From: a virus
IMG/VR virus record: IMGVR_UViG_3300027535_000001
Location: 1-62,037 of that record
DNA length: 62,037 nucleotides
Reading direction: 5' to 3' (one strand)
Part shown: positions 1 through 62,037 of the stretch, in pieces
How the letters are laid out: each line of letters opens with the position of its first letter
How positions within the stretch are numbered: the stretch's first letter is position 1
The notes under the pieces: generated by a model
The model's database searches: none
What the model was told of the DNA's origin: nothing
Seen by the model: only the letters and a program-made list of their open reading frames with translations
Position numbers and translations under genes: made by a program

Positions 1-33
1 GGCGCTATCCCGATTGTTGGAATGTGAAGTGGG
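1..33. repeat. 33-bp terminal direct repeat, identical to 62005-62037 (assembly overlap of a circular or circularly permuted genome)
   Basis: ggcgctatcccgattgttggaatgtgaagtggg occurs at both window ends. An ORF reads through the junction in frame. Confidence 0.9.
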
Positions 34-116
34 ATCAATACAAAATGCCGCAGCGCCTGCACCGAGACTTTATCAAGCCCGCGACACTCAACAATTTCGC
101 CGTGACACCGAAATAA
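1..116 (+). CDS. 3' part of a 73-aa hypothetical ORF spanning the contig junction (5' part at 61899-62004)
   Basis: Frame continues from ATG 61899 through the repeat: ...RRYPDCWNVKWDQYKMPQRLHRDFIKPATLNNFAVTPK, TAA at 114-116. Confidence 0.5.
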   Translation, partial: RYPDCWNVKWDQYKMPQRLHRDFIKPATLNNFAVTPK

Positions 117-126
117 CAGGGGAGCA

Positions 127-405
127 CTACGCCAACGCCATCTCCCTAATCTTCCCCAAATAATAAATCCGCGCTTTCGGCGACAAGCGCGGCACGGGAA
201 ATCCGTGCTTGCTTTGCACCAGCCGTTCCAACAGCGCAAGCATGGCCTCAACATGCTCCTGGTCGCCGGCAGCTCCACCGATTTTTACCCCTCGCACCCA
301 TCCCCGTACGGTCGGATGCTCGCGGTCAAGCCAGCGGGCGAGATCAGCAATCGACAGGTTGCCGTCCCGCTGGACCCTTTGCAATCGATCGGCGAGCGAC
401 TTCAT
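127..405 (-). CDS. small HTH DNA-binding protein
   Basis: 92-aa ORF. HTH-like LSIADLARWLDREHPTVRGWVRG. 4-nt overlap with upstream gene. Confidence 0.65.
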   Translation of the reverse strand: MKSLADRLQRVQRDGNLSIADLARWLDREHPTVRGWVRGVKIGGAAGDQEHVEAMLALLERLVQSKHGFPVPRLSPKARIYYLGKIREMALA

Positions 406-1550
406 GCCTTGCCGAACGCCTTGTCGATCGCCGCCACCATCTCGGGATTAGGTGCCACGCTGGGTGCCATGCCGAATGAGGGCGTACCCGGTTGGGAGAA
501 CGGCAACAGGGGCTCGGCAGGTGCTGGACGGAAGGGCGCTACCGGTGCTTGGCCAGCCGGTTGGGCCTGCTGAGCTGCCTGCATCTCAGCCTTGGTACGA
601 CGCTTGCGGCGGCCGTCAGAAGGGGCTGCAGCACTCGGCGCAATAGCCTGGCTTGCCGTGGTCGGGGCCGCCATCGGGGCGCTCGCCGTGCCGGTTGACA
701 GGAAGGCCGCAGACTGGGCAGGACCGGCGGCGGGAGCGAAAGGGGCGGTAGAGGCTCCCGGCAACGCAAAGGTCGGAGCGGGCGCCGGTTGGAACGCTGC
801 CGGCGGATGCTGAGTGGCTGGCGCTAAACCCGGTTGAGTCGTCCCGGTTGGCGCCGCCAACTGGCCCTGCCACGGCACGTCGTTGCGCCCCACCAGCGCG
901 TCACTGAGCTTTTCGGCTAACGCCTTGCGGCACGATGCATACGTGGGCTCGTCCACGTAACCGGTCGCCTTGAACTGGAGCACGCCATTCTTGTTCGACT
1001 CGAACGTGATCTGCGTGATCACGGCCGCCATGTCGATCGACTGGCCCTCGAACAGTTTGTTGAAATCGCGCCAGTTCTTGAACGAACCCGGCGTGAGGAT
1101 GAGCTGAAACAGCATGCCGGGAAAGCGCGGCAACGCCAGTGCCAGCGCCTTCTCGTCGCGGCACGCTTTGATGCCTTTGCCGGTCAATTTCGACGTATCC
1201 GACCCGCGCACATTCCAGTCACACGTTGCGCAGGTGTTGGATTGCGGGGTAGCAGCCTCGCGTGAAGGCGCGACGCCGTTCATCGAGAAGCACGTCGGCG
1301 GCTCGTTGGAGTCGGGCTCGTAGTCGCGCTCATAGTAGCGCTTGCACGTCACATCCGAAATATCGAAAATGCAAGCGTCGAGAAAAATTTCCTGCAACTC
1401 GTGACGCGCGCCGGCACCGTCGATCAGGGTGAAACGATTGCTGCGGATCGAGATATGCGGCGGAAGCGCGGTGCCGAGACCCGCAACGGCGCGCTCGGTC
1501 AGGCGAGGCTGGTAGCCTTGGAGGTGGGCGGGAAGCGAGGAAGCGTTCAT
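402..1550 (-). CDS. hypothetical protein with Cys-cluster domain and Ala/Pro-rich low-complexity C-terminal tail (possible replication/ssDNA-associated protein by position)
   Basis: 382-aa ORF. Cys cluster CFSMNG...CATC...KAC. The last ~150 aa are A/P/Q-rich. Lies in the replication arm. Confidence 0.6.
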   Translation of the reverse strand: MNASSLPAHLQGYQPRLTERAVAGLGTALPPHISIRSNRFTLIDGAGARHELQEIFLDACIFDISDVTCKRYYERDYEPDSNEPPTCFSMNGVAPSREAATPQSNTCATCDWNVRGSDTSKLTGKGIKACRDEKALALALPRFPGMLFQLILTPGSFKNWRDFNKLFEGQSIDMAAVITQITFESNKNGVLQFKATGYVDEPTYASCRKALAEKLSDALVGRNDVPWQGQLAAPTGTTQPGLAPATQHPPAAFQPAPAPTFALPGASTAPFAPAAGPAQSAAFLSTGTASAPMAAPTTASQAIAPSAAAPSDGRRKRRTKAEMQAAQQAQPAGQAPVAPFRPAPAEPLLPFSQPGTPSFGMAPSVAPNPEMVAAIDKAFGKA

Positions 1551-1562
1551 TCTGGATTCCTT

Positions 1563-1781
1563 TTATCTCGGTGAACATACACTGTTGGTGCAAATCCACT
1601 GTTGTGGTATTACCATGCTAGAACTATTGAATGTGAGCGTACCACTTGGAGCCTCTACGCACTTTGCAGCGCCTTTCGTGGCCTCGCGCACCATGGCGGC
1701 GCGGCCTTCGCACGCCTCGCGCGTGTCGTGACCACTTACGACGATCGATCCAGCCACAACGGCGATCATAATCCAAGACAT
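1563..1781 (-). CDS. small membrane/secreted protein
   Basis: 72 aa. Hydrophobic N-terminus MSWIMIAVVAGSIVVSG. TGATG overlap with upstream gene at 1781. Confidence 0.5.
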   Translation of the reverse strand: MSWIMIAVVAGSIVVSGHDTREACEGRAAMVREATKGAAKCVEAPSGTLTFNSSSMVIPQQWICTNSVCSPR

Positions 1782-2176
1782 CAGCTTCTCCTCACGTTGA
1801 CTTGCGTAAAATAGCTCACGTCCGTACCGGGCGGCAGTTTACCCTCGTGATCCTCCAGGTAGGATTTCATGGCGTCGACTTGCGGCGTTCCGACTTGCAG
1901 CAACTCGTTGCCGCCCTTGTCCCAATTGTGCAAACAGAATTGCAAGTAGGTATCGCGATCATTGACCTTCGCGGTCATCGTAGTTGAAAAATATGCCGTA
2001 CCGTGATCGGTCTTGGCATTTTGCAAGCCGTCCTTCTGGAGCAGCGCATGGAGCTGCTGCCTGATTTCCTCACGGCTGTTCTTGGCGGTTGCTAAATGCT
2101 CGTTGAAACGTTTGGTTTCCGACTTGATATAGTCGTCGAACTCGAAATATTTTTGGACGAGAGCGGCGGCAGTCAT
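1781..2176 (-). CDS. hypothetical protein
   Basis: ORF 1781-2188. Preferred start is MTAAALVQKYF at 2176, which forms an ATGA overlap with the upstream Zn-ribbon ORF. Confidence 0.7.
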   Translation of the reverse strand: MTAAALVQKYFEFDDYIKSETKRFNEHLATAKNSREEIRQQLHALLQKDGLQNAKTDHGTAYFSTTMTAKVNDRDTYLQFCLHNWDKGGNELLQVGTPQVDAMKSYLEDHEGKLPPGTDVSYFTQVNVRRS

Positions 2177-2319
2177 GTGTGGTCCCAATCGTCGCTCGTG
2201 TCCACTTCCAAATCAAAAATAAAATAGTCGCACGCCTCGCAGTACCAGCCACCGGTCACGTTGGTGGTCGGGTCATCTTCTTCCTGCTCCATGCGGGCGT
2301 CACATTTTGGGCAATTCAT
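2173..2319 (-). CDS. zinc-ribbon protein (48 aa)
   Basis: MNCPKCDARMEQEEDD...GGWYCEACDYF has CxxC...CxxC. ATGA overlaps at both ends (2316-2319 and 2173-2176). Below the 60-aa ORF-track cutoff. Confidence 0.6.
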   Translation of the reverse strand: MNCPKCDARMEQEEDDPTTNVTGGWYCEACDYFIFDLEVDTSDDWDHT

Positions 2320-3902
2320 AGTTCCCCCTTCCTCACCATATCGAGCAGCACACCTTGCAGCCGCTCGTTTGTTCCCAATCGCCGATAAATCTCACGCTCC
2401 AACAAGTTGCTCACAATCTGCACCACCGTTACCGGATAGCGCTGCCCAGGTCGATGCGCGCGTTTGTTCGCTTGAAGATATAGCTCAGTGCGATCGGTTG
2501 GTCCGTACCAGATAACAGTACGAGCCGCCCAAAGGTCCAATCCGTGCGCCATGCAGCCGGGATCAGCAATGAGAATCCGGGGGTCCGCCCCAGATTGGAA
2601 ACTTTGAAATATCCGGGCGCGATCCTTGGCCGAGACGTTCCCATTGACGATCTCCCGCGTCCATCCGTCCAGTTCCTTGTACAGTAACTCCACGACACTC
2701 GTCAAGGGCACGAACAGCAATATTTTTCCTGGCGCCTGCTCGATGACGGCTTTAAGCTCCTCTACCCGAGGCGAAGCGTCGACCGCGTGCCAATTATGAG
2801 CCGAATCGTAAACCGCGCCAAGGCTAATCTGGATAAATTTTAACCTGGCGGTCGCCTCGTTGGCGGCCGTTATCGGTTGACCGGAACGGATTACCACCTG
2901 CAAGTCGCGCTTAAGCTCGGCCATGAGGGTTTTTTGTTGTGCGGTGAGCGGCACCCCCCGCTGCTGGGTGGTCATCTCGGGACCGTCCCACACGTCGCTA
3001 ATTGCGAAGCGGATCGAGGGTGTCAGCAGCTTCCTAGCCTTGTCGTAACCATCCCGGCGCGGGACCCACTTGAACTGCGATATTTTCTGCATCGTATCGG
3101 CTTGGAACGTCGTGAACGACTTGCCGAAGGCGTTGTTGACCAGCCTGGCGAGCCCGTAGGCGTCGGTGGGCGCGTTCGGCGTCGGTGTGCCTGTGAGGCA
3201 CCACAAGTAATCGCGCCGCAGCACGAGCCTCGCAATGCGGTGGCGGGCAGTGCGCGAGTCCTTGTAGGCACTGGCCTCATCGATGATCGCTATTTTTATG
3301 TCGGTACGCTCGGCGAGCGCCTTGGAGAAGCCGCGTAGCTCCAGCTTGGGGCGTGTCCTGGCGCCGACACCTACGCCGTCAAAATTGATGATGTAGAAAT
3401 CCGCCGGCTTGGCCAAGCGGGCGAGGCGCTGATCGGGGGTGCCGTGAAGTATCTCGAACGTGCGGTGGCCGAGAAAATTCTTGAATATCGCGTCCCCCCA
3501 CACCCGTTGCAGGATCGATAGCGGCGCCACGATGAGAGCGCGGCAAGTCCCTACCGGATAGTGCCGCATCAACCAGTCGGCAGCCCACAGCGTTGCCAAA
3601 GTCTTGCCAGTGCCCATGTCGGACAGATTGAAGCTCTTGGGATGCAAGAGCATATAGTTGCTGGCGAGCTTTTGCGACTCGTACGGCCGAATCCCCGGCA
3701 TCGCGGGAAAATCATAGCCGTCCATGATCGGCACCACCGGATAGTTGAGCCACCGGAGTATCTGACAATTGCGCAACGTACGCGGCACCGCCACATACTC
3801 GCCGTTGATCTGCTTCGTCTCAGGGATGGCTTGCGTCAACGCAAGCGCATTCTGGCTCGGGTAGAGCAGGACGTTACGCGTGGTGTCGTGGTAGAAACTC
3901 AT
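2316..3902 (-). CDS. SNF2/Rad54-family DNA helicase
   Basis: 528 aa. Motif I DMGTGKT, motif II DEASAYKD, LTGTP, C-terminal helicase motif HRPGQ. Confidence 0.9.
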   Translation of the reverse strand: MSFYHDTTRNVLLYPSQNALALTQAIPETKQINGEYVAVPRTLRNCQILRWLNYPVVPIMDGYDFPAMPGIRPYESQKLASNYMLLHPKSFNLSDMGTGKTLATLWAADWLMRHYPVGTCRALIVAPLSILQRVWGDAIFKNFLGHRTFEILHGTPDQRLARLAKPADFYIINFDGVGVGARTRPKLELRGFSKALAERTDIKIAIIDEASAYKDSRTARHRIARLVLRRDYLWCLTGTPTPNAPTDAYGLARLVNNAFGKSFTTFQADTMQKISQFKWVPRRDGYDKARKLLTPSIRFAISDVWDGPEMTTQQRGVPLTAQQKTLMAELKRDLQVVIRSGQPITAANEATARLKFIQISLGAVYDSAHNWHAVDASPRVEELKAVIEQAPGKILLFVPLTSVVELLYKELDGWTREIVNGNVSAKDRARIFQSFQSGADPRILIADPGCMAHGLDLWAARTVIWYGPTDRTELYLQANKRAHRPGQRYPVTVVQIVSNLLEREIYRRLGTNERLQGVLLDMVRKGEL

Positions 3903-4210
3903 TTTATTACGTCAGTGCCCCACATGCCGTTTTGCACTTCCAACCAGTAAAGTTCGCCATCCCGCATCGACACGAGAAAAGTGCGCCCACCCGCTTCTCT
4001 TATTTCACGCATCGTCTGCCGCTGTTTGGGCGTCGGCTTCTCCACGCCCTCTTTCTTAGCCTCCACGCCCCAAAACTGTCCACGGGCGCAGACAAAGAAG
4101 TCGAGAGCGCGAGCGCCGTAGCCCATTTGGACGGGAAGAAAATAGTAGTAGCCGTTTTGCTTGAACCACTTCTTTAGCTTGTCCTTGGTCCACGACTCAG
4201 GGGTTTTCAT
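3899..4210 (-). CDS. VRR-NUC domain nuclease
   Basis: Start MKTPESW at 4210 (ATGA overlap). D...ExK core LDFFVCARGQFWGVEAKK followed by PTPKQRQTMREIREAGG. Confidence 0.75.
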   Translation of the reverse strand: MKTPESWTKDKLKKWFKQNGYYYFLPVQMGYGARALDFFVCARGQFWGVEAKKEGVEKPTPKQRQTMREIREAGGRTFLVSMRDGELYWLEVQNGMWGTDVIK

Positions 4211-4368
4211 TCGCGATCCCACACCCGCTTGGTATATTCGACTAGCGCATCCCAAACAGAAGGTTCGATGTAGACAATGCTGTCCCCATCTTCCCGTGGT
4301 GCACGTAAGCAAATTTGGTATCCGTCGTCCGAAGCGTACAAGCCATCACCGAGGTACGTTTCATTCAT
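4207..4368 (-). CDS. hypothetical small protein (53 aa)
   Basis: Internal start MNETYLGDG at 4368 gives ATGA overlaps at both ends. The longer ORF 4207-4443 would overlap the upstream gene by 79 nt. Confidence 0.5.
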   Translation of the reverse strand: MNETYLGDGLYASDDGYQICLRAPREDGDSIVYIEPSVWDALVEYTKRVWDRE

Positions 4369-5045
4369 GCTCGCCTCCCATTGTGCTGACAGTCGAGAAC
4401 ATCGCAATGGGCTTTGCACAACCCGTTGGGTTTCTTCTCCCAATCGCTGCTCTCGATTTCGGCAACCAGACGGCTTACCTCGTCATAGGTTTTCTTCGTA
4501 TCGGACAGGTCGTACATCTGCCCGACACGGTTCTCCTTGAGCCACGTATAGGTGCCGCTGATGCGCGTGAGTTGTGGATTGTTGGCGTGCAACAAAAGCG
4601 CTCCGATTTCCAGCTCGAACGGGTCCTCGTAACGAGATGAGCCGGTTTTCAGGTCGTTCATATACGCGGCCACATCTTGGATAACCACGAGATCGAGCTT
4701 TCCACGCAACCAAACATCTTTGGCCCAATAGTCAGCGGGCGCCCCATCCGCCAGCATGCCCAACTTCAACTCGGTCCTTGCCTGCAAGCCGTCGAACGGA
4801 CTGGCGAAGCATTCCCACTGTCGCATCGACTCAGGCAGCGGCTTGCCGGCACCGATCCGATGCTCGAACGCCGCGTGAACCTCGTTCCCAAAACGCATTG
4901 CGTCCGTCTCGACGTACGGCAAATCCCGCTTGACGTAGCGCCGGTACGTCTGGTGCGGGCAAACGTTGCGATAATTGTTGAGTATCGAGTACGTGTAGAC
5001 CAGTTTTCGCCGGTCGAGCACGGCAGGCAGCTCAGGGTAATTCAT
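4365..5045 (-). CDS. PD-(D/E)XK (RecB/Cas4-like) exonuclease
   Basis: Start MNYPELP at 5045. GKLDLV...NDLKTG nuclease core. N-terminal Cys plus C-terminal CKAHCDVLDC cluster, as in Cas4/AddB-type nucleases. Confidence 0.7.
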   Translation of the reverse strand: MNYPELPAVLDRRKLVYTYSILNNYRNVCPHQTYRRYVKRDLPYVETDAMRFGNEVHAAFEHRIGAGKPLPESMRQWECFASPFDGLQARTELKLGMLADGAPADYWAKDVWLRGKLDLVVIQDVAAYMNDLKTGSSRYEDPFELEIGALLLHANNPQLTRISGTYTWLKENRVGQMYDLSDTKKTYDEVSRLVAEIESSDWEKKPNGLCKAHCDVLDCQHNGRRA

Positions 5046-5179
5046 CGGCAACACCCCTGATGCGCGCACTTGCCGCCGCTGATAACCAGGCCGTGCTCGG
5101 CGCAAGGGATCGCAACGACGAGCCAGACCACGAACACCATCATGATAGCCGTTACGGCGCCCCACATGATGCTTGTCAT
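5042..5179 (-). CDS. small single-pass membrane protein (45 aa)
   Basis: MTSIMWGAVTAIMMVFVVWLVVAIP... ATGA overlaps with the DNA polymerase stop (5176) and with the next gene (5042). Confidence 0.5.
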   Translation of the reverse strand: MTSIMWGAVTAIMMVFVVWLVVAIPCAEHGLVISGGKCAHQGCCR

Positions 5180-7047
5180 TTGCTGTACCTCTCGCTTAGA
5201 GAGCCTTCGGCATCGAGCGGAATGCCGGGGAGCCATGTGGGTTCTTGTCGCATCTCGTCGACGCAAAGCTGCAAGTGGCGTTCCTCGTTGCCATCTCGGG
5301 GGATGAGCATTACAGCCTCATCATAGGTGCTGGTTACCACGCGATAGCCGTGGCGGGCAATGCGCGTGCGCGCTTGGACGAAAATTATACGTGCAAGCCA
5401 TTGTACGCAGTTTTCGACGAGTTTACTGTGGTACAGGTCGGCCCACCCGTTGCGCGTGCGGTGCCGCCAGTAACCCGTATGTTTGAATGGCGGCAGCTTC
5501 TCGCACTCCTCCGTGCTCGGCCGGTGATACTCCAGCGTATCGTATTTGAGCATCGTTCCGCCAGGGCCGTAGATGCGCTTGTTCATGATACGCATCGGTC
5601 CCCACTCGACCGGCTCGCCACCGGCAATGCGCGAGATCATCCGGCCGGCTTGCGACCAGTAGCCGTCAGGACGGCCGCAAATCGCCTGGTGGGTGTCGCG
5701 ATAGAGATTCACCATGCGCTCGGCTTCTTGAATCTCAAGGTAGACCGGCGGCCCATAGATGCCGAGCTTGGCGGTTGCCTGGAACTTTGTCGGACCACAA
5801 CCGAACCCGCAAGACAATTCCGCTTGTTTGCCGGTGCCTCGCTCAGGCTTGTCGTCTTTGGTAATCGGCCGTTGGTAGAACTGACTGGCGATGCCGATGT
5901 ACGGATCGACGCCATTGCGAAAGCGCTCGATCACGTCCCATTGGCCGGCCAAAAAGTTGAGCAGCCGGGCCTCGATTTGCGCCAAATCTACGATGCCGAG
6001 TAAATAACTTTCCGGCGCCATGATGGCCTTGCGTAGTGGCGAGGCTTCCTTGGGACTGTCGGGGTCGCTGCGGCGAAGGTTCAAGAAGTTGGACGAATCC
6101 CCGCCCGAGTCGCGCCCCGTGTGGGCGCCGGCATAGCGCACGTAAACGCACAGTGGACCACGGCTGGCCATGTACCCCAGCGTCTCGGCTCGGGTCTGCA
6201 TTAAGGTGGACTTGGCGCCCAGCCGCGCCTCTGCCAACGCGCGCACACGGTCGCTCTCATCCTCTTGAAGGTCTCTCATAAATTGGTCGTTTTTGGCGAA
6301 CGCATAGATCGGGCCGTTCTTGCCGTCCTTCATCTCGGGCTCGACACCTTCGGCGCGAAGGAGGGAAGCAAACTGTTCACTTGATTGAAGCTCGGCCTCG
6401 ACAATGCCAAGCTCTTTCATGCGGGCTTCTTTAAGGGTTGCTTCGCGTTCCCAAATTTTTGCCAACAAATCGATGTCACCGCGTAGAACTGGCTCGGTAA
6501 AAAGCTTGACCGTTAAATCAATAACTTCCAATTCTTCCGGTGGAAAATCCTTCAACAAAATACCAAACAGCTTCCAAATACTTTCCACCTCATCACAAGC
6601 CCCCTCGGCCATTTGTTGCTGAACTACCGGGCTCAACTCATTCCAATGTTTTCCCTTAAAGAGTCCGTATGGCGTGGTCTTTGGCGGAAACCCAAATTGC
6701 TTGCGAACCGAGTCGAGACTGACGCTGATGTGGTTCCCCAATAGCAAGCGCGCCATCGACAGCGTGCAGCCGCTCATTTTGGGATGCACGCCGTAATGAT
6801 GCGAAAGTATTAAATGGTCAAACTGGCTGTGGTGACTTATGAGAAACACGTCACTCCAGTCCTCATCCGCCAACACCTGCCGTAGCTGGCGCTCGTCATA
6901 CCAGCGCGCCGCATGATCGGCGGACCATTTAATGGCGGCGCCGTGCGCCTCAAAACGCGAATCGCGAATATAATGTTCGGTCGTCTGTTTGGACAGCGTA
7001 TAGTCGTCGCTGTAGACCGTCTCAAAATCGATGACAATGATTCTCAC
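5176..7047 (-). CDS. family A DNA polymerase with 3'-5' exonuclease domain
   Basis: 623 aa. Exo I IVIDFET. Pol motif A DLAQIEARLL, motif B RGTGKQAELSCGFGCG, motif C TSTYDEAV. Confidence 0.9.
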   Translation of the reverse strand: MRIIVIDFETVYSDDYTLSKQTTEHYIRDSRFEAHGAAIKWSADHAARWYDERQLRQVLADEDWSDVFLISHHSQFDHLILSHHYGVHPKMSGCTLSMARLLLGNHISVSLDSVRKQFGFPPKTTPYGLFKGKHWNELSPVVQQQMAEGACDEVESIWKLFGILLKDFPPEELEVIDLTVKLFTEPVLRGDIDLLAKIWEREATLKEARMKELGIVEAELQSSEQFASLLRAEGVEPEMKDGKNGPIYAFAKNDQFMRDLQEDESDRVRALAEARLGAKSTLMQTRAETLGYMASRGPLCVYVRYAGAHTGRDSGGDSSNFLNLRRSDPDSPKEASPLRKAIMAPESYLLGIVDLAQIEARLLNFLAGQWDVIERFRNGVDPYIGIASQFYQRPITKDDKPERGTGKQAELSCGFGCGPTKFQATAKLGIYGPPVYLEIQEAERMVNLYRDTHQAICGRPDGYWSQAGRMISRIAGGEPVEWGPMRIMNKRIYGPGGTMLKYDTLEYHRPSTEECEKLPPFKHTGYWRHRTRNGWADLYHSKLVENCVQWLARIIFVQARTRIARHGYRVVTSTYDEAVMLIPRDGNEERHLQLCVDEMRQEPTWLPGIPLDAEGSLSERYSK

Positions 7048-7415
7048 TCGGTCACTCTCTGCGCCACCAGCCTCGCCACGTTCTTTACCGCCACGTCGAA
7101 CGGCTCGCCAGTCACCCGCATGGCAATTTCGGTTGCGGCTTTCAGCTCCCTGGCGGCTTTCCCGATTGCCTGCTCCATCTGCTGCTTGGCCAGCACGATC
7201 GCATTATTGGTCTCGATCAATTGCCGAGCATCGTCATCCTTGGCAAGCGCTCTCTCGCCTTCCGGCGTAATCACGTTGTTGAACTTGTCGTGCCGCTTGA
7301 GCAGACCTTGCGCCACCAGGGACTCGACCGGCTTCTCCCAGCGGCCGATCGGCATCATCGACTCACCTTGCGCGGCGATCATGAGAACAGTTAGCTCATC
7401 GTTGGAAAGGGTCAT
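7044..7415 (-). CDS. hypothetical protein (winged-helix-like N-terminus)
   Basis: ORF 7044-7439. Preferred start MTLSNDELTVLMIAAQGE at 7415 (ATGA overlap with tiny ORF). 4-nt overlap with the polymerase start. Confidence 0.65.
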   Translation of the reverse strand: MTLSNDELTVLMIAAQGESMMPIGRWEKPVESLVAQGLLKRHDKFNNVITPEGERALAKDDDARQLIETNNAIVLAKQQMEQAIGKAARELKAATEIAMRVTGEPFDVAVKNVARLVAQRVTE

Positions 7416-7486
7416 TCCCAAGCCACCGCTATGACACAAGCGACCATGATCAGTGTCACTAGTGTAATCAATATTTCAGGGGTCAT
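7412..7486 (-). CDS. tiny hydrophobic peptide (24 aa)
   Basis: MTPEILITLVTLIMVACVIAVAWE. Stop overlaps the downstream ATG (ATGA). Confidence 0.35.
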   Translation of the reverse strand: MTPEILITLVTLIMVACVIAVAWE

Positions 7487-7490
7487 AATT

Positions 7491-7559
7491 TCACCTCCAC
7501 GCCGCATACATGAGCGCCAAGCCGTGAACGAGCAGCACCAAACCGAGCAAGAGGTTCAT
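7491..7559 (-). CDS. tiny hydrophobic peptide (22 aa)
   Basis: MNLLLGLVLLVHGLALMYAAWR. ATG overlaps the upstream stop (ATGA at 7556-7559). Confidence 0.35.
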   Translation of the reverse strand: MNLLLGLVLLVHGLALMYAAWR

Positions 7560-7807
7560 TTCAACGCCGCATCGATCATCGCCTGCCAAGCGTCAAGCGT
7601 GGCTTTCACGGTCCAGTCCCGCGCTTCCGCCATGTGCTCGAACATTTGCATTTCGCCTTGTCTCACCATATCGGGCGTCGGTTCACGCATTGCCGCGATG
7701 GCTGCACGGCTAAGTCTACGTCTAAACTCTGGCGAAGCGTAGATAAGTCCGCTCTCACCTAGTCTATCTACAAGAGCCTTGGCCACCCGCTCAACCATCT
7801 CACTCAT
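7556..7807 (-). CDS. hypothetical protein (83 aa)
   Basis: Internal start MSEMVERVAKAL at 7807 gives an ATGA overlap with the upstream gene. The longer ORF to 7987 overlaps that gene. Confidence 0.6.
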   Translation of the reverse strand: MSEMVERVAKALVDRLGESGLIYASPEFRRRLSRAAIAAMREPTPDMVRQGEMQMFEHMAEARDWTVKATLDAWQAMIDAALK

Positions 7808-8061
7808 AGCTTGACGAGCCTCCGCTTTGCACCGCGATGCGAGCCGGTCTCCGACGCGATCTTGAAACCGAGCGGCATGAGTGTCTTTCGATTGAAGTCG
7901 TGGATCAACACGCCGATCGAGGACCACGCCCACAGCGGCCCACCCTCCGGGTCGTCCCGGTACACCTCGTCGGCAAGCTCGTGGCACGTCATGCCGTTGC
8001 GGTTGATAAAGAGGGCGTGAAAGATGCGTTCGGTGATGTTCACGGGATCAGCCTCGCACAT
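7804..8061 (-). CDS. hypothetical protein; start uncertain (ATG 8061, GTG 8043 or ATG 8115)
   Basis: ORF 7804-8115. GTG 8043 overlaps the stop of a tiny hydrophobic ORF (GTGA). Body NITERIFHALFINRNGMTCHELADEVY looks winged-helix-like. Confidence 0.55.
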   Translation of the reverse strand: MCEADPVNITERIFHALFINRNGMTCHELADEVYRDDPEGGPLWAWSSIGVLIHDFNRKTLMPLGFKIASETGSHRGAKRRLVKL

Positions 8062-8132
8062 GCGGTTAATACGGCGCCGATGCCGTACATGATAAAGAAC
8101 ATCGCGAGGTTCCATAGGACGAAGCGGATCAT
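8040..8132 (-). CDS. tiny hydrophobic peptide (30 aa)
   Basis: MIRFVLWNLAMFFIMYGIGAVLTACARLIP. ATGA overlap upstream (8129-8132) and GTGA overlap downstream. Confidence 0.3.
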   Translation of the reverse strand: MIRFVLWNLAMFFIMYGIGAVLTACARLIP

Positions 8133-8215
8133 GGCGGCGGCCATAATAGTACTAATATAAAAACGAGCGCGAAAATAGTTAAAATAATCAACCAGGAAAT
8201 AGTGGCGAATTCCAT
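8129..8215 (-). CDS. tiny hydrophobic peptide (28 aa), or alternatively an AT-rich regulatory spacer
   Basis: MEFATISWLIILTIFALVFILVLLWPPP. Lies in a locally very AT-rich stretch. Start abuts the stop of the XRE gene. Confidence 0.3.
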   Translation of the reverse strand: MEFATISWLIILTIFALVFILVLLWPPP

Positions 8216-8466
8216 CATAACCCCCAATTAAATTGCCGCCCGTTAAGCTCCGCGTCCACGCCTTGACAAGCGCGACGGTACCTCAGCCACACCCAATCGC
8301 GCACCGGCCGGGACGGATAGCCGGGACGATTGGCGGTCGCGCCTTTCTCCATCCAGTAGACAGCGGACGGCGAGAAGCCGGTGAGCTTCCCGAGCTGGGC
8401 TTGGGAAAGGCCGCGCGCGCGGCGCCAAGCGGCGGCCTTCTCGTGCTCAAGGATGGGCTTTTTCAT
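8215..8466 (-). CDS. XRE-family HTH regulator
   Basis: Start MKKPILEHEK at 8466 (ATGA overlap). HTH ARGLSQAQLGKLTGFSPSAVYWMEKG. Confidence 0.75.
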   Translation of the reverse strand: MKKPILEHEKAAAWRRARGLSQAQLGKLTGFSPSAVYWMEKGATANRPGYPSRPVRDWVWLRYRRACQGVDAELNGRQFNWGL

Positions 8467-8675
8467 GCCGCCTCGCTCTTGGCGATAACCCACCCCCGCA
8501 CTTCGGCCATGCGCTCCAGGCCCGAAAGGTAGGCGCGCGAAAGGTCGGCGCCCGATTTTAGCGCCCAGCGGACGGCGAGACCAATTTTAATCGCTACACT
8601 TGCGTCCGTCGCGCAATCAATCTCGGCCGTGAACTGCACCGCACCCGTAAAGCGGTTCTTGATTTCGTACTGCAT
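8463..8675 (-). CDS. hypothetical protein (70 aa), first gene of a leftward operon
   Basis: MQYEIKNRFTGAVQFTAEIDC... Preceded by GGGGA RBS. A divergent intergenic region lies upstream. Confidence 0.65.
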   Translation of the reverse strand: MQYEIKNRFTGAVQFTAEIDCATDASVAIKIGLAVRWALKSGADLSRAYLSGLERMAEVRGWVIAKSEAA

Positions 8676-8790
8676 GGTAATCCCCTTTTCGTGTTCGACC
8701 CGAAAACTGTACTATCTCATGGTACGCCTCGTCAAGTACCAAATTCATTGACAAGTCGGGCGCGAGGCGCGCAGCCTTGAGAAAGGAAAA

Positions 8791-8816
8791 CCCGCCACCG
8801 AGGGGGCGGTGGCGGG
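8791..8816 (-). terminator. candidate intrinsic terminator acting on leftward transcription
   Basis: Perfect 10-bp GC stem cccgccaccg/cggtggcggg with a 6-nt loop. On the minus strand it is followed by TTTTCCTTTCTC. Confidence 0.5.
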
Positions 8817-8912
8817 CTTAGTACTGGTCGAACACGGGCGGGGAAGCGCTCGCAAGGGGCTACGAACCCCCCTCTTGTATACGCTCCCCAGCCAAAACGC
8901 AAGGGCTAGAAC

Positions 8913-11066
8913 ATGCTGGTGGAAGCGCTTGGATACGCGGCGTTCGGCTGGCGGGTGGTGCCGCTCGCCGGCATGGTCGACGGGCGCTGCACCTGCGGCA
9001 AGGATTGCGGGAAGGACGCCGGGAAACACCCTAGAATCCGCAAGGGAAAAGGCGGGTGGGGATCGTCGGACCCGAACCAGGTGCGGGCCTGGTGGGAGAA
9101 GTGGCCCGACTCGAACATCGGCATCGCGACGGGCTCCGGGCTGGTCGTCATCGACCTTGACGACTCACCCCAACTTGCTGCGTTCCAACAACTTTTAGGT
9201 GGCGCCGAGTTGCGCACCTTGGTGGCGCAAACCGGGCGCGGGTGGCACGTCTACGTTGCGGGAGACATGCCAACGTCCCGTAATGTCGGGGATATTTTGG
9301 TTCGCGGCGAGGGATCGTATGTGGTGGCGCCACCGAGCCGGCATCGTTCGGGAGCAATCTACCGCTGGATTCGCCAGGGGCCGATCGCCGAGTGGCCGGA
9401 AGCAGTCAAGAAATGGGCGCTGGAGGGTGCGGCAAATGCGCACGCCTACGCTAAAGCTACGGCGCTGCAAGCGCAATTGGGACAAATTCCTTCGTATATA
9501 CAACAGACTAACACGTTATCCTCAAAAGCTACCCTTACCCAATGGACGCCAGCCGAAGAAGAAAGAATACGTAGCGCGCTCAAAGCCATACCGGCGTCGG
9601 TGCAGCGCAAACCTTGGCTCGATATCGGCATGGCGCTCCACTCCCTCCAGTGGGAGCGGCCGGACGGCTCGAACGCGGGTTTTGAGATTTGGGACGAGTG
9701 GTCGAGCACGTGCGAGGCGAAATATAGCCGGCACGATACCGAGACGCGGTGGGGCTCGTTTAAAAGGTCGGGGATTGGGATAGGGACCTTGTTTCACTTA
9801 GCGGGGGAAGCGGGATGGCAGGAAATCAATGGCGTGCTCGCAACGGTGCCTACGCTGGTCATGGGCGCCGAACCCATCCAATTCGACCTGGACCGCTACC
9901 GGAACCCCAAACCGACATGCGTAAACGCCAGACGCGCCATACAGCGCCTCGGGCTCGTATGCCAGCGTGACACCTTTCACGACCGGATGACGGTCGGAGG
10001 CCAGCCAGCCGGCGAGTGGGCCGGCGAGGTGTCAGATTATACCGACCAAGCGTTGCGCGTGATGATCCACCAGCAATTCGGGTTCGACCCTGGAACGATG
10101 AACACGCACGACGCGATCGTGCAGGAGTGCCTTGCACACTCGTTCCACCCCATCCGGGCTTATCTCGACGGGCTCCGTTGGGACGGCCGGCCGCGAATCG
10201 CTCAATGGCTATCCACTTACCTGCAAGCCGACAATACTGATCTTAATCGGGAAATAGGCCGTCTTACGCTTTTGGCGGCGGTGCGGCGCGTGCGACGACC
10301 CGGCGCCAAGTTCGACCCTATCATGGTGCTCGAAAGCCCGGAGGGCACCGGCAAATCCGGGGCGGTCGAGATGCTGGCGGGAAAAGAGAACTTCTCGGAC
10401 CAAACCATTCTCACCCTCGATGACCGGGGCCAGCAGGAAGCCGTGCAAGGCGTCTGGCTCTACGAAATCGCAGACCTAGCGGGAAAGTCCCGCGCCGATC
10501 TGGATCGCGTCAAGACCTTCGCCAGCCGCACAGCCGACCGGGCGCGGCCGGCCTATGGGCGGCACCGGGTAGACCGGCCGCGTCAAAACGTGTTCATCGG
10601 CACCACCAATGAAAAAATGTATTTGCAAAGCGAGACGGGCAACCGGCGCTTTTGGGGGGTGGAGGTGGGAATAACCCAGCTAGACGAGCTGGGCGCCGAC
10701 CGTGATCAGTTGTGGGCGGAAGCGTCCTACATGGAAGCGCAAGGCGCCACGATAGATTTGCACCCCCGGTATTGGGAGCCGATGGGCGAGCGTCAAAGCG
10801 CCCGCATGGTAGGCGACCCATGGGACGACATTTTGCGCAACGTGGTCGGGACCGAATACCTGCGGGAAAGTAACTTGGATATCGAGCAAAGGATTTCCAC
10901 AAGGGACTTATTCGAGGTATGGCTTAAAATCCCCGCGCATCAGCAGACCAATCATATGTATAAACGACTAAGCTACATCATGAAGCGGTTAAAATGGGAA
11001 GGGCCTGCGATATTTAAGAACAAGGAAAACAGCGTTGTGCGCGGTTATAAGCGTAGTTTGCCGTAA
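8913..11066 (+). CDS. bifunctional primase-polymerase / PriCT / VirE-D5-type P-loop helicase
   Basis: 717 aa. N-terminal Prim-Pol block (FGWRVVPL...GKHPR...NIGIATGSGLVVIDLD). Middle PriCT-like block (WLDIGMALHS...IWDEWS). Walker A ESPEGTGKS. Confidence 0.85.
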   Translation: MLVEALGYAAFGWRVVPLAGMVDGRCTCGKDCGKDAGKHPRIRKGKGGWGSSDPNQVRAWWEKWPDSNIGIATGSGLVVIDLDDSPQLAAFQQLLGGAELRTLVAQTGRGWHVYVAGDMPTSRNVGDILVRGEGSYVVAPPSRHRSGAIYRWIRQGPIAEWPEAVKKWALEGAANAHAYAKATALQAQLGQIPSYIQQTNTLSSKATLTQWTPAEEERIRSALKAIPASVQRKPWLDIGMALHSLQWERPDGSNAGFEIWDEWSSTCEAKYSRHDTETRWGSFKRSGIGIGTLFHLAGEAGWQEINGVLATVPTLVMGAEPIQFDLDRYRNPKPTCVNARRAIQRLGLVCQRDTFHDRMTVGGQPAGEWAGEVSDYTDQALRVMIHQQFGFDPGTMNTHDAIVQECLAHSFHPIRAYLDGLRWDGRPRIAQWLSTYLQADNTDLNREIGRLTLLAAVRRVRRPGAKFDPIMVLESPEGTGKSGAVEMLAGKENFSDQTILTLDDRGQQEAVQGVWLYEIADLAGKSRADLDRVKTFASRTADRARPAYGRHRVDRPRQNVFIGTTNEKMYLQSETGNRRFWGVEVGITQLDELGADRDQLWAEASYMEAQGATIDLHPRYWEPMGERQSARMVGDPWDDILRNVVGTEYLRESNLDIEQRISTRDLFEVWLKIPAHQQTNHMYKRLSYIMKRLKWEGPAIFKNKENSVVRGYKRSLP

Positions 11067-11275
11067 CCCTGTTACCACGCGTTACCTAAAAACATTATAT
11101 ATATCAACATGGTAACACGGTAACAGGTATTTCTTATAAAAGAAAAGGGGTAGGGGGAATAGAACGTATAATATAGATATACATACAGCTACGCATAGAT
11201 GGTGGTACATAGACGACGCCTAAGGACTCCTGGGAGTTTGCCGTTACCCCGTAACTGCTGTTACCGTTTATTAAT
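11055..11275. promoter_or_regulatory. candidate replication origin: GTTACC iterons, inverted repeat around an AT-rich spacer
   Basis: IR cctgttaccacgcgttacc (11068-11086) / ggtaacacggtaacagg (11111-11127) flanks taaaaacattatatatatcaacat. agtttgccgt[at]acc...ctgttacc repeats at 11055-11076 and 11235-11265. AT-rich 11160-11190. Confidence 0.45.
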
Positions 11276-11442
11276 CATAACGAATGTTTATATTTGGAAG
11301 GTGCCCACAGGTTCGCCCATGTCCATTCGACCGTCGCCAGTTCCGGTGATTGTCTCGCCCATGCGAGTGCTTCGGGCAGCGTGGAGAACGGCCCGACAAA
11401 TTGCGTAGCGTCAAAGGGCGGGTCAACGCGGATGATATACAT
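11275..11442 (-). CDS. hypothetical protein (55 aa)
   Basis: Preferred start MYIIRVDPPFDATQF at 11442 within ORF 11275-11505. Confidence 0.45.
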   Translation of the reverse strand: MYIIRVDPPFDATQFVGPFSTLPEALAWARQSPELATVEWTWANLWAPSKYKHSL

Positions 11443-11508
11443 TTGTTTGGTTCCTTTCGATTGCCGCCTAGCGCCACCCGAACGGGGAATGGCGCCAAGC
11501 TCCAATCG

Positions 11509-11715
11509 CTAAAGGGAGGGAAGCAGTTTTGCCAAACGCGTGCCGTTGAATTTCTCGGCGATCTGTTGGGCACCCCGGCGCTTGATAGACCAACCGAGCA
11601 GGTAACCTAGTGGTTGGTCTTTGCCAGTCGAGAGCACAAGCCACACGGGCGACGGCTTGTCGCCGCGCGCTTGTTGTTCGGCCCACATTTTGGCGAGCAG
11701 GTGCATGTCATTCAT
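11509..11715 (-). CDS. hypothetical protein (68 aa)
   Basis: MNDMHLLAKMWAEQQARGDKPSPVWLVLSTGKDQPLGYLLGW... Start overlaps the stop of the upstream Cys-rich ORF (ATGAATGA). Confidence 0.5.
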   Translation of the reverse strand: MNDMHLLAKMWAEQQARGDKPSPVWLVLSTGKDQPLGYLLGWSIKRRGAQQIAEKFNGTRLAKLLPSL

Positions 11716-11872
11716 CCTCCCAAGTCGGCATGTCGACCGCTTCCCAGCCGAACGGGCCGTACCGCTCGTCAAGATCACTGGTGAAAAAGCGGGCGTCATC
11801 CTCTCGGCAATCGCCGTTCCATTCAAGCGAGTGCCAGTGACCGCAGATACCGCATTCGTAAAATTTTGGCAT
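11708..11872 (-). CDS. Cys/Trp-rich small protein (54 aa)
   Basis: MPKFYECGICGHWHSLEWNGDCREDDARFF... Not in the ORF track (<60 aa). Fits between neighbours without conflict. Confidence 0.5.
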   Translation of the reverse strand: MPKFYECGICGHWHSLEWNGDCREDDARFFTSDLDERYGPFGWEAVDMPTWEDE

Positions 11873-11876
11873 GGTG

Positions 11877-12146
11877 TCACCCTCCCGTCGCCAAGCGCTC
11901 GAAAGTCGAGTCGTCTACCTTGGGCCAAGCGCTTACGCCCATGTAACTCATGTGTTTTGCCGTGGTTACGCTGTAGTTCGAGGAGCGGCGACAACGTCCC
12001 CACCCATCTGTCGCAGGGTTTGAAGCCCGTGCGGCTTGCTTGGTATCTTCGAACGCCACGCAAGTTTGATAGCTGAAATACCAGGATCGGCTACCGACTG
12101 TGATTATGGTGGCGTTCGGATTTATGCGTTGAATGGAGAGGGTCAT
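11877..12146 (-). CDS. hypothetical protein (89 aa)
   Basis: Start MTLSIQRINPNATIITVGSRSWYFSYQTCVAF at 12146 (ATGA overlap with upstream gene). Confidence 0.6.
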   Translation of the reverse strand: MTLSIQRINPNATIITVGSRSWYFSYQTCVAFEDTKQAARASNPATDGWGRCRRSSNYSVTTAKHMSYMGVSAWPKVDDSTFERLATGG

Positions 12147-12400
12147 GACAACCCCCGCATGGCGCAAACGACTTTGTCGACGCTGAACGCGGCGCCGTCT
12201 GGCGTGCTCACGGCGCCAAGCTCCGTGCGGTGCTTGTATCCGCACTCGACAAGATCGACGATGAACGCTCGCGCCGCTTCGCGCCTGGTTTTGGCTTGCT
12301 TGATGCAATCGAGCGCAAGGCGGTAAAGCCCTTCGTCGTTACCGATCCACAAGCTTACATTCCAGTAAGCCCATGAACGGTGTCCGTTGTAGGTGCTCAT
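12143..12400 (-). CDS. hypothetical protein (85 aa)
   Basis: Start MSTYNGHRSWAYWNVSLWIGNDEGLY at 12400, downstream of the intergenic hairpin 12435-12460. Confidence 0.6.
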   Translation of the reverse strand: MSTYNGHRSWAYWNVSLWIGNDEGLYRLALDCIKQAKTRREAARAFIVDLVECGYKHRTELGAVSTPDGAAFSVDKVVCAMRGLS

Positions 12401-12420
12401 AACTTGGCCCTTTCGTTTTC

Positions 12421-12460
12421 GGCATGATCGCCGCAGATAGCGCCCGTGTAGAGCGCTATC
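12421..12460. repeat. intergenic motif GGCATGATCGCCGC + 8-bp hairpin (family member 1)
   Basis: ggcatgatcgccgc (12421-12434), then stem gatagcgc (12436-12443) / gcgctatc (12453-12460). Confidence 0.7.
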
Positions 12461-12468
12461 GACTCCGA

Positions 12469-12807
12469 TCAATCGGCATTCGCCTTTTGGTGTTCTACAT
12501 AGTCGCGGCGCGAGGCGACGCTACAGAAAATCCCGTAACTGTAGGATGATTGGCCGCGCTCTTTGGTGGGCAGGCAATAGGGCAGATACGCGGGCTTGGC
12601 TTTGCGCGCTTCGCGCCAGCATAGAGCGGCAAAGGAAGCGATGGCGCGCTTGGACAGTCCGAAAGTTTCGCCGCTGTCCAACATAGAGGCCTCGTCGCGT
12701 ATGGCGTTTTTCAACTCGCGCCTGGTAGTGACCATAACCACGTAAGGGTCGCCATCCGGCATGTAGCAACCGCGAAGCCCGTGCATGATGTGAAAATATT
12801 TCGCCAT
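12469..12807 (-). CDS. hypothetical protein (112 aa)
   Basis: Start MAKYFHIMHGLRGCYMPDG at 12807, preceded by the conserved leader aggtctaacccaaaaggagtc. Confidence 0.65.
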   Translation of the reverse strand: MAKYFHIMHGLRGCYMPDGDPYVVMVTTRRELKNAIRDEASMLDSGETFGLSKRAIASFAALCWREARKAKPAYLPYCLPTKERGQSSYSYGIFCSVASRRDYVEHQKANAD

Positions 12808-12839
12808 GGTCTCGACTCCTTTTGGGTTAGACCTATTCC

Positions 12840-12880
12840 GGCTTGATCGCCGCACTAGCCTGCCACGGCGGACAGGCTAG
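12840..12880. repeat. intergenic motif GGCTTGATCGCCGC + hairpin (family member 2)
   Basis: 41 nt, near-identical (2 mismatches) to 13236-13276. Stem ctagcctg (12855-12862) / caggctag (12873-12880). Confidence 0.8.
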
Positions 12881-12902
12881 GACCGCAATCATTCGTTGAC
12901 AT

Positions 12903-13208
12903 TCATGGTGACATCAACCGAGCAGGCAATTGTATCCAATGGCCACAATCGCAACGTTCGCCGTTGTCACACACAAAGCGATTAACCACGACATTATCGC
13001 TTTGGTGATTGCACTCGTATGTGCCGCCAGCGACCACACCACACTCGGCACAAAACTCCACACTATCGCCGCCTTCGTGACACCCGTTCCAGCCCTCATA
13101 TTTTAGATCGGAGTGACTAGCGCAATAGTCACGATGGTAAGCGTCGGAACAGAATGGGATTACGTCAACCACATTACCGACACCATTTTCAATGATATGC
13201 ACATGCAT
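12903..13208 (-). CDS. Cys/His-rich hypothetical protein (101 aa)
   Basis: MHVHIIENGVGNVVDVIPFCSDAYHRDYCASH...CAECG...CDCGHW. Multiple CxxC/H pairs. Confidence 0.65.
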   Translation of the reverse strand: MHVHIIENGVGNVVDVIPFCSDAYHRDYCASHSDLKYEGWNGCHEGGDSVEFCAECGVVAGGTYECNHQSDNVVVNRFVCDNGERCDCGHWIQLPARLMSP

Positions 13209-13235
13209 GTTCCTGTCCTTTCCAAGGTTCAGGTC

Positions 13236-13276
13236 GGCATGATCGCCGCTCTAGCCTGCCACGGCGGACAGGCTAG
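13236..13276. repeat. intergenic motif GGCATGATCGCCGC + hairpin (family member 3)
   Basis: ggcatgatcgccgc, then ctagcctgcc acggc ggacaggctag. Lies between the stop at 13285 and the start at 13208. Confidence 0.8.
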
Positions 13277-13284
13277 GACTGAGA

Positions 13285-13557
13285 TCAGTAGTAGCAATGA
13301 CGGAATACGTGGTTGCCTTCGCCGTCGTCCGTCACATAGCCGCGCACGGTACAGCCGGCCAAGCGAGTGACGGCGGGGATAGAAAAGTATGTATCGGCTT
13401 CGCCCGTGATGTAGACGCTGCGCCGCATGTCACCCGCTAGGTTGTCGAGACGGCAATTGTTGATTCGGGCGAGTGAGGGTCCGCCCATCCATTCGGCATA
13501 CCAAGCGATAGCGCCATCGGCTTGCGTCTCGGCTTTGTCCGCGCGGTACTTTTGCAT
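13285..13557 (-). CDS. hypothetical protein (90 aa)
   Basis: MQKYRADKAETQADGAIAWYAEWMGGPSLARINNCRLDN... Clean ORF in the leftward operon. Confidence 0.65.
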   Translation of the reverse strand: MQKYRADKAETQADGAIAWYAEWMGGPSLARINNCRLDNLAGDMRRSVYITGEADTYFSIPAVTRLAGCTVRGYVTDDGEGNHVFRHCYY

Positions 13558-13569
13558 GATATTGGTCCT

Positions 13570-13749
13570 TTATCCGTGCGCCATTATGCGCGTTTGTCCG
13601 GTAGGCAGCTCGGCGAGTAGAGCGCAACGCGGACCCTGCTGGCGCAAAAGGTCCGCTATGCGGTCTAGGGCGAGCTGTGGTATGGTGGCTGGGTCCGCTT
13701 CAAAGCGGAGTAGTTCGCGGCCGGTGCAGAGAATGCGGAAGGTGATCAT
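13570..13749 (-). CDS. hypothetical protein (59 aa)
   Basis: Preferred start MITFRILCTGRELLRFEAD at 13749, 5 nt after the upstream stop. Confidence 0.5.
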   Translation of the reverse strand: MITFRILCTGRELLRFEADPATIPQLALDRIADLLRQQGPRCALLAELPTGQTRIMAHG

Positions 13750-13753
13750 GGTG

Positions 13754-14014
13754 TCACCCGCGCAAGTCGAGAATGACGCGGGCGCGGTCCCAATCAGGAT
13801 TGTGGTTATTGCGCGCGTCACAGTTGATGGCAGTAGCAGCGGCGCCGAGTCGTGAGGCTATTTCGTATTGTTTATCGTGAAACGCGGCGCTTGCTTGGAT
13901 GCGAAGATAGGAGGCGATAGTTTTGGGGTCGCGGCCGACATTATCGTCACCGCGCGAGCCGATGAGACTGTGGCAGTACAGTAACTCGCCGTCTTTCCAT
14001 TCGGTCATAAGCAT
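13754..14014 (-). CDS. hypothetical protein (86 aa), first gene of the leftward arm
   Basis: MLMTEWKDGELLYCHSLIGSRGDD... Preceded by the conserved leader aggtctaacccaaaggagtc (AAGGAG RBS). Confidence 0.65.
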   Translation of the reverse strand: MLMTEWKDGELLYCHSLIGSRGDDNVGRDPKTIASYLRIQASAAFHDKQYEIASRLGAAATAINCDARNNHNPDWDRARVILDLRG

Positions 14015-14109
14015 CGGTCCCGACTCCTTTGGGTTAGACCTGTTCTAGTGACTTTACTATCTAGTATGCGAGGTAGGGCGTATATCCGTAGGAATACGTA
14101 TGTGACAGA
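14015..14109. promoter_or_regulatory. divergent control region between the two genome arms, with palindromic operator candidates
   Basis: TACTAtcTAGTA palindrome at 14055-14066. 20-bp imperfect palindrome cgtatatccgtaggaatacg at 14079-14098. Genes diverge at 14014 (-) and 14110 (+). Confidence 0.5.
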
Positions 14110-14436
14110 ATGACGCAGAAATATAACCATGCGGCTTTGCGGGAAGCGATCGCGATATTGCGGCCGGCGCGAGTGAGAGAACTTTTTGACGGCCGAGCTG
14201 ACAGCGGCGCAATTAGCTACTGGGTATCCGGTCGACGGCGTATGCCTGGCTGGGCTCGAGACATGGTGTTGCGTCGGATCGAATCGCACGTGCGAAATGC
14301 TCTTGCGATTGGTTCGCAATTAGCGGCGTTTGAGCTTGCTCCTGGTAATGCGAAGCGTTCGCAACAAGGCTATTCACTATCTAGCAATGTTAATTTTAGG
14401 CATACCGGGGTCCGACCCCCTGCCGAGCACGTGTGA
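14110..14436 (+). CDS. putative DNA-binding regulator (108 aa)
   Basis: Divergent from the leftward operon. Segment GAISYWVSGRRRMPGWARDMVLRRIE resembles the Cro/antirepressor-type 'I am being called' HTH. Function inferred mainly from position. Confidence 0.45.
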   Translation: MTQKYNHAALREAIAILRPARVRELFDGRADSGAISYWVSGRRRMPGWARDMVLRRIESHVRNALAIGSQLAAFELAPGNAKRSQQGYSLSSNVNFRHTGVRPPAEHV

Positions 14437-14674
14437 AACTTTACCACGCGGTTTTGGGTTATGTGTACTCGTTTCCGTGTTTTTATCGCCGGCCGGCTTC
14501 CCGCTCCACGACTCGCTACCGATGTCAAGCGAAATCTTTTGACCGCCAGCCTTCCGACCAGCTCGCCGAGCCCTCGCTTTTTACTTAACCCATTGAATTA
14601 GCTTAGCTATCGCCCTACAGCGCTTGATCCGTAACAGACTTTGAAGTGTGTACCAGTCTCGATTAGCTAAACTC

Positions 14675-14702
14675 TTGATATAATTGATGTAATCGCTGTA
14701 AT
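14675..14702 (+). promoter_or_regulatory. candidate sigma70-type promoter for the rightward arm
   Basis: TTGATA (14675-14680), 16 nt, TGTAAT (14697-14702). A perfect TATAAT also lies at 14679-14684, in the most AT-rich part of a 560-bp non-coding region. Confidence 0.35.
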
Positions 14703-14913
14703 CCTCGATCGAGGAGCGAGGCACCCGGCGCCGCACGCTTACATGCGACCGCATGTCGCATGCTAACCGAGCGGTAGAATTGTTAACCGGCCGGTAGAAT
14801 CGCCCGGTCGACGGCCCGCAGCCGTGGTGATGCTCGGGGTAGCCACCTCAACCGTCCCCCAAAAATAAAAAATGCCCTATTGCAAAACGCGCTTGTTTGT
14901 GTTTAGCCTCGAT

Positions 14914-14979
14914 CGCTCGGCGCCTCACTCCTTCGGCTCACCCACAGCCTCCTCACACCGAAGCGAGGGGCGCCGAGCG
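14914..14979 (+). promoter_or_regulatory. long nested stem-loop in the 5' leader of the CHAP gene
   Basis: Outer arms cgctcggcgcctc (14914-14926) / gaggggcgccgagcg (14965-14979). Inner arms cttcgg (14931-14936) / ccgaag (14958-14963). Ends 25 nt before ATG 15004. Confidence 0.5.
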
Positions 14980-15003
14980 CGAAACCCGAGGGATTTCAAT
15001 TAT

Positions 15004-15510
15004 ATGGCTGATCCCGCACCCGATGCCGACCCGACACCGTGGCTCACCAAGGCGATCTCGTATATCGGCGTGCACGAAGTCGGCTCGTCGAATTTCTCGC
15101 CGCAGATCGCGGCATGGGAAAAAGAGCAGGGTTTTAAGATCGAGCCCGAGCCGTGGTGCGCGATCTTCGTCGGGGGGTGCTTGGTGGAAACCGGGCGCGA
15201 GGGCAGCGGCACCGAGTGGGCGCTCGACTACGCCCAGTGGGGCCAGGAACTCGACGGGCCGGCGGTCGGCGCCATCGTGCCGATCAAGCGGCCGGGCGGC
15301 GGCCACGTGTTCTTCGTACTCGGCAAGGATTCGATAGGCCGCATCGTCGGTGTCGGCGGCAACCAGAGCGATCAGGTCAGCCGCGCCGCTTTCCCGCTCT
15401 CGCGCATCAACCACGGCTATCGCTGGCCGGCCGATGATCCACTGCCGGACGAAACCGGCATGGACAGCCTGCCGGTCATCAACGCGGACGGATCAACCAA
15501 GGAGGATTGA
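15004..15510 (+). CDS. TIGR02594-like NlpC/P60-CHAP cell-wall hydrolase
   Basis: Start MADPAPDADPTPW at 15004. Catalytic-type blocks PWCAIFVGGC and GGGHVFFVLG, then VGGNQSDQVS, as in TIGR02594 phage peptidoglycan hydrolases. Confidence 0.8.
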   Translation: MADPAPDADPTPWLTKAISYIGVHEVGSSNFSPQIAAWEKEQGFKIEPEPWCAIFVGGCLVETGREGSGTEWALDYAQWGQELDGPAVGAIVPIKRPGGGHVFFVLGKDSIGRIVGVGGNQSDQVSRAAFPLSRINHGYRWPADDPLPDETGMDSLPVINADGSTKED

Positions 15511-15512
15511 AC

Positions 15513-15689
15513 ATGGGCGCCAACGTCTGGTTCTGGCTGGTTTTCGTATTCATCGGCGTATTCGGCGCATGGTCCATGAGCCCGTGGCGAGGGCCTGCAA
15601 CGCCGTGGGGGTTTTTTGGCGGCTATGTGGTTTGCCTTGTCCTCATCGGCATTCTCGGCTTCCACGCCTTTGGAAGTCCGATTCGCTGA
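15513..15689 (+). CDS. two-TM small membrane protein
   Basis: AGGAGG RBS 8 nt before ATG 15513. MGANVWFWLVFVFIGVFGAW...GGYVVCLVLIGILGF. Confidence 0.6.
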   Translation: MGANVWFWLVFVFIGVFGAWSMSPWRGPATPWGFFGGYVVCLVLIGILGFHAFGSPIR

Positions 15690-15864
15690 TGCTCGGCGCC
15701 CCGTGCCCGCAAGTCCCGCATCCGCGTGGGTTGGCCGAAAATAGTGGCGTTGAGCAACAGGCGGTAGGTGCCCTGGACCGTTCTGGCTCGCGGTCGAGTT
15801 TGTACCTAGGCACCTCGCAAGTCGCCCAGACGAGCCGCTTGATTAACCGAAAGGAGAAATCCCC

Positions 15865-16251
15865 ATGACGTTGAGCACCCTTGAAGTGTTGGAACGCGCC
15901 CGCGCTGTCATCGCGCGCCCCGAGTATTGGTGTACGCACTATCGGGACAACGGCCAAGGCGCCCATTGCGCGCTTGGTGCGATCGATGTGGTGGTGCACC
16001 ACACGGACTCCGCCTACATGCCGGCGGTCAATGCTCTTTCGGCGCTTGCCGATACCACGATGGAGTACCCGACCATGCGGGTGGCGCAGCACAACAACAA
16101 TCACGACCACCCGCAGGTTCTCGCCTGGTTCGACGCCGCCATTGCGGCCGAACGCCAGCGTGTCGCTTCTCTCTTTGCCGGCTCCGACGATGCGCAAGCC
16201 GCGCAGGTGGAGGCGGCGATTGAGGCGCTGTTGGAACAGCCGGTCGCATGA
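15865..16251 (+). CDS. hypothetical protein (128 aa)
   Basis: AAAGGAG RBS. MTLSTLEVLERARAVIARPEYWCTHYRDNGQGAHCALGAIDV... Confidence 0.7.
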   Translation: MTLSTLEVLERARAVIARPEYWCTHYRDNGQGAHCALGAIDVVVHHTDSAYMPAVNALSALADTTMEYPTMRVAQHNNNHDHPQVLAWFDAAIAAERQRVASLFAGSDDAQAAQVEAAIEALLEQPVA

Positions 16252-16299
16252 GCTACCCAACGAGAGTATTCCTCGGGCAGCCGCCGTGGCAACGGGCTC

Positions 16300-16542
16300 G
16301 TGAACAAGGCCGGGTTCCGGTTCTCGTTGGGTTACGTCAGTCGTGACGGTGAAACTCGGCAAGCCATGACTCCGCAGGAGCTTGAGCATCTTTTCACCGC
16401 CCGCTATGGCACCGCGAGGTGGAAAACCCGTCTCGCGAAACGGCTGGGGGTGGACAAGTCGACCGTGTGGAGGATTCTCAAGCGCAAGCGAGTTCCCGGT
16501 CCGGTCGAGGCGGCGGTGAGGTGCTGGACCCGGCTACGCTAA
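16300..16542 (+). CDS. small HTH protein; start uncertain (GTG 16300 or ATG 16366)
   Basis: C-terminal HTH LAKRLGVDKSTVWRILKRKRVPG. Confidence 0.55.
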   Translation: MNKAGFRFSLGYVSRDGETRQAMTPQELEHLFTARYGTARWKTRLAKRLGVDKSTVWRILKRKRVPGPVEAAVRCWTRLR

Positions 16543-16579
16543 GAGGCTACGCCGGGCGAGCCCAAGAGAGGAAGCGCGC

Positions 16580-16708
16580 ATGACCAATTTTCCGCTCGTG
16601 AAGCGCCGTTGGTGGGTTCGCTTGCGCAACACTTACCGCATCTATCGCCGCATCGGCCAGACCCGATGGCAGGCGTTCCGCTCGGCTTGGTACATTACGT
16701 GGGCGTAG
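16580..16708 (+). CDS. Arg/Trp-rich basic peptide (42 aa)
   Basis: GAGAGGAAG RBS. MTNFPLVKRRWWVRLRNTYRIYRRIGQTRWQAFRSAWYITWA. Below the ORF-track cutoff. Confidence 0.4.
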   Translation: MTNFPLVKRRWWVRLRNTYRIYRRIGQTRWQAFRSAWYITWA

Positions 16709-16884
16709 ATGCTGTTCCTTCATGGCTCCGCTGGCCCCCCAACTGTTGCGAGACCTGCACCGGCCCTTGGGTTCGCATCGGTGATTGGAACGGGAAGTGT
16801 GGCAATGCGCTCTCCCTCAATTACGGCGAGCTGACCGACGCGCGGTTCAGGTGTCAGGACTTCGTACGAAAGGAAAATACATGA
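16699..16884 (+). CDS. Cys-rich small protein; start uncertain
   Basis: In-frame part of ORF 16609-16884. A GTG at 16699 overlaps the upstream stop. WPPNCCETCTGPWVRIGDWNGKCGN. Confidence 0.4.
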   Translation: MGVDAVPSWLRWPPNCCETCTGPWVRIGDWNGKCGNALSLNYGELTDARFRCQDFVRKENT

Positions 16885-17177
16885 GCCCTCTTGCTATCTT
16901 GCTTGGTACCGGCGCCGGTCTCGTGCTTGCCCTCACCGCGAGAGCCGCCGAGCCCCCCGCCTATCCCTGCCCCGACAAGGCGCCGTCATGCAAGATCATC
17001 ACGCTCACCCCCGAGGAGGAGCGCGCCTTGGTGGGGCCTAACCTCATCTTCGATACCGCCCAGCAGGGCCGGCCGCTCGATCTCATGCAGGCGATCGCCT
17101 ATTTCCGGCAGAAGATTTTGACGGCGCCGGCCGGGACTGTCGAGGTGCCGAAAGCGGAGCCGCCGCCAAAACCCTGA
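16881..17177 (+). CDS. secreted small protein (signal peptide)
   Basis: ATGA overlap at 16881. MSPLAILLGTGAGLVLALTARAAEPP has signal-peptide character. Confidence 0.6.
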   Translation: MSPLAILLGTGAGLVLALTARAAEPPAYPCPDKAPSCKIITLTPEEERALVGPNLIFDTAQQGRPLDLMQAIAYFRQKILTAPAGTVEVPKAEPPPKP

Positions 17178-17239
17178 TGGGCGCCTATTACAACGAGATC
17201 GTCCCGCAAGTCGCGGCGCAATTCATCCGCGCAACCCTA

Positions 17240-17273
17240 TTGACAACCGCTATCCGCTAGTGCTACCCACTAG
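17240..17273 (+). promoter_or_regulatory. candidate promoter with overlapping palindromic operator
   Basis: TTGACA at 17240-17245. Inverted repeat ctagtg (17257-17262) / cactag (17268-17273) sits where a -10 element would be. Confidence 0.35.
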
Positions 17274-17459
17274 ACGCTCGTCTGTCCCCACCCGCCTTCG
17301 CCAAGTGGCTACGGCGGGCAAGGCGAGCACGGCCGGACCCTTTCCCGTCCTGCAACGGCGTGTCCCCCCAAGGGTCCGGCCCTCCTCCTTCGCCAAGGCT
17401 TTGGAGGGCGAGCCACTTCAACTAGGCGGGCTTGTCCGCCGTAGCTTTAGCGAAGGCGG

Positions 17460-17708
17460 ATGGCCCGTCGCAAGCATCAGGTTGCCAAGTACCCGACCAG
17501 CATCGACGTTCCGTTCGATCTCAAGCGGGACTTGGATGCTATCGCCAAGAAGCTCGATCGCTCGCGCACCTGGGTGATGGTCCATGCGCTCAAGCAGTAC
17601 GTCGAGTATTTCAACACGCACGAGAGGAAGAAGAAAGTAAACACGCTGGTGGATCAGCCGGACGCTAATCAGATGAGCGAGCAGGATGGGCAAGCGGGAA
17701 CTGATTGA
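17460..17708 (+). CDS. ribbon-helix-helix (CopG/Arc-type) DNA-binding protein
   Basis: TSIDVPFDLKRDLDAIAKKLDRSRTWVMVHALKQYVEYF has the beta-alpha-alpha RHH pattern. Confidence 0.7.
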   Translation: MARRKHQVAKYPTSIDVPFDLKRDLDAIAKKLDRSRTWVMVHALKQYVEYFNTHERKKKVNTLVDQPDANQMSEQDGQAGTD

Positions 17709-17862
17709 CATTACGGCGCAAGTGCGCGGCGAAACCGACAAGGCGTGGCGGTTGTTCGATGGCGTGCGTACCGAGTGGGTGCCAAAATCGCAAGTCGAGA
17801 AGAATGATGATGGGACGTTCACCATGCCAGAATGGCTGGCAGCAAACAAAGGATTTATCTGA
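17686..17862 (+). CDS. hypothetical protein (58 aa)
   Basis: MGKRELIDITAQVRGETDKAWRLFDGVRTEWVPKSQVE... Overlaps the RHH 3' end. TGATG junction with the next gene. Confidence 0.5.
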   Translation: MGKRELIDITAQVRGETDKAWRLFDGVRTEWVPKSQVEKNDDGTFTMPEWLAANKGFI

Positions 17863-18077
17863 TGACAATCGGCGAAGATCGCGTACGCACCGAGTTCAAT
17901 CCGAGCGCCAATACGGTCGTGAACCAGATCAAGCAGAAGTCGGCCGAGTTGATCGACATCTGCGCAACCGCTGCTCCCGGCTCTCCGGGTGAGCAGCACC
18001 GTCTATACGCCCTTGCCATGACGGCTTATGAGGAAGCCGCCATGTGGGCCGTCAAGGCGGCCACCATCGGCAAGTGA
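17862..18077 (+). CDS. hypothetical helical protein (71 aa)
   Basis: Start MTIGEDRVRTEFNPSANTV at 17862. TGATG junction with the GT75-like gene. Confidence 0.55.
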   Translation: MTIGEDRVRTEFNPSANTVVNQIKQKSAELIDICATAAPGSPGEQHRLYALAMTAYEEAAMWAVKAATIGK

Positions 18078-19075
18078 TGAAAATCGCGCTTATCACGACA
18101 GTCATCCACGTTCCCGAAGTGTTGCGCGTCTATCGCGCGCATGACGCTTCCACGCGCTTTTTTGTCACGGGCGATCTCGCAACTCCATATGCGGCCGTCC
18201 GCGCTTTGTGCGACGAGTTGAAAAATGCCGTCTACCTCACTCCCGAGCACCAGCAAAATTGGCGCTCCTCCGACGTGTTCGGTTGGAACACCACCTGCCG
18301 CCGTAACATCGCTTTGCTTGAAGCTCTCAAGTGGGGCGCCAACGTCATCGTGACGGTCGACAACGATAATCTGCCAATGGGCCGCAATATCCTCAAATTC
18401 CGCCACTCGTTCGAGGACCACACGGGTTTGCGCGCCATCAGCGAAACCGGCTGGGTCGATCCCTATCGCCCGTTTGGCATCCCGCATCGCGGCTTTCCAT
18501 TCACCAAGTCGGCCCCCGCCGATTTTGAGTCAGTCGTCAACGCGAAGGTCGGTGTCGTTGCCGGCATCGTCATCGGCGATCCCGATATATCGGCCATCAC
18601 CCGCATCGCTCGTTCGCCTATCGTACATGCGGTAACCGAGCCGCTGCGGCATGGCTTTGTCGTACAGCCGAGCGCCTGGACGGTGTTCAACTCCCAGAAC
18701 ACCGCTTTCCTCCGCGAGCTGGCGCCCGCCATGATGATGATTCCCGGCGTTGGGCGTTACGATGATATTTTTGCCTCCCTGATCTGCCAGCGCGTCATGC
18801 GCGAGAAAAACCTTCACGTGCGTTTCGGCCCGCCGTTCGTATGGCAGCAGCGCAATCCCCACGACTTGATACAGGACTTGAAGGCCGAGATTTTTGGTGA
18901 GGAGCATGTGGTGGAGTTTGCCGAATGGCTCGATAGCCTGCGGTTTGCCGCCGACATGCAGAGCGTAGCCAAGATGGTGCGCTATATTTACGAGTGCATG
19001 CCTGATTGGATGCCGAGCGTAACAACGGAAGCGGGGGAGGCTTGGTTCCATGATGTGGAGTACGCGATGTCATGA
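18077..19075 (+). CDS. GT75 / reversibly-glycosylated-polypeptide (UDP-arabinopyranose mutase)-like protein
   Basis: Start MKIALITT. Blocks align with plant RGP: TVDNDNLP~IDDDCFV, HRGFPF~RGYPF, GDPDISAITR~NIPDYDAPTQ, GVGRYDDIFASLICQ~PIGRYDDMWAGWC. Confidence 0.6.
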   Translation: MKIALITTVIHVPEVLRVYRAHDASTRFFVTGDLATPYAAVRALCDELKNAVYLTPEHQQNWRSSDVFGWNTTCRRNIALLEALKWGANVIVTVDNDNLPMGRNILKFRHSFEDHTGLRAISETGWVDPYRPFGIPHRGFPFTKSAPADFESVVNAKVGVVAGIVIGDPDISAITRIARSPIVHAVTEPLRHGFVVQPSAWTVFNSQNTAFLRELAPAMMMIPGVGRYDDIFASLICQRVMREKNLHVRFGPPFVWQQRNPHDLIQDLKAEIFGEEHVVEFAEWLDSLRFAADMQSVAKMVRYIYECMPDWMPSVTTEAGEAWFHDVEYAMS

Positions 19076-19182
19076 TGTTGCGCACGGTTGACAAGTTGAT
19101 TCGCGTGGTTTGTGCTGGCGCAATATTGCTGCTTGTGTCCATCGCGCTGCTACCTTGGTTTACGGTGCTGCAATGTCATTGA
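19072..19182 (+). CDS. tiny hydrophobic peptide (36 aa)
   Basis: ATGA overlap at 19072. MMLRTVDKLIRVVCAGAILLLVSIALLPWFTVLQCH. Overlaps the MazG start. Confidence 0.35.
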   Translation: MMLRTVDKLIRVVCAGAILLLVSIALLPWFTVLQCH

Positions 19183-19556
19183 CCTTCGATGCGCTCCGCG
19201 AGGCAAACGTAACCCGTCTTCTCGAGCTGAAAGATAGCAAGGGCGAGAAGGCGCGAGAGCTATCTACGCCCGCGTGGTGCATGGCGGCGCTCGCCAAGTT
19301 TGGCCTGGTGGCTAATCTTCTCCATCAGGTGGATCGCGGAACTTACGAGATCGAGGATATCCGCCAAGAGCTTGCCAACGAGCTGGCGGATTGCGTTACT
19401 TACCTCGATATTCTTGCCTACAAGGCGGGAGTTGACTTGGGAGAGGCTACGGCCCGCAAATGGAACGCCACCAGCAAGCGGTCGGGTAGCGACTTAAGGA
19501 TCAGCTCCACCGGAGAAAGCGTGATCAGGCGCAAACTCAAGGGGCAAGAGGAATGA
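19173..19556 (+). CDS. mazG: MazG-like nucleoside triphosphate pyrophosphohydrolase
   Basis: Start MSLTFDALREANV. EIEDIRQELANELADCVTYLDILA is the metal-binding helix motif typical of all-alpha NTP-PPases. Confidence 0.7.
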   Translation: MSLTFDALREANVTRLLELKDSKGEKARELSTPAWCMAALAKFGLVANLLHQVDRGTYEIEDIRQELANELADCVTYLDILAYKAGVDLGEATARKWNATSKRSGSDLRISSTGESVIRRKLKGQEE

Positions 19557-19732
19557 ACGTGACATTGCGACCTAATGGCATTCCAGACGTGTATCTCAAT
19601 AGTCCGGGAGAGCGGTGCGACTTGGCAGAATTGGATAAGCACATTCGTGCTTTGCAAACAGCGAGACGGTGGCTGATGGCTGAACAGAACCAAGTAACGC
19701 AAGTACAAAAGACCGCCGAGAAGAAAAAATGA
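19553..19732 (+). CDS. hypothetical protein (59 aa)
   Basis: ATGA overlaps at both ends. MNVTLRPNGIPDVYLNSPGERCDLAELDKHIRALQ... Confidence 0.5.
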   Translation: MNVTLRPNGIPDVYLNSPGERCDLAELDKHIRALQTARRWLMAEQNQVTQVQKTAEKKK

Positions 19733-20952
19733 CTCGCGTCGCCATTGCTTTCTTGACCAAGGACAGGGTCGAATTGACCAAACAGTCGATCGTTCCGGTA
19801 TGCGACGCGCCGGTCGATATTTTTTTTGTCGATGGTTCCGAAACCCCGGAGGGGCGCGAGTTTCCGAGAAAATACTGCTTGCAGGAAAAGCGGCTTGAAC
19901 AGCTCGCCGAGCGCTTGGGCACCGTCGAGTTCCACGACGACATCAAGGGCGGCGCCGATGCGGCCGTGGCGTATGCGTTGACCAAGATGCTGGCTGATCC
20001 GCTGTACGACTATGTCGGCATCGTCGAGAGCGACGTACTGCTGGAACCGAGGTGGTTTGAGCTGACTATGGCGTTGTTCGAGGGGTATGGTGTTGGCGCT
20101 GTTTCGGCACGTTCGTATCGCGATCGCGTGCTGTTCCAGCGTGACGGTTATGCCGTGATGCACAATCTCGGCTACGGCATGGTCATCTGGTCGAGAAAGG
20201 CCGCCACACTGGCGCTTTCCCACTTCCGTACGTGTTGGACGCGAGAGAACCGCCGCGCATTTGCTCAACTGGCCGGCGTCGACATTGGCAAGTTCTGGGC
20301 TTTCCGTACTGGCGAGCACGAGTTGGTTAGCGATTGGAATTTGGATCGCGTCCTCGCGATGCACGGTATGGCAAGCCTCGCCCTCACTCCATCTCGTGCC
20401 AGCATGATCGGCCAGAACCTAGCCGAGCAAGGGTTAGAGTTGGTCACTTCCCCAGTCGAGGAACGCCGCGACGAGAAGGCGTTTCAGGTCTACAAAGACC
20501 ATTTGTGGATCATGCGCGAGCGACCGGTCGACAGTGCGATCCATTTTGATGTGGACAAGGGTTGGTTTTATTTCGCTCATCAGCTCGCCGATTACTTTCA
20601 CGGCGAGTGGTACCTGCACACATCGCAGGGCTTCGGCCCTTTCGCCTATCGCTCGGCCGCTCCCGGTGCCACCTTGGTCGCCTGGCTCGCCGGCCCGCTG
20701 ACGGTCCTGGCCGGCGGCCACGGGCAGATTGAAATTCTCGATACCAACAGTGCCTACCGCACGTCTCCGCCTCTCGATACCGACAGCATGATTGAGATCG
20801 CCGTCCCGGCCGGTATTTCGTACCGCGAGATCAGGATCACGGCCTTGACCAAGGGTGTGGGCATTTACGGCATCGGCACACGCGAGCAGCAGCTTCTCTT
20901 GCGTGGCCGGTCGTTTGATTGGAATCAGTTGCCCCCGATGGAGGTAGTATGA
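19729..20952 (+). CDS. GT-A-fold glycosyltransferase-like protein with unknown C-terminal domain
   Basis: 407 aa. N-terminal VAIAFLTKDR...FFVDGSETPEG...VGIVESDVLLEP resembles the GT2 Rossmann/DxD layout. The C-terminal ~190 aa are unassigned. Confidence 0.5.
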   Translation: MTRVAIAFLTKDRVELTKQSIVPVCDAPVDIFFVDGSETPEGREFPRKYCLQEKRLEQLAERLGTVEFHDDIKGGADAAVAYALTKMLADPLYDYVGIVESDVLLEPRWFELTMALFEGYGVGAVSARSYRDRVLFQRDGYAVMHNLGYGMVIWSRKAATLALSHFRTCWTRENRRAFAQLAGVDIGKFWAFRTGEHELVSDWNLDRVLAMHGMASLALTPSRASMIGQNLAEQGLELVTSPVEERRDEKAFQVYKDHLWIMRERPVDSAIHFDVDKGWFYFAHQLADYFHGEWYLHTSQGFGPFAYRSAAPGATLVAWLAGPLTVLAGGHGQIEILDTNSAYRTSPPLDTDSMIEIAVPAGISYREIRITALTKGVGIYGIGTREQQLLLRGRSFDWNQLPPMEVV

Positions 20953-21980
20953 AGCGCGCTCTTGTTCTTGGTGGCAACGGCTTTCTCGGCGCCCATATGG
21001 TTGCCCGATTGAGCAATGAGGGTTATGGGGTGCGCGCGGTTGGGCGCCATCGGCCGATTTTGGAGCAAACCGGATGGCGCTCGCCTGTAGCCGGCGCTGA
21101 TGAGTTCAACATTTGGGATTTGCGCCACCCGCCCATTCCCAAGAACTTCTTTGAGAATATCGACGAGGTGTACCAGTTCGCCAGTGAGTCCGGTGGTCTC
21201 GGCTACATCGAGAACCCCACCAACAGCGTCGACATCCTGACCAGTTCGATCCAGATAAACCTCAATGTTCTGGAGTGCTGTCGTCTCGCGGGTGTGCAAA
21301 GAATTTTCTTCGCCAGCTCGGCGTGCGTATACCCGGAGAAAATCCTCTACTACTACAACGCCCCCTACCCGTTCCCGCAAGCCAATGTCGCGCCGACCGA
21401 AGCGTCGGCTTATCCGGCGAATCCGCCCAATCCGTTCGGATGGGAAAAGCTGTTCGCCGAGCGCCTGTATGAGACTTACGCCAAGCATTTCAATATCGCG
21501 GTCTCGATCGGCCGGTTTGGCAACACGTACGGCCCCGGCATGCCATGGCAGGACCCGCGAGCGAAGGTCATCGGTGCGCTCATTCGCAAGGTGGTGGAGG
21601 CGACCGAGGCCGTGGACATCTGGGGTGACGGCATGCAGAAGCGGTCGTTCACCTATGTGGATGACGCGATCGAGGGTGCGCGGCGCATGATGCTGGCGGC
21701 TCAACCCGGCCCGCTCAACATCGCCAATGCCGCGACGGTGACGATAAACCAGTTGACCGACCAGCTCATCGCCATGTCGGGCAAGCGGCTGATGAAAAAC
21801 TACATTTCAGGTCCGACTGGCATGCGCGAGCGGGGCAGCGACAACTCGCTTATCCGCATGAAGCTCGATTGGGAGCCGTCGATTCCCCTAGCCGAAGGGC
21901 TTATTCCGACTTATCGTTGGGTAGAGGCGCAGATGGGGCTTGACATACTATCTACGAAGGCGCATACGGGCTCGGGATAA
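20949..21980 (+). CDS. GDP-mannose 3,5-epimerase-like extended SDR
   Basis: GGNGFLGAH Rossmann motif. FASSACVYPE, FGWEKL, IGRFGNTYGP, WGDGMQKRSFTYVDD and GSDNSLIRMKLDWEP align block-by-block with plant GME. Confidence 0.75.
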   Translation: MKRALVLGGNGFLGAHMVARLSNEGYGVRAVGRHRPILEQTGWRSPVAGADEFNIWDLRHPPIPKNFFENIDEVYQFASESGGLGYIENPTNSVDILTSSIQINLNVLECCRLAGVQRIFFASSACVYPEKILYYYNAPYPFPQANVAPTEASAYPANPPNPFGWEKLFAERLYETYAKHFNIAVSIGRFGNTYGPGMPWQDPRAKVIGALIRKVVEATEAVDIWGDGMQKRSFTYVDDAIEGARRMMLAAQPGPLNIANAATVTINQLTDQLIAMSGKRLMKNYISGPTGMRERGSDNSLIRMKLDWEPSIPLAEGLIPTYRWVEAQMGLDILSTKAHTGSG

Positions 21981-21994
21981 CCGAGGGACAGGTC

Positions 21995-22705
21995 ATGATT
22001 TTCAGCTATTGCCGGGTGAGCACCGCCGAGCAGGCGACCGACGCCTCCACTTCCTTGGAGACCCAGGAGCGCAAGAATCGCGCTATCGCGATGTTGCGGG
22101 GCTCGAATCCCTTTGACGTAGTGAACTACGTGGACGCGGGCGTGTCCGGCAGCATTCCGCTGAATAAGCGGCCGGCTGGCGCCCGCATGCTGGCGGATGT
22201 GAGCCGTGGCGACATCATAGTTTGCACCAAGCTCGATCGCATGTTCCGCTCGGCGATCGACGCCCTCATGACGATTGCGCAATTGCGGACAGCCGGCGCC
22301 CACCTGATCATGCTGGACGTGGGGACCGAGCCCGTCGGTACCAACGGCATCTCGCAGCTCTTTTTGACCATGCTCAGCGCTTTCGCCGAGTTCGAGCGCA
22401 CCCGCATTGCGGAGCGCATGGATGACGGTCGCCGCGCCAAGGCACTCAAGCAGGGCTGCCTTGGGGCGGTGCCGTACGGCTGGCGCAAGCAGGGTAGTGG
22501 CAAAGAGTCGCTGCTGGTGGAGGACGCCGACGAGCAGGCCGTCATCGCCCGTGTGCGGGCTATGCGGGAGACGGGGCGGCAGGGCGGTGAGCGCAAGCCG
22601 TACGGCATCGCGCAAAAGCTGACTGCCGATGGCATCATGACGCGATCGGGCAAGCCGTTCCGGGTGCCGCAGATACAGCGCATTCTCGAACGGGTGTCGG
22701 CATGA
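21995..22705 (+). CDS. serine recombinase (resolvase catalytic domain + partial 'recombinase' domain, no zinc-ribbon/coiled-coil)
   Basis: 236 aa. YCRVSTAEQ nucleophile motif, GDIIVCTKLDRMFRS, then GAVPYGWRK...IAQKLTADGIMTRSGKPF, as in the second domain of large serine recombinases. Confidence 0.85.
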   Translation: MIFSYCRVSTAEQATDASTSLETQERKNRAIAMLRGSNPFDVVNYVDAGVSGSIPLNKRPAGARMLADVSRGDIIVCTKLDRMFRSAIDALMTIAQLRTAGAHLIMLDVGTEPVGTNGISQLFLTMLSAFAEFERTRIAERMDDGRRAKALKQGCLGAVPYGWRKQGSGKESLLVEDADEQAVIARVRAMRETGRQGGERKPYGIAQKLTADGIMTRSGKPFRVPQIQRILERVSA

Positions 22706-22797
22706 TACGCGTGCTGATCCTTCTCCAGGTGATATCGCTGATCCTGTCCGGCTTCGTACTGTGGTACGCGATACGAATTTACCGGCGGGTGCAGTAA
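22702..22797 (+). CDS. tiny hydrophobic peptide (31 aa)
   Basis: ATGA overlap with the recombinase stop. MIRVLILLQVISLILSGFVLWYAIRIYRRVQ. TAATG junction downstream. Confidence 0.4.
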   Translation: MIRVLILLQVISLILSGFVLWYAIRIYRRVQ

Positions 22798-23012
22798 TGA
22801 CCAAGGCCGAGTTCGACGAGATGGCGAGAACGAACTGTCCGCATTGCGCGGCCGGGTTGGAAGTGCGCCAGCGGCTCGATACCAAAGAGTTCGTTCACGA
22901 CCATACGGCAGAAGGTTCGCACCGGCATACGATCTGCTGGTCGAACGGGATGCGGCAGTCGGAAGATAAGTTTGTGCCTTCACATGTTGCCACGCTGCCG
23001 AGCAGCGCATGA
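22797..23012 (+). CDS. hypothetical Cys/His-containing protein (71 aa)
   Basis: MTKAEFDEMARTNCPHCAAGLEVRQ...HRHTICW. ATGA junction with the TPR-GT gene. Confidence 0.5.
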   Translation: MTKAEFDEMARTNCPHCAAGLEVRQRLDTKEFVHDHTAEGSHRHTICWSNGMRQSEDKFVPSHVATLPSSA

Positions 23013-24430
23013 ACGACACCTCGTTTGAGCAAGCCGCAAAAATATCCGACGAGCGCCAGCGACGGCGTTCGCTTGCAATCAAACTTTACAATGCGGGCGT
23101 CGAGGCGGCGAACAACAAGATCAATCAGCAAAACGTCGACCACGCCTATAAGGCGTTCATGGATGCCTGCTACGCCGATCCGATCTATGGCTTGGCGTTC
23201 TACCAGGCGGGCAACAACGAGTCCGATCGCAATATGCTGGCGGCTTCGGTGGCGCTTTACCGCCGCGCCCTGGAGTGCGACAATTCGCCGCAGGAGAAAG
23301 CCAAGACGCTGGTCAATCTCGGCTGGCGGCTGCATTGCCTAGGCATGTCCGAGGAAGGCCACAAGGCGTCTTTGGAGGCCGTCAGCCTCGATTCATCGCT
23401 TGCCTACGGCTGGCTCAACCTGTCGATGACTTCAGGCATGTTGGGTGAGCAGGATTTCGCTGCGGAGTGTGGACGTAAGGCATTCATGCTCGACCCAAAA
23501 GACCCGATTTGCGAGATGGCTTACGCGTTCTCGCTTTTGTTCAATCATCAGTTCGCGCTCGGCCTGAAACATTTCGAGCGCCGGTTCGAGTACAAGCTCA
23601 CGCAGTACGCGCACTATCCGTATCCCCGCTGGAGCGGCGAGCCCGACAAGACGGTTTTTCTCGTGTCCGATCAGGGCATGGGCGACACGCTGTCATACAG
23701 CCGCTTTGTCAGGCAGGCTGCCAAACGAGCGAATTTTCTGCATATTTGCGTGCAACCCGAGTTGATGCGATTGTTTGCTCATGCGTTCGCGGATTTGAAG
23801 AACATAAATTTCATGCCGCAACCTGGCGTCTTTCCCGCTGCCGACTACTGGACCACGTTCGTCAGCCTGCCGTTTGCGTTGGGTTTTACCGACAAGGAGA
23901 TTCGCACCGCCAAGAATATCGAGGCGCCGATCTACGGCTTGCCTCGTACTTGGAAAGTGCCGGATCGCAAGTTGCATATCGGTATCGCGTGGGCCGGCAG
24001 TCCGCTCAATGAGATCGACCAGCACCGCAACATTCCGGTCCACCACTTCTTCGATCTCTACCGCGTTCCCGGCATTCAGCTCTACGCGTTTCAGGTTGAC
24101 GGCAAGAAGGACCAGTTGCACCAGAATGGCGGCGCTGCGCTGGTGCGGGACTTGTCGGGTTACATCCGTGATGTGGTCGACACCATCAGCTTGTTGCAGG
24201 ATATCGACTTGGTGATTTGTTGCGAGTCGGCGCTGGGGCACATTGCGGCGCTGGCCGGCAAGGAGTGCTGGATACCGTACAGCTATCTGGGGCGAGACTA
24301 CCGGATTGGGCTCGACGGCAGCGACCGGCTGTGGACACCACGGCATAGGATTTTTCCGCAAGGTGCCAGCCGCGATTGGGGACCGGCGTTCGAGTCCATG
24401 ATCTACGCGTTGAAGGATAGGATGCGATGA
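23009..24430 (+). CDS. TPR-repeat + GT-B (GT9-like) glycosyltransferase
   Basis: 473 aa. The N-terminal ~190 aa are TPR-like helices. C-terminal PRWSGEPDKTVFLVSDQGMGDTLSYSRF...IGIAWAGSP...LVICCESALGHIAALAG matches the heptosyltransferase-like fold pattern. Confidence 0.6.
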   Translation: MNDTSFEQAAKISDERQRRRSLAIKLYNAGVEAANNKINQQNVDHAYKAFMDACYADPIYGLAFYQAGNNESDRNMLAASVALYRRALECDNSPQEKAKTLVNLGWRLHCLGMSEEGHKASLEAVSLDSSLAYGWLNLSMTSGMLGEQDFAAECGRKAFMLDPKDPICEMAYAFSLLFNHQFALGLKHFERRFEYKLTQYAHYPYPRWSGEPDKTVFLVSDQGMGDTLSYSRFVRQAAKRANFLHICVQPELMRLFAHAFADLKNINFMPQPGVFPAADYWTTFVSLPFALGFTDKEIRTAKNIEAPIYGLPRTWKVPDRKLHIGIAWAGSPLNEIDQHRNIPVHHFFDLYRVPGIQLYAFQVDGKKDQLHQNGGAALVRDLSGYIRDVVDTISLLQDIDLVICCESALGHIAALAGKECWIPYSYLGRDYRIGLDGSDRLWTPRHRIFPQGASRDWGPAFESMIYALKDRMR

Positions 24431-24642
24431 GCTGGTCTCGCGAAGTTTTTTCCTCCAACGTGCAAACAGTTGCGTATGACAGCGACACGTTCGAGCTTGT
24501 GGTGACGTTCCAGAATGGCTCGTCCTATGCGTACTCGGGCGTGGATGAGGGAACCGCCATCGCACTCTCCAAGGCGCCCTCGGTGGGCGGAATGCTCAAC
24601 GCCGAGATTAAGGGGCGGTACCCGCATAGGAAATTGTCATGA
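24427..24642 (+). CDS. KTSC domain protein
   Basis: VQTVAYDSDTFELVVTFQNGSSYAYSGVDEGTAIALSKAPSVGGMLNAEIKGRY fits the KTSC pattern (YD..L.V.F.nG..Y.Y..V......S.G). Confidence 0.8.
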   Translation: MSWSREVFSSNVQTVAYDSDTFELVVTFQNGSSYAYSGVDEGTAIALSKAPSVGGMLNAEIKGRYPHRKLS

Positions 24643-24881
24643 CGGCGAGCGACTGCTTCAAGAACATGGCCGCTCGCATCGAGCACAACGCCGACTCCAA
24701 GTTTGGCGGGGCGGTCGTGATCTATCCGCCCGATGAGGGCGGCGATCCGATCGAGGTGCTGCTGCTCGACCAGGCGAGCGATCCCGTCATGTTCTGGCAA
24801 ACCGTGCAGTCGCGCATTGCGATCGTGCTGGAAACCCTCAAGGACAAGCAGCGCCAGTCGGCGGCGTTCGGGCGGCGATGA
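24639..24881 (+). CDS. hypothetical protein (80 aa)
   Basis: ATGA overlaps at both ends. Sits just upstream of terminase, so a small-terminase role cannot be excluded or supported. Confidence 0.55.
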   Translation: MTASDCFKNMAARIEHNADSKFGGAVVIYPPDEGGDPIEVLLLDQASDPVMFWQTVQSRIAIVLETLKDKQRQSAAFGRR

Positions 24882-25024
24882 ACCGCGCTCTCGCTTGGCC
24901 CATCGTCATCTCGTTTTTTCTCGGCGGCCTTGTCTTTGCCGAGTGCGCCGTTTATGTGGCGGGGTGCCAATTGTTCGGTGCCGATTGGCATTGCGGAGGT
25001 GTCGCGCGTAAGCATCACCATTGA
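24878..25024 (+). CDS. small membrane protein (48 aa)
   Basis: ATGA overlap. MNRALAWPIVISFFLGGLVFAECAVYVAGCQLF... Confidence 0.4.
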   Translation: MNRALAWPIVISFFLGGLVFAECAVYVAGCQLFGADWHCGGVARKHHH

Positions 25025-25078
25025 CAGAGCGGCCCATTTTCGTACACTCGTCTTGTTGCTGTCTCTTGGAAGGAGACA

Positions 25079-27073
25079 TTGTCGTCCCTGAGTAACCGCC
25101 ACCCGCTCCCGGAGTTGGTGCATTCCCGTCTTGCGGGTGGCGGCATTCCCCTCTACGCTCTCCGCATGGCAGGCTGGTCACAGAAAAAGCGCGACGCCGT
25201 TGAGAAAGCGTTTTACGGCTATCTCGACCAGTGCTGGATCAATTCCAAAGACCTTGGCCGAATTTGCCTTGGCGAGCATCTTTATGACGGCCAGCGCCGG
25301 CTCATCACTGAGATTTTTGACGCGCTCCAAGCCGACATTCACAAAATTTACGTGTTGAAGTCGCGCCAATTGGGGGTTTCCACCCTCATCCGCGCTCTCA
25401 TGGCTTTCCTTCTCGGCATCCATCCGGGCCTCAAGGGCGCGGTGGTGTTCGACTCGGATACCAATCGATTGGAGTCGCGGGTTGAACTGACCACGATGAT
25501 CAAGGATTTGCCGCTGGCCCTTCATTTCCCGGCGATCGGCCTCGACAATCGTGCTGGCCTGACTCTCCAGAACGACAGCCGCCTGCTTTTTCTCTCGGCC
25601 GGCGTGAAGAAATCCAAAACTAGCGGCACACTTGGCCGATCGGTCGGCCTTTCCTTGGCGCACTGCTCGGAATTGTGCTCGTGGGACAACGACGAGGGTC
25701 TTGAGGCATTCGAGCAGTCGCTATCCGACAACAACCCCGATCGCCTGTATGTTTACGAGTCGACCGCACGGGGTTTTAACAAGTGGCACGACATGTGGGA
25801 GGAGGCTCGAAAGGACCCCGACCATTGCCGCTGCATCTTTCTTGGCTGGTGGAGCAAGGAGTCGCAAAGCATCTTGCGCGAAGACAAGGACTTTGCCAAA
25901 TACGGCGAATATCCGCCGACCGAAGGCGAGTTGAAGAAGATCAGCGCTGTTCGAGAGCAATATCACCACATTATTAAGCCTGAGCAGCTTGCTTGGATAC
26001 GTCGCAAGATGGACCCGGCGTTGCAAGGGATCGGCGACGGCGACATTCATTTCGACGCCAACCCGACGCGGGTGCAGGAGCAGCCGTGGACGGAGAGCGA
26101 GGCATTTCAGCAGACTGGTGCGGTGTTTTTCGGCTCCGAAAAGCTCACGGTCCAGACCAACGATAACGTCAGCGACCGTTACGATTCTTACATGTACAGC
26201 CTCGCCGACGAGTTCGACACGATGTTTATCGTGCGCGCCCAGAACGCCAAGTCGGTAGAGCTGAAAGTCTGGGAGCCGCCCGAACGGAATGCCGTCTACG
26301 TGATGGGCATCGATACGGCACACGGCGAGAACGAGTCGAATGACCGCTCGTCGGCGCAAATTCTGCGCTGCTACGCGGATGGGCTCGATCAGGTGGCCGA
26401 GTACACGTGGCCGCTGGTGACGACCCAGCAGTACGCGTGGGTGATTGCGAGCCTTCTCGGCTGGTACGGCTCCGAAGGGTCCGAGGTTCGCTATATTCTC
26501 GAACTGAACGGTCCCGGCACGTCGGTTTATACCGAGTTGAAACAGTTGAAGCAGAAACTCGACCGGGGGTTCCGGTTGGACAAGATCGAGGAAAAGGGGC
26601 TTCAAAACATCTTTGCCAACGTGCGGACGTTCATCTACTCCCGCCCCGACTCGATCGGCCACGGGCACAATTTTCACTTCAAGACCACGTCGGCGCTCAA
26701 AGTCACCATCATGGAGGACTTGCGCAACAACGTGTCGAATGGCATCTTGCGGGTGCGGTCGATGGACGCCATCAAGGAAATGACGGCCATCGCACGTGAC
26801 GGTGACAAGATCAGCGCGCCGGGGTCCAAGAAGGACGACCGCGTGGTCTCGATGGCGCTGGCGAACTACTATTGGAAGAATAATATTCGCAGTGTGTTGA
26901 TCTCGCAAAAGCGTACCCGGCAGGCAGAGGCGGCAAAGAAGCAATTGAGCATCCACGATCAGATTTATCTGTTTTCGCAAAACCAGCTCAGCCAGTTTTT
27001 TGCCGACAAGCAGCGCTCTCGCCGGACCGTGGAGCGGGAACTGTCGCGTCGGCGCTGGCGGTACGGGAGATAG
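25079..27073 (+). CDS. terL: terminase large subunit
   Basis: 664 aa, TTG start 6 nt after GGAAGGAG. Walker-A-like KSRQLGVST. C-terminal RNaseH-like nuclease acidic blocks MGIDTAHGE and KKDDRVVSMALANYYW. Followed by a portal-sized gene. Confidence 0.8.
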   Translation: MSSLSNRHPLPELVHSRLAGGGIPLYALRMAGWSQKKRDAVEKAFYGYLDQCWINSKDLGRICLGEHLYDGQRRLITEIFDALQADIHKIYVLKSRQLGVSTLIRALMAFLLGIHPGLKGAVVFDSDTNRLESRVELTTMIKDLPLALHFPAIGLDNRAGLTLQNDSRLLFLSAGVKKSKTSGTLGRSVGLSLAHCSELCSWDNDEGLEAFEQSLSDNNPDRLYVYESTARGFNKWHDMWEEARKDPDHCRCIFLGWWSKESQSILREDKDFAKYGEYPPTEGELKKISAVREQYHHIIKPEQLAWIRRKMDPALQGIGDGDIHFDANPTRVQEQPWTESEAFQQTGAVFFGSEKLTVQTNDNVSDRYDSYMYSLADEFDTMFIVRAQNAKSVELKVWEPPERNAVYVMGIDTAHGENESNDRSSAQILRCYADGLDQVAEYTWPLVTTQQYAWVIASLLGWYGSEGSEVRYILELNGPGTSVYTELKQLKQKLDRGFRLDKIEEKGLQNIFANVRTFIYSRPDSIGHGHNFHFKTTSALKVTIMEDLRNNVSNGILRVRSMDAIKEMTAIARDGDKISAPGSKKDDRVVSMALANYYWKNNIRSVLISQKRTRQAEAAKKQLSIHDQIYLFSQNQLSQFFADKQRSRRTVERELSRRRWRYGR

Positions 27074-27075
27074 TG

Positions 27076-27651
27076 ATGGGCTACGCCGTCAAATGCCCCT
27101 CTTGCAAGGCCAAGTTCCCCTGGAACGTCAAGCAGGGAATGCCCAAGTGCTGCCCGCTGTGCGGCTACGATACGTCGATCCCCGATACCGACGAGATTTC
27201 GATGCCGGCATTCCTCTCCCCGAGCACCAAGGCCAACGACAAGCTCTACCGTGACATGGAGCGCGGCTCCGAAGTGCGGGCTCAAGCTGCGGCCGACATG
27301 CTGGAAGTGCCTGTGTCCGAAATGTCGGCGCTGAAAATTACCGATATGAACGACCGGCGGGACCGCGAGACATCGGCCGTGCAAGTGGTCAATCCGGTGA
27401 CCCAGCAGATGGATTATCTCAACAAGCGCGGTGGTAATTTCGGCTTTGGCCAGAATGGTGCAGAGTTCAGTTCCGAGGTGCAGAGTGGTGGCGTGACGGT
27501 GAATGGCCAGACAACGCAGGGAATCGGCGCGAGTGCGGGCGCCAGGATGCGTGCTACGTTGCAGGAGGTTCACGGCCGGACCACCGGAAAGGTGTCGACC
27601 GATTATCCGGCACTGGAGACGTTGCAGCCTGGTTATAGGAAGCGCGCATGA
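27076..27651 (+). CDS. zinc-ribbon protein between terminase and portal
   Basis: CPSCKAKF...CCPLCG N-terminal ribbon. The start could be GTG 27073 or ATG 27076. Confidence 0.6.
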   Translation: MGYAVKCPSCKAKFPWNVKQGMPKCCPLCGYDTSIPDTDEISMPAFLSPSTKANDKLYRDMERGSEVRAQAAADMLEVPVSEMSALKITDMNDRRDRETSAVQVVNPVTQQMDYLNKRGGNFGFGQNGAEFSSEVQSGGVTVNGQTTQGIGASAGARMRATLQEVHGRTTGKVSTDYPALETLQPGYRKRA

Positions 27652-29366
27652 TCCCGGTCCCCGACAAGGAACGCGACATTCTCGATTTGGCGCACAAGCT
27701 GATCGAGCAATGCCGGGTCAGTGTCGGGGCGCGGTCGACTTACTGCCGGCTCATGAACACGATCGCCGAGACCGGCCGGTTCGACGGCTCCAAGGCGCTG
27801 GTTAATCTGCTCCACAACCATCTCGACCGCACCGCCGCGCACCTGTTCAGTCCGGTGGAACTGAAGTTCACGGTCGATTTCGAGAACCGCTATCCCAAGC
27901 ACATCATCGAGCGCGGCGCCGTAGCCGGCGAAATCCTCACGCGCTCGTGGGAACGCAGCAATACCGACGAGATGTTTGCCCGAGGTGTGTTCGAGTCGCT
28001 CAAATACGGCATCTCGATCCTCAAGCAGTGGCCGGTGGTCGAGAAAAACAACGAAGTTGTCTACATGAAGAAGCTCGTCATGCCGTGGCAGTTCGGCGTG
28101 TACCGGGAGGACATCAACGATATCGACTTGCAGGAGTGCGTCTGCGAAACCTCGACCTTGACGTTGCCCGAGGTGTGGCAGCGCATTTTTCACCTGCCCA
28201 ACAGCAAGAAGCTGTTCGACAAAATCAAGGCCAACGCCAAGACGGGAGAGTCCGGCAGCGAGCCGTCGAGCTATTTCCACCAGGTTTTGTCGACCAGCCA
28301 GCTCAATACCAGTCCGCTTGCCGCTACGACACCGGGGGGCATCGTGGGGGTTACCAGCGACGCCAATTACTCGCTGATGGGTCCGGTGATCGCGGCTGAT
28401 TGCGTGCAGATGCACGAGCTGTGGGTCAAGGACGAGGACGATTATACGACCATCCAGTTGATCGAGCCCGATATCCTGGTGGCGCCGCTTTACAAGAAGG
28501 CGAATCTTTTGATCGCCGGGAGCCGGATGCAGCCTTATCGGGTGATCCAGCCCAACGAGGTGACCAATTGGTTCTGGGGTCGCAGCGAACTTGTCGATCT
28601 GATCGAGCCTCAGGGCTTGTTGGCGCAGTGGTGCGACGATGCCAAGCGCCTGATGGGTTTGCAGATTGACAAGATACTGGCGTTTGTCGGTGAGAACGGC
28701 ATCAAGGACGAGATTTACGACGACTTCCGATCGGCCGGCTATATCGCGTTGCAGCCAGGGTCGGATATCAAGGATGTGACGCCAAAAGTGCCGCCCGAAC
28801 TGCTTCCCATCATCAAATGGTTGATCGAGGTGATCAACGTGCTGGGAGGTTTCCCGCCCATCATGCAAGGCCAGGGCGAGCCCGGTGTGCGGGCGGGTTC
28901 GCACGCTGGCACTTTGATGAAAACCGCCTCGCCGACGTTGCGCGATCGCGCCCTGTTGGTGGAACGGCAGTGCGCGATGTGCGCGGATTTGAGCTTGACC
29001 ATCAAGGAGGCCAAGGACCCGAATCACTACTGGACCAAGTTCGATACCATCGAGGAAGTGGAGAGCACCAAGTTCCTGCTATCCGAATTGCCGGATGATT
29101 GGCGCGTGCTGGTGGACAGTCACAGTTCCAGCCCGATATTCAGCGACGAGAACCAGCAGATGATATTTGCGTTGCGCAAGACCGGCGATGTGGGGGGCGA
29201 GTACGTCATCGACAATCTCCCGCTGCCCAACAAGGAGATTGCCAAGGCGCAGTTGCGCGAGCGCGAGAAGAACAAGGCAATTCAGATGCAGAAATTGCTG
29301 CAAGAGCATCCCGACTTGGGCGAGGCGCTGGCCAAGAAGCAACTGATCGGGTCTACCCGCCGTTGA
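27648..29366 (+). CDS. portal protein (candidate)
   Basis: 572 aa. ATGA-coupled downstream of the terminase region. Size and position are canonical for a portal. No motif-level proof. Confidence 0.6.
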   Translation: MIPVPDKERDILDLAHKLIEQCRVSVGARSTYCRLMNTIAETGRFDGSKALVNLLHNHLDRTAAHLFSPVELKFTVDFENRYPKHIIERGAVAGEILTRSWERSNTDEMFARGVFESLKYGISILKQWPVVEKNNEVVYMKKLVMPWQFGVYREDINDIDLQECVCETSTLTLPEVWQRIFHLPNSKKLFDKIKANAKTGESGSEPSSYFHQVLSTSQLNTSPLAATTPGGIVGVTSDANYSLMGPVIAADCVQMHELWVKDEDDYTTIQLIEPDILVAPLYKKANLLIAGSRMQPYRVIQPNEVTNWFWGRSELVDLIEPQGLLAQWCDDAKRLMGLQIDKILAFVGENGIKDEIYDDFRSAGYIALQPGSDIKDVTPKVPPELLPIIKWLIEVINVLGGFPPIMQGQGEPGVRAGSHAGTLMKTASPTLRDRALLVERQCAMCADLSLTIKEAKDPNHYWTKFDTIEEVESTKFLLSELPDDWRVLVDSHSSSPIFSDENQQMIFALRKTGDVGGEYVIDNLPLPNKEIAKAQLREREKNKAIQMQKLLQEHPDLGEALAKKQLIGSTRR

Positions 29367-29712
29367 ACAGACCGCTCGGCTGGAGCACCGCAGGGCTCCC
29401 TGCTTGTGCCCGCATGGCGGCGCGTAGCGCTGGGTCGCTCAAAGCTTCGTTTTGGATTGCGGCCCGGATACGCATCTCGTGTAGTGCCCGTTCCTTGTGA
29501 GCGACTTTCGATTGGTTGGTGTCCTCCACCATCGCGCCATTGATGGTGCTTCCCCGGATGGATGCCATCTGACCGAAGTCGTCGGAGAACAGGTTAATGT
29601 CGCCGTCTTTGTAGGATATGCGATCGGCTTGCGCCGAAGCTGTTTCCATCGTCTTGTACATGAAAGACCAGCCGACATTTCCGGTACCGAACGAAATGCT
29701 GATGACGTACAT
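29353..29712 (-). CDS. hypothetical protein (119 aa), antisense to the structural operon
   Basis: MYVISISFGTGNVGWSFMYKTMETASAQADRISYKDGD... TAATG-coupled to the upstream HTH gene. 3' end overlaps the portal 3' end by 14 nt. Confidence 0.55.
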   Translation of the reverse strand: MYVISISFGTGNVGWSFMYKTMETASAQADRISYKDGDINLFSDDFGQMASIRGSTINGAMVEDTNQSKVAHKERALHEMRIRAAIQNEALSDPALRAAMRAQAGSPAVLQPSGLFNGG

Positions 29713-30005
29713 TAGGTTTCCTTCCGTGGACGTTGGGCGTTTGCCCAAGCTTTAAACTCGTCGATGGGAAATCGGATGATGCTTCGGCTCAGTCGAATCA
29801 TAGGCGGCGGGTTTTTTCGTTTCTTACGTTTGCGCGTGTACCCGTAGATCACCCAAGCACTGACTTGAAGCCAGCGCGCCGCCTCTTTGGGCGTCCAAAA
29901 TGCCTTACCGTTGGTCTCGGCCACTGTCGGGAATGTCCTTTTGCCAACAGCACTATATAAAACGACGTTAAATCTTGCAAGCCGTTGTTCCCCCACACCC
30001 CTCAT
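29712..30005 (-). CDS. excisionase/AlpA/MerR-type small HTH protein
   Basis: ATG at 30005. FWTPKEAARWLQVSAWVIYGYTRKRK...IRLSRSIIRFPIDEFKAWA matches the excisionase-family HTH pattern. The rest of ORF 29712-30908 is judged spurious. Confidence 0.6.
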   Translation of the reverse strand: MRGVGEQRLARFNVVLYSAVGKRTFPTVAETNGKAFWTPKEAARWLQVSAWVIYGYTRKRKKRKNPPPMIRLSRSIIRFPIDEFKAWANAQRPRKET

Positions 30006-30149
30006 CTGGCGGACCTTGGACCCGTCGCAATCGGCTAACCCGTTTTGGTTGGCCAACGTGCCATCCGGCGCGTCGACAAACCAAAGGTAGCAACCATGCT
30101 TACCAAGCATCGTCGCGGTCGTCGGCACGGTCGGAAGTAATCCGCCCGC

Positions 30150-30557
30150 ATGCCTGAAATGACCCCAACCGCTATGCCGGGGGCAAAACCCCCGACACAA
30201 CCCGGACAGCCTCAACAGCCGCCCTTTGGGTCTACCCCCGCAACGGGGCCGACGCCGAACAAAGGGTATGAGGCCGCCGGATTGCAGCGGTTGGGGGTTG
30301 TTCTTCGGCAGTTGGAGGAGCTGGTGCCGCTTCTGGGTTCGGCGAGTGAGCCCGGCAAGGCGGTGCTCGATGCGATCGGCAAGCTTTCCAAGCATGTTCC
30401 GGCCGGGTCGGTCACGCCGGCCGCCATGAAGGGCAATATCGAGAGCATGGCGATGCGCAATGCCCAGCAAAATCAGCAGATGCAGGCGCTCAAACCGCAA
30501 GGTGGCGCACCGGCCCCCGGTGGAGCCCCGCCGCCCACGCAGGCCGCAGCCGCATGA
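30150..30557 (+). CDS. Pro/Gln/Ala-rich head-module protein
   Basis: 135 aa. Low-complexity termini and a helical core. First plus-strand gene after the antisense cassette. Confidence 0.6.
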   Translation: MPEMTPTAMPGAKPPTQPGQPQQPPFGSTPATGPTPNKGYEAAGLQRLGVVLRQLEELVPLLGSASEPGKAVLDAIGKLSKHVPAGSVTPAAMKGNIESMAMRNAQQNQQMQALKPQGGAPAPGGAPPPTQAAAA

Positions 30558-30730
30558 CCGATCTTTTTCACAACAAGACGACCGAGATGGCGCCGCCGAG
30601 CGAGCAGCCGGTTCGGACCATGCAGGTGCCGGACGAGACGCTGCACATGGCGAAATTGCCCGGCTCGGTTCACCTGCCCTACCGGAACGTCGAGAACGTA
30701 ATCCGGCCGCGACGCGGCCACGACTACTAG
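30554..30730 (+). CDS. hypothetical protein (58 aa)
   Basis: ATGA overlap. MTDLFHNKTTEMAPPSEQPVRTMQVPDETLHMAKLPGSVHLPYRN... Confidence 0.45.
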   Translation: MTDLFHNKTTEMAPPSEQPVRTMQVPDETLHMAKLPGSVHLPYRNVENVIRPRRGHDY

Positions 30731-30740
30731 GAGCCCGATT

Positions 30741-31175
30741 ATGCCGACCGCTGCTGGCGCCCCAATTTTCGAGGATGTGGTTGTATTTCTCCAGTCGAAG
30801 CCGAGCCCGACCGCTATCTCGCAGAACATGGACATGTTCACGGGCGGCCTGGTCGATCTCGTCAATCGGGTGAGGAACCTGGAGTTCCGAGCCTTGGAGG
30901 AAGGGCACCGCCTTTCGGTCGCCGAAGTGAAGCTTGTGGACGCCGAAACCCGCCTCAACAATGCCGAGGCTGATCGCACCAGCGAAAAGGCGCGGCTCGA
31001 CGCGATCGAGAAGGCGCCGGCCGAGCAGGCCAAGCGGCTCGACGAGATGGATAAGCGTGTTCGCACCGTCGAGGGCGCGGTCGGGTCCGTGGCCTTCAAC
31101 GAAGCCAAGACGGCTCCCGCGCCCGCGCCGGTTCCGCCTGTGGGCGTCAAGCCGACCGATCCGGTGAAACCATAA
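30741..31175 (+). CDS. coiled-coil head-assembly protein
   Basis: 144 aa. Long heptad-like segment LEFRALEEGHRLSVAEVKLVDAETRLNNAEADRTSEKARLDAIEK. Confidence 0.6.
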   Translation: MPTAAGAPIFEDVVVFLQSKPSPTAISQNMDMFTGGLVDLVNRVRNLEFRALEEGHRLSVAEVKLVDAETRLNNAEADRTSEKARLDAIEKAPAEQAKRLDEMDKRVRTVEGAVGSVAFNEAKTAPAPAPVPPVGVKPTDPVKP

Positions 31176-31187
31176 AGGAAATCAGCC

Positions 31188-31370
31188 ATGGTCAACGTTT
31201 TTCGCAACGACACCAAGTCGATCCCGACCAGCGACGAGCAGATCGTGCGCGTCAACATGGAGGAGATCGAGATCGGCGGCCGCAAGAGCCACTTGCCGGC
31301 TCAATCGAAGTCGTCGGTTTTGCCAATCTCCCACGTGCCGAATAGCGGCTCCACGCCTGGAGCGAAGTGA
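31188..31370 (+). CDS. hypothetical protein (60 aa)
   Basis: MVNVFRNDTKSIPTSDEQIVRVNMEEIEIGGRK... Coupled to the next gene. Confidence 0.5.
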   Translation: MVNVFRNDTKSIPTSDEQIVRVNMEEIEIGGRKSHLPAQSKSSVLPISHVPNSGSTPGAK

Positions 31371-31963
31371 TGCCGAAGATCGAGGTCGACGAGGTTCAAT
31401 TCCAGCAGGATGCCAAGCTACGGGAGGTGGTGCAAAATATCATGAAGCACCCCAAAGCGCGGCTGTTGGTGCAGGAAGCGCACCAGATGGTGGACCCCAA
31501 TGCGGCGGCTCCCGAGCTGGAGATGCGCAAGATCGTCGATGAGCCGGTCAGTGCACTGACCAAGAAGCTCGACGAGGTTACGAAGCAGCTTGCCGACGAC
31601 AAGGCGGATCGAGAGAAGAAGGAAAAGCTCGATACGCTCAGCGGCACCATCGAGGCAGGCATTGCAAAAATTCGCCGCGAGAACAGCCTGACGGCGAAGG
31701 GCGAAGAGACGCTTCGGGCGCTCATGAACGACAAGGGCATTCTCGATCCCGAGATCGCGTGGGCCTACATCGAGAAGCAGACGCCGCCCGCCGCCCCGAC
31801 GATGCCGGGCGGCACCGGCTCGTGGAATTTCCTTGAGGTTTCGGCCGGTGACGGCAGCGATGACATCAAGCGCCTCATCGAGTCCAAGGGCGAGAACGAA
31901 GGGCTTTTGCAGAAGATGGCGAACGAGGCCATTCAGGAAGTGCGCGCCAGTTCTCGGCGTTGA
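31367..31963 (+). CDS. scaffolding protein (candidate)
   Basis: 198 aa. Charged and helical (KLDEVTKQLADDKADREKKEKLDTLS). Lies immediately upstream of the capsid-sized gene. Confidence 0.55.
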   Translation: MMPKIEVDEVQFQQDAKLREVVQNIMKHPKARLLVQEAHQMVDPNAAAPELEMRKIVDEPVSALTKKLDEVTKQLADDKADREKKEKLDTLSGTIEAGIAKIRRENSLTAKGEETLRALMNDKGILDPEIAWAYIEKQTPPAAPTMPGGTGSWNFLEVSAGDGSDDIKRLIESKGENEGLLQKMANEAIQEVRASSRR

Positions 31964-32013
31964 AAAGTAGAATTGAATAAGGAGAGCGTGCCATCCCCCT
32001 CCCAGGTCTTGGT

Positions 32014-33033
32014 GTGGCCCCAGCGGCCGGGTCACTTTATAATGAGTTAGCATCTGTAACACGACGCGCGTTTGTTCCGCGTTTGTTTGTGCAGATTTAT
32101 TTTGGAAGCCCGACGCTTTTCTATCTGACGGGCAATGCGCAGCGCGCAGCCGGCGGTCTCAACCAAGTAACTGTTCCGTTGCAAGGCCAGTCGATGGTCC
32201 AAGGTCAATGGACCGGCTACGGCGGCGGCTTCAATTCGCCCGTTATCACGCCGGGAATACAAAACGCTCAATTCAACCTTGCCTATTGGGTGGTGCCGGT
32301 TCCGCTGCCGTTTGGCGAGTCGGTCCTCCAAGCAACCGATCGCGAGATCAGCATTCTCAAGGCCCGCATGAACGATGTGTATGCGGTCACTCGCCAGAAC
32401 ATGGCGCGCGTGTTGTTCACCAATAACTCGGCCAACCCGCAGATGCCGGACTCGTTGCAAGGCGCGTTCGACGACGGCACCAACTTCCCGCAGTACGGCG
32501 GCATCAACCGCAACGCGGCCGGCAACTCGGCTTTCAAGGGCCAGTACGTCAACCTCAACTCGGGCACATTCTCGCAAGGTGCCGCCGGCTTCACGCGTGC
32601 CGGCATGGCGACCGTGCTGGCGAGCGTCACTGACAAAGCGGGTGGCGAGGCGCCGACGTTCGTTGTGATGAACCCCGGCGATTACGCGACCTTGAACAAC
32701 ACGTTCATCGCCAACGAGACACAGTTCGTCAATCCAGGCGGCACCTATTCGATGAATACCGAGGTGCGGTCGAGCTTCCCCAACATGGTAATTTCGGGCA
32801 TCCCGATCTTTGCCGATCACTTCGTCCCGGTCGGTAACGTGTTCGGTGCCAATATTAAGTACACCGCCATGTACATGTCGGAAGATGCGGCGTTCGATTT
32901 CAGCGGCTTCTATTCGCTGGTGCCGCTCGGGCAAATCGGCCAGCAGGGCGTTGTCATCTGCGGGTACGACGTGCTGAGCGCCAAATCTTCCTCGGGCTTC
33001 TGGGGCTACAATCTCCAAGGCGCGGCATTCTAA
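32014..33033 (+). CDS. major capsid protein (candidate)
   Basis: 339 aa. Position after the scaffold candidate. GTG start with a weak RBS (see finding on the overlapping uORF). Confidence 0.6.
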   Translation: MAPAAGSLYNELASVTRRAFVPRLFVQIYFGSPTLFYLTGNAQRAAGGLNQVTVPLQGQSMVQGQWTGYGGGFNSPVITPGIQNAQFNLAYWVVPVPLPFGESVLQATDREISILKARMNDVYAVTRQNMARVLFTNNSANPQMPDSLQGAFDDGTNFPQYGGINRNAAGNSAFKGQYVNLNSGTFSQGAAGFTRAGMATVLASVTDKAGGEAPTFVVMNPGDYATLNNTFIANETQFVNPGGTYSMNTEVRSSFPNMVISGIPIFADHFVPVGNVFGANIKYTAMYMSEDAAFDFSGFYSLVPLGQIGQQGVVICGYDVLSAKSSSGFWGYNLQGAAF

Positions 33034-33045
33034 GGAAACCATCAG

Positions 33046-34215
33046 ATGCCCTCATACTTGTCCGGTCCTGGTCTCGGTCTGGCGCTGCCGCAGAACCTCT
33101 ATCCTTCGGCTTTGCAAAACGCGCCGATCGACAATCCGAGCAACCGCATCGGTTTGGCGCCTGGTGACGAGTTGCCGCTGGCGGCTGGTGACTGGTACAT
33201 CGGTCTCGGCCAATATTTGGTGCTGGAGCATCTCGATCCGGTGCTGGGTATCTGGACGCTGGCGTGCGCGGCTGGTTGGACCAGCGGCTTGCTGCATGTG
33301 ACCAGTGACGGTTTCAATCTGCGCATCGCCAACCGGCTCGGGTGTCCGGTCAGCGCCACCGTGATGGCGTACGGATCGTCTTACGTTCAGACGACCACGA
33401 CCATCACGCAAGTCAGCGGCGCGTCCGTGCAAGGCACGTGGCTCCCGATTGTCGGTGGCCAGCTCAATATCGCCACCACTACGGTTCTGACGGCGAACGC
33501 GGGTGCCGGCTACGGCATGGCGCCGATCGTGTTCATTCCGCCGCCGCCTCCCGCCGCCAACAACGCGAATGGCGTCGGCGGCATCCCGGCGACCGCTTAT
33601 GCGACGATTGCCAGCGGGACGCTCAGCGGTGTGTCGTTTACGAATCCCGGCGCCGGCTATCCGTCGATCCCGCTTGCCGTCATCCTGCCGAACCCGTCCG
33701 ACCCCAATCTGGCGGTTGGCATTACGGCGGCGACCATTACGTTCAGTCTGACCGGCTCGGGCTCGATCACCGGGGCGCTGTGCACCAATCCGGGGGCGCC
33801 GCTTGCCAACGGCTCGCTGGGCAGCATCACGCTCTCGATCGGTGGCGCGGGCTCGTCCGGGTCGCTGACGGCGAATGTGCTGCAAACCATCGTGTCGTCG
33901 ACCCTCTCGGGTGCTGGCACCGGATACACGACTTCGGGTATCCTCACTACGGGTGGCGTGCCGCCGCAGGGCAGCATCTCCAACGGGCCGGATGCGCTTT
34001 ACCTGTCGTTCCGACCGCGCCAGCCCAATATCGGCCTCGCCACGGCGTCGGCCGCGACCGTTGGGGCGATCTACGACGGCGGCTTGTTCCTTGGCGCTCC
34101 GACGATCGGGCAGGTGGCGTTCGTCGCCAGCGGCGTGAATACGGCGACTGTCGGCACCATCGCCAACGTCATGGGCAGCAAGCCCGATATCGCGATCATT
34201 CAGCCGGCGCCATGA
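33046..34215 (+). CDS. Gly/Ser/Thr-rich virion surface/decoration-like protein with GAGY-type repeat modules
   Basis: 389 aa. Repeated modules NAGAGYGMAPIVFIPPP, NPGAGYPSIPLAVILPNP, GAGTGYTTSGILTTGG. AAGGAAA RBS. Confidence 0.6.
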   Translation: MPSYLSGPGLGLALPQNLYPSALQNAPIDNPSNRIGLAPGDELPLAAGDWYIGLGQYLVLEHLDPVLGIWTLACAAGWTSGLLHVTSDGFNLRIANRLGCPVSATVMAYGSSYVQTTTTITQVSGASVQGTWLPIVGGQLNIATTTVLTANAGAGYGMAPIVFIPPPPPAANNANGVGGIPATAYATIASGTLSGVSFTNPGAGYPSIPLAVILPNPSDPNLAVGITAATITFSLTGSGSITGALCTNPGAPLANGSLGSITLSIGGAGSSGSLTANVLQTIVSSTLSGAGTGYTTSGILTTGGVPPQGSISNGPDALYLSFRPRQPNIGLATASAATVGAIYDGGLFLGAPTIGQVAFVASGVNTATVGTIANVMGSKPDIAIIQPAP

Positions 34216-34442
34216 CGTACAGTCTGGCAAACCTCGGGATCAGTTCTGCGCTGACCAATAGCGTGTCCGAGCTTGTGACAGTCGACGATGCGGCGGCGGG
34301 CCAGTTTGGCTCGTCGCAGAATGCGATGCAAACCGGCGCAGCGTTTCTTTGTTTGCAGCCGGATGGAAGCCAGGCGCTTTATCAAATAGATGCGGAGCGC
34401 AGTACGCCGATCGATATCGTCCTCAAGCGCGTGGGGCCATGA
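34212..34442 (+). CDS. hypothetical virion-module protein (76 aa)
   Basis: ATGA overlap. MTYSLANLGISSALTNSVSELVTVDDAAAGQFG... The upstream part of ORF 33342-34442 is spurious. Confidence 0.55.
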   Translation: MTYSLANLGISSALTNSVSELVTVDDAAAGQFGSSQNAMQTGAAFLCLQPDGSQALYQIDAERSTPIDIVLKRVGP

Positions 34443-34461
34443 CTCCCACCGGTAGGGAGAA

Positions 34462-35205
34462 ATGCTCAATCAGTACGTTTCCCAGACCCAGCGGTTGCTG
34501 CAAAACCCCGGCGCACCTACTCCTCTTTACGCCGTTTCTGATGTAACCAACTGGATCAATCTGGCGCGCGGTCAATTGGCCGGTGAATCCGAGTGCATTC
34601 GGTTCATCGGCACGTTGAGCACGACGGTCGGGTTGAACGTCTATAATTTTTCCGCGATCAGCACCGGTTCGGCCAACGGCGTCCAGGCGGTTCTCAAGAT
34701 CAAGCGCATTTTTTACAACGTCGGGCAGGGCCAGAGGCGCGTCAACGGACGCCCGTGGCAATGGTTCGACTACTATCATCTCAACAACCCGGTGCCGGCG
34801 TCAGGTGCTCCCAAGACGTGGGCTCAATATGCCCAAGGCTCGGCGCCGGGTGTGACCGGCAGTGAAGCCGCGTCATTGGGCGGCAGCTTCTATCTCGATC
34901 CGCTGCCGAACATCATCTACACGCTTAATCTCGACTGCGTGTGTTTTCCGATCGCACTCGCGCTGGACAGCGACCCCGAGGCTATTCCTTATCTGTTCAC
35001 CGATTGCGTGCCGTACCTGGCAGCGTGGTACGCGCTGTTGTCCTCGCAAACGAGCGCGCGTGTCGGCGATGCCGAACGCATGTATAATTATTACGAGACA
35101 TTTCTGGATCGCGCCAAGAAGGCCGGCAATCCCAACGAAGCGCAGGACCCCGTGCAGGCAACCAAGCTCGGTATCAAGGCGCAAGCCGGGGGAGCGGCGG
35201 GATAA
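34462..35205 (+). CDS. adaptor/connector-like virion protein, paralog A
   Basis: 247 aa. The N-terminus MLNQYVSQTQRLLQNP and the C-terminal core parallel those of the next gene. Confidence 0.55.
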   Translation: MLNQYVSQTQRLLQNPGAPTPLYAVSDVTNWINLARGQLAGESECIRFIGTLSTTVGLNVYNFSAISTGSANGVQAVLKIKRIFYNVGQGQRRVNGRPWQWFDYYHLNNPVPASGAPKTWAQYAQGSAPGVTGSEAASLGGSFYLDPLPNIIYTLNLDCVCFPIALALDSDPEAIPYLFTDCVPYLAAWYALLSSQTSARVGDAERMYNYYETFLDRAKKAGNPNEAQDPVQATKLGIKAQAGGAAG

Positions 35206-36135
35206 ATGTCGACGCTCAACAAATACATGCAGCAAACGCAGCGCTTCCTTCGGGAAGCGAAGCAAGAGTATTTGAACACGGACGACCTGGTTGATTACGT
35301 CAACCGGGCACGGCGCGAGACGGCGCAGCGGACGCAGTGTGTCAGGCGGCTCACCCCGATAAGCGCCTCGATCGTGAGCTGGAGCGTGACCAATCAAGGC
35401 GCCGGCTACTCGAATGCGCCGACATTGACGATCACACCGCCGGATTTTCCTTCGGGCATGTTGCCCAATCCGGGTGGAGCGCAGGCGACGGCTTTGCCGA
35501 TCGTGCAGGCCGGCAAGATCACGGCAATCAACTCGCAATTTGGCGGCTACGGGTATTTCGCGCCGCTCATGACGATCACGGACAGCACCGGCACGGGTGC
35601 GACTGCCACGGCGGTCCTGTCGAAAATCAACCAGCTCAATCCGAATCAGGAGAAATACTCGTTCTCGGACATCGACGTGAGCATGTTTCCGGGTGTGGAT
35701 TCGGTCTATTCGATTCGATCTGTTAGCGTTATATATTCGAATTACCGCTACTCGCTTCCAATGTATTCGTTTTCTACTTATCAAGCTAAAATTAGAAATT
35801 ACCCTTTCCAATATACTTACGTGCCCGCCTTCTGTACTCAGTTCGGGCAAGGTTCGGATGGATCGTTTTTCATGTATCCAATTCCGTCACAGATTTATCA
35901 AGTAGAGTTCGACTTGTTCTGCATTCCGCAGGACTTGATCGACAATCAAAGCGTGGACGTAATACCGGCCCCGTGGGATGATGTCGTGCCATACTTCGCG
36001 GCGCATCTGGCGCAACTCGAACTCCAGCAGTACAACGCGGCTGCCTACTACCTGAAACTCTACGACGACATGACATTACGTAAGAGTAATTACGCGCGAC
36101 CTGGGCGGGCAACCAATTTGTATGGGCGCTGGTAA
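35206..36135 (+). CDS. adaptor/connector-like virion protein, paralog B, with inserted GAGY modules
   Basis: 309 aa. MSTLNKYMQQTQRFLREA... Insert NQGAGYSNAPTLTITPP / GGYGYFAPLMTITD. C-terminal core colinear with paralog A. Confidence 0.55.
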   Translation: MSTLNKYMQQTQRFLREAKQEYLNTDDLVDYVNRARRETAQRTQCVRRLTPISASIVSWSVTNQGAGYSNAPTLTITPPDFPSGMLPNPGGAQATALPIVQAGKITAINSQFGGYGYFAPLMTITDSTGTGATATAVLSKINQLNPNQEKYSFSDIDVSMFPGVDSVYSIRSVSVIYSNYRYSLPMYSFSTYQAKIRNYPFQYTYVPAFCTQFGQGSDGSFFMYPIPSQIYQVEFDLFCIPQDLIDNQSVDVIPAPWDDVVPYFAAHLAQLELQQYNAAAYYLKLYDDMTLRKSNYARPGRATNLYGRW

Positions 36136-37748
36136 TGCCTATACGCCCGCAAGCGCCGGCTGCCGAGAAGCCGAATCCCTACTCGCCCCCCGGCCCCGGT
36201 GATCCGCTCGTTTTTGAGGAATTTCAAGGAATAAATACGGCCGTTTCCCGCTCGGGCGTGCCCGACCAGCAGATGGCGTGGTGCGACGGTTTCATGCCGC
36301 TCGGTCGCCGGAACTTGCGCACGCTTTACGGGCTCGGCCCCGTGCTGTTCACCCCGACCGGCGGGCGCACCATTGCATTTTTCGGCTTCTACAATATCGG
36401 GGCGACGCCCAGCATGTTGTCCGTGCTCTCGGACGGCTCGGTGTGGACCACCAATACGGCGACATCGGTAAGCGGGTTGATCGCCAACCCCGGCACCGTC
36501 ACCGGCCCGTCGATCACGACGCTCGGTATCACGCAGTGGGGTAATCTCTACGTTATTCTGGTGTCGTCCGCGTCCGCCAACGGCTATTGGATTTGGGATG
36601 GGACGACGTTTTATGTTCCGGGTGGCAGCGCTCCCGGTGGCGGCACCATGCCGACCGCCATCGCGGGCTCGGCGGTCGAGGTTTACGCTGGGCGTGTGTG
36701 GGTGATGAACGGCAGTGTTATCAGCTTTTCCGCGCCGGGTTCGTTCAAGGACTTCTCGACCGCCAACGGCGGCGGTAATTTCTCGTCGAGCGACAGTTTT
36801 CTTCGCGTGGCATTTTCAAATTTGAAGCAGACCAACGGCTTCCTCTATCTGATCGCCGACTCGTCGATCAACTATCTGTCCGGCGTGCAGACTTCCGGCA
36901 GCCCGCCCACGACGACGTTCACCAATCAGAACGCCGATCCCGAGGTTGGGACGCCATGGGCTGCGACTGTGGATGTGTTCGGCCGCAACATCGTGTTCGC
37001 CAATGCGTTCGGCGCCCATATCAGCTATGGCGCGGCGGTGACCAAGATCAGCGAACCGCTCGACGGCGTATATAACACGGTGCCTAATTTCAGCGGTGTC
37101 GTGACGCCTTCTGCCGCCAAGGCGATCATTTTTGGGCACAAGATATGGATTCTCCTGCTGCCGATCATCGATCCTTACACGGGCCAGCAAGTCAACAAGC
37201 TGTTCATGTGGGACGGCAAAAAGTGGTGGTCTACCCAGCAGGAAATCGGCCTGACCTATATCCAGCACCAGGAGATCAACTCGATCATCACGGCGTGGGG
37301 CACCGACACCCACTCGGTATGGCCGTTGTTCCAGACACCATCGCAGGGCTTTACCAAAGTCGTGCAGTCGCGTTTTTGGGATACGCCGGGTGGGTACGAG
37401 TATACCAAAGCGGCGGTGCGCTTGTGGGGGCTGTTCTATCTTTACAATCTGACCAATCGCAACATTTCGATCAATGTCGACAACGAGGTTGGCACTTCGC
37501 CGCAATCGTTTGCGCTTACACCGGCAAGCTTATTGTGGTTCAATAACAGTGGACAACAGATATTGTGGACCGGCGCGGGTGGTGCTCCGTTGACTTGGTT
37601 AGGGGCGCTTGGATCGGTGTCGGTATTGCCACCGGCCGCTGCCGCACAGCAGGGCGTACTGACCGGGCTTACGCTGGTGACGAATGCGCTCGACATGGCG
37701 ATCGTGTCGGTCAAAGTGCAGGATGAGATCGTAGGATATAGAGGCTAA
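36135..37748 (+). CDS. large virion structural protein (tail tube/nozzle candidate)
   Basis: 537 aa. TAATG-coupled. Beta-rich repetitive sequence. Position is between adaptor-like and fibre-like genes. Confidence 0.5.
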   Translation: MPIRPQAPAAEKPNPYSPPGPGDPLVFEEFQGINTAVSRSGVPDQQMAWCDGFMPLGRRNLRTLYGLGPVLFTPTGGRTIAFFGFYNIGATPSMLSVLSDGSVWTTNTATSVSGLIANPGTVTGPSITTLGITQWGNLYVILVSSASANGYWIWDGTTFYVPGGSAPGGGTMPTAIAGSAVEVYAGRVWVMNGSVISFSAPGSFKDFSTANGGGNFSSSDSFLRVAFSNLKQTNGFLYLIADSSINYLSGVQTSGSPPTTTFTNQNADPEVGTPWAATVDVFGRNIVFANAFGAHISYGAAVTKISEPLDGVYNTVPNFSGVVTPSAAKAIIFGHKIWILLLPIIDPYTGQQVNKLFMWDGKKWWSTQQEIGLTYIQHQEINSIITAWGTDTHSVWPLFQTPSQGFTKVVQSRFWDTPGGYEYTKAAVRLWGLFYLYNLTNRNISINVDNEVGTSPQSFALTPASLLWFNNSGQQILWTGAGGAPLTWLGALGSVSVLPPAAAAQQGVLTGLTLVTNALDMAIVSVKVQDEIVGYRG

Positions 37749-38515
37749 TGCCGCTCAGCACCATATTTGCCAACCTGACTTCCGCCGCAGGTGCGCAGCT
37801 CGATCAGGTGCTGGCGCAGCTCGGTGCGATCACACCCATTCCCTGCACGGTCAGTGGCACCAATGTGCTCGTGCTTACGCCAGCCGCCAACACGCCGACG
37901 ATTCCTGCCTACGCCAACTACCTGCAAGTGACCGGCATCACGGCGGTGAGCAACACCGGGGCGGTGACGGTCAATGTGGCTTCCTTGGGTGTCGTCAACG
38001 TCTACAAGGACACTCTCAGCGGCCCTGCCGCGCTGGTTGGCGGCGAGCTGGTGGCGAACTGTGCGTTCGTGCTGTTCTACGATTCGACCCTGAACGGCAA
38101 TACGGGCGGATTCCATCTGACGGCTGGTCCGTTCATTTCGGGTTCTTATCTTCTCTTGTCCGGCGGCACCGTCACCGGCACCGCCAATATCGCGCACGTC
38201 ATTGCGACGACCGACTTGAAGGTGCCGAGCACGGGGATAGCTATAACCCGCATATTGTCGGCAACCGCATCGTTGGCTTTTGGCAACATTGCCCAAAATA
38301 ATGCCGCCACATTTAACATAGCGGTGGCGGGCGCCCAATTAGGGGACGCGGCATTTATCACCATGCCTGCCGGACTCGCAGCCTCCGGCGGGTTTACCAT
38401 AGTGTCCTGTGTGAGTTCAGCTAATACCGTGAATATAACGATTACTGCTACTAATCCCAGCGGCGTGGCGCTGGGTACTCTTGTTTGGCGCGCAACCGTC
38501 ATAGGATTTACCTGA
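37748..38515 (+). CDS. tail/fibre-like structural protein
   Basis: 255 aa. TAATG-coupled. T/S/G/A/V-rich beta-type sequence. Confidence 0.5.
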   Translation: MPLSTIFANLTSAAGAQLDQVLAQLGAITPIPCTVSGTNVLVLTPAANTPTIPAYANYLQVTGITAVSNTGAVTVNVASLGVVNVYKDTLSGPAALVGGELVANCAFVLFYDSTLNGNTGGFHLTAGPFISGSYLLLSGGTVTGTANIAHVIATTDLKVPSTGIAITRILSATASLAFGNIAQNNAATFNIAVAGAQLGDAAFITMPAGLAASGGFTIVSCVSSANTVNITITATNPSGVALGTLVWRATVIGFT

Positions 38516-38853
38516 TGGCAATCGCGGCGCTGTTCAATATCCCCGGTACGCCCGAGGAATGGGCGCAGTGGAGCTTTTGCAATGCCGCTCAGCATCGCGA
38601 CGAGAACCGCGTCATCTTCCAGACGCTCGGAAAGGAGTTGCCCGAATACGTGCTCGACCCGTTCGATCCGCAAAATCCCGGTGTGTGGTTCGACCAGCAC
38701 CAGATCATGCACAAGAATACCGACGCGCTGCTCGGCATCAGCGGGTTCGACTTGACGGATGTCGATTTCAACGACAAGAATCAACTTGCCGGGTGGATTT
38801 ATCTGCACGCCAACGAGCACTTCCAGGCTGGCAACATATTGAGGATCGGATAA
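38515..38853 (+). CDS. hypothetical protein (112 aa)
   Basis: TGATG junction. MAIAALFNIPGTPEEWAQWSFCNAAQHRDENRVIF... Confidence 0.55.
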   Translation: MAIAALFNIPGTPEEWAQWSFCNAAQHRDENRVIFQTLGKELPEYVLDPFDPQNPGVWFDQHQIMHKNTDALLGISGFDLTDVDFNDKNQLAGWIYLHANEHFQAGNILRIG

Positions 38854-39309
38854 ATGGCTACACAGACCGCCGTCAAAGCTGCCCCGCCGCCTCTCGTCCC
38901 CATCCGCCGTTTCGAGGTGGCGGATTTGTCCAAGCACGGCGGGTGGATCATGCGCCGGCTGCAAAAAGCCTATCCGCACCAGAACGACCGCTCGATGGCT
39001 GGGTGGTTGCGCGAGATCATCGGCTCGAACGAGTTCCTGTTTCTCTACCAGGAGCACGCCGTGGCACTGGCGCAGACTTTGCGCACCTCGACGCTCGACG
39101 CCAAGCCGATCATCATGGAGCGCTTCGTGTTCGCTGAGGAAGGCCACGTCGATGCGGCGGCCGAGTTCTATGGCGAGTTCGCTCTTTGGGCAAAACGGCA
39201 GGAAGTCACCACGATCGTCGTCGAGGAGATGTCCGACGTGCCGCACGAGATGATCCGCGAGCGATTAGGACGCTTGTTCACCCGCCAACAGGTGTTTGCG
39301 AGGCTATGA
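38854..39309 (+). CDS. possible GNAT-fold protein (weak)
   Basis: 151 aa. FVFAEEGHVDAAAEFYGEFALWAKRQEVTTIVVEE resembles the GNAT beta4-alpha3 core. Weak call. Confidence 0.35.
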   Translation: MATQTAVKAAPPPLVPIRRFEVADLSKHGGWIMRRLQKAYPHQNDRSMAGWLREIIGSNEFLFLYQEHAVALAQTLRTSTLDAKPIIMERFVFAEEGHVDAAAEFYGEFALWAKRQEVTTIVVEEMSDVPHEMIRERLGRLFTRQQVFARL

Positions 39310-39752
39310 TCGAGTACAAGGAAGAACTTTTGAGGTATTGCATCGACGAAGTGAAAGCTTTGGTGCCGCAACAGTGGGCCGAAATGGCCCAAGGCATGAA
39401 TGAGATAGAAGAAAACACCGATTGGGACGAGTATCTGGCTTCCGAGGGCAAAAAAGAGGCGTTCTTGATCACCGCTCGCCGAGAAAATCTTATCGGTTAC
39501 TTTGGCATGCGGGTGAAACCCTTTGCCAGCTCGCAAAAGCACTTGGCAGCTACCTCATTACCTTATTTTGTGGTGAAATGCCGCGATCGAGGCTTGATTC
39601 TTCGCCGCCTCATCCGTGTGGCGACCGAGACCGCCAAGGCGCGTGGCGCCACCATGGTGGCGATCAAGACCCATCCGTGGGCGTCGGCGGCGCCATTGCT
39701 CGAACGGATGCGGTTCAAACCCTTGGAAACGTGGTACACTTTGAAAATCTAG
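39306..39752 (+). CDS. GNAT-family N-acetyltransferase-like protein
   Basis: ATGA overlap. IGYFGMRV...YFVVKCRDRGLILRRLIRVATETAKARGATMVAIKT resembles the acetyl-CoA-binding motif A region. Confidence 0.5.
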   Translation: MIEYKEELLRYCIDEVKALVPQQWAEMAQGMNEIEENTDWDEYLASEGKKEAFLITARRENLIGYFGMRVKPFASSQKHLAATSLPYFVVKCRDRGLILRRLIRVATETAKARGATMVAIKTHPWASAAPLLERMRFKPLETWYTLKI

Positions 39753-39761
39753 GAGGCACAG

Positions 39762-40853
39762 ATGCCTGACTTGGGTTTGGGCGAAGGTATTGCGGCCTTG
39801 GCGGCTTCTGGCGCCTTGGAAGGCCTTTTGGGAGGTGGTGCGGCTACGGGCGTGGCGGCTGCGGCTCCCGAGGCGGCTGCCATCGGGGCAGCGGACCTTG
39901 GTGGCGCCGCTTTGGCGGGAGCTGGTGCCGCAGAGGCCGGAACCGGAGTTGCCGGCCTGGACGCCGCCGCTGGCGGTTTGGGCGCCCTTGGAACCGGGGC
40001 GGCGCTCGGTCCCGGCGGCCTTACCCCCGCCGCCGCCGGGACCAGCCCGTTCGGTACCGGTTTTGCTACCCAAGCCAGTGCTGAGGGAGCCATTACAGGC
40101 GTGAGCGGTGCCGCCCCGGCAGCTCCCAGCGCCGCCTCGTTTGCGGCGCCAGCCGGCGTAACCGGGGTAACTGACTTGACTTCGGCCGGTCCTGCCGGTG
40201 TGGACGCGGCCGGCGCCATGACGGCGAGCGCCCCCGGCACCGCCCCCGCTACGTCGGGCTTCTCGTTCGACAGCCTGATCAAAGGCGCCACCGACTCGGT
40301 CACCAAGAATCCGCTCGGCCTGGCGATAGCCGGTGGGGCGCTTGGGTATGACATTCTGCAAGGCCAGAAGCAGCCGCAGTCGGTGAAAGACTTGCAAGCG
40401 CTGGCGGGTCCGGCAGCCCAGCAAGGACAGGCTTTCGAGGCGGCTGGCAAGACCCTGACCGATTACACTGCCAGCGGCACGCTTCCGCCCGGCATTCAGG
40501 CGGGGTTGGACCAGCAGGTGGCGGCGGCCAAGCAGAAGATCATCTCGAACTACGCCGCACAGGGCATGAATCCCGACCCGGCGCATAACAGTTCCTTGAA
40601 TCAGGAGTTGACGGCGGTCGATGAGCGCGCGCTGGCGATCAAGGGACAGCTTGAACAACAGTTGTTCCAATCGGGTACCAGCCTTATCGGTCAAGGCATC
40701 AGCGAAACCGGTCTTTCGAGCAATATCTACACGACGCTCGCCAATATCGACCAGACGCAGAGCGCCAACGTCGGCAAGGCGATCGCCGCCATGGCGGCGG
40801 CGCTCAATCCCAGCCGCACCACGGTTCAGATTGGCGGAACCACGACCGCGTGA
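39762..40853 (+). CDS. Ala/Gly-rich low-complexity internal virion/ejection protein (candidate)
   Basis: 363 aa. TAGGAGG RBS. The first ~170 aa are almost only A/G/T/P/L. Position before two large coupled genes. Confidence 0.45.
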   Translation: MPDLGLGEGIAALAASGALEGLLGGGAATGVAAAAPEAAAIGAADLGGAALAGAGAAEAGTGVAGLDAAAGGLGALGTGAALGPGGLTPAAAGTSPFGTGFATQASAEGAITGVSGAAPAAPSAASFAAPAGVTGVTDLTSAGPAGVDAAGAMTASAPGTAPATSGFSFDSLIKGATDSVTKNPLGLAIAGGALGYDILQGQKQPQSVKDLQALAGPAAQQGQAFEAAGKTLTDYTASGTLPPGIQAGLDQQVAAAKQKIISNYAAQGMNPDPAHNSSLNQELTAVDERALAIKGQLEQQLFQSGTSLIGQGISETGLSSNIYTTLANIDQTQSANVGKAIAAMAAALNPSRTTVQIGGTTTA

Positions 40854-42364
40854 CCGACGTACAACCCGCTCAGGACGCTCCCGGCATAGCGGCGCTTACC
40901 GCCACGCCCGATCTCGGCTCGCTGGCGGGAGTGCCGGACAATGTGAAGTCCGGCTTTGCGGATTTGCAAAAACGCAAGCTTGCTGACGAGAGCCAAGTGC
41001 AGGATGTCGTCGAGCGCCGGTTGGAGCAGGACCGTACCCGGACGGAGCATGCGTTTGCGGCCGAAGGGATCGGACCCAACCAGTTACAGCCGTGGGACGC
41101 CAAGGCCGAGCAGAAAAAGACCGAGTATGATCCCGTCGAGGCGTTCGGCTCGCTCGGCAGCGTGTTCGCCATGGTGGCGAGTGCGTTCACGCATCAGCCG
41201 ATGATCAATGCCCTCAATGGCTCGGCCGCCGCCATGGAGGCGATACGCGCTGGCAAGAAGGAGGAGTACCAGCGCAATTACGAGGCGTGGAAACAGAATA
41301 CCGATCTCGCCTTGAAGCGGCACCAGATACAGCACGAAGCCTATATGGACGCCGCGACCCTCATGGAGCGCAACGTTCAGGCCGGCGAGGCAAAGCTGCG
41401 CATGCTTGCCAGCCGCTTTGGCGATCAAAAGACCTTGTTCATGATCGAGCACGGCATGATCAAGGAGTGGTACGAGGCGCAGGCGGCGCAGACCAAGGCG
41501 GCGACCGGGATCGCGGATGCGCAGTTAAGGATTGCCGACGATCATACGAAGCTCACGCAATTGTTTGCTTTTGGGTATGATCCAGCAAAACCGCAGGCGC
41601 CCGAGAGCATAGAAGCCGTTAACAAATGGCACAAATGGTTGCAGGAGACGGCGACTGGGCGCAACGTTGCGATGGAGCAGGCAAAGCTCGACGAGGAAAT
41701 CCGCCAGCACAAGGCAACCGAAGCGGGGCACGCGGCGACGCTCGAACAGCAGAAGGTTCGCGACGCCAACCTTGAGAAATTCCGCACGCGGCAGAATGAG
41801 ATCAACGCCGCCAAGGTAGGGCAGAAACGCAGCGAAGCGCGCGAACTGGAAGTCGGATTTATCGAGAAGGTGGATCAGGCAATCGAGCGGTTGAGCGCCC
41901 GCATAGCGAGCGGCGAGAAGAAAACTTTGCTGGGGCAAATTGGCAGTGCGGACTATCCGCTTACTGGTGTGGGCAGCAAACTAGCCGCTCCTCTGGAAAC
42001 CGTGTTTGGCGGTAGCGAAATTTCGGATTTCCAACAGATCGTCGCCGAGTTGAAGCAGGAGTATCCCAAGGTAGTCGGACTGGCGCGCGGTTATGTCACC
42101 AAATCCCAGATGGGCGAGTTGGACAAGATCATCAAGGGTGCCGGCACGTGGACCAGTTCGGAGCAAGCGCTGCATGCCACGGTGCAGCTCAAGGAATGGA
42201 TGCTGCGCAACAAGCCTGGTCTCGACAAAGCCGTGGAAGCGCGAGCCGCTACGGCCGCAACTGCCGCACCAACGGAGGCCCCGGAAGTCGGCCACGTGGA
42301 GGACGGGTACCGCTACAAGGGCGGCGACCCGCACAAACCGGATAGTTGGGAAAAAGTAGAGTGA
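40850..42364 (+). CDS. coiled-coil internal virion/ejection protein (candidate)
   Basis: 504 aa. GTGA-coupled. Long helical, charged sequence. Confidence 0.45.
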   Translation: MTDVQPAQDAPGIAALTATPDLGSLAGVPDNVKSGFADLQKRKLADESQVQDVVERRLEQDRTRTEHAFAAEGIGPNQLQPWDAKAEQKKTEYDPVEAFGSLGSVFAMVASAFTHQPMINALNGSAAAMEAIRAGKKEEYQRNYEAWKQNTDLALKRHQIQHEAYMDAATLMERNVQAGEAKLRMLASRFGDQKTLFMIEHGMIKEWYEAQAAQTKAATGIADAQLRIADDHTKLTQLFAFGYDPAKPQAPESIEAVNKWHKWLQETATGRNVAMEQAKLDEEIRQHKATEAGHAATLEQQKVRDANLEKFRTRQNEINAAKVGQKRSEARELEVGFIEKVDQAIERLSARIASGEKKTLLGQIGSADYPLTGVGSKLAAPLETVFGGSEISDFQQIVAELKQEYPKVVGLARGYVTKSQMGELDKIIKGAGTWTSSEQALHATVQLKEWMLRNKPGLDKAVEARAATAATAAPTEAPEVGHVEDGYRYKGGDPHKPDSWEKVE

Positions 42365-45216
42365 CGGACGATACCGACACGGTCGTCGAAAGCGGCCCTT
42401 GGAAGAAGTACGCCAAGCCGGTGGAAACCCCGGACACGCCTGGCCCGTGGAAAAAGTACCTCGAAAAGAAATATCCGAAAGGCATTCCGCCCGAAGATGC
42501 GGATCGCGTTGAATTTATCGAGCGCACGGTACGGCAAGGTGCCGGGCAGGTAGATACCGCCGTCAAGAAGGCGCTCGGCAAGGCCCGCAAGCACGAGCCC
42601 GATATCGACTACGAGCGCGGGCGCACGCAAGGCGAGGTGGAATTCGAGCAGGCCCACTCGCCGGCCGGCGCCCGCAAGGCGCTGGAGCAGTATTACCCGC
42701 CGACGTTCGACTCGGCTGGAAAACTCGTCGACAACGTCGGGCAGGACAACCAAGGACGCTGGTGGGTTCGCGACAAGGGCCAGAAGGTCGCCGTCAATCC
42801 GGCGTTCATCTCGAAACTCATGGCCAGCGCTCCCGCCACGCTGGGTGGTGTCGCGGGCGCGGCCGAAGGCGGCGAGATCGGCCTGATGGGCGGCCCGCTG
42901 GCGCCGTTCACCGTACCGGCCGGCATGCTTATCGGCGGTGGCTTGGGCTCCATGGTGGGGCAGGGCACGGTCGAGCTGACCAAGCTGGCGGGTGGGCGGG
43001 CCGACAGCATTCAGGATACGCTCGGCGCTTTGGTGCATACGGGCGCCGAGAATGCTGCACTGTCGGCCATCGCACCCGCCGGCCGCGCTATCGGCAGCGG
43101 GCTCGGTAGCTGGTTTCGCGGCAAGAACGTTGCCGAGATGACGCCCGAGACAACCGCGCGTACCGGCCGCCTGGTGCGTGGGGGCGCCATTCCGGCGATC
43201 TCATCGGTGGCACCGGGCCTAAAGGGTTTCGCCGCCAAGCAGGACTTGACCCATATCGTGAGCGGCGACGCCATCATGGGGCAGAACGTCGAGTATTTTG
43301 CCAAGCGGCTCGAACAGGAAATGCAGAACGCCGGCATGAGCCCGGCGCAAGCACGCGACTTCGTCAAGCGCGTCTCCAACCCTGACTCGGCCGTGTCGCA
43401 GACGGTTGCGGGCACCGGGATCGTCGAGACCGCGTTGCAACGCGTCGCTACGTCCGAAAAGAAAATCCAGATGAACCTCGAACTGGCGAAAGAAAACGTG
43501 GATGTGCTGGAGCAACAAATACGCGCGTGGACCAGCGCGGCACCAAAGGGGCTGGCCGAAGGCGTCACCAATGCGTTCGAGAAGGCACGATCGGATTTCG
43601 GCGTTGTGATGGGGAAAGCCTACCACGAGGTTCACGAGTTGACCGGCGCCGCTCCGGTGGTTCCGGCATTGCCGACGCGCGATGCCGCGCTGTCGGTCGT
43701 GCAGACGTTCCCGCCCGGACAGGTGCCAAAGCTGATCTCCGATATCGCGCAAGGCGACAAGCAGTTCATGACGATCGAGGAGGCGCACAATTTCCGCAAC
43801 ACGCTGCGCCAGATGGAGCGCGATCTCACGCGCGGCGGGAACCTGACACCCGGACAGGCATACGCGATGATCGCACCGGTCGAGCAGGCGCTCGACAACA
43901 CGTTCGAGCAGTTGGCCAAGAACGGTACTGGCTTGACCAAGGAAGCCGCCAAGGCGCTCGCCAAGGTCGACGCCCAATACCGCGAGGGTATCCCAAAGTT
44001 CCGCAATCTCGCCATGCGCAAGCTGGTGCGCGACGCCGAGGACGGCATTTTTTCCGATCCGGGCGAGGTGGCCAAGACCATCATGCAGGTTGGACAGACC
44101 GAGCAGGCCAAGACGTTGATAAAGCTCCTGCCGCCCGAATTGCGTGAGGGGGTAGAGCAAGCGCATTTCGCCAATCTGTTGCGAGGCGCCACCGAGCTGG
44201 ACGAAGCAACCGGGCGCCAGGTGCTCAATCCGAAAGCTTTGCTCAAGAAGCTGCACGATTTAAACGACATCAATTCGGCGATCGTCGACAAAGCCACGCT
44301 GAAAGAGTTCACCGCGCTGGCGACGCAGCTTGCGGCGGTTGGTGGCAAGATCGACGCGACCGCCATGCTCCACGGGGCTGCGCCGGGACAGACTTTATCG
44401 CGTGCGGCGCAAAACCAGTTGGCGCAAGCCGTCACCGAAGCCGAAACCGTCGATGCGTTTGTCAAAGCCGATCCGATCGGCGCGCTGGCGTCCAACAAGC
44501 CGCAAGTCGTGGATGCGGCCGTGTCGCGGTTGACGCAAGCTGGCGACGAGGCGACGACACTCGCCGCGTTTCATACTTTGGGCCGCACCAGCCCGGTAGC
44601 GCAGAAGTTGCGCGAGACATATTGGCGGCAGTTTTTTCACGACGCCTACGACAAGACGCCGTCCGGCATGTTGGTGATGAACGGCAAGGCCGTGCAGGAC
44701 AAGATGAAATCCTTGACCAAGGTGCAGCAGGAGTTGCTGTTTCCCAACGGCATGGCGGATGCGATATCGCTCATTGCCGATGACGTGCGGTTCGTGTTTC
44801 CCAAGAACGTGTTTGATTATGCCGAGAACCAAACGGCGATGAACGTCAAATCGAAATCGTACATTAACCCAGCAGGACTTTCCAAGCGGCTGTCGTGGTT
44901 CGTGTGGGGCCATCTGGTCGCCGAGAACCCGAAATTCTTGTTGTGGCTCGCCGATCAGTCCGCGCTTAATCCTGCCAAAGAATGGCGTCGTAAGATACTA
45001 GGAATGTACGGACGCTGGATATTCAACGCAATTGACGATACCGGCCCAAAGCCGGCGACAGGAATGGCACCGCCCGTCGAGGGCGCTCGGCAGGCACCGG
45101 ACGGCAAGTTCTATATTTCGGACCCGAAGCGGCCGGGTAAATACCTGCGTGTCGAGTCGGGGGCGCAGCCAGGCGCCGATACGGGCGGGGTAGCGACCGA
45201 GGTACCGGCGCAATGA
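42346..45216 (+). CDS. large internal virion/ejection protein (candidate); start TTG 42346 or GTG 42361
   Basis: 956 aa. GTG 42361 forms a GTGA overlap with the upstream stop. N-terminal duplicated GPWKKY motif. Confidence 0.5.
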   Translation: MGKSRVTDDTDTVVESGPWKKYAKPVETPDTPGPWKKYLEKKYPKGIPPEDADRVEFIERTVRQGAGQVDTAVKKALGKARKHEPDIDYERGRTQGEVEFEQAHSPAGARKALEQYYPPTFDSAGKLVDNVGQDNQGRWWVRDKGQKVAVNPAFISKLMASAPATLGGVAGAAEGGEIGLMGGPLAPFTVPAGMLIGGGLGSMVGQGTVELTKLAGGRADSIQDTLGALVHTGAENAALSAIAPAGRAIGSGLGSWFRGKNVAEMTPETTARTGRLVRGGAIPAISSVAPGLKGFAAKQDLTHIVSGDAIMGQNVEYFAKRLEQEMQNAGMSPAQARDFVKRVSNPDSAVSQTVAGTGIVETALQRVATSEKKIQMNLELAKENVDVLEQQIRAWTSAAPKGLAEGVTNAFEKARSDFGVVMGKAYHEVHELTGAAPVVPALPTRDAALSVVQTFPPGQVPKLISDIAQGDKQFMTIEEAHNFRNTLRQMERDLTRGGNLTPGQAYAMIAPVEQALDNTFEQLAKNGTGLTKEAAKALAKVDAQYREGIPKFRNLAMRKLVRDAEDGIFSDPGEVAKTIMQVGQTEQAKTLIKLLPPELREGVEQAHFANLLRGATELDEATGRQVLNPKALLKKLHDLNDINSAIVDKATLKEFTALATQLAAVGGKIDATAMLHGAAPGQTLSRAAQNQLAQAVTEAETVDAFVKADPIGALASNKPQVVDAAVSRLTQAGDEATTLAAFHTLGRTSPVAQKLRETYWRQFFHDAYDKTPSGMLVMNGKAVQDKMKSLTKVQQELLFPNGMADAISLIADDVRFVFPKNVFDYAENQTAMNVKSKSYINPAGLSKRLSWFVWGHLVAENPKFLLWLADQSALNPAKEWRRKILGMYGRWIFNAIDDTGPKPATGMAPPVEGARQAPDGKFYISDPKRPGKYLRVESGAQPGADTGGVATEVPAQ

Positions 45217-45938
45217 GCCTGCTTGAACCCGAACCGCTGCAAAGCCGAGCCGATCCCGACTATACGCTGGGGTCGAGAAAGACGTTCGTTCCCGAAACCA
45301 AGATGGCGCCGCAACAGCGGATTGACGAGACGTTCGATGAGACGTACTCAGCGATTCGCAGCGGCACGTTCGACCCGCAGTTCCAAAATTATGTCGATCC
45401 CGACCGGCATGTAATGGTGCCGGTCGAGCATGATCCGTTCGTCAGAATGACGGCGGTCGAGCATGATCCATTTGTCATAAGTGACGCTACGCCCTACCCG
45501 ATCCAACCGGGGCAGCAATTTGCCGAGAACGACGAGTCCGAACATCATCAGATAGAAACGCCATTCGCATCGCATACAGAACGCCACGGTCCCAAAGGGC
45601 TTACCGATGCGCCGTTCTTTCCCAAATATGTCCCGCGTAGCCAGCGCACTCCAGAAGTGGTGCCGGATAGGCTCACTCCAACGCAAAAGAGCCGCATGCT
45701 GCCGACGCATCCCGAATTGGGCCCGAGTCTGCAAGAAAAGCCCGTTACGCCCGGACCATCCCGGCCGGCTCCTCCCGCGCCTGCCGCGCAACCTCGCCCC
45801 GAGCCGCTACGTCCCGAGGTAAAAGCCCGGTTCGCCGAGATGGTGGCGGCCGGCTATACGAACGAGAAGATCGCCGATATTTTGCAAATGAACCCCGTGC
45901 AAGTCATGTCGCTGCGCTACCAGATGGGCCGCCAATGA
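45213..45938 (+). CDS. disordered protein with C-terminal LuxR/GerE-type HTH
   Basis: 241 aa. ATGA-coupled. C-terminal RFAEMVAAGYTNEKIADILQMNPVQVMSLRYQMG matches the LuxR-type HTH. Tandem VEHDPFV repeat. Confidence 0.55.
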   Translation: MSLLEPEPLQSRADPDYTLGSRKTFVPETKMAPQQRIDETFDETYSAIRSGTFDPQFQNYVDPDRHVMVPVEHDPFVRMTAVEHDPFVISDATPYPIQPGQQFAENDESEHHQIETPFASHTERHGPKGLTDAPFFPKYVPRSQRTPEVVPDRLTPTQKSRMLPTHPELGPSLQEKPVTPGPSRPAPPAPAAQPRPEPLRPEVKARFAEMVAAGYTNEKIADILQMNPVQVMSLRYQMGRQ

Positions 45939-46195
45939 ACGCGTTACGTACAGACCTCGACAAGCTCGCAGCCGAGATCGCCCGCAAGGCAGCCGAAAAA
46001 GACACCCCCTTGGAGACCGCGACCGACGCCCTCAAGGCGCTCACGGGCTATTTTGCGGCCGTGCAAAAAGGTGGTAAGAATGCGCCTGATCTTCCGGGCA
46101 GTCCGGGCACATTTTCGTTCGACGAGTTCAACGTAGCCAACGAGGAGCCAAATGGCCGAACGAGCCCCGTTCCAGATCGTCCCCGACGAGGATGA
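45935..46195 (+). CDS. hypothetical protein (86 aa)
   Basis: ATGA-coupled. MNALRTDLDKLAAEIARKAAEKDTPLETATDALKALTGYF... Confidence 0.55.
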   Translation: MNALRTDLDKLAAEIARKAAEKDTPLETATDALKALTGYFAAVQKGGKNAPDLPGSPGTFSFDEFNVANEEPNGRTSPVPDRPRRG

Positions 46196-46433
46196 TCCGC
46201 CTTCGCCCAAGGGGGCTTCGGCGGACAAGTCCGTTTCATTGTTGTTGCTGGCGATCAAGACGCTGGGGCAGCGGGCGCTGGTTGCCATCACGGATTTGTT
46301 CACGCTGATCACGGTCGCGTCGGCCTGGTTCTTGTGGTGGATCACGCCTGATCCCACGGTACTGCAAATCGCCAAATTGTCGATCTATGCGGTGTTCGTA
46401 CTTGCGGCGAACGTTATCGTGCGGAGGAAATGA
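46152..46433 (+). CDS. two-TM membrane protein
   Basis: 93 aa. SVSLLLLAIKTLGQRALVAITDLFTLITVASAWFLWWI and LSIYAVFVLAANVIV. Overlaps the upstream gene by 44 nt. Confidence 0.5.
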   Translation: MAERAPFQIVPDEDDPPSPKGASADKSVSLLLLAIKTLGQRALVAITDLFTLITVASAWFLWWITPDPTVLQIAKLSIYAVFVLAANVIVRRK

Positions 46434-47620
46434 TGCGGAAGCTTCTACTTTGCGCATTTTTGCTGTTATTTGGACTTCCAGCGCAAGCCCAGCAAGTCAA
46501 TATTTACTGCCAATCATCGGCCGGCCCCCCGCAAATATGGGCACCGTGCACAAGCGGTAATCCGCTTTCCATCAGCGGATCGTTTTCGGCAACCGTTACA
46601 TTCCCGACTTTCAACGCCGCCTTTCCGGCAACCGGCATCGCTATGGGATTCTCGCAAGGGGGAAATCTTGTTGCCGCCACGGGCACGGCCGGAAATCTCA
46701 ACGTCAATTGCCAAGTCGGTTGCGCGGGCGGTACGTTCAACAATAACGCGGATGCAGTAGCTACGTCAGCCACAAACGGACAGGCTGCGGCTTGGCTTTA
46801 CGGGTGGAACGGGGCGGCGTGGGACCGCCTCCAGGTCGACGCCAGCAAGTTCCTCAAAGTCGCGGACGCCTCGATCACGACGACGAACGCCGACCTCGGC
46901 CCTCCCGGCGCCACGGCGTGCGCGACTGATACCGGGTCGTGCTCGCTCAACGCGCTGATCCAGCGCCTCAATCAGAACCTGACCACGCTCAACACGTCGG
47001 TCAACGCATCGGTTGCCGCTGGCACCAATCTCATCGGCAAGGTCGGCATTGACCAGACGACGCCGGGCACGACGAACGCTGTCTCGATCTCGCAGATTAA
47101 CGCCGCGACGGCGCTTGCCGGCAACGGTGCGACGGGCACCGGATCGCTCCGCGTCACGATTGCCAGCGACAACTCGGCCGTGGCTGGAATGGGTGTGGGG
47201 GCGACAGGCTCGGCACCACCCGCCAACGCGGTCTACATGGGCGCCAATGCCTCCGGTGTGACCGGCGGAAAGCTTGCTGGCCTCATCCAATGCGACAGCC
47301 ATGTGTTCAAGCATATCACCTCGGCGACGGATACGCTGGCCGTGCAAGGCGTGGCCTCGCAGACGATCTACATATGCGGCGCGACCGGAAATGCCGCCGG
47401 GACCGCGACGTGGTTCTTGGAGAATACCGCATCGGCCAATGCCAACTGCTCGTCATCCAACACCCAGATCACGGGCGTCGCGACAGAGGCTGCCAACACG
47501 CGATCCGGATTCTACAATCCGCTGTGGGGCGGGCTCAAGAACACCTCCGGCAACGGCCTGTGCATCAACTCGACCGGGACCGGCGGCGTGGACGTGGACA
47601 TCTGGTACACGCAGTTCTGA
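46430..47620 (+). CDS. fibre-like protein with Sec-type signal peptide
   Basis: 396 aa. MMRKLLLCAFLLLFGLPAQA|QQ. The remainder is T/S/G/A/N-rich beta-type sequence. Confidence 0.6.
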   Translation: MMRKLLLCAFLLLFGLPAQAQQVNIYCQSSAGPPQIWAPCTSGNPLSISGSFSATVTFPTFNAAFPATGIAMGFSQGGNLVAATGTAGNLNVNCQVGCAGGTFNNNADAVATSATNGQAAAWLYGWNGAAWDRLQVDASKFLKVADASITTTNADLGPPGATACATDTGSCSLNALIQRLNQNLTTLNTSVNASVAAGTNLIGKVGIDQTTPGTTNAVSISQINAATALAGNGATGTGSLRVTIASDNSAVAGMGVGATGSAPPANAVYMGANASGVTGGKLAGLIQCDSHVFKHITSATDTLAVQGVASQTIYICGATGNAAGTATWFLENTASANANCSSSNTQITGVATEAANTRSGFYNPLWGGLKNTSGNGLCINSTGTGGVDVDIWYTQF

Positions 47621-47622
47621 TC

Positions 47623-48960
47623 ATGCGTCGGACAGTAGCGGCCTTCATTCTCATCTGCTCGGCGCTGCTAGTCGGCTGGCAGGGGCTTGCGCAGGTCCCG
47701 GTTACGGGAGCGGCAAACCGCGCGCCACCTAGCACTAGCGGCCCTCCCGCCGCGAGTGACATCCTGGACTTCGCCGGCAACTCGGCGACCGGGTGCGCGT
47801 CGTTGGCAGCATGCACGTCAGTGACGAACTCTGGCGGATTCGCACAAACATCGACAGGAACTCTAACATCGTTCGGTGCTAACACGTTGCGACGCACCGA
47901 CCTAGGCGTGCTGATCGAGGATACCGCTACAAATATCTGCACGCAATCTCAGACGATGGATAACGCCGCGTGGACGCTCAACGATCTGACCGTATCCGCT
48001 AACGCAACAACCGCCCCCGATGGGACGGCTACGGCGGAGCTTTTCACCGACAACTCAAACAACGCCGTGCACCGCGTGTTCAGTGCCACGATAGCCCAAA
48101 CGTCTGGCGCCAATTACGCCATGTCGGTGTATGTCAAAGGCGGAACGCTTCGCTACGTGTCACTGCGTGCCAAGATTACAAACTCCGGGCCAGTATATGC
48201 TTGGATGACGCTGGATACTACGAATGGAACTATCACGAACAATGGAGCGTCGGCGACATACGCCGTGCAAGCGCTGGCGAGCGGATGGTACCGCATTTCG
48301 ATAGTGTATGCAACACAAGACAACAACGGTGTTAACCTTCTGCTGGCTGGTAGTGATGTTTCGACTGCGCCAGGGCAGGCAGGGCCGACTGCCGGCGGCA
48401 ACATATACGTGGGTTCTGGCCAGACATTCTCGGCATGGGGTGGGCAGGTAGAGGACAATCAAGCCAACGCTCCAACATCGTACATCACAACGACTACCAC
48501 GTCGGTCGCGAGAACAGCCGATGCGATTTCGATAACGGGGCAGGCGCAGACCGATCTTCAATTGTCGGCGTATTCGGTTGTTGTCAAAACGAACAATGTT
48601 AACTTTCTGATCGGGCCTCGTCTGCTCGATGCGGCTGCCGGTGGAACAAACCGATTGATGTTCATTGGTTCCAACACGAGTCTCAAATCATCATCGTCGG
48701 ATAATACTGTGCTAACCGCGACGCTAGGGTCGGCTGCAACTTATACAGGGGGTGCAGTCAAAAGCGGTATTGCAGTTGATGGAACCGGACGATCGCTTGT
48801 GGCTAACAATGGAACCGTCGTCAGTGATGCCAAGACATTCAGCGCTACGGGAACGCCGACATTGGGAGGTCCATCCAATTATCTCAATGGCTATGTAGGT
48901 AATTTGAGCATTTGGAACTCGAAACAATCGAATGCCAATCTTGCTTTGGACACACAGTGA
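47623..48960 (+). CDS. fibre/lectin-like (ConA/LamG-type) protein with signal-peptide-like N-terminus
   Basis: Start MRRTVAAFILICSALLVGWQGLAQ at 47623. Body resembles carbohydrate-binding jelly-roll modules. C-terminal GYVGNLSIWNS is LamG-like. Confidence 0.5.
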   Translation: MRRTVAAFILICSALLVGWQGLAQVPVTGAANRAPPSTSGPPAASDILDFAGNSATGCASLAACTSVTNSGGFAQTSTGTLTSFGANTLRRTDLGVLIEDTATNICTQSQTMDNAAWTLNDLTVSANATTAPDGTATAELFTDNSNNAVHRVFSATIAQTSGANYAMSVYVKGGTLRYVSLRAKITNSGPVYAWMTLDTTNGTITNNGASATYAVQALASGWYRISIVYATQDNNGVNLLLAGSDVSTAPGQAGPTAGGNIYVGSGQTFSAWGGQVEDNQANAPTSYITTTTTSVARTADAISITGQAQTDLQLSAYSVVVKTNNVNFLIGPRLLDAAAGGTNRLMFIGSNTSLKSSSSDNTVLTATLGSAATYTGGAVKSGIAVDGTGRSLVANNGTVVSDAKTFSATGTPTLGGPSNYLNGYVGNLSIWNSKQSNANLALDTQ

Positions 48961-50705
48961 GAAAAGTGGCCACCTTCATCCTCATCGCGACGTGCTGCTG
49001 CGCCTTCTGGCACGGCACTCCGACGTTGTACGTCTCGCCATCTGGGAACGACTCCAATCTGTGCAGCATCTCGCAGCCGTGTCTGACCATTGCTCACGCG
49101 CAGACCGTGGCGCGCACGCAGAAGGCGAGCGTCGTCCTGCGCGATGGCACGTATACGATACCGGCGACCTTGGCGTTTACGTCGTCCGATTCGGGAACTG
49201 TCGCAAGCCCGGTCATCTATCAGAGTTACCCCGGCGAGCACGCGATCATCAACGCCGGCACCGTCGTTACTGGTTGGTCGCTGTTCAGCGGGAGCATCTT
49301 CCGGGCGAACGTCGGTACCTCCGTCGATTTTCGGCAACTTTACGTCAACGGCGTACATGTACAGCGGGCTCGGGGGCCGGCAAACCCTGCCGGCTGGACG
49401 CCAACTGCGGGAGGCTATACGGCACCGGACTCGACCGTCGCCGGGTATGGCAACCTGACCAATGTCGAAATCGTATCGATTGGTAATTGGGCAATGCTGC
49501 GCTGCCTCGTGCTGTCCGGGTCCGGCACGACAATCACGATGCAAACGCCGTGCTGGACCATCCGCAATGCGAAGTCTCCGGGATACGGCTGGGCCTCGGT
49601 TGCTTGGGTCGAGAACGCCTTTGAGTTGATGGCGAGTGGGTCATGGTACCTGGATCGTAGTGCAGGCTTTCTCTACTACTGGCCACCCGGTGGGTCGATG
49701 TCGGGTCTCACGGTGACGGCTCCGACTGTGACCGATCCAATCACCATCACCGGAGTGTCGAACTTTCAGCTTAAGAACTTGACGGTCTCATATTCCAATT
49801 GGGTATTACCGAATAGCGGTGGTGTAGGTTACACCGGCAACATCTCCGGAGCGCGGTGGACCGATGGAACGTCCAATCCAAGCTCTAGCGTTCCGATGGA
49901 CGCGGCGATCACGGTTACCGGCAGCACCAATATCATGCTATCTCATCTTGAGCTTTCCCATCTTGGGTCTGCCGCAGTTAGTATTCTGGACGGTAATTCA
50001 AATGTCGCGGTGACTTCATCCAGAATTGACGACATTGCTGGTTTGCCGATCAATGTTGGTCGCTGGTCGACGTGCCCAGGTGTTCAGGAGAATGCTGTCA
50101 CCATTCAATATAATCTGGTGCCGGCAGGAAGTCAGTTCGACTACACGGACAGCGCCGTAGCTTTTTTTATCTGCTCCAAGAATACCGTCGTAGATCACAA
50201 CGAATTGGACGGCGCGCATTCGTTTCCAATCTTTTTTGGGTTTGCGTTCAGCAACATTTCACAGAATGCCAATTCGTCAGTCACCAACAACATCTTTGGC
50301 AATGGATGCGACACCTACACTGATTGCGGCGGCATCTATTCATCCGATCCACAGTCAGCAGGAAGCACGTTTCCTACTGGGCTGAATGTCTCCGGAAACT
50401 TCTGGAACGGCAATGGTGGCGCGTTCATCGGTTTTTCCTGCATCTATCCTGATGAATTGTCATCGTGGAACACCTACACCGGAAACGTCTGCCGTGTTTC
50501 CGCCGGCTTCGTTCACATGGCCTTCGCGGATACCAGCAACATCACTATCACCGGAAACTACTCGGACAGTTCATCGATCCTGAACAATGCCACGGGTGGG
50601 GGCATCACCATTTCCGGCAATACGTTCAGCACCTCTGGTGCCGCTGCGCTTGCGATTATCGCCGCCGCAGGCGTACCGAGCAACATCACGCCGGGGGTGC
50701 AATGA
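48957..50705 (+). CDS. right-handed parallel beta-helix (pectate-lyase-fold) depolymerase/tailspike-like protein
   Basis: GTGA overlap start gives MRKVATFILIATCCCAFWHG. LYVSPSGNDSNLCSISQPCLTIAHA N-cap. Repeated N/G/T-rich coils (ITITGNYSD, ITISGNTFS). Confidence 0.6.
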   Translation: MRKVATFILIATCCCAFWHGTPTLYVSPSGNDSNLCSISQPCLTIAHAQTVARTQKASVVLRDGTYTIPATLAFTSSDSGTVASPVIYQSYPGEHAIINAGTVVTGWSLFSGSIFRANVGTSVDFRQLYVNGVHVQRARGPANPAGWTPTAGGYTAPDSTVAGYGNLTNVEIVSIGNWAMLRCLVLSGSGTTITMQTPCWTIRNAKSPGYGWASVAWVENAFELMASGSWYLDRSAGFLYYWPPGGSMSGLTVTAPTVTDPITITGVSNFQLKNLTVSYSNWVLPNSGGVGYTGNISGARWTDGTSNPSSSVPMDAAITVTGSTNIMLSHLELSHLGSAAVSILDGNSNVAVTSSRIDDIAGLPINVGRWSTCPGVQENAVTIQYNLVPAGSQFDYTDSAVAFFICSKNTVVDHNELDGAHSFPIFFGFAFSNISQNANSSVTNNIFGNGCDTYTDCGGIYSSDPQSAGSTFPTGLNVSGNFWNGNGGAFIGFSCIYPDELSSWNTYTGNVCRVSAGFVHMAFADTSNITITGNYSDSSSILNNATGGGITISGNTFSTSGAAALAIIAAAGVPSNITPGVQ

Positions 50706-50782
50706 CCCTCTGGCACGCGATCATGCTCGCTCTGGCGCCGTCCATGGTGTTCGTGGCGTGGCGGCTGTGGGTGACATCATGA
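50702..50782 (+). CDS. tiny hydrophobic peptide (26 aa)
   Basis: ATGA overlaps at both ends. MTLWHAIMLALAPSMVFVAWRLWVTS. Confidence 0.4.
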   Translation: MTLWHAIMLALAPSMVFVAWRLWVTS

Positions 50783-50961
50783 TTGAGCTTGCCGTCGTGG
50801 CCACCATCTGGCTCGGCAATCCGCGCTATCGTCCGCAGGTCGAGTGCGCCCGCGAGTGGAGCGAGGTGCGGCGCAGCCTGCCGTTCGAGCCGATCGCCGA
50901 CATGCGGGCGAAGTATCGCGGCTTCATGCGGGCGTGCGCCGATGATCATCGCCGAACTTGA
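50779..50961 (+). CDS. hypothetical protein (60 aa)
   Basis: MIELAVVATIWLGNPRYRPQVECAREWSEVRRSLPFEPIADMRAKY... Confidence 0.4.
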   Translation: MIELAVVATIWLGNPRYRPQVECAREWSEVRRSLPFEPIADMRAKYRGFMRACADDHRRT

Positions 50962-51022
50962 GCGCGAGAACGCGCGGCTCCGCGAGATGGCGATCAGGCT
51001 TGCGGAGGAAGTTGTGCGGTTG

Positions 51023-51052
51023 TTGCGCAAAACCTTGTAAAAGGTATATAAT
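51023..51052 (+). promoter_or_regulatory. candidate internal promoter giving a near-leaderless transcript for the fibre genes
   Basis: TTGCGC (51023-51028), 18 nt, perfect TATAAT (51047-51052). ATG 51060 lies 8 nt downstream. Confidence 0.3.
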
Positions 51053-51059
51053 ACAGGTC

Positions 51060-51533
51060 ATGACTGGGATACTTCAAAGCGGCAACGTTACACCGGGGCA
51101 CAGCGCCATCTGGACCACGGACGGAGTCGTGCAGGATGGCGGTGCAATCCTTGCGTCCAATAAAGTCATCGCCAGCTTGCGGCAAGCCAATTTCAATACG
51201 GTTGTCGATCAGCCGATCGTGTTGCCGCGTTCGATCAATACGTTCCAGCTAACCGGCATCCTGGTCACCAACGCCTCGGTTTCGCTCACGACTGCGGTTG
51301 GCGGGTTCTACTCGGCGGCACAGAAAGGCGGTAGCGCCTTTGTCAGCGCCGGGCAGGTTTACTCCTCCCTCACCTCGTCGAGCGTCATTCTCAACGCCAC
51401 CCTTGCGGCCTACGCCAGCAGCAGGTTCTCCAACGTCAATCTAGCGCTGTGGACGATTTACTTCTCGCTGACAACCGCTCAAGGGGCGGCGGCGGTTGCA
51501 GACATCTACTTAATCGGTTTGGACCTCAGCTGA
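51060..51533 (+). CDS. short fibre-like protein sharing the N-terminal anchor motif of the long fibre
   Basis: 157 aa. MTGILQSGNVTPGHSAIWTTDGVVQDGGA parallels residues 20-45 of the next gene. Confidence 0.6.
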   Translation: MTGILQSGNVTPGHSAIWTTDGVVQDGGAILASNKVIASLRQANFNTVVDQPIVLPRSINTFQLTGILVTNASVSLTTAVGGFYSAAQKGGSAFVSAGQVYSSLTSSSVILNATLAAYASSRFSNVNLALWTIYFSLTTAQGAAAVADIYLIGLDLS

Positions 51534-54500
51534 TGCTCAAATATATCACGGCGTTTTTACTTGCTCTTTGCGCAACCGCACAAGCGCAAGTTCTGCAATC
51601 AGGCAGCGTGACACCCGGCCACCCTTCTCTCTGGATCAGCGATGGCGTGATCGGCGACGGCGGAACGGCAGCCAACGGCAGCCTGACCGGTGTCGGCGTA
51701 ACGGCCAGCGGCCCATCGATTTGCGCCAACAGCGGGCCGGTAACCGGAGCCTACAACCGTTTTTGTATTGGTGCTTCTTCGGCGGGGGGTATCTTAACAC
51801 TTGACAACGTTGGCGGCGCGACAGGCGGATTCACCATCCAGCTCAACGGCGTTCTCCAGGGATTTGCCACGACCGCGCTTCCCACCATCACGAACGATCT
51901 TGTCTGCTACAGCAATATAACAGGTGGATTGCAGGATTGCGGAATATCTTCGATCATCCCAACATCGGTCAGCAATAGCGACGGGACATTGACGATCTCG
52001 CCGACGACGGGCGCCGTTGTTGCATCGCTTGCGCTCGGTCATGCCAATACGTGGACGGCTGTACAAACATTCACCAACAGCGATCTTGCACTGCTTGGAT
52101 CGTCGACTGGATCGACGACATTCGCCAGCGCCAACGTGGGTGCGTCGAACTTTACCATCACGTTCCCGGCAGCGACCGGCACTGTCGCGCTCGTCGCGAA
52201 CGCTAACGTCATCTCGGTTTCGAACAGTGACGGGACGCTGACGATCTCGCCGACAACTGGCCTCGTCGTCGCGTCGATCAACCTTGCCAACTCCAATACC
52301 TGGACCGCCGCGCAAAATTTTACGCTCAATCAAAACGCCACTACGCAAGAAACCATGCTGAACAACTCGGCTGGAGTTTCAGCTCTGGCGCAATGGACGT
52401 GGAGCAACGGCACCAACACGATGACGGCCGGTATGGGTGGCACCGCCTATTCTGTTGGGTTGTACCAAGGGCGAGGTTATGTGACAGCCAATGGCGCGGC
52501 TTTGGTTGTTGGAACCAGCACTCTCAATCCTTACGTGATGATTGTCAACAATTTAGAAGTCGGCCGGTGGGATAGCGTAACGCCCGGCACATTGATTGTT
52601 GGCTTGGCGACTGCATCGACGGGCCAGATCAAGATTGTAGGCATTACCAGCGGCGGCGTTACGCAGACCGTGCAGTCAGTTGCGGGAACGCCTACGGTCA
52701 CCTGGGGCACCGGCACCGGCACGCCGGCCGTGACAGCATCGAACCCGCTCGCGATCGTGACGGCAACTGGCAACATTACTTGTACGACGTGTGCCACCAC
52801 GACGAATGGTGGCACCCTGACCGCAACTTCTCCCGTCAGCATCAGTGCGGCCGGCGTCATCGCACTCACTGGAACTACAGGGTCCGGCACCGTTGTTGTT
52901 CTCCAGACTTCCCCGGTGCTGGTGACCCCGACGCTCGGTGTCGCTGCCGCCACCTCTCTCGCCATTGGCGGCTGCACCATCGGCACGGACGCGCTCTGCG
53001 TCACCGGGACGACAACGCACACTGGCGGCGTGACCGTCGCGGCCGGACCCTTCACGCTGAGCGGCAACCAATCCGTCACGGCCTGGACGACGAACGGCGT
53101 CCGCATCAAGGGCGTCATCGGGACGATGACCGACACGACTTCGTCGGGCACGGTGGCGACCGCCTACACCGACGTGCTCGGCGGCAACACGATCGCCGCG
53201 ACGAGCGTGACGACGTACACAAATTACGTCTCGCTCTACGTCAAGGCTCCGGTCCAGGGGACGAACGTCACCTTCACCAACGCATGGGCGCTCGGCGCGG
53301 ACAGCTTGCGGATCGGGACGAGCAATCAGTTTACCATCTCAACTGTCGGCGCGGTAGGGATCAATGCGGCGTTGACCTACGGCGGCGTGACGCTCTCAAA
53401 CTCGGTCACCGGCACCGGAAGCATGGTACTGTCGACGAACCCAACGTTCACCACGTCGATCATCTCGCCAATCGTTTACGGCGGCACGGCGGCTGGATCA
53501 ACTCTAACACTCCAAACAACTACTAGTGGTTCACCATCCGGTGACAGCCTCTCTCTCAAACAAGGTGGCGCCGCGCTTGTGACACTTATCGGCGGCAAGG
53601 TGGGTATGGGTACAGAGACAAATCCCACTGCGCCGTTCGTGTTCAGCACGAACACAACGACCGGGCAAGGGACCGGAGTTGGAGTAGGCGAGCAGTTTCA
53701 GTTCATTGGAGCAGACGGATCGGGCGGAACAAACCTCGCGATAATCGAATATGGTACAGGCGCTTCAACCGTCTTTTTCTATAGCTCAGGCGGAACAGCA
53801 GCTAGTTCATCGGCGATAGTTAACGCTCAAATTATCGGCAACTTTGGGTGGATTGGCTATGACGGGGTAACCGCTATAAATGCAGCATCCGCGTCGGCAC
53901 GCATTCTTGCTACCGCAGCTCAAACTTTTACTGGCTCCAATCACGGAACTTACGTCGAAATCGACGCAACCGTCAACGGAGGCTCGCGCGCTCAGGCGAT
54001 GAGGCTCCAAGCTGGTGTCATCATCGGCACCGGAACGACCGATCCTGGCGCCGGAAGCCTCATTCTTGGTACGGCAGACGCAAGCTCTACCTCTACTGGC
54101 GCCATTCAAAATCCAGGCGGCATGTCAGTCAATAAGCGCGTGTGGTTCAATGGGATCACTACATCCTCTGGATTGCAGACAGCCGTGCTGTGCCAATCGT
54201 CAGGCGGCGAAATCATAGCTGACAGCGTAGCCTGTCTTGCGTCTTCTGCGATATTCAAAGAACATTTTTCCGTTTTTTCAAATGCAACGGCACTCGATCA
54301 TATCAGTGTATTCCAGCCCAAAAGTTGGAACTACAGGCGTGAGCCGGGGAGCGTATTTCCCGAGCGCTACTATCGCGAACGTATCGGCTTGGTGGCCGAA
54401 GACGTGGCCGCAATCGACACCCGGCTTGTAGAATATGACAACAAGGGCGAACCTCGGACCATCGACTATAACGGCGTTGTCACGCTTTTGGTCGGAGCGG

Positions 54501-54571
54501 TCAAGCAACTCAAGGCCGACAACGACAATCTCCGTGCCGAAATGGCTCGTTTGGCAAGCAAAATTCGATGA
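51533..54571 (+). CDS. long tail fibre with C-terminal intramolecular-chaperone (peptidase S74-type) domain
   Basis: 1012 aa. Signal-like MLKYITAFLLALCATAQA|Q. Anchor motif VLQSGSVTPGHPSLWISDGVIGDGG. C-terminal ...SSAIFKEHF...IGLVAEDVAAID...DYNGVVTLLVGAVKQLKADNDNLRAE matches the S74 chaperone pattern. Confidence 0.7.
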   Translation: MLKYITAFLLALCATAQAQVLQSGSVTPGHPSLWISDGVIGDGGTAANGSLTGVGVTASGPSICANSGPVTGAYNRFCIGASSAGGILTLDNVGGATGGFTIQLNGVLQGFATTALPTITNDLVCYSNITGGLQDCGISSIIPTSVSNSDGTLTISPTTGAVVASLALGHANTWTAVQTFTNSDLALLGSSTGSTTFASANVGASNFTITFPAATGTVALVANANVISVSNSDGTLTISPTTGLVVASINLANSNTWTAAQNFTLNQNATTQETMLNNSAGVSALAQWTWSNGTNTMTAGMGGTAYSVGLYQGRGYVTANGAALVVGTSTLNPYVMIVNNLEVGRWDSVTPGTLIVGLATASTGQIKIVGITSGGVTQTVQSVAGTPTVTWGTGTGTPAVTASNPLAIVTATGNITCTTCATTTNGGTLTATSPVSISAAGVIALTGTTGSGTVVVLQTSPVLVTPTLGVAAATSLAIGGCTIGTDALCVTGTTTHTGGVTVAAGPFTLSGNQSVTAWTTNGVRIKGVIGTMTDTTSSGTVATAYTDVLGGNTIAATSVTTYTNYVSLYVKAPVQGTNVTFTNAWALGADSLRIGTSNQFTISTVGAVGINAALTYGGVTLSNSVTGTGSMVLSTNPTFTTSIISPIVYGGTAAGSTLTLQTTTSGSPSGDSLSLKQGGAALVTLIGGKVGMGTETNPTAPFVFSTNTTTGQGTGVGVGEQFQFIGADGSGGTNLAIIEYGTGASTVFFYSSGGTAASSSAIVNAQIIGNFGWIGYDGVTAINAASASARILATAAQTFTGSNHGTYVEIDATVNGGSRAQAMRLQAGVIIGTGTTDPGAGSLILGTADASSTSTGAIQNPGGMSVNKRVWFNGITTSSGLQTAVLCQSSGGEIIADSVACLASSAIFKEHFSVFSNATALDHISVFQPKSWNYRREPGSVFPERYYRERIGLVAEDVAAIDTRLVEYDNKGEPRTIDYNGVVTLLVGAVKQLKADNDNLRAEMARLASKIR

Positions 54572-54616
54572 CTTCGTAGGGTTGCCTCACTGGTTGTCTC
54601 ATGCTAGGATACCACC

Positions 54617-55270
54617 ATGATCATAGACACCAATCACGACACCACCTCGCACCTCCCCAGTCTCAAGGCAAAAGGGGTGGTCAGCATTATCCGTTATTTC
54701 AACCGCCTCAACCCAAAGGGCGAGAAAACCATCAAGCCGCCCGAGCTGGCGGCGATTCGCGACGCCGGCATGACGGCGGGCATCGTCTACGAAGGCAAAG
54801 GCAACCAGCTCTCGGCTTTTACGGGCGACATGGGAACGGCAGACGGCACGTGGGCGTTCGACTACGCCAACCGGTTGAAAATACCGGAAAACTCCGCGAT
54901 CTATTTTGCCGTCGACTACGACTTTTCGGTCAACCAAATCCGCAATGTCATCATCCCGTATTTCCAAGAAGTGAACGACGCGCTGGCCGGACAGAACGAT
55001 TCCGAGAGCCCGACTCAAAAAGCCAGCTACCGCATCGGCGTATATGGCTCGGGCCTGGTGCTGCAAATGATCGAGGACGCCGGGTTGGCCGAACTGTTCT
55101 GGCTTAGCTGCTCGTCCGGCTGGACCGGCACCAAGGAGTTTCTGGCCAATGGCGATTGGAACCTGAACCAGCACTTGCCGCCGCGCAATGGCGGCGCGCT
55201 CGGTCTCGATCACGACCCGAACGACGCCAACCCCGCGCTGGCCGATTATGGAGCGTTCACGCCCGTATGA
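54617..55270 (+). CDS. DUF1906/GH25-like TIM-barrel endolysin (candidate)
   Basis: 217 aa. MIIDTNHDTTSHLPSLKAKGVVSIIRYF...KPPELAAIRDAGMTAGIVYEG...IYFAVDYD matches the Rv2525c-like glycoside-hydrolase pattern. Heads the lysis cluster. Confidence 0.6.
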   Translation: MIIDTNHDTTSHLPSLKAKGVVSIIRYFNRLNPKGEKTIKPPELAAIRDAGMTAGIVYEGKGNQLSAFTGDMGTADGTWAFDYANRLKIPENSAIYFAVDYDFSVNQIRNVIIPYFQEVNDALAGQNDSESPTQKASYRIGVYGSGLVLQMIEDAGLAELFWLSCSSGWTGTKEFLANGDWNLNQHLPPRNGGALGLDHDPNDANPALADYGAFTPV

Positions 55271-55338
55271 ACGAGGCAATCATAATCCTGCTGCTTATCG
55301 TTATCGTGCTCAAGACGAGCCGATCGAGGATGTGGTGA
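55267..55338 (+). CDS. tiny hydrophobic peptide (23 aa)
   Basis: ATGA overlap. MNEAIIILLLIVIVLKTSRSRMW. Confidence 0.4.
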   Translation: MNEAIIILLLIVIVLKTSRSRMW

Positions 55339-55526
55339 AATTACCGCTCTCCCAGCGCGAAATCGACCGGATTCCGTGGGATGCGGTGCTCTATACAACC
55401 CCCACCCATACGGGTATATTCGGCGGCTCCACGCTCCACCTTCGGGGTGGCGGACGGATGCATAGCAATTGGCCTGATGACGAGGTAAAGGTGGTGCTCG
55501 ACGAGAAGCGGAGGATTGCCCCTTGA
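55332..55526 (+). CDS. hypothetical protein (64 aa), GTG start
   Basis: In-frame tail of ORF 55188-55526. GTG 55332/55335 overlaps the upstream stop. VVKLPLSQREIDRIPWDAVLY... Confidence 0.35.
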   Translation: MVKLPLSQREIDRIPWDAVLYTTPTHTGIFGGSTLHLRGGGRMHSNWPDDEVKVVLDEKRRIAP

Positions 55527-55882
55527 AAAATTGGTTCAACCTCACTGCCGAACAGCAATCGACACTGCATACGATTGTCGTATATCTCGGCGGGTTTGCC
55601 ACGGCATTCGGCATCTTTACGGTGGCCGAAGCGCAAACCCTCGCAACCTCGTTCGATCATATCGTCAACGGCGTCAAGGAGATCGCAATCGGAGTTGGTC
55701 CGCTTGCCGCCCTTGGGGCGGGTTTGTGGTCCAGATATCTCGCCAAGCCGTCCGTGCAAGTCGCTACCGTAGGCGCCATGCCGGGCGTGACCGTTGTGGC
55801 TACTCCCGCACTTGTGGCGGCGGCTGGCGCCCCTCCGCAAGACGTGAAATCGTCAGCCGATGTTAAGATCGTCGCCAAATAG
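55523..55882 (+). CDS. holin-like two-TM membrane protein
   Basis: 119 aa, TTGA-coupled. TM segments HTIVVYLGGFATAFGIFTV and IAIGVGPLAALGAGLW. Adjacent to the endolysin candidate. Confidence 0.45.
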   Translation: MKNWFNLTAEQQSTLHTIVVYLGGFATAFGIFTVAEAQTLATSFDHIVNGVKEIAIGVGPLAALGAGLWSRYLAKPSVQVATVGAMPGVTVVATPALVAAAGAPPQDVKSSADVKIVAK

Positions 55883-55892
55883 GATAGTCCCC

Positions 55893-56246
55893 ATGCGCAA
55901 ACTCGCCATCCTCATCTTCGCAGTATCCTTAAGTGCCTGCGCCACCGTACAGAATCCCGCTACGATCCAGCAGCTATACGATGTCGAGGCAGCGTACGGC
56001 GTTGCTTTGGCCACGGCTGTCGCGTATCACAACCGGCCACTGTGCAAAACCGGAACGGTGGAGAGCCTGACCAACATTTGCGCCCGGCGCAGTATCGTGG
56101 TCAAGCTCCAGCTTGCCGACAAGCGGGCTCGCGCTGCGCTGGCAGTGGCCAGGGCGTTCATCATCAACAACCCGACCCTCAGCGCCGTCTCGGCCCTCAC
56201 GGCGGCGCAGTCCGCTGTGGTCGCCTTCCAAACACTGACCCAATAA
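55893..56246 (+). CDS. lipoprotein (spanin-like candidate)
   Basis: MRKLAILIFAVSLSAC carries a lipobox (LSAC). 117 aa. In the lysis cluster. Confidence 0.6.
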   Translation: MRKLAILIFAVSLSACATVQNPATIQQLYDVEAAYGVALATAVAYHNRPLCKTGTVESLTNICARRSIVVKLQLADKRARAALAVARAFIINNPTLSAVSALTAAQSAVVAFQTLTQ

Positions 56247-56256
56247 GGAGGCCGTC

Positions 56257-56499
56257 ATGGATGTAGCAACGATCATTGCGACCATCGCCGGGGTTATCAA
56301 GGCGGCGGTTGATCTTGGGCCGACGATCATCAAGCTCGAACAGGATGCCGAGCCCTTTGCCTTGGCCATCTACAACAATCTGTTCAAGGGCCAAACGATC
56401 ACTCAGGCTGACCTGGACAAGCTAGAGGCCGCGATTGCGGCGCTTAGCGATCAGCTTCAAGTGGCGCTCCCGCCGGACGACGGAACCACAACTAGCTAA
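56257..56499 (+). CDS. hypothetical protein (80 aa)
   Basis: AAGGAGG RBS. MDVATIIATIAGVIKAAVDLGPTIIKLEQD... Confidence 0.6.
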   Translation: MDVATIIATIAGVIKAAVDLGPTIIKLEQDAEPFALAIYNNLFKGQTITQADLDKLEAAIAALSDQLQVALPPDDGTTTS

Positions 56500-56511
56500 C
56501 CGGAGGAAGCC

Positions 56512-56736
56512 ATGTCTGGTTCGGGATCATCGGGTGCGGGCGGGTCATCCGGCACGGGCACGCCGGGAGATTCATGGACTTCGCTCGGAGATCGGGTCGA
56601 CCGGTACCACCGGCTGGACTACCCCGACCAGCAAGCGCACGTCGCCACCAGCGATCTTGTCCGCGACCTGTGGGCCGAAATCCAACGGTTGCGCAAAACC
56701 GTGCTGGCGGATGGTACCGCCCACGGCAACCTCTGA
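56512..56736 (+). CDS. hypothetical protein (74 aa), Gly/Ser-rich N-terminus
   Basis: GGAGGAAG RBS. MSGSGSSGAGGSSGTGTPGDSW... Confidence 0.6.
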   Translation: MSGSGSSGAGGSSGTGTPGDSWTSLGDRVDRYHRLDYPDQQAHVATSDLVRDLWAEIQRLRKTVLADGTAHGNL

Positions 56737-56852
56737 CGGAACCCCCACAATTCACGTGTAAATAGACCCGATATGGCTTCCCGACCGGAGGCTTGTCGGC
56801 GTTTTGCGTTGCGAGGTATTATGCCAAAAGGACTACCCCATAGGAGGTTTCC

Positions 56853-57152
56853 ATGCCCGATCTCAGTATTTGGGTCCTTTTCGGTATCGCGATGCTCAAC
56901 GCCGTCACGGCGGTTTTTGCTTTTATGACCCACAAAGCCGCCACGGCAACACAGATAATAGCAGCTACGACTCAAAGTGTCGTGGCGGAAACGAAGGCGA
57001 ATGTGGCCACTATCGAAAAAGCCACCAACTCGATGCACGACGCCATTGTGGCTGTGACCGCCAAAGCGGCACAAGCCGAAGGAGAGCTTAAAGGCCAAGC
57101 AGAGGCTAGAGCCGAAATAGCGAAAGACCCCCTCAAGAAAGGACCCGAGTAA
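56853..57152 (+). CDS. N-terminal TM + coiled-coil protein (i-spanin-like candidate)
   Basis: TAGGAGG RBS. IWVLFGIAMLNAVTAVFAFM TM segment, then a helical A/T/K/E-rich periplasmic part. Confidence 0.5.
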   Translation: MPDLSIWVLFGIAMLNAVTAVFAFMTHKAATATQIIAATTQSVVAETKANVATIEKATNSMHDAIVAVTAKAAQAEGELKGQAEARAEIAKDPLKKGPE

Positions 57153-57904
57153 TGAGAATTTTCTTGATCGTTCTGGCTTTTTTAACTCTCGCGGCCACTT
57201 CGGCGCAAGCCAAGCGGCACCATTACAAGCCGCATGCCGTAACCCACCAGGCGGGACACAAGTACAGCGTAAAGCAGAAATGGCGAAAGTCCGCGCCCGC
57301 ACCGGTCGTAATTGCCAAAAGGCACCACCACAGACGCCTGTGGGCGGCAAACCCGCACCACCCCCGCGTCCATGTGGCCAAGTCTCACAAGCCCGCCCAG
57401 CACCTTGCCAGAGCGCCCCACAGGGCCAGGCCGGCGATTATCGCCACCGAGCAGGAAAAACACAACATTTTCGCCCGTTATGCGCTATCACATTCGGCGA
57501 ATGCACCGACAAACCTCCTGCCGGGACCGTTGCAGGCCAAACTTGCCGAGATTGCCAACGCCTGTACGGGGTTCGTGGTGATCTCCACCCGCTGCGGCAG
57601 AGGCGGACATTCTTGGAACGTGAAGGGAACTAACCATGGATCGCTTCACTGCGTGAACAAGGCGGCCGATTTTCGCGTTGCATCCTACTCCTGCGCCTAT
57701 GCGCATCTGCGAGACTGGCACGGGGGAATGAGTACCGATCCGCACGTGGTTAACCACGTGCATTTGAGCTACGCACCGGGAAGCCATGAGTTCGGGCGAC
57801 ACTTCGCTCACCGTGGGCACGGCCCGAGATACGCGACTCGCCACCATCAGCGGGTAGCTCACTGGCGAGGCGGCAAGCACTACCGAAGATTGGCAGGCGC
57901 TTGA
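57152..57904 (+). CDS. secreted LAS-type (M15/YcbK-like) zinc peptidase with His/Arg/Lys-rich flanks
   Basis: Signal peptide MRIFLIVLAFLTLAATSAQA. GSLHCVNKAADF (SxHxxxxAxD) and NHVHLSY (HxH) match LAS metallopeptidase ligand motifs. Polycationic His-rich N- and C-terminal segments. Confidence 0.55.
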   Translation: MRIFLIVLAFLTLAATSAQAKRHHYKPHAVTHQAGHKYSVKQKWRKSAPAPVVIAKRHHHRRLWAANPHHPRVHVAKSHKPAQHLARAPHRARPAIIATEQEKHNIFARYALSHSANAPTNLLPGPLQAKLAEIANACTGFVVISTRCGRGGHSWNVKGTNHGSLHCVNKAADFRVASYSCAYAHLRDWHGGMSTDPHVVNHVHLSYAPGSHEFGRHFAHRGHGPRYATRHHQRVAHWRGGKHYRRLAGA

Positions 57905-58137
57905 TGAAATCCATCCTGCTCGGCATCTTGGCGGCGCTCGTTTTTGTCGTCGCGATCTATCTCATGTCCACGCCCGCCAAAGCGTGGACATGCGAGGAAG
58001 TCCGTCTTGCCGTGCAATACTTGTCGCAAGCCCAAATCGACGCGCTGGCAAAACGCCTCAACGTCAGTCACGCCGAGTGCATGCGAGGACGTGCGTGCCT
58101 GCCGTGGTCGTTACGGTTGAAATATCGCTGTCCGTAG
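57904..58137 (+). CDS. small membrane/secreted protein
   Basis: TGATG junction. MKSILLGILAALVFVVAIYLMSTPAKAW... Confidence 0.55.
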   Translation: MKSILLGILAALVFVVAIYLMSTPAKAWTCEEVRLAVQYLSQAQIDALAKRLNVSHAECMRGRACLPWSLRLKYRCP

Positions 58138-58153
58138 TTGGGGCCTTGTTGTC

Positions 58154-58342
58154 TCAGATCGGAAATTTGCAGTGAAATTTGCTGTTGCTATCGAAACTGC
58201 ATTCGCAGCCGCGTGAGCGCAGCGCCGCCTGTATCTCGTCGAGACGGCGCAGCAGCCGGCGAGCTTCGCTTGCTAGTTCCTGCGCTTCATCGAAGTTGAG
58301 CGGCGGGGGGGATGCTTTGTGGAGTTTTGCGGGGTTGTTCAT
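58154..58342 (-). CDS. hypothetical protein (62 aa)
   Basis: Start MNNPAKLHKASPPPLNFDEAQELASEARRLLRRLDE at 58342, with a GAGG RBS. Confidence 0.5.
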   Translation of the reverse strand: MNNPAKLHKASPPPLNFDEAQELASEARRLLRRLDEIQAALRSRGCECSFDSNSKFHCKFPI

Positions 58343-58352
58343 GGTCGGGGCC

Positions 58353-58487
58353 TCAGTGCTTCGGATCGGGTGGCATCTTCCAACCCCAGAGATAGTCCTC
58401 CCACGCAACGATGAGCTTGGGGTACGGCCTGCCTCTTGGGATGAATTTTTTCACTTGCCAGAGCAGCTTCCAGAGCAGTGATCGCAT
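58353..58487 (-). CDS. Trp-rich small protein (44 aa)
   Basis: MRSLLWKLLWQVKKFIPRGRPYPKLIVAWEDYLWGWKMPPDPKH. Fits between neighbours without overlap. Preferred over the track ORF 58339-58557. Confidence 0.4.
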   Translation of the reverse strand: MRSLLWKLLWQVKKFIPRGRPYPKLIVAWEDYLWGWKMPPDPKH

Positions 58488-58498
58488 CGGTTGGGCCT

Positions 58499-58708
58499 TC
58501 ATTGAGTGCGGTAAATTTTCCAATCGGCGGGTGCGCCGGATGCCGTCTCGCCATCAAGATATAGGTGGACGAGTTCCGGCACCTCGACGGTCAAGCCCGA
58601 CTCACGCGCGTCGGTGATGGCGGCGCGAAGCTGGATCAACCGCTCACGGATAGAGCGAGCCAGATACCGATCGGCGAGGGACGTGTTGATGGTTTCTGCT
58701 TCTGCCAT
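58499..58708 (-). CDS. hypothetical protein (69 aa)
   Basis: MAEAETINTSLADRYLARSIRERLIQLRAAITDARESG... Confidence 0.55.
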   Translation of the reverse strand: MAEAETINTSLADRYLARSIRERLIQLRAAITDARESGLTVEVPELVHLYLDGETASGAPADWKIYRTQ

Positions 58709-58717
58709 TGGTTCGGC

Positions 58718-58876
58718 CTATTTTGCCTCTGAGGCGGTGCGCAAGTCGACGGGGATAAGACCGTAAGAGGTGTACTCCATCGGTCGCCCGCGATCATCGA
58801 CCAGAAGCTTGCCGTCGACGATGATCCGATACCGTGGGCGCCGCCAGTTCATGTTGCAGATCGTTACCCTTGCCAT
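58718..58876 (-). CDS. hypothetical protein (52 aa)
   Basis: GGGAGAG RBS. MARVTICNMNWRRPRYRIIVDGKLLVDDRGRPMEYTSYG... Divergent from the invertase gene. Confidence 0.45.
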   Translation of the reverse strand: MARVTICNMNWRRPRYRIIVDGKLLVDDRGRPMEYTSYGLIPVDLRTASEAK

Positions 58877-58949
58877 GACCGCTCTCCCTGTTGACGCCCC
58901 TACATACGCCCCTTGACAGACGGTGTCAATAGGGGGTAGTTATTGAGCC

Positions 58950-59600
58950 ATGAACATTAGGACATCCGGTCGGCGCAAGGCGGCCAAACCGCCCCCGGCT
59001 GAGCCGGATGACCCAAAACCGGCGCTTATAGGCTATGCCCGTGTCTCGACCGAAGATCAGAACCTTGATCTCCAGATTGACGCCCTGCGGAAAGCCGGGT
59101 GCGTCAACATCTGGCAGGAGCACGTTTCGGGCGCGGCGAAGGTGCGTACCGAACTCGACCATGCCATCGCGGACCTGCGGCCGGGCGAGACGCTGGTCGT
59201 GTGGCGGCTCGATCGGCTCGCCCGGTCCATGCGCGACCTTTACGCCCGGCTCGACCAGATTTATGCACAGGGCGCCGGGTTTCGCAGCCTTACGGAGAGC
59301 TTCGACTTCGGCACGGTCACCGGCAAGTTCGTCCTGGGCATCCTGGGGCTCGTCGCCGAGCTGGAGCGCCAGCTTACCATCGTGCGCACCAAGGCCGGCA
59401 TGGCGGCGGCGAAGGCCAGGGGCAAGACTTTCGGGCGGGTGCGGCGGATGACCCCAGCGGCGATCGACAGAGCTGAGGGGCTTCTGAAACGCGGCTGGAA
59501 GGTCAAGGCGGTCGCCAAGGCGATCGGCGTCAAGACGCCCTCGATCTATGGCCACTTCTGGATCAAGGGCGGGAAGGTGCGCCGTAAGGCGCGATTGTAA
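58950..59600 (+). CDS. Hin/Gin/Cin-type small serine recombinase (DNA invertase/resolvase)
   Basis: 216 aa. IGYARVSTEDQNLDLQ, GETLVVWRLDRLARS and AELERQLTIVRTKAG, with C-terminal HTH GWKVKAVAKAIGVKTPSIY. Confidence 0.9.
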   Translation: MNIRTSGRRKAAKPPPAEPDDPKPALIGYARVSTEDQNLDLQIDALRKAGCVNIWQEHVSGAAKVRTELDHAIADLRPGETLVVWRLDRLARSMRDLYARLDQIYAQGAGFRSLTESFDFGTVTGKFVLGILGLVAELERQLTIVRTKAGMAAAKARGKTFGRVRRMTPAAIDRAEGLLKRGWKVKAVAKAIGVKTPSIYGHFWIKGGKVRRKARL

Positions 59601-59612
59601 GAGGAGGCCGGC

Positions 59613-59867
59613 ATGCGGGAAGCGGACTTTGCGATGAGGGGGCAGGCGCCGTCGCGTCCGATAACAGGGGACGTTGAGATTGATTACACCAATCATCGAG
59701 GCGAACGGCGATGGCGTCGTGTACTCCCCATGAAACTGACCTACGGTCTTAGCGAGTGGCATCCAGGCAACCAGTGGATTTTGCTTGCGCACTGCCATGA
59801 AAAGAACCAAGCGCGAGAGTTCGCCATGTCAGAAGTTCATGGTTGGCGACCTGTGGCGCAATTGTAG
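59613..59867 (+). CDS. stand-alone WYL-like domain protein
   Basis: 84 aa. VEIDYTNHRGERRWRRVLPMKLTYG...NQWILLAHCHEKNQAREFAMSEVHGW follows the WYL pattern (Y..G....R.v.P..l....W.L.a.c....R.F). Confidence 0.5.
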   Translation: MREADFAMRGQAPSRPITGDVEIDYTNHRGERRWRRVLPMKLTYGLSEWHPGNQWILLAHCHEKNQAREFAMSEVHGWRPVAQL

Positions 59868-59873
59868 AAGGAG
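59857..59873 (+). repeat. conserved junction motif CGCAATTGTAGAAGGAG, copy 1
   Basis: Perfect 17-mer (21-mer as GTGNCGCAATTGTAGAAGGAG). Contains the upstream TAG stop and the AAGGAG RBS. Confidence 0.9.
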
Positions 59874-59878
59874 CCGAC

Positions 59879-60100
59879 GTGGCCCACCGTATCAGCCTCG
59901 GACCAACTCTGGCGCAGCAAGAACGCGCGCACGAACGGCTGATAAAACGCAAAAAGCGGCTGAATGATGGCGACGCAACGCACGACTGGTTCATTCCGAA
60001 GTTCATCGGATATGAATGCTGTCGGCGATGCGGGATCGTCCGTCGCTCCGATCGGCAGAATACCCGGTGCAAGGGAACCGTGAAGGTAGGGCCTCGATGA
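59879..60100 (+). CDS. hypothetical Cys-containing protein (73 aa), GTG start
   Basis: GTG 59879 lies 5 nt after the motif's AAGGAG. AHRISLGPTLAQQERAHERLIKRKKRL...YECCRRCG. Confidence 0.5.
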   Translation: MAHRISLGPTLAQQERAHERLIKRKKRLNDGDATHDWFIPKFIGYECCRRCGIVRRSDRQNTRCKGTVKVGPR

Positions 60101-60558
60101 GCGACGACGGCGGCGACAAGATCGTAGGACATAAGACGTTCTCTGACGGCCCGATGAGCTTTCGGCACGAGCCGCTGACAAAGCGTGAGGCTGACGCACT
60201 TTGGGAAGCCGCCGAGAAGGCCAAGGCCGACCGGGCACAGCGTATGCCTGATGAGCGTGCCGCTATCCGCGCTCTATGGGAGGCTCACCAGCGGCTCCAA
60301 GAACTCGGTTGGCGCGAGGCCATCTATTGCCCGAAGGACGGCACATCGTTTCAGGTAATCGAGCCCGGCAGCACTGGAATTTTTGAGTGCCATTATTCCG
60401 GCGAATGGCCGAAAGGATCATGGTGGATCGCAGACGAAGGCGATTTGTATCCGTCACACCCGATCCTGTTCAAACTCTACCCAGAAGATCAGGCAAAGTA
60501 CGACGCCAAGATGGCTGAGGCGCGCGAACGCTATCGTGCCGAAACGTCCGAAGCATAG
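60097..60558 (+). CDS. hypothetical protein (153 aa)
   Basis: ATGA overlap. MSDDGGDKIVGHKTFSDGPMSFRHEPLTKREADALWEAAEK... Confidence 0.6.
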   Translation: MSDDGGDKIVGHKTFSDGPMSFRHEPLTKREADALWEAAEKAKADRAQRMPDERAAIRALWEAHQRLQELGWREAIYCPKDGTSFQVIEPGSTGIFECHYSGEWPKGSWWIADEGDLYPSHPILFKLYPEDQAKYDAKMAEARERYRAETSEA

Positions 60559-60572
60559 AGGGAGCCGGGCGC

Positions 60573-60890
60573 GTGGTTGATGGTGAAAGCTCTGGCGGCG
60601 TCGGCTACAGACTGATCCTGTCGTTCCCGGATCAATCATCTAGCTTTGCGTTCGGTTTTCATGCTGGCCAGATTTGGGCTGAGATGAAGCGCAACACATC
60701 GGCCGAGCTTACTTTCGATACGGCAACCGAGAATCGAGAAGTCATCCAACGCATGGCGGAACATCTCGGATGGTCGATCGACGTGAAGCCATCAGAAATC
60801 GACGGATGGGACACGACAATCTTGACGAAGGTCACGGGCGAAGGCAGGCGGATCAATCCGCATGGCTTGCGTATCGTGTCGCAATTGTAG
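60573..60890 (+). CDS. hypothetical protein (105 aa)
   Basis: GAGGGAG RBS, GTG start (or ATG 60580). Ends ...RIVSQL* inside motif copy 2. Confidence 0.55.
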   Translation: MVDGESSGGVGYRLILSFPDQSSSFAFGFHAGQIWAEMKRNTSAELTFDTATENREVIQRMAEHLGWSIDVKPSEIDGWDTTILTKVTGEGRRINPHGLRIVSQL

Positions 60891-60896
60891 AAGGAG
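60880..60896 (+). repeat. conserved junction motif CGCAATTGTAGAAGGAG, copy 2
   Basis: Perfect copy. Followed by ccgacGTGGCC, as in copy 1. Confidence 0.9.
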
Positions 60897-60904
60897 AGAC
60901 CGAC

Positions 60905-61126
60905 GTGGCCAGATTGAGCAAGGTCAAATCGTGGATGACGTTTTACGGGTGGACGCTTGGTGGTGGTCCTGGCTCTGTCAAACACGACGCCGATGGCAAG
61001 GTGATCGCCGCTCATGGCGACTCGGTTTGGAACAGCGACGTGAACATGGCTCTGATCCGTGACGATCGTGACGAGCAGAACGACAAGCTGATGGACGAGA
61101 TTGCCGCCAGCGGCGGCGCATTTTAA
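60905..61126 (+). CDS. hypothetical protein (73 aa), GTG start
   Basis: GTG 60905. ARLSKVKSWMTFYGWTLGGGPGSVKHDADGKVIAAHGDSVWNSD... Confidence 0.5.
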   Translation: MARLSKVKSWMTFYGWTLGGGPGSVKHDADGKVIAAHGDSVWNSDVNMALIRDDRDEQNDKLMDEIAASGGAF

Positions 61127-61206
61127 GGGAGAGCTACGGCGGTTGAACGTTGGTGCACCGCCTAGATTCCAAAACCTAAGCACCGACCGATTCGGAGATA
61201 GAACCC

Positions 61207-61344
61207 GATGACCGATGACCTCCAACAGAAAGTCGACACGCTGATCAACAAGGCGACTGCCGCAGAAAAATCGGAAGACGCTTTGAGGTTTTCTCAAGCG
61301 GCCCTGAACGCGGCGCATACCAAGCACGCGCTGGCCGAGTTTGA
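61207..61344 (+). CDS. possible small ORF (45 aa), weak
   Basis: MTDDLQQKVDTLINKATAAEKSEDALRFSQAALNAAHTQARAGRV. This is the only candidate in a 310-bp gap. Confidence 0.25.
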
Positions 61345-61436
61345 GCGGCCGAAAGACTGAACCGATAATTGGCGGTCCCGTTCCGCAACGGGGCCGCCTA
61401 GCTAGGTGATTGACGCAATCGTAAAGGGAGCGAACG

Positions 61437-61616
61437 ATGCAAGACCCAGCGCGACCGATGACTACCGAACAGAAAGCTCGCATGAGCCGAGAGCGGGCCG
61501 TCGCCGTCCAGGCGAAGCGAGATGGAAAGTGCATCAGCTATATCGATGATGACGGCTGCGAGGTCACAGTGACGCCGGGCGGTCACACTTTTTACAACGC
61601 CTCTGATTGGTACTGA
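61437..61616 (+). CDS. hypothetical protein (59 aa)
   Basis: AAGGGAG RBS in a degenerate motif copy. MQDPARPMTTEQKARMSRERAVAVQAKRDGKCISYIDDDGCEVTVTPGG... Confidence 0.5.
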   Translation: MQDPARPMTTEQKARMSRERAVAVQAKRDGKCISYIDDDGCEVTVTPGGHTFYNASDWY

Positions 61617-61624
61617 CGGGGTGA

Positions 61625-61641
61625 CGCAATTGTAGAAGGAG
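61625..61641 (+). repeat. conserved junction motif CGCAATTGTAGAAGGAG, copy 3 (fully intergenic)
   Basis: Perfect copy 9 nt after the upstream TGA and 9 nt before ATG 61651. Confidence 0.9.
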
Positions 61642-61650
61642 ACAGTCGCG

Positions 61651-61884
61651 ATGAGTGATGCCGCAGCAGTCAACACCGACCGCGAGCTATGGCGCGAACG
61701 CGATGGAGATTTTTATTCGCCGAGCATCCATGTGACGGTTGAGGGCGGCATAGGGATCGATGTCGGCGGCACGGTGATAGTTCTGTCCGTCTACGACTGG
61801 CATAGATTGGCGCTAGAGGATTCACACAGACCACCATCGCCGTACCCTGCTGGTCACGATTACGACAAACCAGCAACATTTTAG
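61651..61884 (+). CDS. hypothetical protein (77 aa)
   Basis: MSDAAAVNTDRELWRERDGDFYSPSIHVTVEGGIGIDVGG... Confidence 0.55.
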   Translation: MSDAAAVNTDRELWRERDGDFYSPSIHVTVEGGIGIDVGGTVIVLSVYDWHRLALEDSHRPPSPYPAGHDYDKPATF

Positions 61885-61898
61885 AGGAGACCGCACCA

Positions 61899-62037
61899 AT
61901 GGCTGATTTCTGCGTCGGCATGAGAGTTGAGCCCAGCCACGAATTTCGTCGGCAATTTCCAAACAGCACGGCGACGACCGGTGTTGTTGTCAGCACGACA
62001 ACGCGGCGCTATCCCGATTGTTGGAATGTGAAGTGGG
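61899..62037 (+). CDS. 5' part of the junction-spanning 73-aa ORF (continues at 34-116)
   Basis: AGAGGAGA RBS. MADFCVGMRVEPSHEFRRQFPNSTATTGVVVSTTTRRYPDCWNVKW... Confidence 0.5.
   Translation, partial: MADFCVGMRVEPSHEFRRQFPNSTATTGVVVSTTTRRYPDCWNVKW
62005..62037. repeat. 33-bp terminal direct repeat (copy of 1-33)
   Basis: Exact identity with the window start. Confidence 0.9.

Follow-up and report, generated by a model that had tools for sequence, protein, structure and literature searches.

The documented route to GDP-L-galactofuranose (GDP-L-Galf) combines a GDP-mannose 3,5-epimerase (GME) with a GT75 protein, and in the GT75 protein MtdL, R138 is the nucleophile arginine, D230 the general-base aspartate and H287 a Mn ligand, while the inactivity of AtRGP5 is accompanied by the loss of the histidine equivalent to His287 (PMC9937993). 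As for transfer, FlmG binds its protein acceptor through a TPR domain, and TPR plus GT-B is the architecture of soluble protein O-glycosyltransferases (PMC7591256).

The window analysed here is the whole 62,037-nucleotide stretch of virus record IMGVR_UViG_3300027535_000001, which belongs to a lineage of uncultivated phages of soil and groundwater. Just upstream of its DNA-packaging gene lies a sugar cassette (Table 1), whose soluble enzymes probably change the ring of a host sugar nucleotide to an unusual form before attaching it to a target. The reading we favour, with confidence a little short of even, is a conserved cytoplasmic module which would provide a GDP-L-hexofuranose-type donor and transfer the sugar under TPR direction to a protein, which is most likely a component of the virion.

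Table 1. Features of the cassette block and its downstream flank
Position	Strand	Feature	Evidence
17686-17862	+	58-aa protein, first gene of the chained block	phrog_8389 E=1e-8
17862-18077	+	Acb2/Tad1-hairpin protein	Pfam PF24729 E=2.5e-12, 47 bits vs cutoff 27
18077-19075	+	GT75 (RGP/UAM/MtdL-type) protein	PDB MtdL 7yua/7xpr
19075-19182	+	Putative 35-aa hydrophobic ORF between GT75 and MazG-like genes	Kyte-Doolittle maximum 2.69
19173-19556	+	127-aa all-alpha protein, weakly MazG-like, accessory	PF12643 E=0.023, below cutoff
19553-19732	+	59-aa protein	No family match
19729-20952	+	GT-A-fold glycosyltransferase-like protein	AF2 model, Foldseek
20949-21980	+	Extended SDR, closest to GDP-mannose 3,5-epimerase	PDB GME 2c5a E=8e-64
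21995-22705	+	236-aa serine recombinase: catalytic domain and short recombinase-domain stub	Pfam Resolvase 1.2e-30
22702-22797	+	Putative 31-aa hydrophobic ORF	Sequence, hydropathy
22797-23012	+	71-aa Cys/His-containing protein	Zinc-ribbon matches, weak
23009-24430	+	TPR and compact GT-B protein, GT9-like (TPR-GT)	AF2 pLDDT 93.9
24427-24642	+	KTSC-domain protein	PF13619 E=6.6e-16
24639-24881	+	80-aa conserved protein (g80), directly upstream of TerL	No family match
24878-25024	+	48-aa hydrophobic ORF, closing the block	Also called as gene on ENA contig
25021-25048	+	Sigma-70-like promoter match, best of the region	TTGACA-16-TACACT, 10/12 matches
25166-27073	+	Large terminase (TerL), downstream anchor	34% identity to annotated TerL, Manatee Spring phages

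Organization of the gene block

The sequence-only reading had described a translationally chained sugar-modification block (17686-25024) upstream of the terminase, with an embedded serine recombinase and a KTSC protein, and all of these elements were recovered. The genes are all on the + strand, and their junctions comprise 13 overlaps of 1-10 nt (TGATG, TAATG and ATGA types) and one 14-nt gap between the GME-like SDR gene and the recombinase gene, a count that depends on accepting three small hydrophobic ORFs, without which gaps of 97, 91 and about 285 nt appear. An ENA contig with an identical TPR-GT protein, which covers the block from the 3' end of the GT-A gene onward, carries an independent gene call with matching boundaries for all genes covered, including the 71-aa and 48-aa ORFs, and small hydrophobic ORFs lie in the gap equivalent to that of the 48-aa ORF in L002, L004, L006 and L009/L013 (the last two being one and the same contig). 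However, the structural genes downstream likewise overlap by -1 or -4 (27073/27073, 27651/27648, 36135/36135 and 37748/37748), so the genes are indeed chained, but no more than is usual in phages, and close packing does not set this block apart.

At the downstream end, the KTSC gene always lies between TPR-GT and TerL in the relatives, sister lineages included, and g80 shows 30-56% identity across all of them. The TerL ORF opens at 25079, while homology begins near the Met at 25166, and the protein shares 54-67% identity with its relatives. The total count of sigma-70-like sites in the region is at chance level, and the best match, between the cassette and TerL, is only a hint; it was counted against the assumed late co-expression.

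Several members of the block are small or accessory. Several relatives have homologues of the 58-aa protein (47-62% identity) upstream of the cassette, L007 and L012 have homologues of the 59-aa protein adjoining the GT-A gene, and in about 10 relatives homologues of the 71-aa protein lie between the recombinase and TPR-GT genes. The recombinase keeps its position in every relative with a full cassette, and its matches to the phrog_95 integrase (5e-46) and CcrB (2e-19) both cover the N-terminal part only. The Acb2/Tad1 gene, which the sequence-only reading had not spotted, has a TGATG overlap at each end and encodes a candidate anti-CBASS/anti-Thoeris nucleotide sponge; it has no homologue in any related locus and is accessory, outside the conserved sugar core. 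The 127-aa protein, which had been called a MazG NTP pyrophosphatase, barely retains that label, with no PDB, NCBIfam or PHROG match, and its gene was found in none of the relatives. The sugar enzymes of the cassette hold, but these two genes mean that it is not made of sugar genes alone.

Sugar-nucleotide enzymes

The GT75/RGP-like assignment was borne out by matches to MtdL at E=2.5e-21 with the single sequence and 1e-45 with the family profile, and the Pfam RGP score of 23.9 bits just passed the cutoff of 23.8. Among the mapped functional residues of MtdL, 14/20 are identical and invariant in 16/16 phage GT75 sequences; R138, D230, D170, R227 and Q207 are all kept in 16/16. I15 (15/16), D110 (14/16) and S228 (12/16) are largely kept, and the differing positions are N42 (variable), D87 (mostly Ile) and H287, which is Gln in 16/16. 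The first and third positions of the DXD motif are also kept, and the middle one is D in 14/16 and N in the window. The protein is a candidate Mn-dependent mutase from NDP-pyranose to NDP-furanose. A GT75 homologue in the cultured cyanophage S-T4 lies within a heptose/LPS-type sugar island.

The SDR, previously proposed to resemble GME, is GME-like at family level, the next family reaching only 5e-24, 40 orders of magnitude weaker. It keeps GxxGxxG, the equivalents of Cys145 and Lys217 (the epimerisation pair) and Lys178, but its YxxxK motif reads FGWEK, with the catalytic Tyr replaced by Phe. In canonical GME, this Tyr is required for the transient C4 oxidation. Of 14 distinct orthologues, 10 have Phe at this position and 4 have Tyr.

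These two substitutions, Tyr to Phe in the SDR and His to Gln in GT75, make the chemistry of the cassette uncertain. It might depart from the MtdM/MtdL route, with an SDR that would act on host GDP-4-keto-6-deoxymannose as a 3,5-epimerase, redox-dead or specific for keto-sugars, and with GT75 acting as a self- or Arg-glycosylating transferase instead of a mutase. The predominance of Phe, the invariant Gln, a GMD gene (Pfam 9e-72) adjoining a Phe-variant SDR in L025, and the conservation in the phage family of the Arg autoglycosylated by GT75 proteins all point this way. Nevertheless, purifying selection on GT75 and SDR is clear and their other catalytic positions are all kept, four SDR orthologues retain Tyr within an otherwise similar sequence pattern, and Gln can still ligate metal, and we consider this departure unlikely.

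The donor sugar also varies among relatives. The GME-like SDR was not found in the cassette of L007 and possibly of L016, where its position falls within a 5.5-kb stretch scanned only in part, and an unrelated SDR takes its place in L002-5, L026 and L030-31; hence there is no single fixed donor sugar. A gene set for nucleotide-sugar remodelling and transfer is indeed present, as had been proposed, but "self-contained" is too strong a description, given that GDP-mannose synthesis is missing and the SDR is swapped or lost in relatives.

Glycosyltransferases

The presence of a GT-A-like protein with an additional C-terminal domain was upheld, by structure only. The AF2 model (pLDDT 90.7) comprises a GT-A fold (residues 1-~265) and a C-terminal beta-sandwich (~278-384), and the best Foldseek match in the PDB was GnT-I (9.5e-10), followed by the LH3 GT domain, SpsA, POMGnT1 and RmlT. 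E100-x-D102, which is invariant in the family, lies just after a beta strand in a DXD-type placement. Pfam GT2_3 reached only E=0.0066, below the cutoff, and none of 368 homologues carried a Pfam domain or name.

Structure likewise confirmed the TPR and GT-B composition of TPR-GT, with a TPR region at residues ~1-200 and a GT-B fold at ~205-473, while sequence support for GT9 is weak (Pfam GT9 in 7/17 family members, best E=0.0097). For the catalytic domain, no CAZy family and no solved structure gave a significant match by sequence; the DQGxGD and ESALGH motifs of the protein are invariant. Foldseek placed SPINDLY first among PDB structures (3e-12), then OGT and XcOGT. In BFVD, the protein matched a TPR protein of S-SRM01 over its whole length (TMq 0.67) and resembled shorter viral "GT family 9" proteins (target lengths 302 and 250; TMt 0.69-0.73), and Aah/TibC and RfaF were further structural matches. 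TPR-GT is a candidate acceptor-selecting glycosyltransferase.

Glycosylation of phage DNA as protection against restriction is the classical role of phage glycosyltransferases, and the weak MazG-like gene and the DNA methylases close to TPR-GT or terminase in L036 and L021 could be read accordingly. However, this role is very improbable here. In agreement with the sequence-only reading, Pfam scans of 53 window ORFs, within HMM sensitivity and with many ORFs lacking any Pfam match, found no hydroxymethylase, TET/JBP, deazaguanine or other base-modifying gene; the MazG-like gene is not shared by relatives, and T4 alpha-/beta-glucosyltransferase was not among the top 50 structural matches of either GT model. 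To our knowledge, DNA glycosyltransferases with a TPR domain for acceptor binding are without precedent.

Conservation in related phages

At least 25 phage contigs (60-68 kb each, 40-65% identity) share, in synteny, the core order GT75, GT-A, SDR, recombinase, TPR-GT, KTSC, g80 and TerL, and by this comparison, which was beyond the reach of the sequence-only reading, the cassette is a core module of the lineage and not a moron. Sister lineages retain only TPR-GT, KTSC, g80 and TerL; in L040/L041, GT4, DUF4422/GT111, an FAD enzyme and an SDR stand instead of the other cassette enzymes, GT111 being a galactofuranosyltransferase family (PMC12269835). TPR-GT is the most widely conserved enzyme, and the oldest and most constant member of the module. 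GMD, an FkbM methyltransferase and a Methyltransf_24 protein are inserted in the cassettes of relatives.

Soluble glycosyltransferases could instead remodel a host envelope glycan by acting on cytoplasmic-face lipid-linked intermediates of LPS, capsule, EPS or S-layer glycan, in which case a masked or altered receptor would give superinfection exclusion or keep progeny from being trapped on debris. The host is apparently coated with polysaccharide, as the tailspike of the phage resembles GH141/pectate lyases and a fibre includes an endosialidase-chaperone domain; the classical role of GT9 enzymes is that of LPS heptosyltransferases, GT111 and GT4 are polysaccharide enzymes, the S-T4 island is of LPS type, and the two serine recombinases of the genome leave lysogeny open. 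Yet all cassette enzymes are soluble, and no flippase, membrane glycosyltransferase, polymerase, ligase or Wzx/Wzy/Gtr-type gene was found among the scanned genes. An N-terminal TPR on a GT-B enzyme is a hallmark of protein-directed transferases, and the cassette is a terminase-adjacent core set in a lineage with its own PolA and primase, with no integrated prophage copy found in genomes of 185,579 species. Envelope remodelling therefore seems rather unlikely.

A protein acceptor, most likely a phage structural protein, is what we infer, but TPR-GT and its partners might also glycosylate host cytoplasmic proteins for takeover or anti-defence, as toxin/effector glycosyltransferases do. This would suit the architecture, a module directly following an Acb2/Tad1 gene, the DHH/DHHA1 phosphoesterase or DNA methylases that relatives carry near the cassette, and a promoter-like site by which the cassette might be uncoupled from late-gene expression. 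It is quite unlikely, however, because a rare furanose donor diversified by methyltransferases, GMD and other SDRs is typical of a surface-exposed glycan and would not fit an inactivating single-sugar modification, and no data point to any host target.

With regard to virion acceptors, the fibre and decoration proteins had been called extremely Ser/Thr/Gly-rich, which is overstated (S+T 19-22% in the richest proteins). Related phages with no TPR-GT found in 3-6 kb of upstream sequence share the capsid and decoration proteins, so these provide no acceptor correlation. Overall, the earlier interpretation is partly supported.

Comparison with known systems

In the preferred reading of virion-protein glycosylation, the SDR and GT75 enzymes would remodel a host GDP-hexose from GDP-mannose through GDP-L-galactose to GDP-L-galactofuranose, like MtdM/MtdL in A201A biosynthesis, or alternatively by a 6-deoxy route starting at host GDP-4-keto-6-deoxymannose. 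The TPR domain of the GT-B enzyme would then select a cytoplasmic protein acceptor, most likely a structural protein encoded by the adjacent late genes, its GT9-like domain would add the first sugar, and the GT-A enzyme may add to or lengthen the glycan; relatives would vary the sugar by SDR swaps and by added GMD or methyltransferases.

Compared with MtdL, the invariant Gln of phage GT75 at the Mn-ligand position His287 counts against canonical mutase chemistry. At the positions that govern base selectivity, T13 is matched by Thr in 16/16 and S86 by Thr/Ser in 13/16, which are residues of GDP type, whereas UDP-using plant RGPs have Pro and Asp instead. The TPR and GT-B layout agrees with the protein O-glycosyltransferase architecture of FlmG that had been invoked for it, and its best solved matches, SPINDLY, OGT and XcOGT, are TPR-guided protein O-glycosyltransferases, of which SPINDLY uses GDP-fucose.

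Organization of the cassette

The plus-strand block at 17686-25024 consists of 15 ORFs, which overlap by 1-10 nt at 13 junctions (TGATG, TAATG or ATGA) and are separated by 14 nt at one. The translationally chained block described in the sequence-only reading is therefore borne out, provided that three hydrophobic ORFs of 31-48 aa, which are uncertain as genes and occupy the only sizeable gaps, are counted; the unbroken chain depends on them, and without them the block would be interrupted by stretches of 97, 91 and about 285 nt. Similar small hydrophobic ORFs, not conserved in sequence, lie between g80 (an 80-aa protein) and the terminase gene terL in the related phage contigs L002, L004, L006 and L009/L013 (the last two being one contig), and consistent conservation of the three ORFs was not found among the relatives. 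An ENA contig encoding an identical TPR-GT, the TPR and GT-B protein of the cassette, has an independent gene call with the same boundaries for all genes covered, including the 71-aa and 48-aa ORFs. The chaining is real but represents ordinary phage gene packing and is not special to this block, because the downstream structural genes are packed alike. The strongest sigma-70-like match within 14-30 kb (TTGACA-16-TACACT, 25021-25048, plus strand) is located between the cassette and terL, where it could split the cassette from late transcription, as judged from a motif whose total number of sites is at chance level.

Features of the cassette and of the remaining genome
Feature	Position	Strand	Evidence or remark
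First ORF of the block	17686-17862	+	
Acb2/Tad1-hairpin protein	17862-18077	+	Pfam PF24729, E=2.5e-12
GT75 protein	18077-19075	+	PDB match to MtdL
Small hydrophobic ORF	19075-19182	+	Fills sizeable gap of the block
Weakly MazG-like protein	19173-19556	+	One sub-threshold match, E=0.023
ORF before the GT-A gene	19553-19732	+	
GT-A-fold protein	19729-20952	+	Predicted structure
GME-like SDR	20949-21980	+	PDB match to GME
Serine recombinase	21995-22705	+	Catalytic motif intact
Small hydrophobic ORF	22702-22797	+	Fills sizeable gap of the block
71-aa Cys/His protein (Zn-ribbon position)	22797-23012	+	
TPR + GT-B protein (TPR-GT)	23009-24430	+	Predicted structure
KTSC protein	24427-24642	+	Family match
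g80	24639-24881	+	Conserved order, directly before TerL in relatives
48-aa hydrophobic ORF	24878-25024	+	Also called on the ENA contig
CHAP-domain protein (lysis enzyme)	14872-15510		
GH141/pectate-lyase-like tailspike	48912-50705		
1,040-aa fibre	51449-54571		Weak endosialidase-chaperone (S74) domain
Rv2525c-like glycoside-hydrolase-like protein (lysis enzyme)	54617-55270		
Second serine recombinase, 216 aa	58950-59600	+	Resolvase 6e-40 and C-terminal HTH; classic resolvase/invertase size

The Acb2/Tad1-hairpin protein, which had been overlooked, belongs to an anti-defence family and is not encoded by a sugar gene, and its gene is translationally coupled to that of the GT75 protein. By its family match, it is a candidate sponge for CBASS or Thoeris signalling nucleotides. 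At the equivalent spot, the relative L007 carries a DHH/DHHA1 phosphoesterase (4655-5548), and the two genes together suggest an anti-defence hot spot upstream of the sugar cassette. Neither the Acb2 gene nor the MazG-like gene was found in any relative, and both are confined to the phage of the window. The MazG pyrophosphatase proposed earlier was not upheld, its single match being at motif level with nothing further in support.

Family matches confirmed the serine recombinase and KTSC labels. The similarity of the cassette recombinase to large serine recombinases (CcrB and the phrog_95 integrase) covers only their N-terminal ~230 residues, its own C-terminal region being a stub, and the small Cys/His protein comes directly after it in about 10 relatives. 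It is fixed between the SDR and TPR-GT genes throughout the lineage. With the one at the far end of the window, the genome possesses two serine recombinases.

Nucleotide-sugar enzymes

The GT75 protein matched MtdL, an NDP-pyranose mutase of the A201A pathway (chains 7yua/7xpr), with E=2.5e-21 as a single sequence over residues 64-273. When 16 phage orthologues were combined into a profile, the match to MtdL reached E=1e-45 across positions 3-315, which is nearly the full length. Pfam RGP reached 23.9 bits against a cutoff of 23.8, and many homologues have precomputed RGP or STELLO Pfam matches in the database. According to the functional residues defined in the MtdL structure paper (PMC9937993), 20 positions were mapped, 14 of which are identical to MtdL and invariant in all 16 phage sequences, including T13, D40, R90, D109, D111, N112, R159, D195, Q229, R257, D260, R289 and H292. 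In phage numbering, D95/D97 (outer DXD), R138 (equivalent to the glycosylated, nucleophilic R159 of MtdL), D170, R227 and D230 (equivalent to the general base D260) are invariant (16/16). Of the other MtdL positions, I15 (15/16), the middle DXD residue D110 (Asp in 14/16, the window having N96) and S228 (12/16) are retained in most sequences. The MtdL matches and these catalytic residues thus sustain the earlier GT75/RGP-like label, with mutase activity as a prediction. To date, characterised GT75 mutases come only from two bacterial antibiotic pathways and from plants (PMC9937993).

Two positions were reported to set GDP versus UDP use in GT75, at which plant RGPs carry Pro and Asp (PMC9937993). 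The phage proteins are GDP-like at both, with Thr at T13 in every sequence (16/16) and Thr or Ser at S86 in 13/16. Three MtdL positions differ in the phage proteins: N42 is not conserved, Ile mostly takes the place of D87 (with Thr in the window), and the Mn2+-ligand His, H287, which active members conserve, is replaced by Gln (Q257) in 16/16 sequences. Active plant GT75 enzymes have Ser at the D87 position, and the inactivity of AtRGP5 is accompanied by loss of both this His and R257 (PMC9937993). Unlike AtRGP5, the phage GT75 proteins retain the R257 equivalent.

The SDR is an extended SDR whose Rossmann GxxGxxG motif reads GGNGFLG, and its best PDB match is a GDP-mannose 3,5-epimerase, GME (2c5a, E=8e-64), followed by the UXS family (5e-24). 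In AtGME, used as the reference for numbering, we take C145 and K217 to be the acid/base pair of epimerisation and Y174 the catalytic Tyr of YxxxK. The segments SSACVYPE and PRAKV align to this Cys and Lys. Among the GME-like orthologues, only L012 departs from the pair, with Arg in place of K217; the alternative SDR of L002-5, L026 and L030-31 lacks both residues. The YxxxK motif reads FGWEK, with the Lys kept and the catalytic Tyr replaced by Phe, and Phe occupies the same position in 2c5a. Phe was found in 10 of the 14 distinct orthologues (the window, L012, L014, L015, L017, L019, L020, L021, L023 and L025), while L008, L009, L010 and L028 retain Tyr (4/14). A compensating Tyr was sought in the Phe variants and no covariation was found. 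Owing to the Tyr replacement, the protein is classified as GME-like and not as a canonical GME: the family proposed earlier is indeed the closest by sequence, and the NAD motif and Cys/Lys pair are kept, but the catalytic Tyr is not.

The Tyr-to-Phe change of the SDR and the His-to-Gln change of the GT75 protein may reflect a different substrate, such as host GDP-4-keto-6-deoxymannose, or a different activity. This ketosugar would suit a Phe-variant SDR, because no initial oxidation is needed; in the cassette of L025, a GDP-mannose 4,6-dehydratase (9e-72) adjoins such an SDR. Altered chemistry of the two variant enzymes is an explanation that we regard as doubtful.

Predicted glycosyltransferases

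The predicted structure of the GT-A protein (AF2, pLDDT 90.7) contains a GT-A domain and a C-terminal beta-sandwich, and its Foldseek matches are GnT-I (9.5e-10), SpsA, LH3, POMGnT1, RmlT and hyaluronan synthase. E100-S-D102, a putative DXD-type metal/NDP-binding motif that follows the central strand (95-100), is invariant in 38 sequences. By sequence, the protein falls into no CAZy or Pfam GT family (Glyco_tranf_2_3 only, E=0.0066, below cutoff), no PDB sequence match was obtained, and no Pfam domain was found on 120 homologues. Hence the GT-A-like description with an additional C-terminal domain holds for the predicted fold but not for a sequence-level family assignment.

TPR-GT (AF2, pLDDT 93.9) begins with 11 helices (residues 6-202), a TPR region of ~200 residues that is also matched by sequence, followed by a compact two-lobe Rossmann-like GT-B domain. 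Its best solved Foldseek matches are SPINDLY (3e-12), OGT and XcOGT, with TM values of only 0.3-0.38 against GT41-type structures, perhaps partly driven by the TPR. The catalytic domain has no PDB sequence match and no sequence match to GT41. In BFVD, the whole protein matches a 'TPR protein' of cyanophage S-SRM01 (TMq 0.67), and structural matches to shorter viral proteins annotated as GT family 9 (TMt 0.69 and 0.73), Aah/TibC and RfaF were also obtained. The GxGD and ESALGH motifs are invariant in the family, and we consider the N-terminal 'xGD' and C-terminal 'ESALGH' to resemble GT9 consensus motifs. Pfam PF01075 (GT9) gave E=0.12 for TPR-GT, and 7 of 17 relatives were matched at E<=1 (best 0.0097), none reaching the 22-bit cutoff. 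The fold, motifs and TPR-GT-B architecture thus agree with the GT9-like transferase suggested previously, but the GT9 sequence match remains sub-threshold.

Conservation in an uncultivated phage lineage

Viral contigs, MAGs and metagenome proteins were searched with the TPR-GT, GT75 and TerL proteins, and a large uncultivated lineage with genomes of 60-68 kb was recovered, with samples labelled peat, soil, groundwater and forest soil. The cassette is conserved as a unit: the order GT75, GT-A, SDR, serine recombinase, (Zn-ribbon protein), TPR-GT, KTSC, g80, TerL, g192, portal is present in at least 25 loci at 40-65% amino-acid identity. The corresponding database families contain 732 (TPR-GT), 368 (GT-A protein) and 3,377 (GT75) proteins. 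The lineage has no close cultured relative, its TerL being at most 35% identical, and a megablast of 17000-29400 against cultured phages gave no match. The genome-collection scan did not assign a host, yielding only MAG contigs, all phage-like, binned to four different phyla, and no integrated prophage copy was found in one genome each from 185,579 species.

The SDR represents a variable slot, which is GME-like in most relatives and occupied by an unrelated SDR in L002-5, L026 and L030-31; a GME-like SDR was not found in L007, nor in L016, in which a 5.5-kb insert at this position was partly scanned. For the alternative SDR of L002-5, nothing more specific than generic epimerases was matched, and its sugar was left unassigned. 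Additional sugar-tailoring genes are inserted in the cassettes of relatives: besides the dehydratase of L025, FkbM-type methyltransferases at four loci from three contigs and a Methyltransf_24 protein.

Sister lineages (TerL identity 41-48%) keep TPR-GT (30-35% identity), KTSC, g80 and TerL, and in the TerL-anchored comparison the GT75, GT-A, GME-like and recombinase genes are absent from them. Between TPR-GT and KTSC, two of these loci (L040:5477-9310 and L041:1645-5069) carry a GT4, a DUF4422 protein, an FAD-dependent oxidoreductase and an SDR. DUF4422 has the GT111 galactofuranosyltransferase fold of WbbM/PamA (PMC12269835). The FAD enzyme was considered as a UDP-galactopyranose mutase and matched no solved UGM; for this reason, we claim no parallel furanose route in these loci beyond the GT111-family gene. 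The TerL-anchored gradient across lineages indicates that TPR-GT is the ancient constant and that the sugar cassettes are interchangeable.

Genome context and possible targets

The window appears to hold a whole podovirus-like genome, which also encodes an SNF2 helicase, a PD-(D/E)XK nuclease, PolA, a PrimPol-VapE primase and two SU10-adaptor-like proteins. The tailspike, the S74 fibre and the Rv2525c-like and CHAP proteins together hint at a polysaccharide-coated host. A scan of 53 ORFs of the window revealed no hydroxymethylase, TET/JBP, deazaguanine enzyme or DNA methylase, in agreement with the earlier remark that base-modifying enzymes are missing. With no acceptor-base enzyme in these ORFs, glycosylation of phage DNA, either T4-type or TET/5hmC-type, is unlikely. 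Among the relatives, an N6/N4 DNA methylase and an SNF2-like helicase lie directly upstream of TPR-GT (L036:6046-6930 and L036:4607-6064), and a Dam methylase lies just upstream of TerL (L021:18188-18688).

All enzymes of the cassette are soluble, lacking TM segments (maximum 19-residue hydropathy < 1.6), and the three hydrophobic ORFs of 31-48 aa, doubtful as genes, are the only membrane-type candidates. A flippase, polymerase, lipid-carrier GT, bactoprenol or membrane GT and acetyltransferase were sought for a Gtr-type module and none was found; Gtr-type seroconversion or O-antigen modification was rejected for lack of these membrane parts. Remodelling of host envelope glycans by the cassette would fit the polysaccharide-targeting tailspike and the analogy with cyanophages, but the TPR on the GT-B transferase and the lacking membrane parts speak against it, and we consider it rather unlikely. 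A takeover or anti-defence role through glycosylation of host proteins, to which the Acb2 gene next door lends some weight, seems to us distinctly improbable.

A virion protein would be the likeliest acceptor. Three points favour this: the core set lies against the genes for packaging and structure, relatives vary the sugar as is usual for exposed glycans, and mycobacteriophages offer a precedent. Co-occurrence pointed to no particular acceptor, as the capsid protein (32014-33033) and the Gly/Ser/Thr-rich decoration-like protein (33046-34215) are also present in relatives with TerL~35% (L044 and L049), in which no TPR-GT was seen within 3-6 kb of upstream sequence.

Proposed pathway

We propose that the GT75 protein and the SDR would turn GDP-hexose of the host into a donor of the GDP-L-hexofuranose type, following the precedent of GDP-mannose to GDP-L-Gal to GDP-L-Galf via MtdM/MtdL (PMC9937993). 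The TPR domain would pick a cytoplasmic protein, as in FlmG, the GT9-like domain would glycosylate it, and the GT-A enzyme would lengthen or add to the glycan. The weak points of this mechanism are the two active-site substitutions, the variable SDR slot, the promoter-like site before TerL and the acceptor comparison by co-occurrence, which gave no candidate. Of the self-contained glycosylation system read from the sequence, a glycosylation cassette with a protein-GT-like transferase stands; it is neither self-contained nor purely sugar-related, and its tie to the virion is putative. That an abundant uncultivated phage lineage O-glycosylates proteins, of its own virion or of the host, with an L-hexofuranose, through TPR-GT9-like transfer and a donor route of GT75 and a Tyr-less SDR, is put forward tentatively, as possible and short of probable.

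If true, a virus would here be using an FAD-independent pyranose-furanose mutase route for the first time, in a modular design with a conserved 'initiating' TPR-GT and interchangeable cassettes (the GT75 route here, GT4/GT111 in sister phages). A GT75 gene in the core of a phage lineage, with >3,000 metagenome relatives, would greatly widen the expected range of L-furanose sugars. Such a phage glycan would affect virion adsorption, stability, immune or lectin recognition, or the host surface. TPR-GT with its swappable cassettes would also provide a natural system for studying the uncoupling of acceptor choice from glycan identity, and the Phe-type SDR and Gln-type GT75 would serve as natural variants for testing mechanistic models of both families.

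Comparison with known systems

The closest parallel to the donor route is MtdM/MtdL (with Hyg20), known from A201A and hygromycin A biosynthesis, which pairs a GME with a Mn-dependent GT75 GDP-L-hexopyranose mutase. In the phage, both enzyme families likewise lie within a few kb of each other, and the catalytic Arg and Asps, outer DXD aspartates and GDP-type Thr13 and Ser/Thr86 of GT75 as well as the Cys/Lys pair of the SDR are shared. The differences are that a phage takes the place of an actinomycete antibiotic cluster as carrier, that Gln stands for the Mn-ligand His, Ile/Thr for D87 and Phe for the catalytic Tyr of the SDR, and that the sugar presumably goes onto a macromolecule via the GT-A protein and TPR-GT rather than onto a nucleoside antibiotic.

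Similar to FlmG, OGT and SPINDLY, TPR-GT is soluble and has an N-terminal TPR superhelix followed by a two-lobe GT-B. In FlmG, the protein acceptor is bound by the TPR (PMC7591256), while the donor of SPINDLY is a GDP-L-sugar (GDP-fucose complex 8dti). However, the catalytic domain of TPR-GT is much smaller (~270 aa), GT9-like instead of GT41, and without detectable sequence similarity to these enzymes. The Aah/TibC autotransporter and LPS heptosyltransferases (GT9) resemble TPR-GT in motifs and structural matches, but differ by the TPR fusion, the PF01075 score far below threshold and a phage without an ADP-heptose pathway.

Distant versions of the cassette parts are found in the sugar islands of cyanomyoviruses, such as gp104-gp119 of Synechococcus phage S-T4 (NC_048049). 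Its gp110 (9001-9909), listed as hypothetical or as a 'putative membrane protein', is homologous to the GT75 protein (33% identity, E=9e-27); the island around it also encodes three or four glycosyltransferases, a methyltransferase, a nucleotide-sugar epimerase and fragments of the heptose pathway. As well, GME-like SDRs at 40% identity are present in many cyanomyoviruses, and the S-SRM01 TPR protein is 23% identical to TPR-GT. In contrast to these variable islands of 145-245 kb myoviruses, the window has a compact syntenic core by TerL in a podovirus-like genome of ~62 kb.

In mycobacteriophages, phage-encoded GTs reportedly glycosylate virion proteins in the cytoplasm, with genes beside the structural module, in work attributed to Freeman et al. 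in 2023; the cassette of the window is likewise beside the structural module. Chloroviruses encode GTs and nucleotide-sugar enzymes that decorate capsid proteins in the cytoplasm. The present predicted system differs from both in its other GT families, its TPR-guided transferase and its predicted furanose-type donor. What is new relative to known viral glycosylation is the previously unrecognised, predicted GT75 furanose route, the conserved TPR and GT9-like hub, and the two natural active-site variants.

Follow-up and report, generated by a model that had tools for sequence, protein, structure and literature searches.

A short repeated motif punctuates a single operon of small genes in this novel phage, where it probably acts as a portable junction of 19-21 nt, giving promoterless small genes a stop codon and a strong ribosome-binding site (RBS) much like the start-associated sequences (SAS) of some mycobacteriophages, and would have spread by short-homology recombination as genes were gained or rearranged. 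It may also mark the points at which array genes get shuffled. The window, i.e. the whole stretch of DNA analyzed, spans 62,037 nucleotides, and the motif is confined to a single 2.3-kb stretch of it.

The motif follows the consensus (G)TG-N-CGCAATYGTARRRGGAG. Its 17-mer CGCAATTGTAGAAGGAG has exact copies at 59857-59873, 60880-60896 and 61625-61641, all on the + strand, which lie within copies of the 21-mer GTGNCGCAATTGTAGAAGGAG (59853-59873, 60876-60896 and 61621-61641), and it is the sole k-mer of at least 13 nt that occurs three or more times in the window. The versions at 59590-59606 and 61414-61430 each have three mismatches to the 17-mer, and degenerate copies are present near 61120 (61115-61131) and near 61878 (61873-61889). 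All coordinates and sequences reported for these copies in a preliminary description of the DNA were confirmed. The array reads as follows:

58950-59600, + strand: small serine recombinase gene (216 aa, resolvase/invertase family), heading the operon; Pfam Resolvase, 6e-40; PHROG DNA invertase, 1.7e-59
59588-59606, + strand: junction J0, GGCGCGATTGTAAGAGGAG; one mismatch from the consensus; TAA ends the recombinase gene; GGAG 6 nt before ATG 59613
59613-59867, + strand: 84-aa stand-alone WYL-domain gene; Pfam WYL, 4e-07; last three codons and stop (AQL*) are motif
59853-59873, + strand: J1, GTGGCGCAATTGTAGAAGGAG, with the exact 17-mer; TAG is the WYL gene stop; GGAG 5 nt before GTG 59879
59879-60100, + strand: 73-aa GTG-initiated gene; ATGA overlap (60097-60100) with the next gene
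60097-60558, + strand: 153-aa gene; homologues of 47-62% identity lie in otherwise unrelated viral contigs lacking the motif
60556-60564, + strand: Ja, TAGAGGGAG; stop-plus-Shine-Dalgarno (SD) half only, 5' half absent; 8 nt before GTG 60573
60573-60890, + strand: 105-aa gene; tail SQL* encoded by the motif; homologues end ...NPHGLRVIR* or ...NPHGLRVVK*
60876-60896, + strand: J2, GTGTCGCAATTGTAGAAGGAG, with the exact 17-mer; TAG is the 105-aa gene stop; GGAG 8 nt before GTG 60905
60905-61126, + strand: another 73-aa GTG-initiated gene, with no relation to the first; ends in Jb
61115-61131, + strand: Jb, GGCGCATTTTAAGGGAG, decayed by a single deletion and a single substitution from GACGCAATTGTAAAGGGAG; TAA ends the 73-aa gene
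61410-61430, + strand: J3, TTGACGCAATCGTAAAGGGAG, intergenic; 12 nt past a 12-bp GC-rich hairpin (61371-61398); GGAG 6 nt before ATG 61437
61621-61641, + strand: J4, GTGACGCAATTGTAGAAGGAG, with the exact 17-mer, intergenic; the upstream 59-aa ORF stops at 61614-61616; GGAG 9 nt before ATG 61651
61873-61889, + strand: J5, GCAACATTTTAGAGGAG, decayed; TAG is the 77-aa gene stop; GGAG at 61886, 9 nt before ATG 61899
61899-62037, + strand: last array gene (73 aa), which continues over the circular junction as far as window position 116

All copies lie in the accessory operon at 59.6-61.9 kb and on the + strand; matches to the consensus with at most one mismatch were confined, window-wide, to the small genes downstream of the serine-recombinase gene. 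Shuffled windows gave an expectation of 0.10 matches, and five were reached in 0 of 100 shuffles. The stop-plus-SD half alone (TARRRGGAG) occurs seven times in the window, six of them inside the 2-kb array, against 1.05 expected. No minus-strand match with three or fewer mismatches was found in the phage when an antisense partner was sought.

Seven copies can be called strong, five in the window and two in a variant assembly (L006). Across these the 5' half carries 2 changes in 56 sites and the three purines adjoining GGAG vary more, which hints at sequence-specific recognition by a non-ribosomal factor. The copies fall into three sub-types (TAGAAGGAG, TAAAGGGAG and TAAGAGGAG) with a nearly invariant 5' half; in the decayed copies Ja, Jb and J5 the stop-plus-SD half is kept and the 5' half is lost. 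The length of identity differs from pair to pair: J1 and J6 share 22 nt, and J1 and J2 have CCGACGTGGCC downstream in common as well.

All copies are on the coding strand and place GGAG 5-9 nt ahead of a called start codon, and no gene start was found at normal spacing downstream of Jb. At all seven strong copies the downstream start is also used by an independent gene call. The stop codon precedes GGAG by 1-2 nt; as previously described, TAG closes both the 84-aa WYL gene (...PVAQL*) and the 105-aa gene (...IVSQL*), the copy at 61625 is intergenic because the upstream ORF ends at TGA 61614-61616, and the first two exact copies are followed by CCGACGTGGCC and by the 73-aa ORFs at 59879-60100 and 60905-61126, both of which are in the independent public gene call and encode proteins unrelated to each other. 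The upstream partner is variable, with J3 following a hairpin and J4 and J7 following either a TGA stop or the stop of the upstream ORF itself. Since the motif is present with or without an upstream ORF ending in it, the downstream start is the constant partner. Predicted SD pairing averaged -9.3 kcal/mol in the array versus -6.1 kcal/mol for 42 other genes (p = 3e-4), a comparison that uses crude gene calls and an assumed anti-SD sequence.

This placement fits a translation-initiation or coupling element, coupling being among the readings of the earlier proposal; its promoter reading found no support. The 3' half (TAR-RR-GGAG) would provide a stop for the upstream frame and, two bases on, a 6-7 nt Shine-Dalgarno sequence 5-9 nt before the downstream start, from which a terminating ribosome or a free 30S subunit could then start the next gene efficiently. 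Enhancement or coupling of translation is what we infer from this geometry. The 5' half (TG-N-CGCAATTG) contains a second-frame stop, TGA, in three copies and forms an A/U-rich patch in GC-rich mRNA. A Shine-Dalgarno sequence by itself has no need of a perfect CGCAATTG, a point against this reading.

The proteins flanking motif copies have no homology to one another, and paralogy of the flanking genes was rejected on that basis. In all three testable families, conserved sequence ends with a Val GTG codon immediately ahead of the motif, and the motif encodes the C-terminal [A/S]QL*, which takes the place of the family's own tail; in the WYL family the alignment loses conservation at ...WRP(V). 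The homologues lack these tails in 3/3 families, which bears out the earlier claim that conservation is not due to coding, and together with the three intergenic copies it rules out coding constraint. The array genes are of mosaic origin: their homologues occur one at a time in unrelated phage contigs that lack the motif, where most have ATGA overlaps, and the motif was absent from the contexts of homologues of four array genes. We also considered a longer element reaching about 20 nt upstream, suggested by HGWRPV and HGLRIV before the first two exact copies, and rejected it; both peptides are conserved, each in a separate family, which makes their likeness coincidental.

Other assemblies of the same phage carry an 871-bp unit, absent from the window, with two further motif copies; its copy number among assemblies is 0, 1 or at least 2. 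A 218-bp duplication in these variants begins exactly at the motif GGAG, its first base being 61886 in J5, and the last array gene of the window is a hybrid of the two copies found in the longer variants. The earlier suggestion of a recombination boundary thus gains circumstantial support from unrelated mosaic genes between identical junctions, pairwise-varying identity and a duplication that starts at GGAG. We infer recombination as the mechanism of spread. The copies would be alike because they were copied and did not evolve separately; genes from unrelated phages could have been joined, duplicated or rearranged through short-homology recombination between junctions, and each event would automatically restore a stop and an RBS while swapping the native C-terminal tail for [A/S]QL*. 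The sole structural polymorphism seen can be accounted for if the two 218-bp gene copies, rather than motifs, recombined with each other, and this counts against motif-mediated recombination.

Among the alternatives, a binding site for a trans-acting factor controlling the whole array is unlikely, though it deserves a hearing. The factor would be an mRNA translational repressor or RNA-binding protein, or a monomeric DNA repressor using the site as a stoperator, and candidates for it are a host CsrA-type protein and the stand-alone WYL-domain protein of the array itself; we take GUARRRGGA in the motif to resemble the CsrA consensus. The first small gene is predicted to encode a WYL beta-barrel, a fold with structural relatives that bind single-stranded nucleic acid, and the 84-aa protein model matches the WYL domains of BrxR, PafBC, CapW and DriD. 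The better conservation of the 5' half in strong copies would suit such a factor, as would an asymmetric site held in a single orientation to transcription, in short intergenic spaces at stop codons of one operon only; this geometry agrees with descriptions of stoperators (PMC9283540) and SAS (PMC3203893). However, WYL homologues occur in other contigs without any repeated junction motif, a fixed 5-9 nt to the start codon is needed by a ribosome site but not by a stoperator, and stoperators are genome-wide whereas the motif sits in a single 2.3-kb stretch, a distribution at odds with a stoperator or repressor site of genome-wide occurrence. Slightly less likely is a motif without dedicated function, an ordinary strong RBS whose flanks are identical through recent local duplication or gene conversion and will decay. 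The gradient from perfect to decayed copies, with only the stop-plus-SD half surviving, and the limitation to one lineage would be expected of it, and an unrelated phage contig (L134) uses the start-site sequence GGAGAACAACC(A)ATG four times ahead of unrelated genes, so such reuse exists elsewhere. Neutral decay would not be expected to leave three sub-types with a nearly unchanged 5' half, and the neighbors on both sides of the junction are unrelated, which makes copying of the junction by simple gene duplication impossible.

A site-specific recombination system fares worse. It is very improbable that the ~20-nt junction serves the adjacent small serine recombinase or a phage annealing protein as a dedicated site of gene capture or shuffling; if true, an imported ORF would receive a strong RBS and its neighbor a stop, a translational analogue of integrons and T4 PeSL cassettes. 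The narrower proposal of a crossover site for that recombinase, with the array as integron-like gene cassettes, merits hardly any credence. A site-specific recombinase gene heads the array and has its stop codon inside the first motif copy, the copies are direct repeats bounding nearly every gene, and a multi-gene unit differs in copy number among assemblies. Dimeric resolvases and invertases need paired half-sites (res, hix, gix sites), but neither these nor dyad symmetry beyond the 6-bp CAATTG was found, no inverted repeat or hairpin is common to the copies, and the copy-number variant is flanked by 218-bp homologous gene copies, for which general recombination suffices. A dimeric operator is not supported either, given the same lack of symmetry. 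A res/hix/gix-type site with two inverted half-sites and a central dinucleotide was rejected, as only CAATTG is palindromic, and so was an integron attC with hairpin-folding imperfect inverted repeats and a tyrosine integrase (IntI), as the hairpin is absent and the recombinase belongs to the serine (Resolvase) type. No convincing inverted repeats that could bound an invertible segment were found in 45-62 kb, and restriction-site avoidance was discarded because CAATTG has 21 sites in the genome. A promoter or RNase processing site giving each small gene a separate transcript can likewise be given scant weight. In the GC-rich RNA, CAAUUGUA is a patch rich in A/U and probably single-stranded, and RNase E prefers such sites; against this, at none of the copies does the + strand show a sigma-70-like hexamer pair, a transcript starting within the motif would be almost leaderless, and no phage RNA polymerase was found among 10 large ORFs screened against Pfam (threshold 1e-3) or 10 against PHROGs (1e-5). 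A structured RNA or processing element, riboswitch or sRNA was dismissed for want of a shared fold, with unpaired probabilities inconsistent among copies and no match to Rfam covariance models at the gathering score across the whole window.

The motif is so far known from strain-level variants of one phage. INPHARED phages, near or distant, gave no match, and exact-pattern scans gave unrelated singletons only in IMG/VR (three patterns), 58 chance singletons plus the same phage in JGI metagenomes, and 36 singletons in GTDB genomes. As no second lineage with the motif was found in IMG/VR, JGI metagenomes or GTDB genomes, exchange between phages stays a proposal. As clues to the host, the phage primase has matches to isolate phages only at under 37% identity, and no tRNA was found in the window.

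The portable stop/RBS junction proposed here most resembles the SAS of Cluster K mycobacteriophages (Pope et al. 2011, PMC3203893; 2025 survey, PMC12699233). Both are short asymmetric repeats with an AGGAG core a few bases upstream of starts (7/7 strong copies here), in one orientation and at non-structural genes only; in both the upstream stop codon sometimes lies within the repeat, not every conserved position can pair with 16S rRNA, and different gene families follow. SAS, known since 2011 and with a function still awaiting experimental test (PMC12699233), has extra conserved bases on both sides of the SD, whereas those of the motif lie 5' of it and include the stop codon; there are 11-19 SAS copies per Cluster K genome, compared with five strong copies in the window and seven in the longest variant, in one operon. 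The motif has no ESAS-like inverted repeat, and the phage group is different. The SAS consensus GGGATAGGAGCCC gave, at two or fewer mismatches, two chance-level minus-strand matches, neither near the array. The PeSL of T4-type phages (Arbiol et al. 2010, PMC2839356; PMC4122927) are likewise repeated expression signals, and they flank small ORFan genes that are non-essential and lie in a plastic region; gene insertion, deletion and swapping by recombination between copies has been proposed for them, as we propose for the motif. PeSL, however, consist of a sigma-70 promoter and a terminator stem-loop and act in transcription, and the motif, much shorter and translational, has neither at any copy. 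Stoperators of Cluster A mycobacteriophages (PMC9283540) share its asymmetry, short intergenic spaces and orientation tied to transcription, but are genome-wide 13-mers bound by the immunity repressor at no fixed distance to starts, whereas the motif is local and carries an SD.

The boundary (linker) sequences of modular theory, as cited in PMC3029335, are also identical short sequences between non-homologous genes that could support homologous recombination, and the literature notes that at most mosaic boundaries none can be found; the motif, by comparison, is explicit at nearly every boundary of one array, within one phage lineage. Boundary sequences are an old idea for phage mosaicism that has rarely been observed in real genomes, and the array is a compact case uniting it with SAS in a different phage group: identical junctions between demonstrably unrelated, horizontally shared genes, native C-termini overwritten, and a natural duplication starting exactly in the motif. 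If confirmed, the junction would be a way for phages to add promoterless accessory genes to an operon with translation guaranteed, and the array a small, easily mutated model for the role of the non-SD part of such motifs.

The first and last 33 bases of the window (1–33 and 62005–62037) are identical, and the contig is therefore circular, with a length of 62,004 bp. The genome is phage-like: DNA polymerase, helicases and a primase-helicase lie on one side, and a long + strand block encodes large proteins for which PHROGs gave no match and Pfam no significant one; a glycoside-hydrolase-like protein comes after this block. The primase is less than 37% identical to those of the closest isolate phages, and no tRNA genes were found in the window. 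Between 19729 and 54571 nearly all large + strand proteins (407–1040 aa) lack a significant Pfam or PHROG match, so the virion module is apparently very poorly represented in reference libraries. The co-directional string of small genes that carries the junction motif, here called the array, opens after a divergent intergenic region (58877–58949) and closes head-on against a minus-strand gene (127–405):

58950–59600, + strand, small serine recombinase (Resolvase, 6e-40), first array gene
59613–59867, + strand, stand-alone WYL-domain protein of 84 aa, second gene of the string
After the WYL gene, nine more small genes, the last running from 61899 across the circular junction to window position 116

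Upstream of the recombinase gene, the stretch 58893–58949 contains TTGACG and TTGACA boxes and the palindrome TTGACAgacggTGTCAA (58913–58929), and may, judging from these elements, be the operon promoter with an operator; its −10 box is weak and uncalled by a consensus scan, and a transcript from it would have almost no leader.

The 17-mer CGCAATTGTAGAAGGAG has three exact copies in the window, beginning at 59857, 60880 and 61625; each is on the + strand and lies where the preliminary description had placed it, and 3-mismatch versions are at 59590 and 61414. It is the sole k-mer of at least 13 nt found three or more times in the window; dinucleotide-preserving shuffles give 0.10 expected matches, and none of 100 shuffles reached five. 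The TAG does serve as a stop codon, ending the 84-aa and 105-aa genes, and the third copy is indeed intergenic. Behind copies 1 and 2 comes CCGACGTGGCC, and then in each case a 73-aa ORF that starts with GTG; both ORFs also appear in the gene calls publicly available for another assembly of this phage. All junction copies, strong (J0–J4) and decayed (Ja, Jb, J5), were aligned by anchoring on GGAG:

59588, + strand, J0, GGCGCGATTGTAAGAGGAG
59855, + strand, J1, GGCGCAATTGTAGAAGGAG
60556, + strand, Ja, decayed copy
60878, + strand, J2, GTCGCAATTGTAGAAGGAG
61115, + strand, Jb, decayed, GGCGCA-TTTTAAGGGAG
61412, + strand, J3, GACGCAATCGTAAAGGGAG
61623, + strand, J4, GACGCAATTGTAGAAGGAG
61873, + strand, J5, decayed copy

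A genome-wide search tolerating mismatches, as had been proposed, placed all five matches to the consensus GNCGCAATYGTARRRGGAG (at most one mismatch) inside the array, and of the seven TARRRGGAG occurrences in the window (1.05 expected), six fall in the array. No antisense copy of the motif within three mismatches exists in the genome. The upstream ORF terminates at the motif's TAG or TAA, 1–2 nt ahead of GGAG, in seven of ten junctions; in the TGACGC versions TGA is a stop in the second frame, used by a 64-aa gene of a variant assembly. GGAG precedes the downstream start codon by 5–9 nt in every strong copy. Array genes also have the stronger predicted Shine–Dalgarno (SD) pairing, −9.3 kcal/mol against −6.1 for 42 other long genes (p = 3e-4), in a comparison that relied on crude gene calls and assumed the anti-SD sequence. 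The three decayed copies retain the stop-plus-SD half alone.

Two further elements lie near these junctions. A 12-bp GC-rich hairpin without a T-run, GGCGGTCCCGTT-CCGC-AACGGGGCCGCC (61371–61398), stands between the 50-aa gene and J3 and may be an internal terminator, attenuator or RNA-stability element splitting the array. Past Jb, within 61127–61211, a possible 22-codon ORF, perhaps left over from a former gene or serving as a coupling leader peptide, runs from TTG at 61143 to TGA at 61209–61211, where its stop and the ATG that starts the 50-aa gene share an ATGA.

Proteins flanking the motif copies show no homology to one another. Homologues of the 153-aa, 105-aa, WYL and 96-aa proteins are found singly in viral or metagenomic contigs that have little or nothing else in common with this phage; the motif is absent from these contigs within four mismatches, and their junctions are mostly ATGA overlaps. 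Conservation in the 105-aa family extends to ...NPHGLRV(I/V)x*, right before the motif, and in the WYL and 96-aa families to ...IHxWRP(V) and ...WMRCKV, respectively, with variable tails after (the 96-aa family has 183 homologues, some annotated from Bosea and Sphingopyxis). Because conservation stops just before the motif in all three testable families, the terminal [A/S]QL* is motif sequence fused behind a Val GTG codon, and the earlier argument that coding does not account for the conservation holds. The peptides HGWRPV and HGLRIV before copies 1 and 2 raised the possibility that the motif reaches ~20 nt further upstream; this was rejected, as each peptide is inherited within its own family and the resemblance is thus coincidental.

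Exact-protein look-ups and a metagenome scan traced the same phage in three other samples:

L006, ENA ERZ28655473, scaffold of 62,930 bp
L037/L122, JGI 3300001593
L121, JGI 3300001181

Each matches the window at 100% identity throughout the array. An 871-bp unit missing from the window is present in L006 and L037/L122; the state of L121 is unreadable because it ends inside the last array gene. The order is last-gene copy A, 30-aa, 96-aa and 64-aa genes, last-gene copy B, and the unit is present once in L006, at least twice in L037 and not at all in the window. It contributes two motif copies:

Region of the 871-bp unit, L006 11314–12402; L037, minus strand; window 61886–116
J6, in the 871-bp unit, GGTGGCGCAATTGTAGAAGGAG
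J7, in the 871-bp unit, TGACGCAATTGTAAAGGGAG

J6 equals J1 over 22 nt and provides the stop of the 96-aa gene (...KVAQL*). The last gene of the window is a hybrid, its 5′ part from copy A and its 3′ part from copy B, which indicates that sequence between them was either deleted or collapsed in assembly; the difference among assemblies is either population copy-number variation or assembly collapse/expansion of a tandem repeat. Homology between A and B spans 218 bp and begins at the first G of the motif GGAG, upstream of which their junctions differ (J5 vs J7).

Exact and purine-degenerate scans, which allow no mismatch beyond the degenerate bases, returned chance-level unrelated single matches from IMG/VR (three patterns) and 185,579 GTDB genomes, and from JGI metagenomes the same phage and otherwise chance-level unrelated singles. 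By these patterns, which slightly different junctions in relatives would escape, the motif is so far confined to a single lineage. One contig, L082 (IMGVR_UViG_3300020042_006923), is a distant relative of the replication module (~40% amino-acid identity, syntenic with window 1200–6300); its single motif match sits inside a helicase reading frame and was dismissed as chance.

The closest known system is the start-associated sequences (SAS) of Cluster K mycobacteriophages. Both have a similar position and a single orientation and are confined to non-structural genes, both sometimes include the upstream stop codon, and both contain bases unable to pair with rRNA. The present motif differs in sequence (the SAS consensus is not present), copy number and phage group, and has a stop and extra conserved bases on its 5′ side; it is known so far from one lineage. 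In its apparent evolutionary role it resembles the PeSL cassettes of T4-type phages (PMC2839356) and boundary sequences (PMC3029335), for both of which recombination between copies was proposed, but PeSLs have a promoter and a terminator and this motif has neither. Tests for a stoperator, a recombinase site and an attC were all negative.

Repeated start sites also occur elsewhere. An unrelated phage-like contig, L134 (Logan SRR13076504_440, 64.6 kb), has nothing in common with this phage but the 96-aa gene family and a primase-like gene; within 3670–9411 its start region GGAGAACAACC(A)ATG stands four times ahead of unrelated genes, and start-site reuse is therefore not unique to the window phage. 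The early region of the window itself has a second family of repeated intergenic modules, among minus-strand genes at 12417–14045: a 58-nt repeat with internal hairpin (88% identity between 12839–12896 and 13235–13292), a junction AGGTCTAACCCAAA(A)GGAGTCG(A/G)GACC that contains an SD and lies directly before two gene starts (12808–12838 and 14016–14045), and a 19-nt repeat in three copies spaced ~400 nt apart.

Among the regulatory signals first proposed, a promoter found no backing, as no sigma-70-type match lies on the + strand at any motif copy; the position of the motif fits translational coupling. Copies share no RNA structure, consistent accessibility pattern or inverted repeat, and Rfam gave no match; CAATTG alone is palindromic and shows no avoidance in the rest of the genome. 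Since the downstream start codon is the constant partner and decayed copies keep the stop-plus-SD half alone, selection has most likely acted primarily on translation, through a stop abutting a strong SD. A stop abutting an SD with a nearby start is the classic geometry for termination–reinitiation coupling and efficient de novo initiation, and here the next start codon follows 11–14 nt past the stop codon. The A/U-rich CAAUUGUA might add a standby or S1 site. The proposed recombination boundary has circumstantial evidence in its favor: perfect identity over 17–22 nt between junctions of unrelated genes, the variable extents of identity from one pair of copies to another, the overwritten C-termini and the duplication edge at GGAG suggest that junction copies recombine during gene gain, duplication or loss, and that the motif also marks recombination joints.

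This account leaves one observation unexplained: with 2 changes in 56 sites, the 5′ half of the strong copies varies less than the purines adjoining GGAG, across three sub-types. The pattern hints at a possible trans-acting factor that recognizes CGCAATTG, and position and fold alone make the WYL protein of the array a candidate for it. Its model (pLDDT 85.7) best matches the WYL sensor domains of BrxR, PafBC, CapW and DriD, with DriD and CapW entries among the matches solved with bound single-stranded DNA, but WYL homologues elsewhere have no such motif alongside. BrxR belongs to a BREX phage-restriction system, and we speculate from the model that the 84-aa protein could be a phage decoy for the ligand of host regulators such as BrxR. 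As read from its sequence context, the motif is a real, non-coding and lineage-specific stop/RBS junction of the start-associated or boundary-sequence kind, belonging to one phage lineage.
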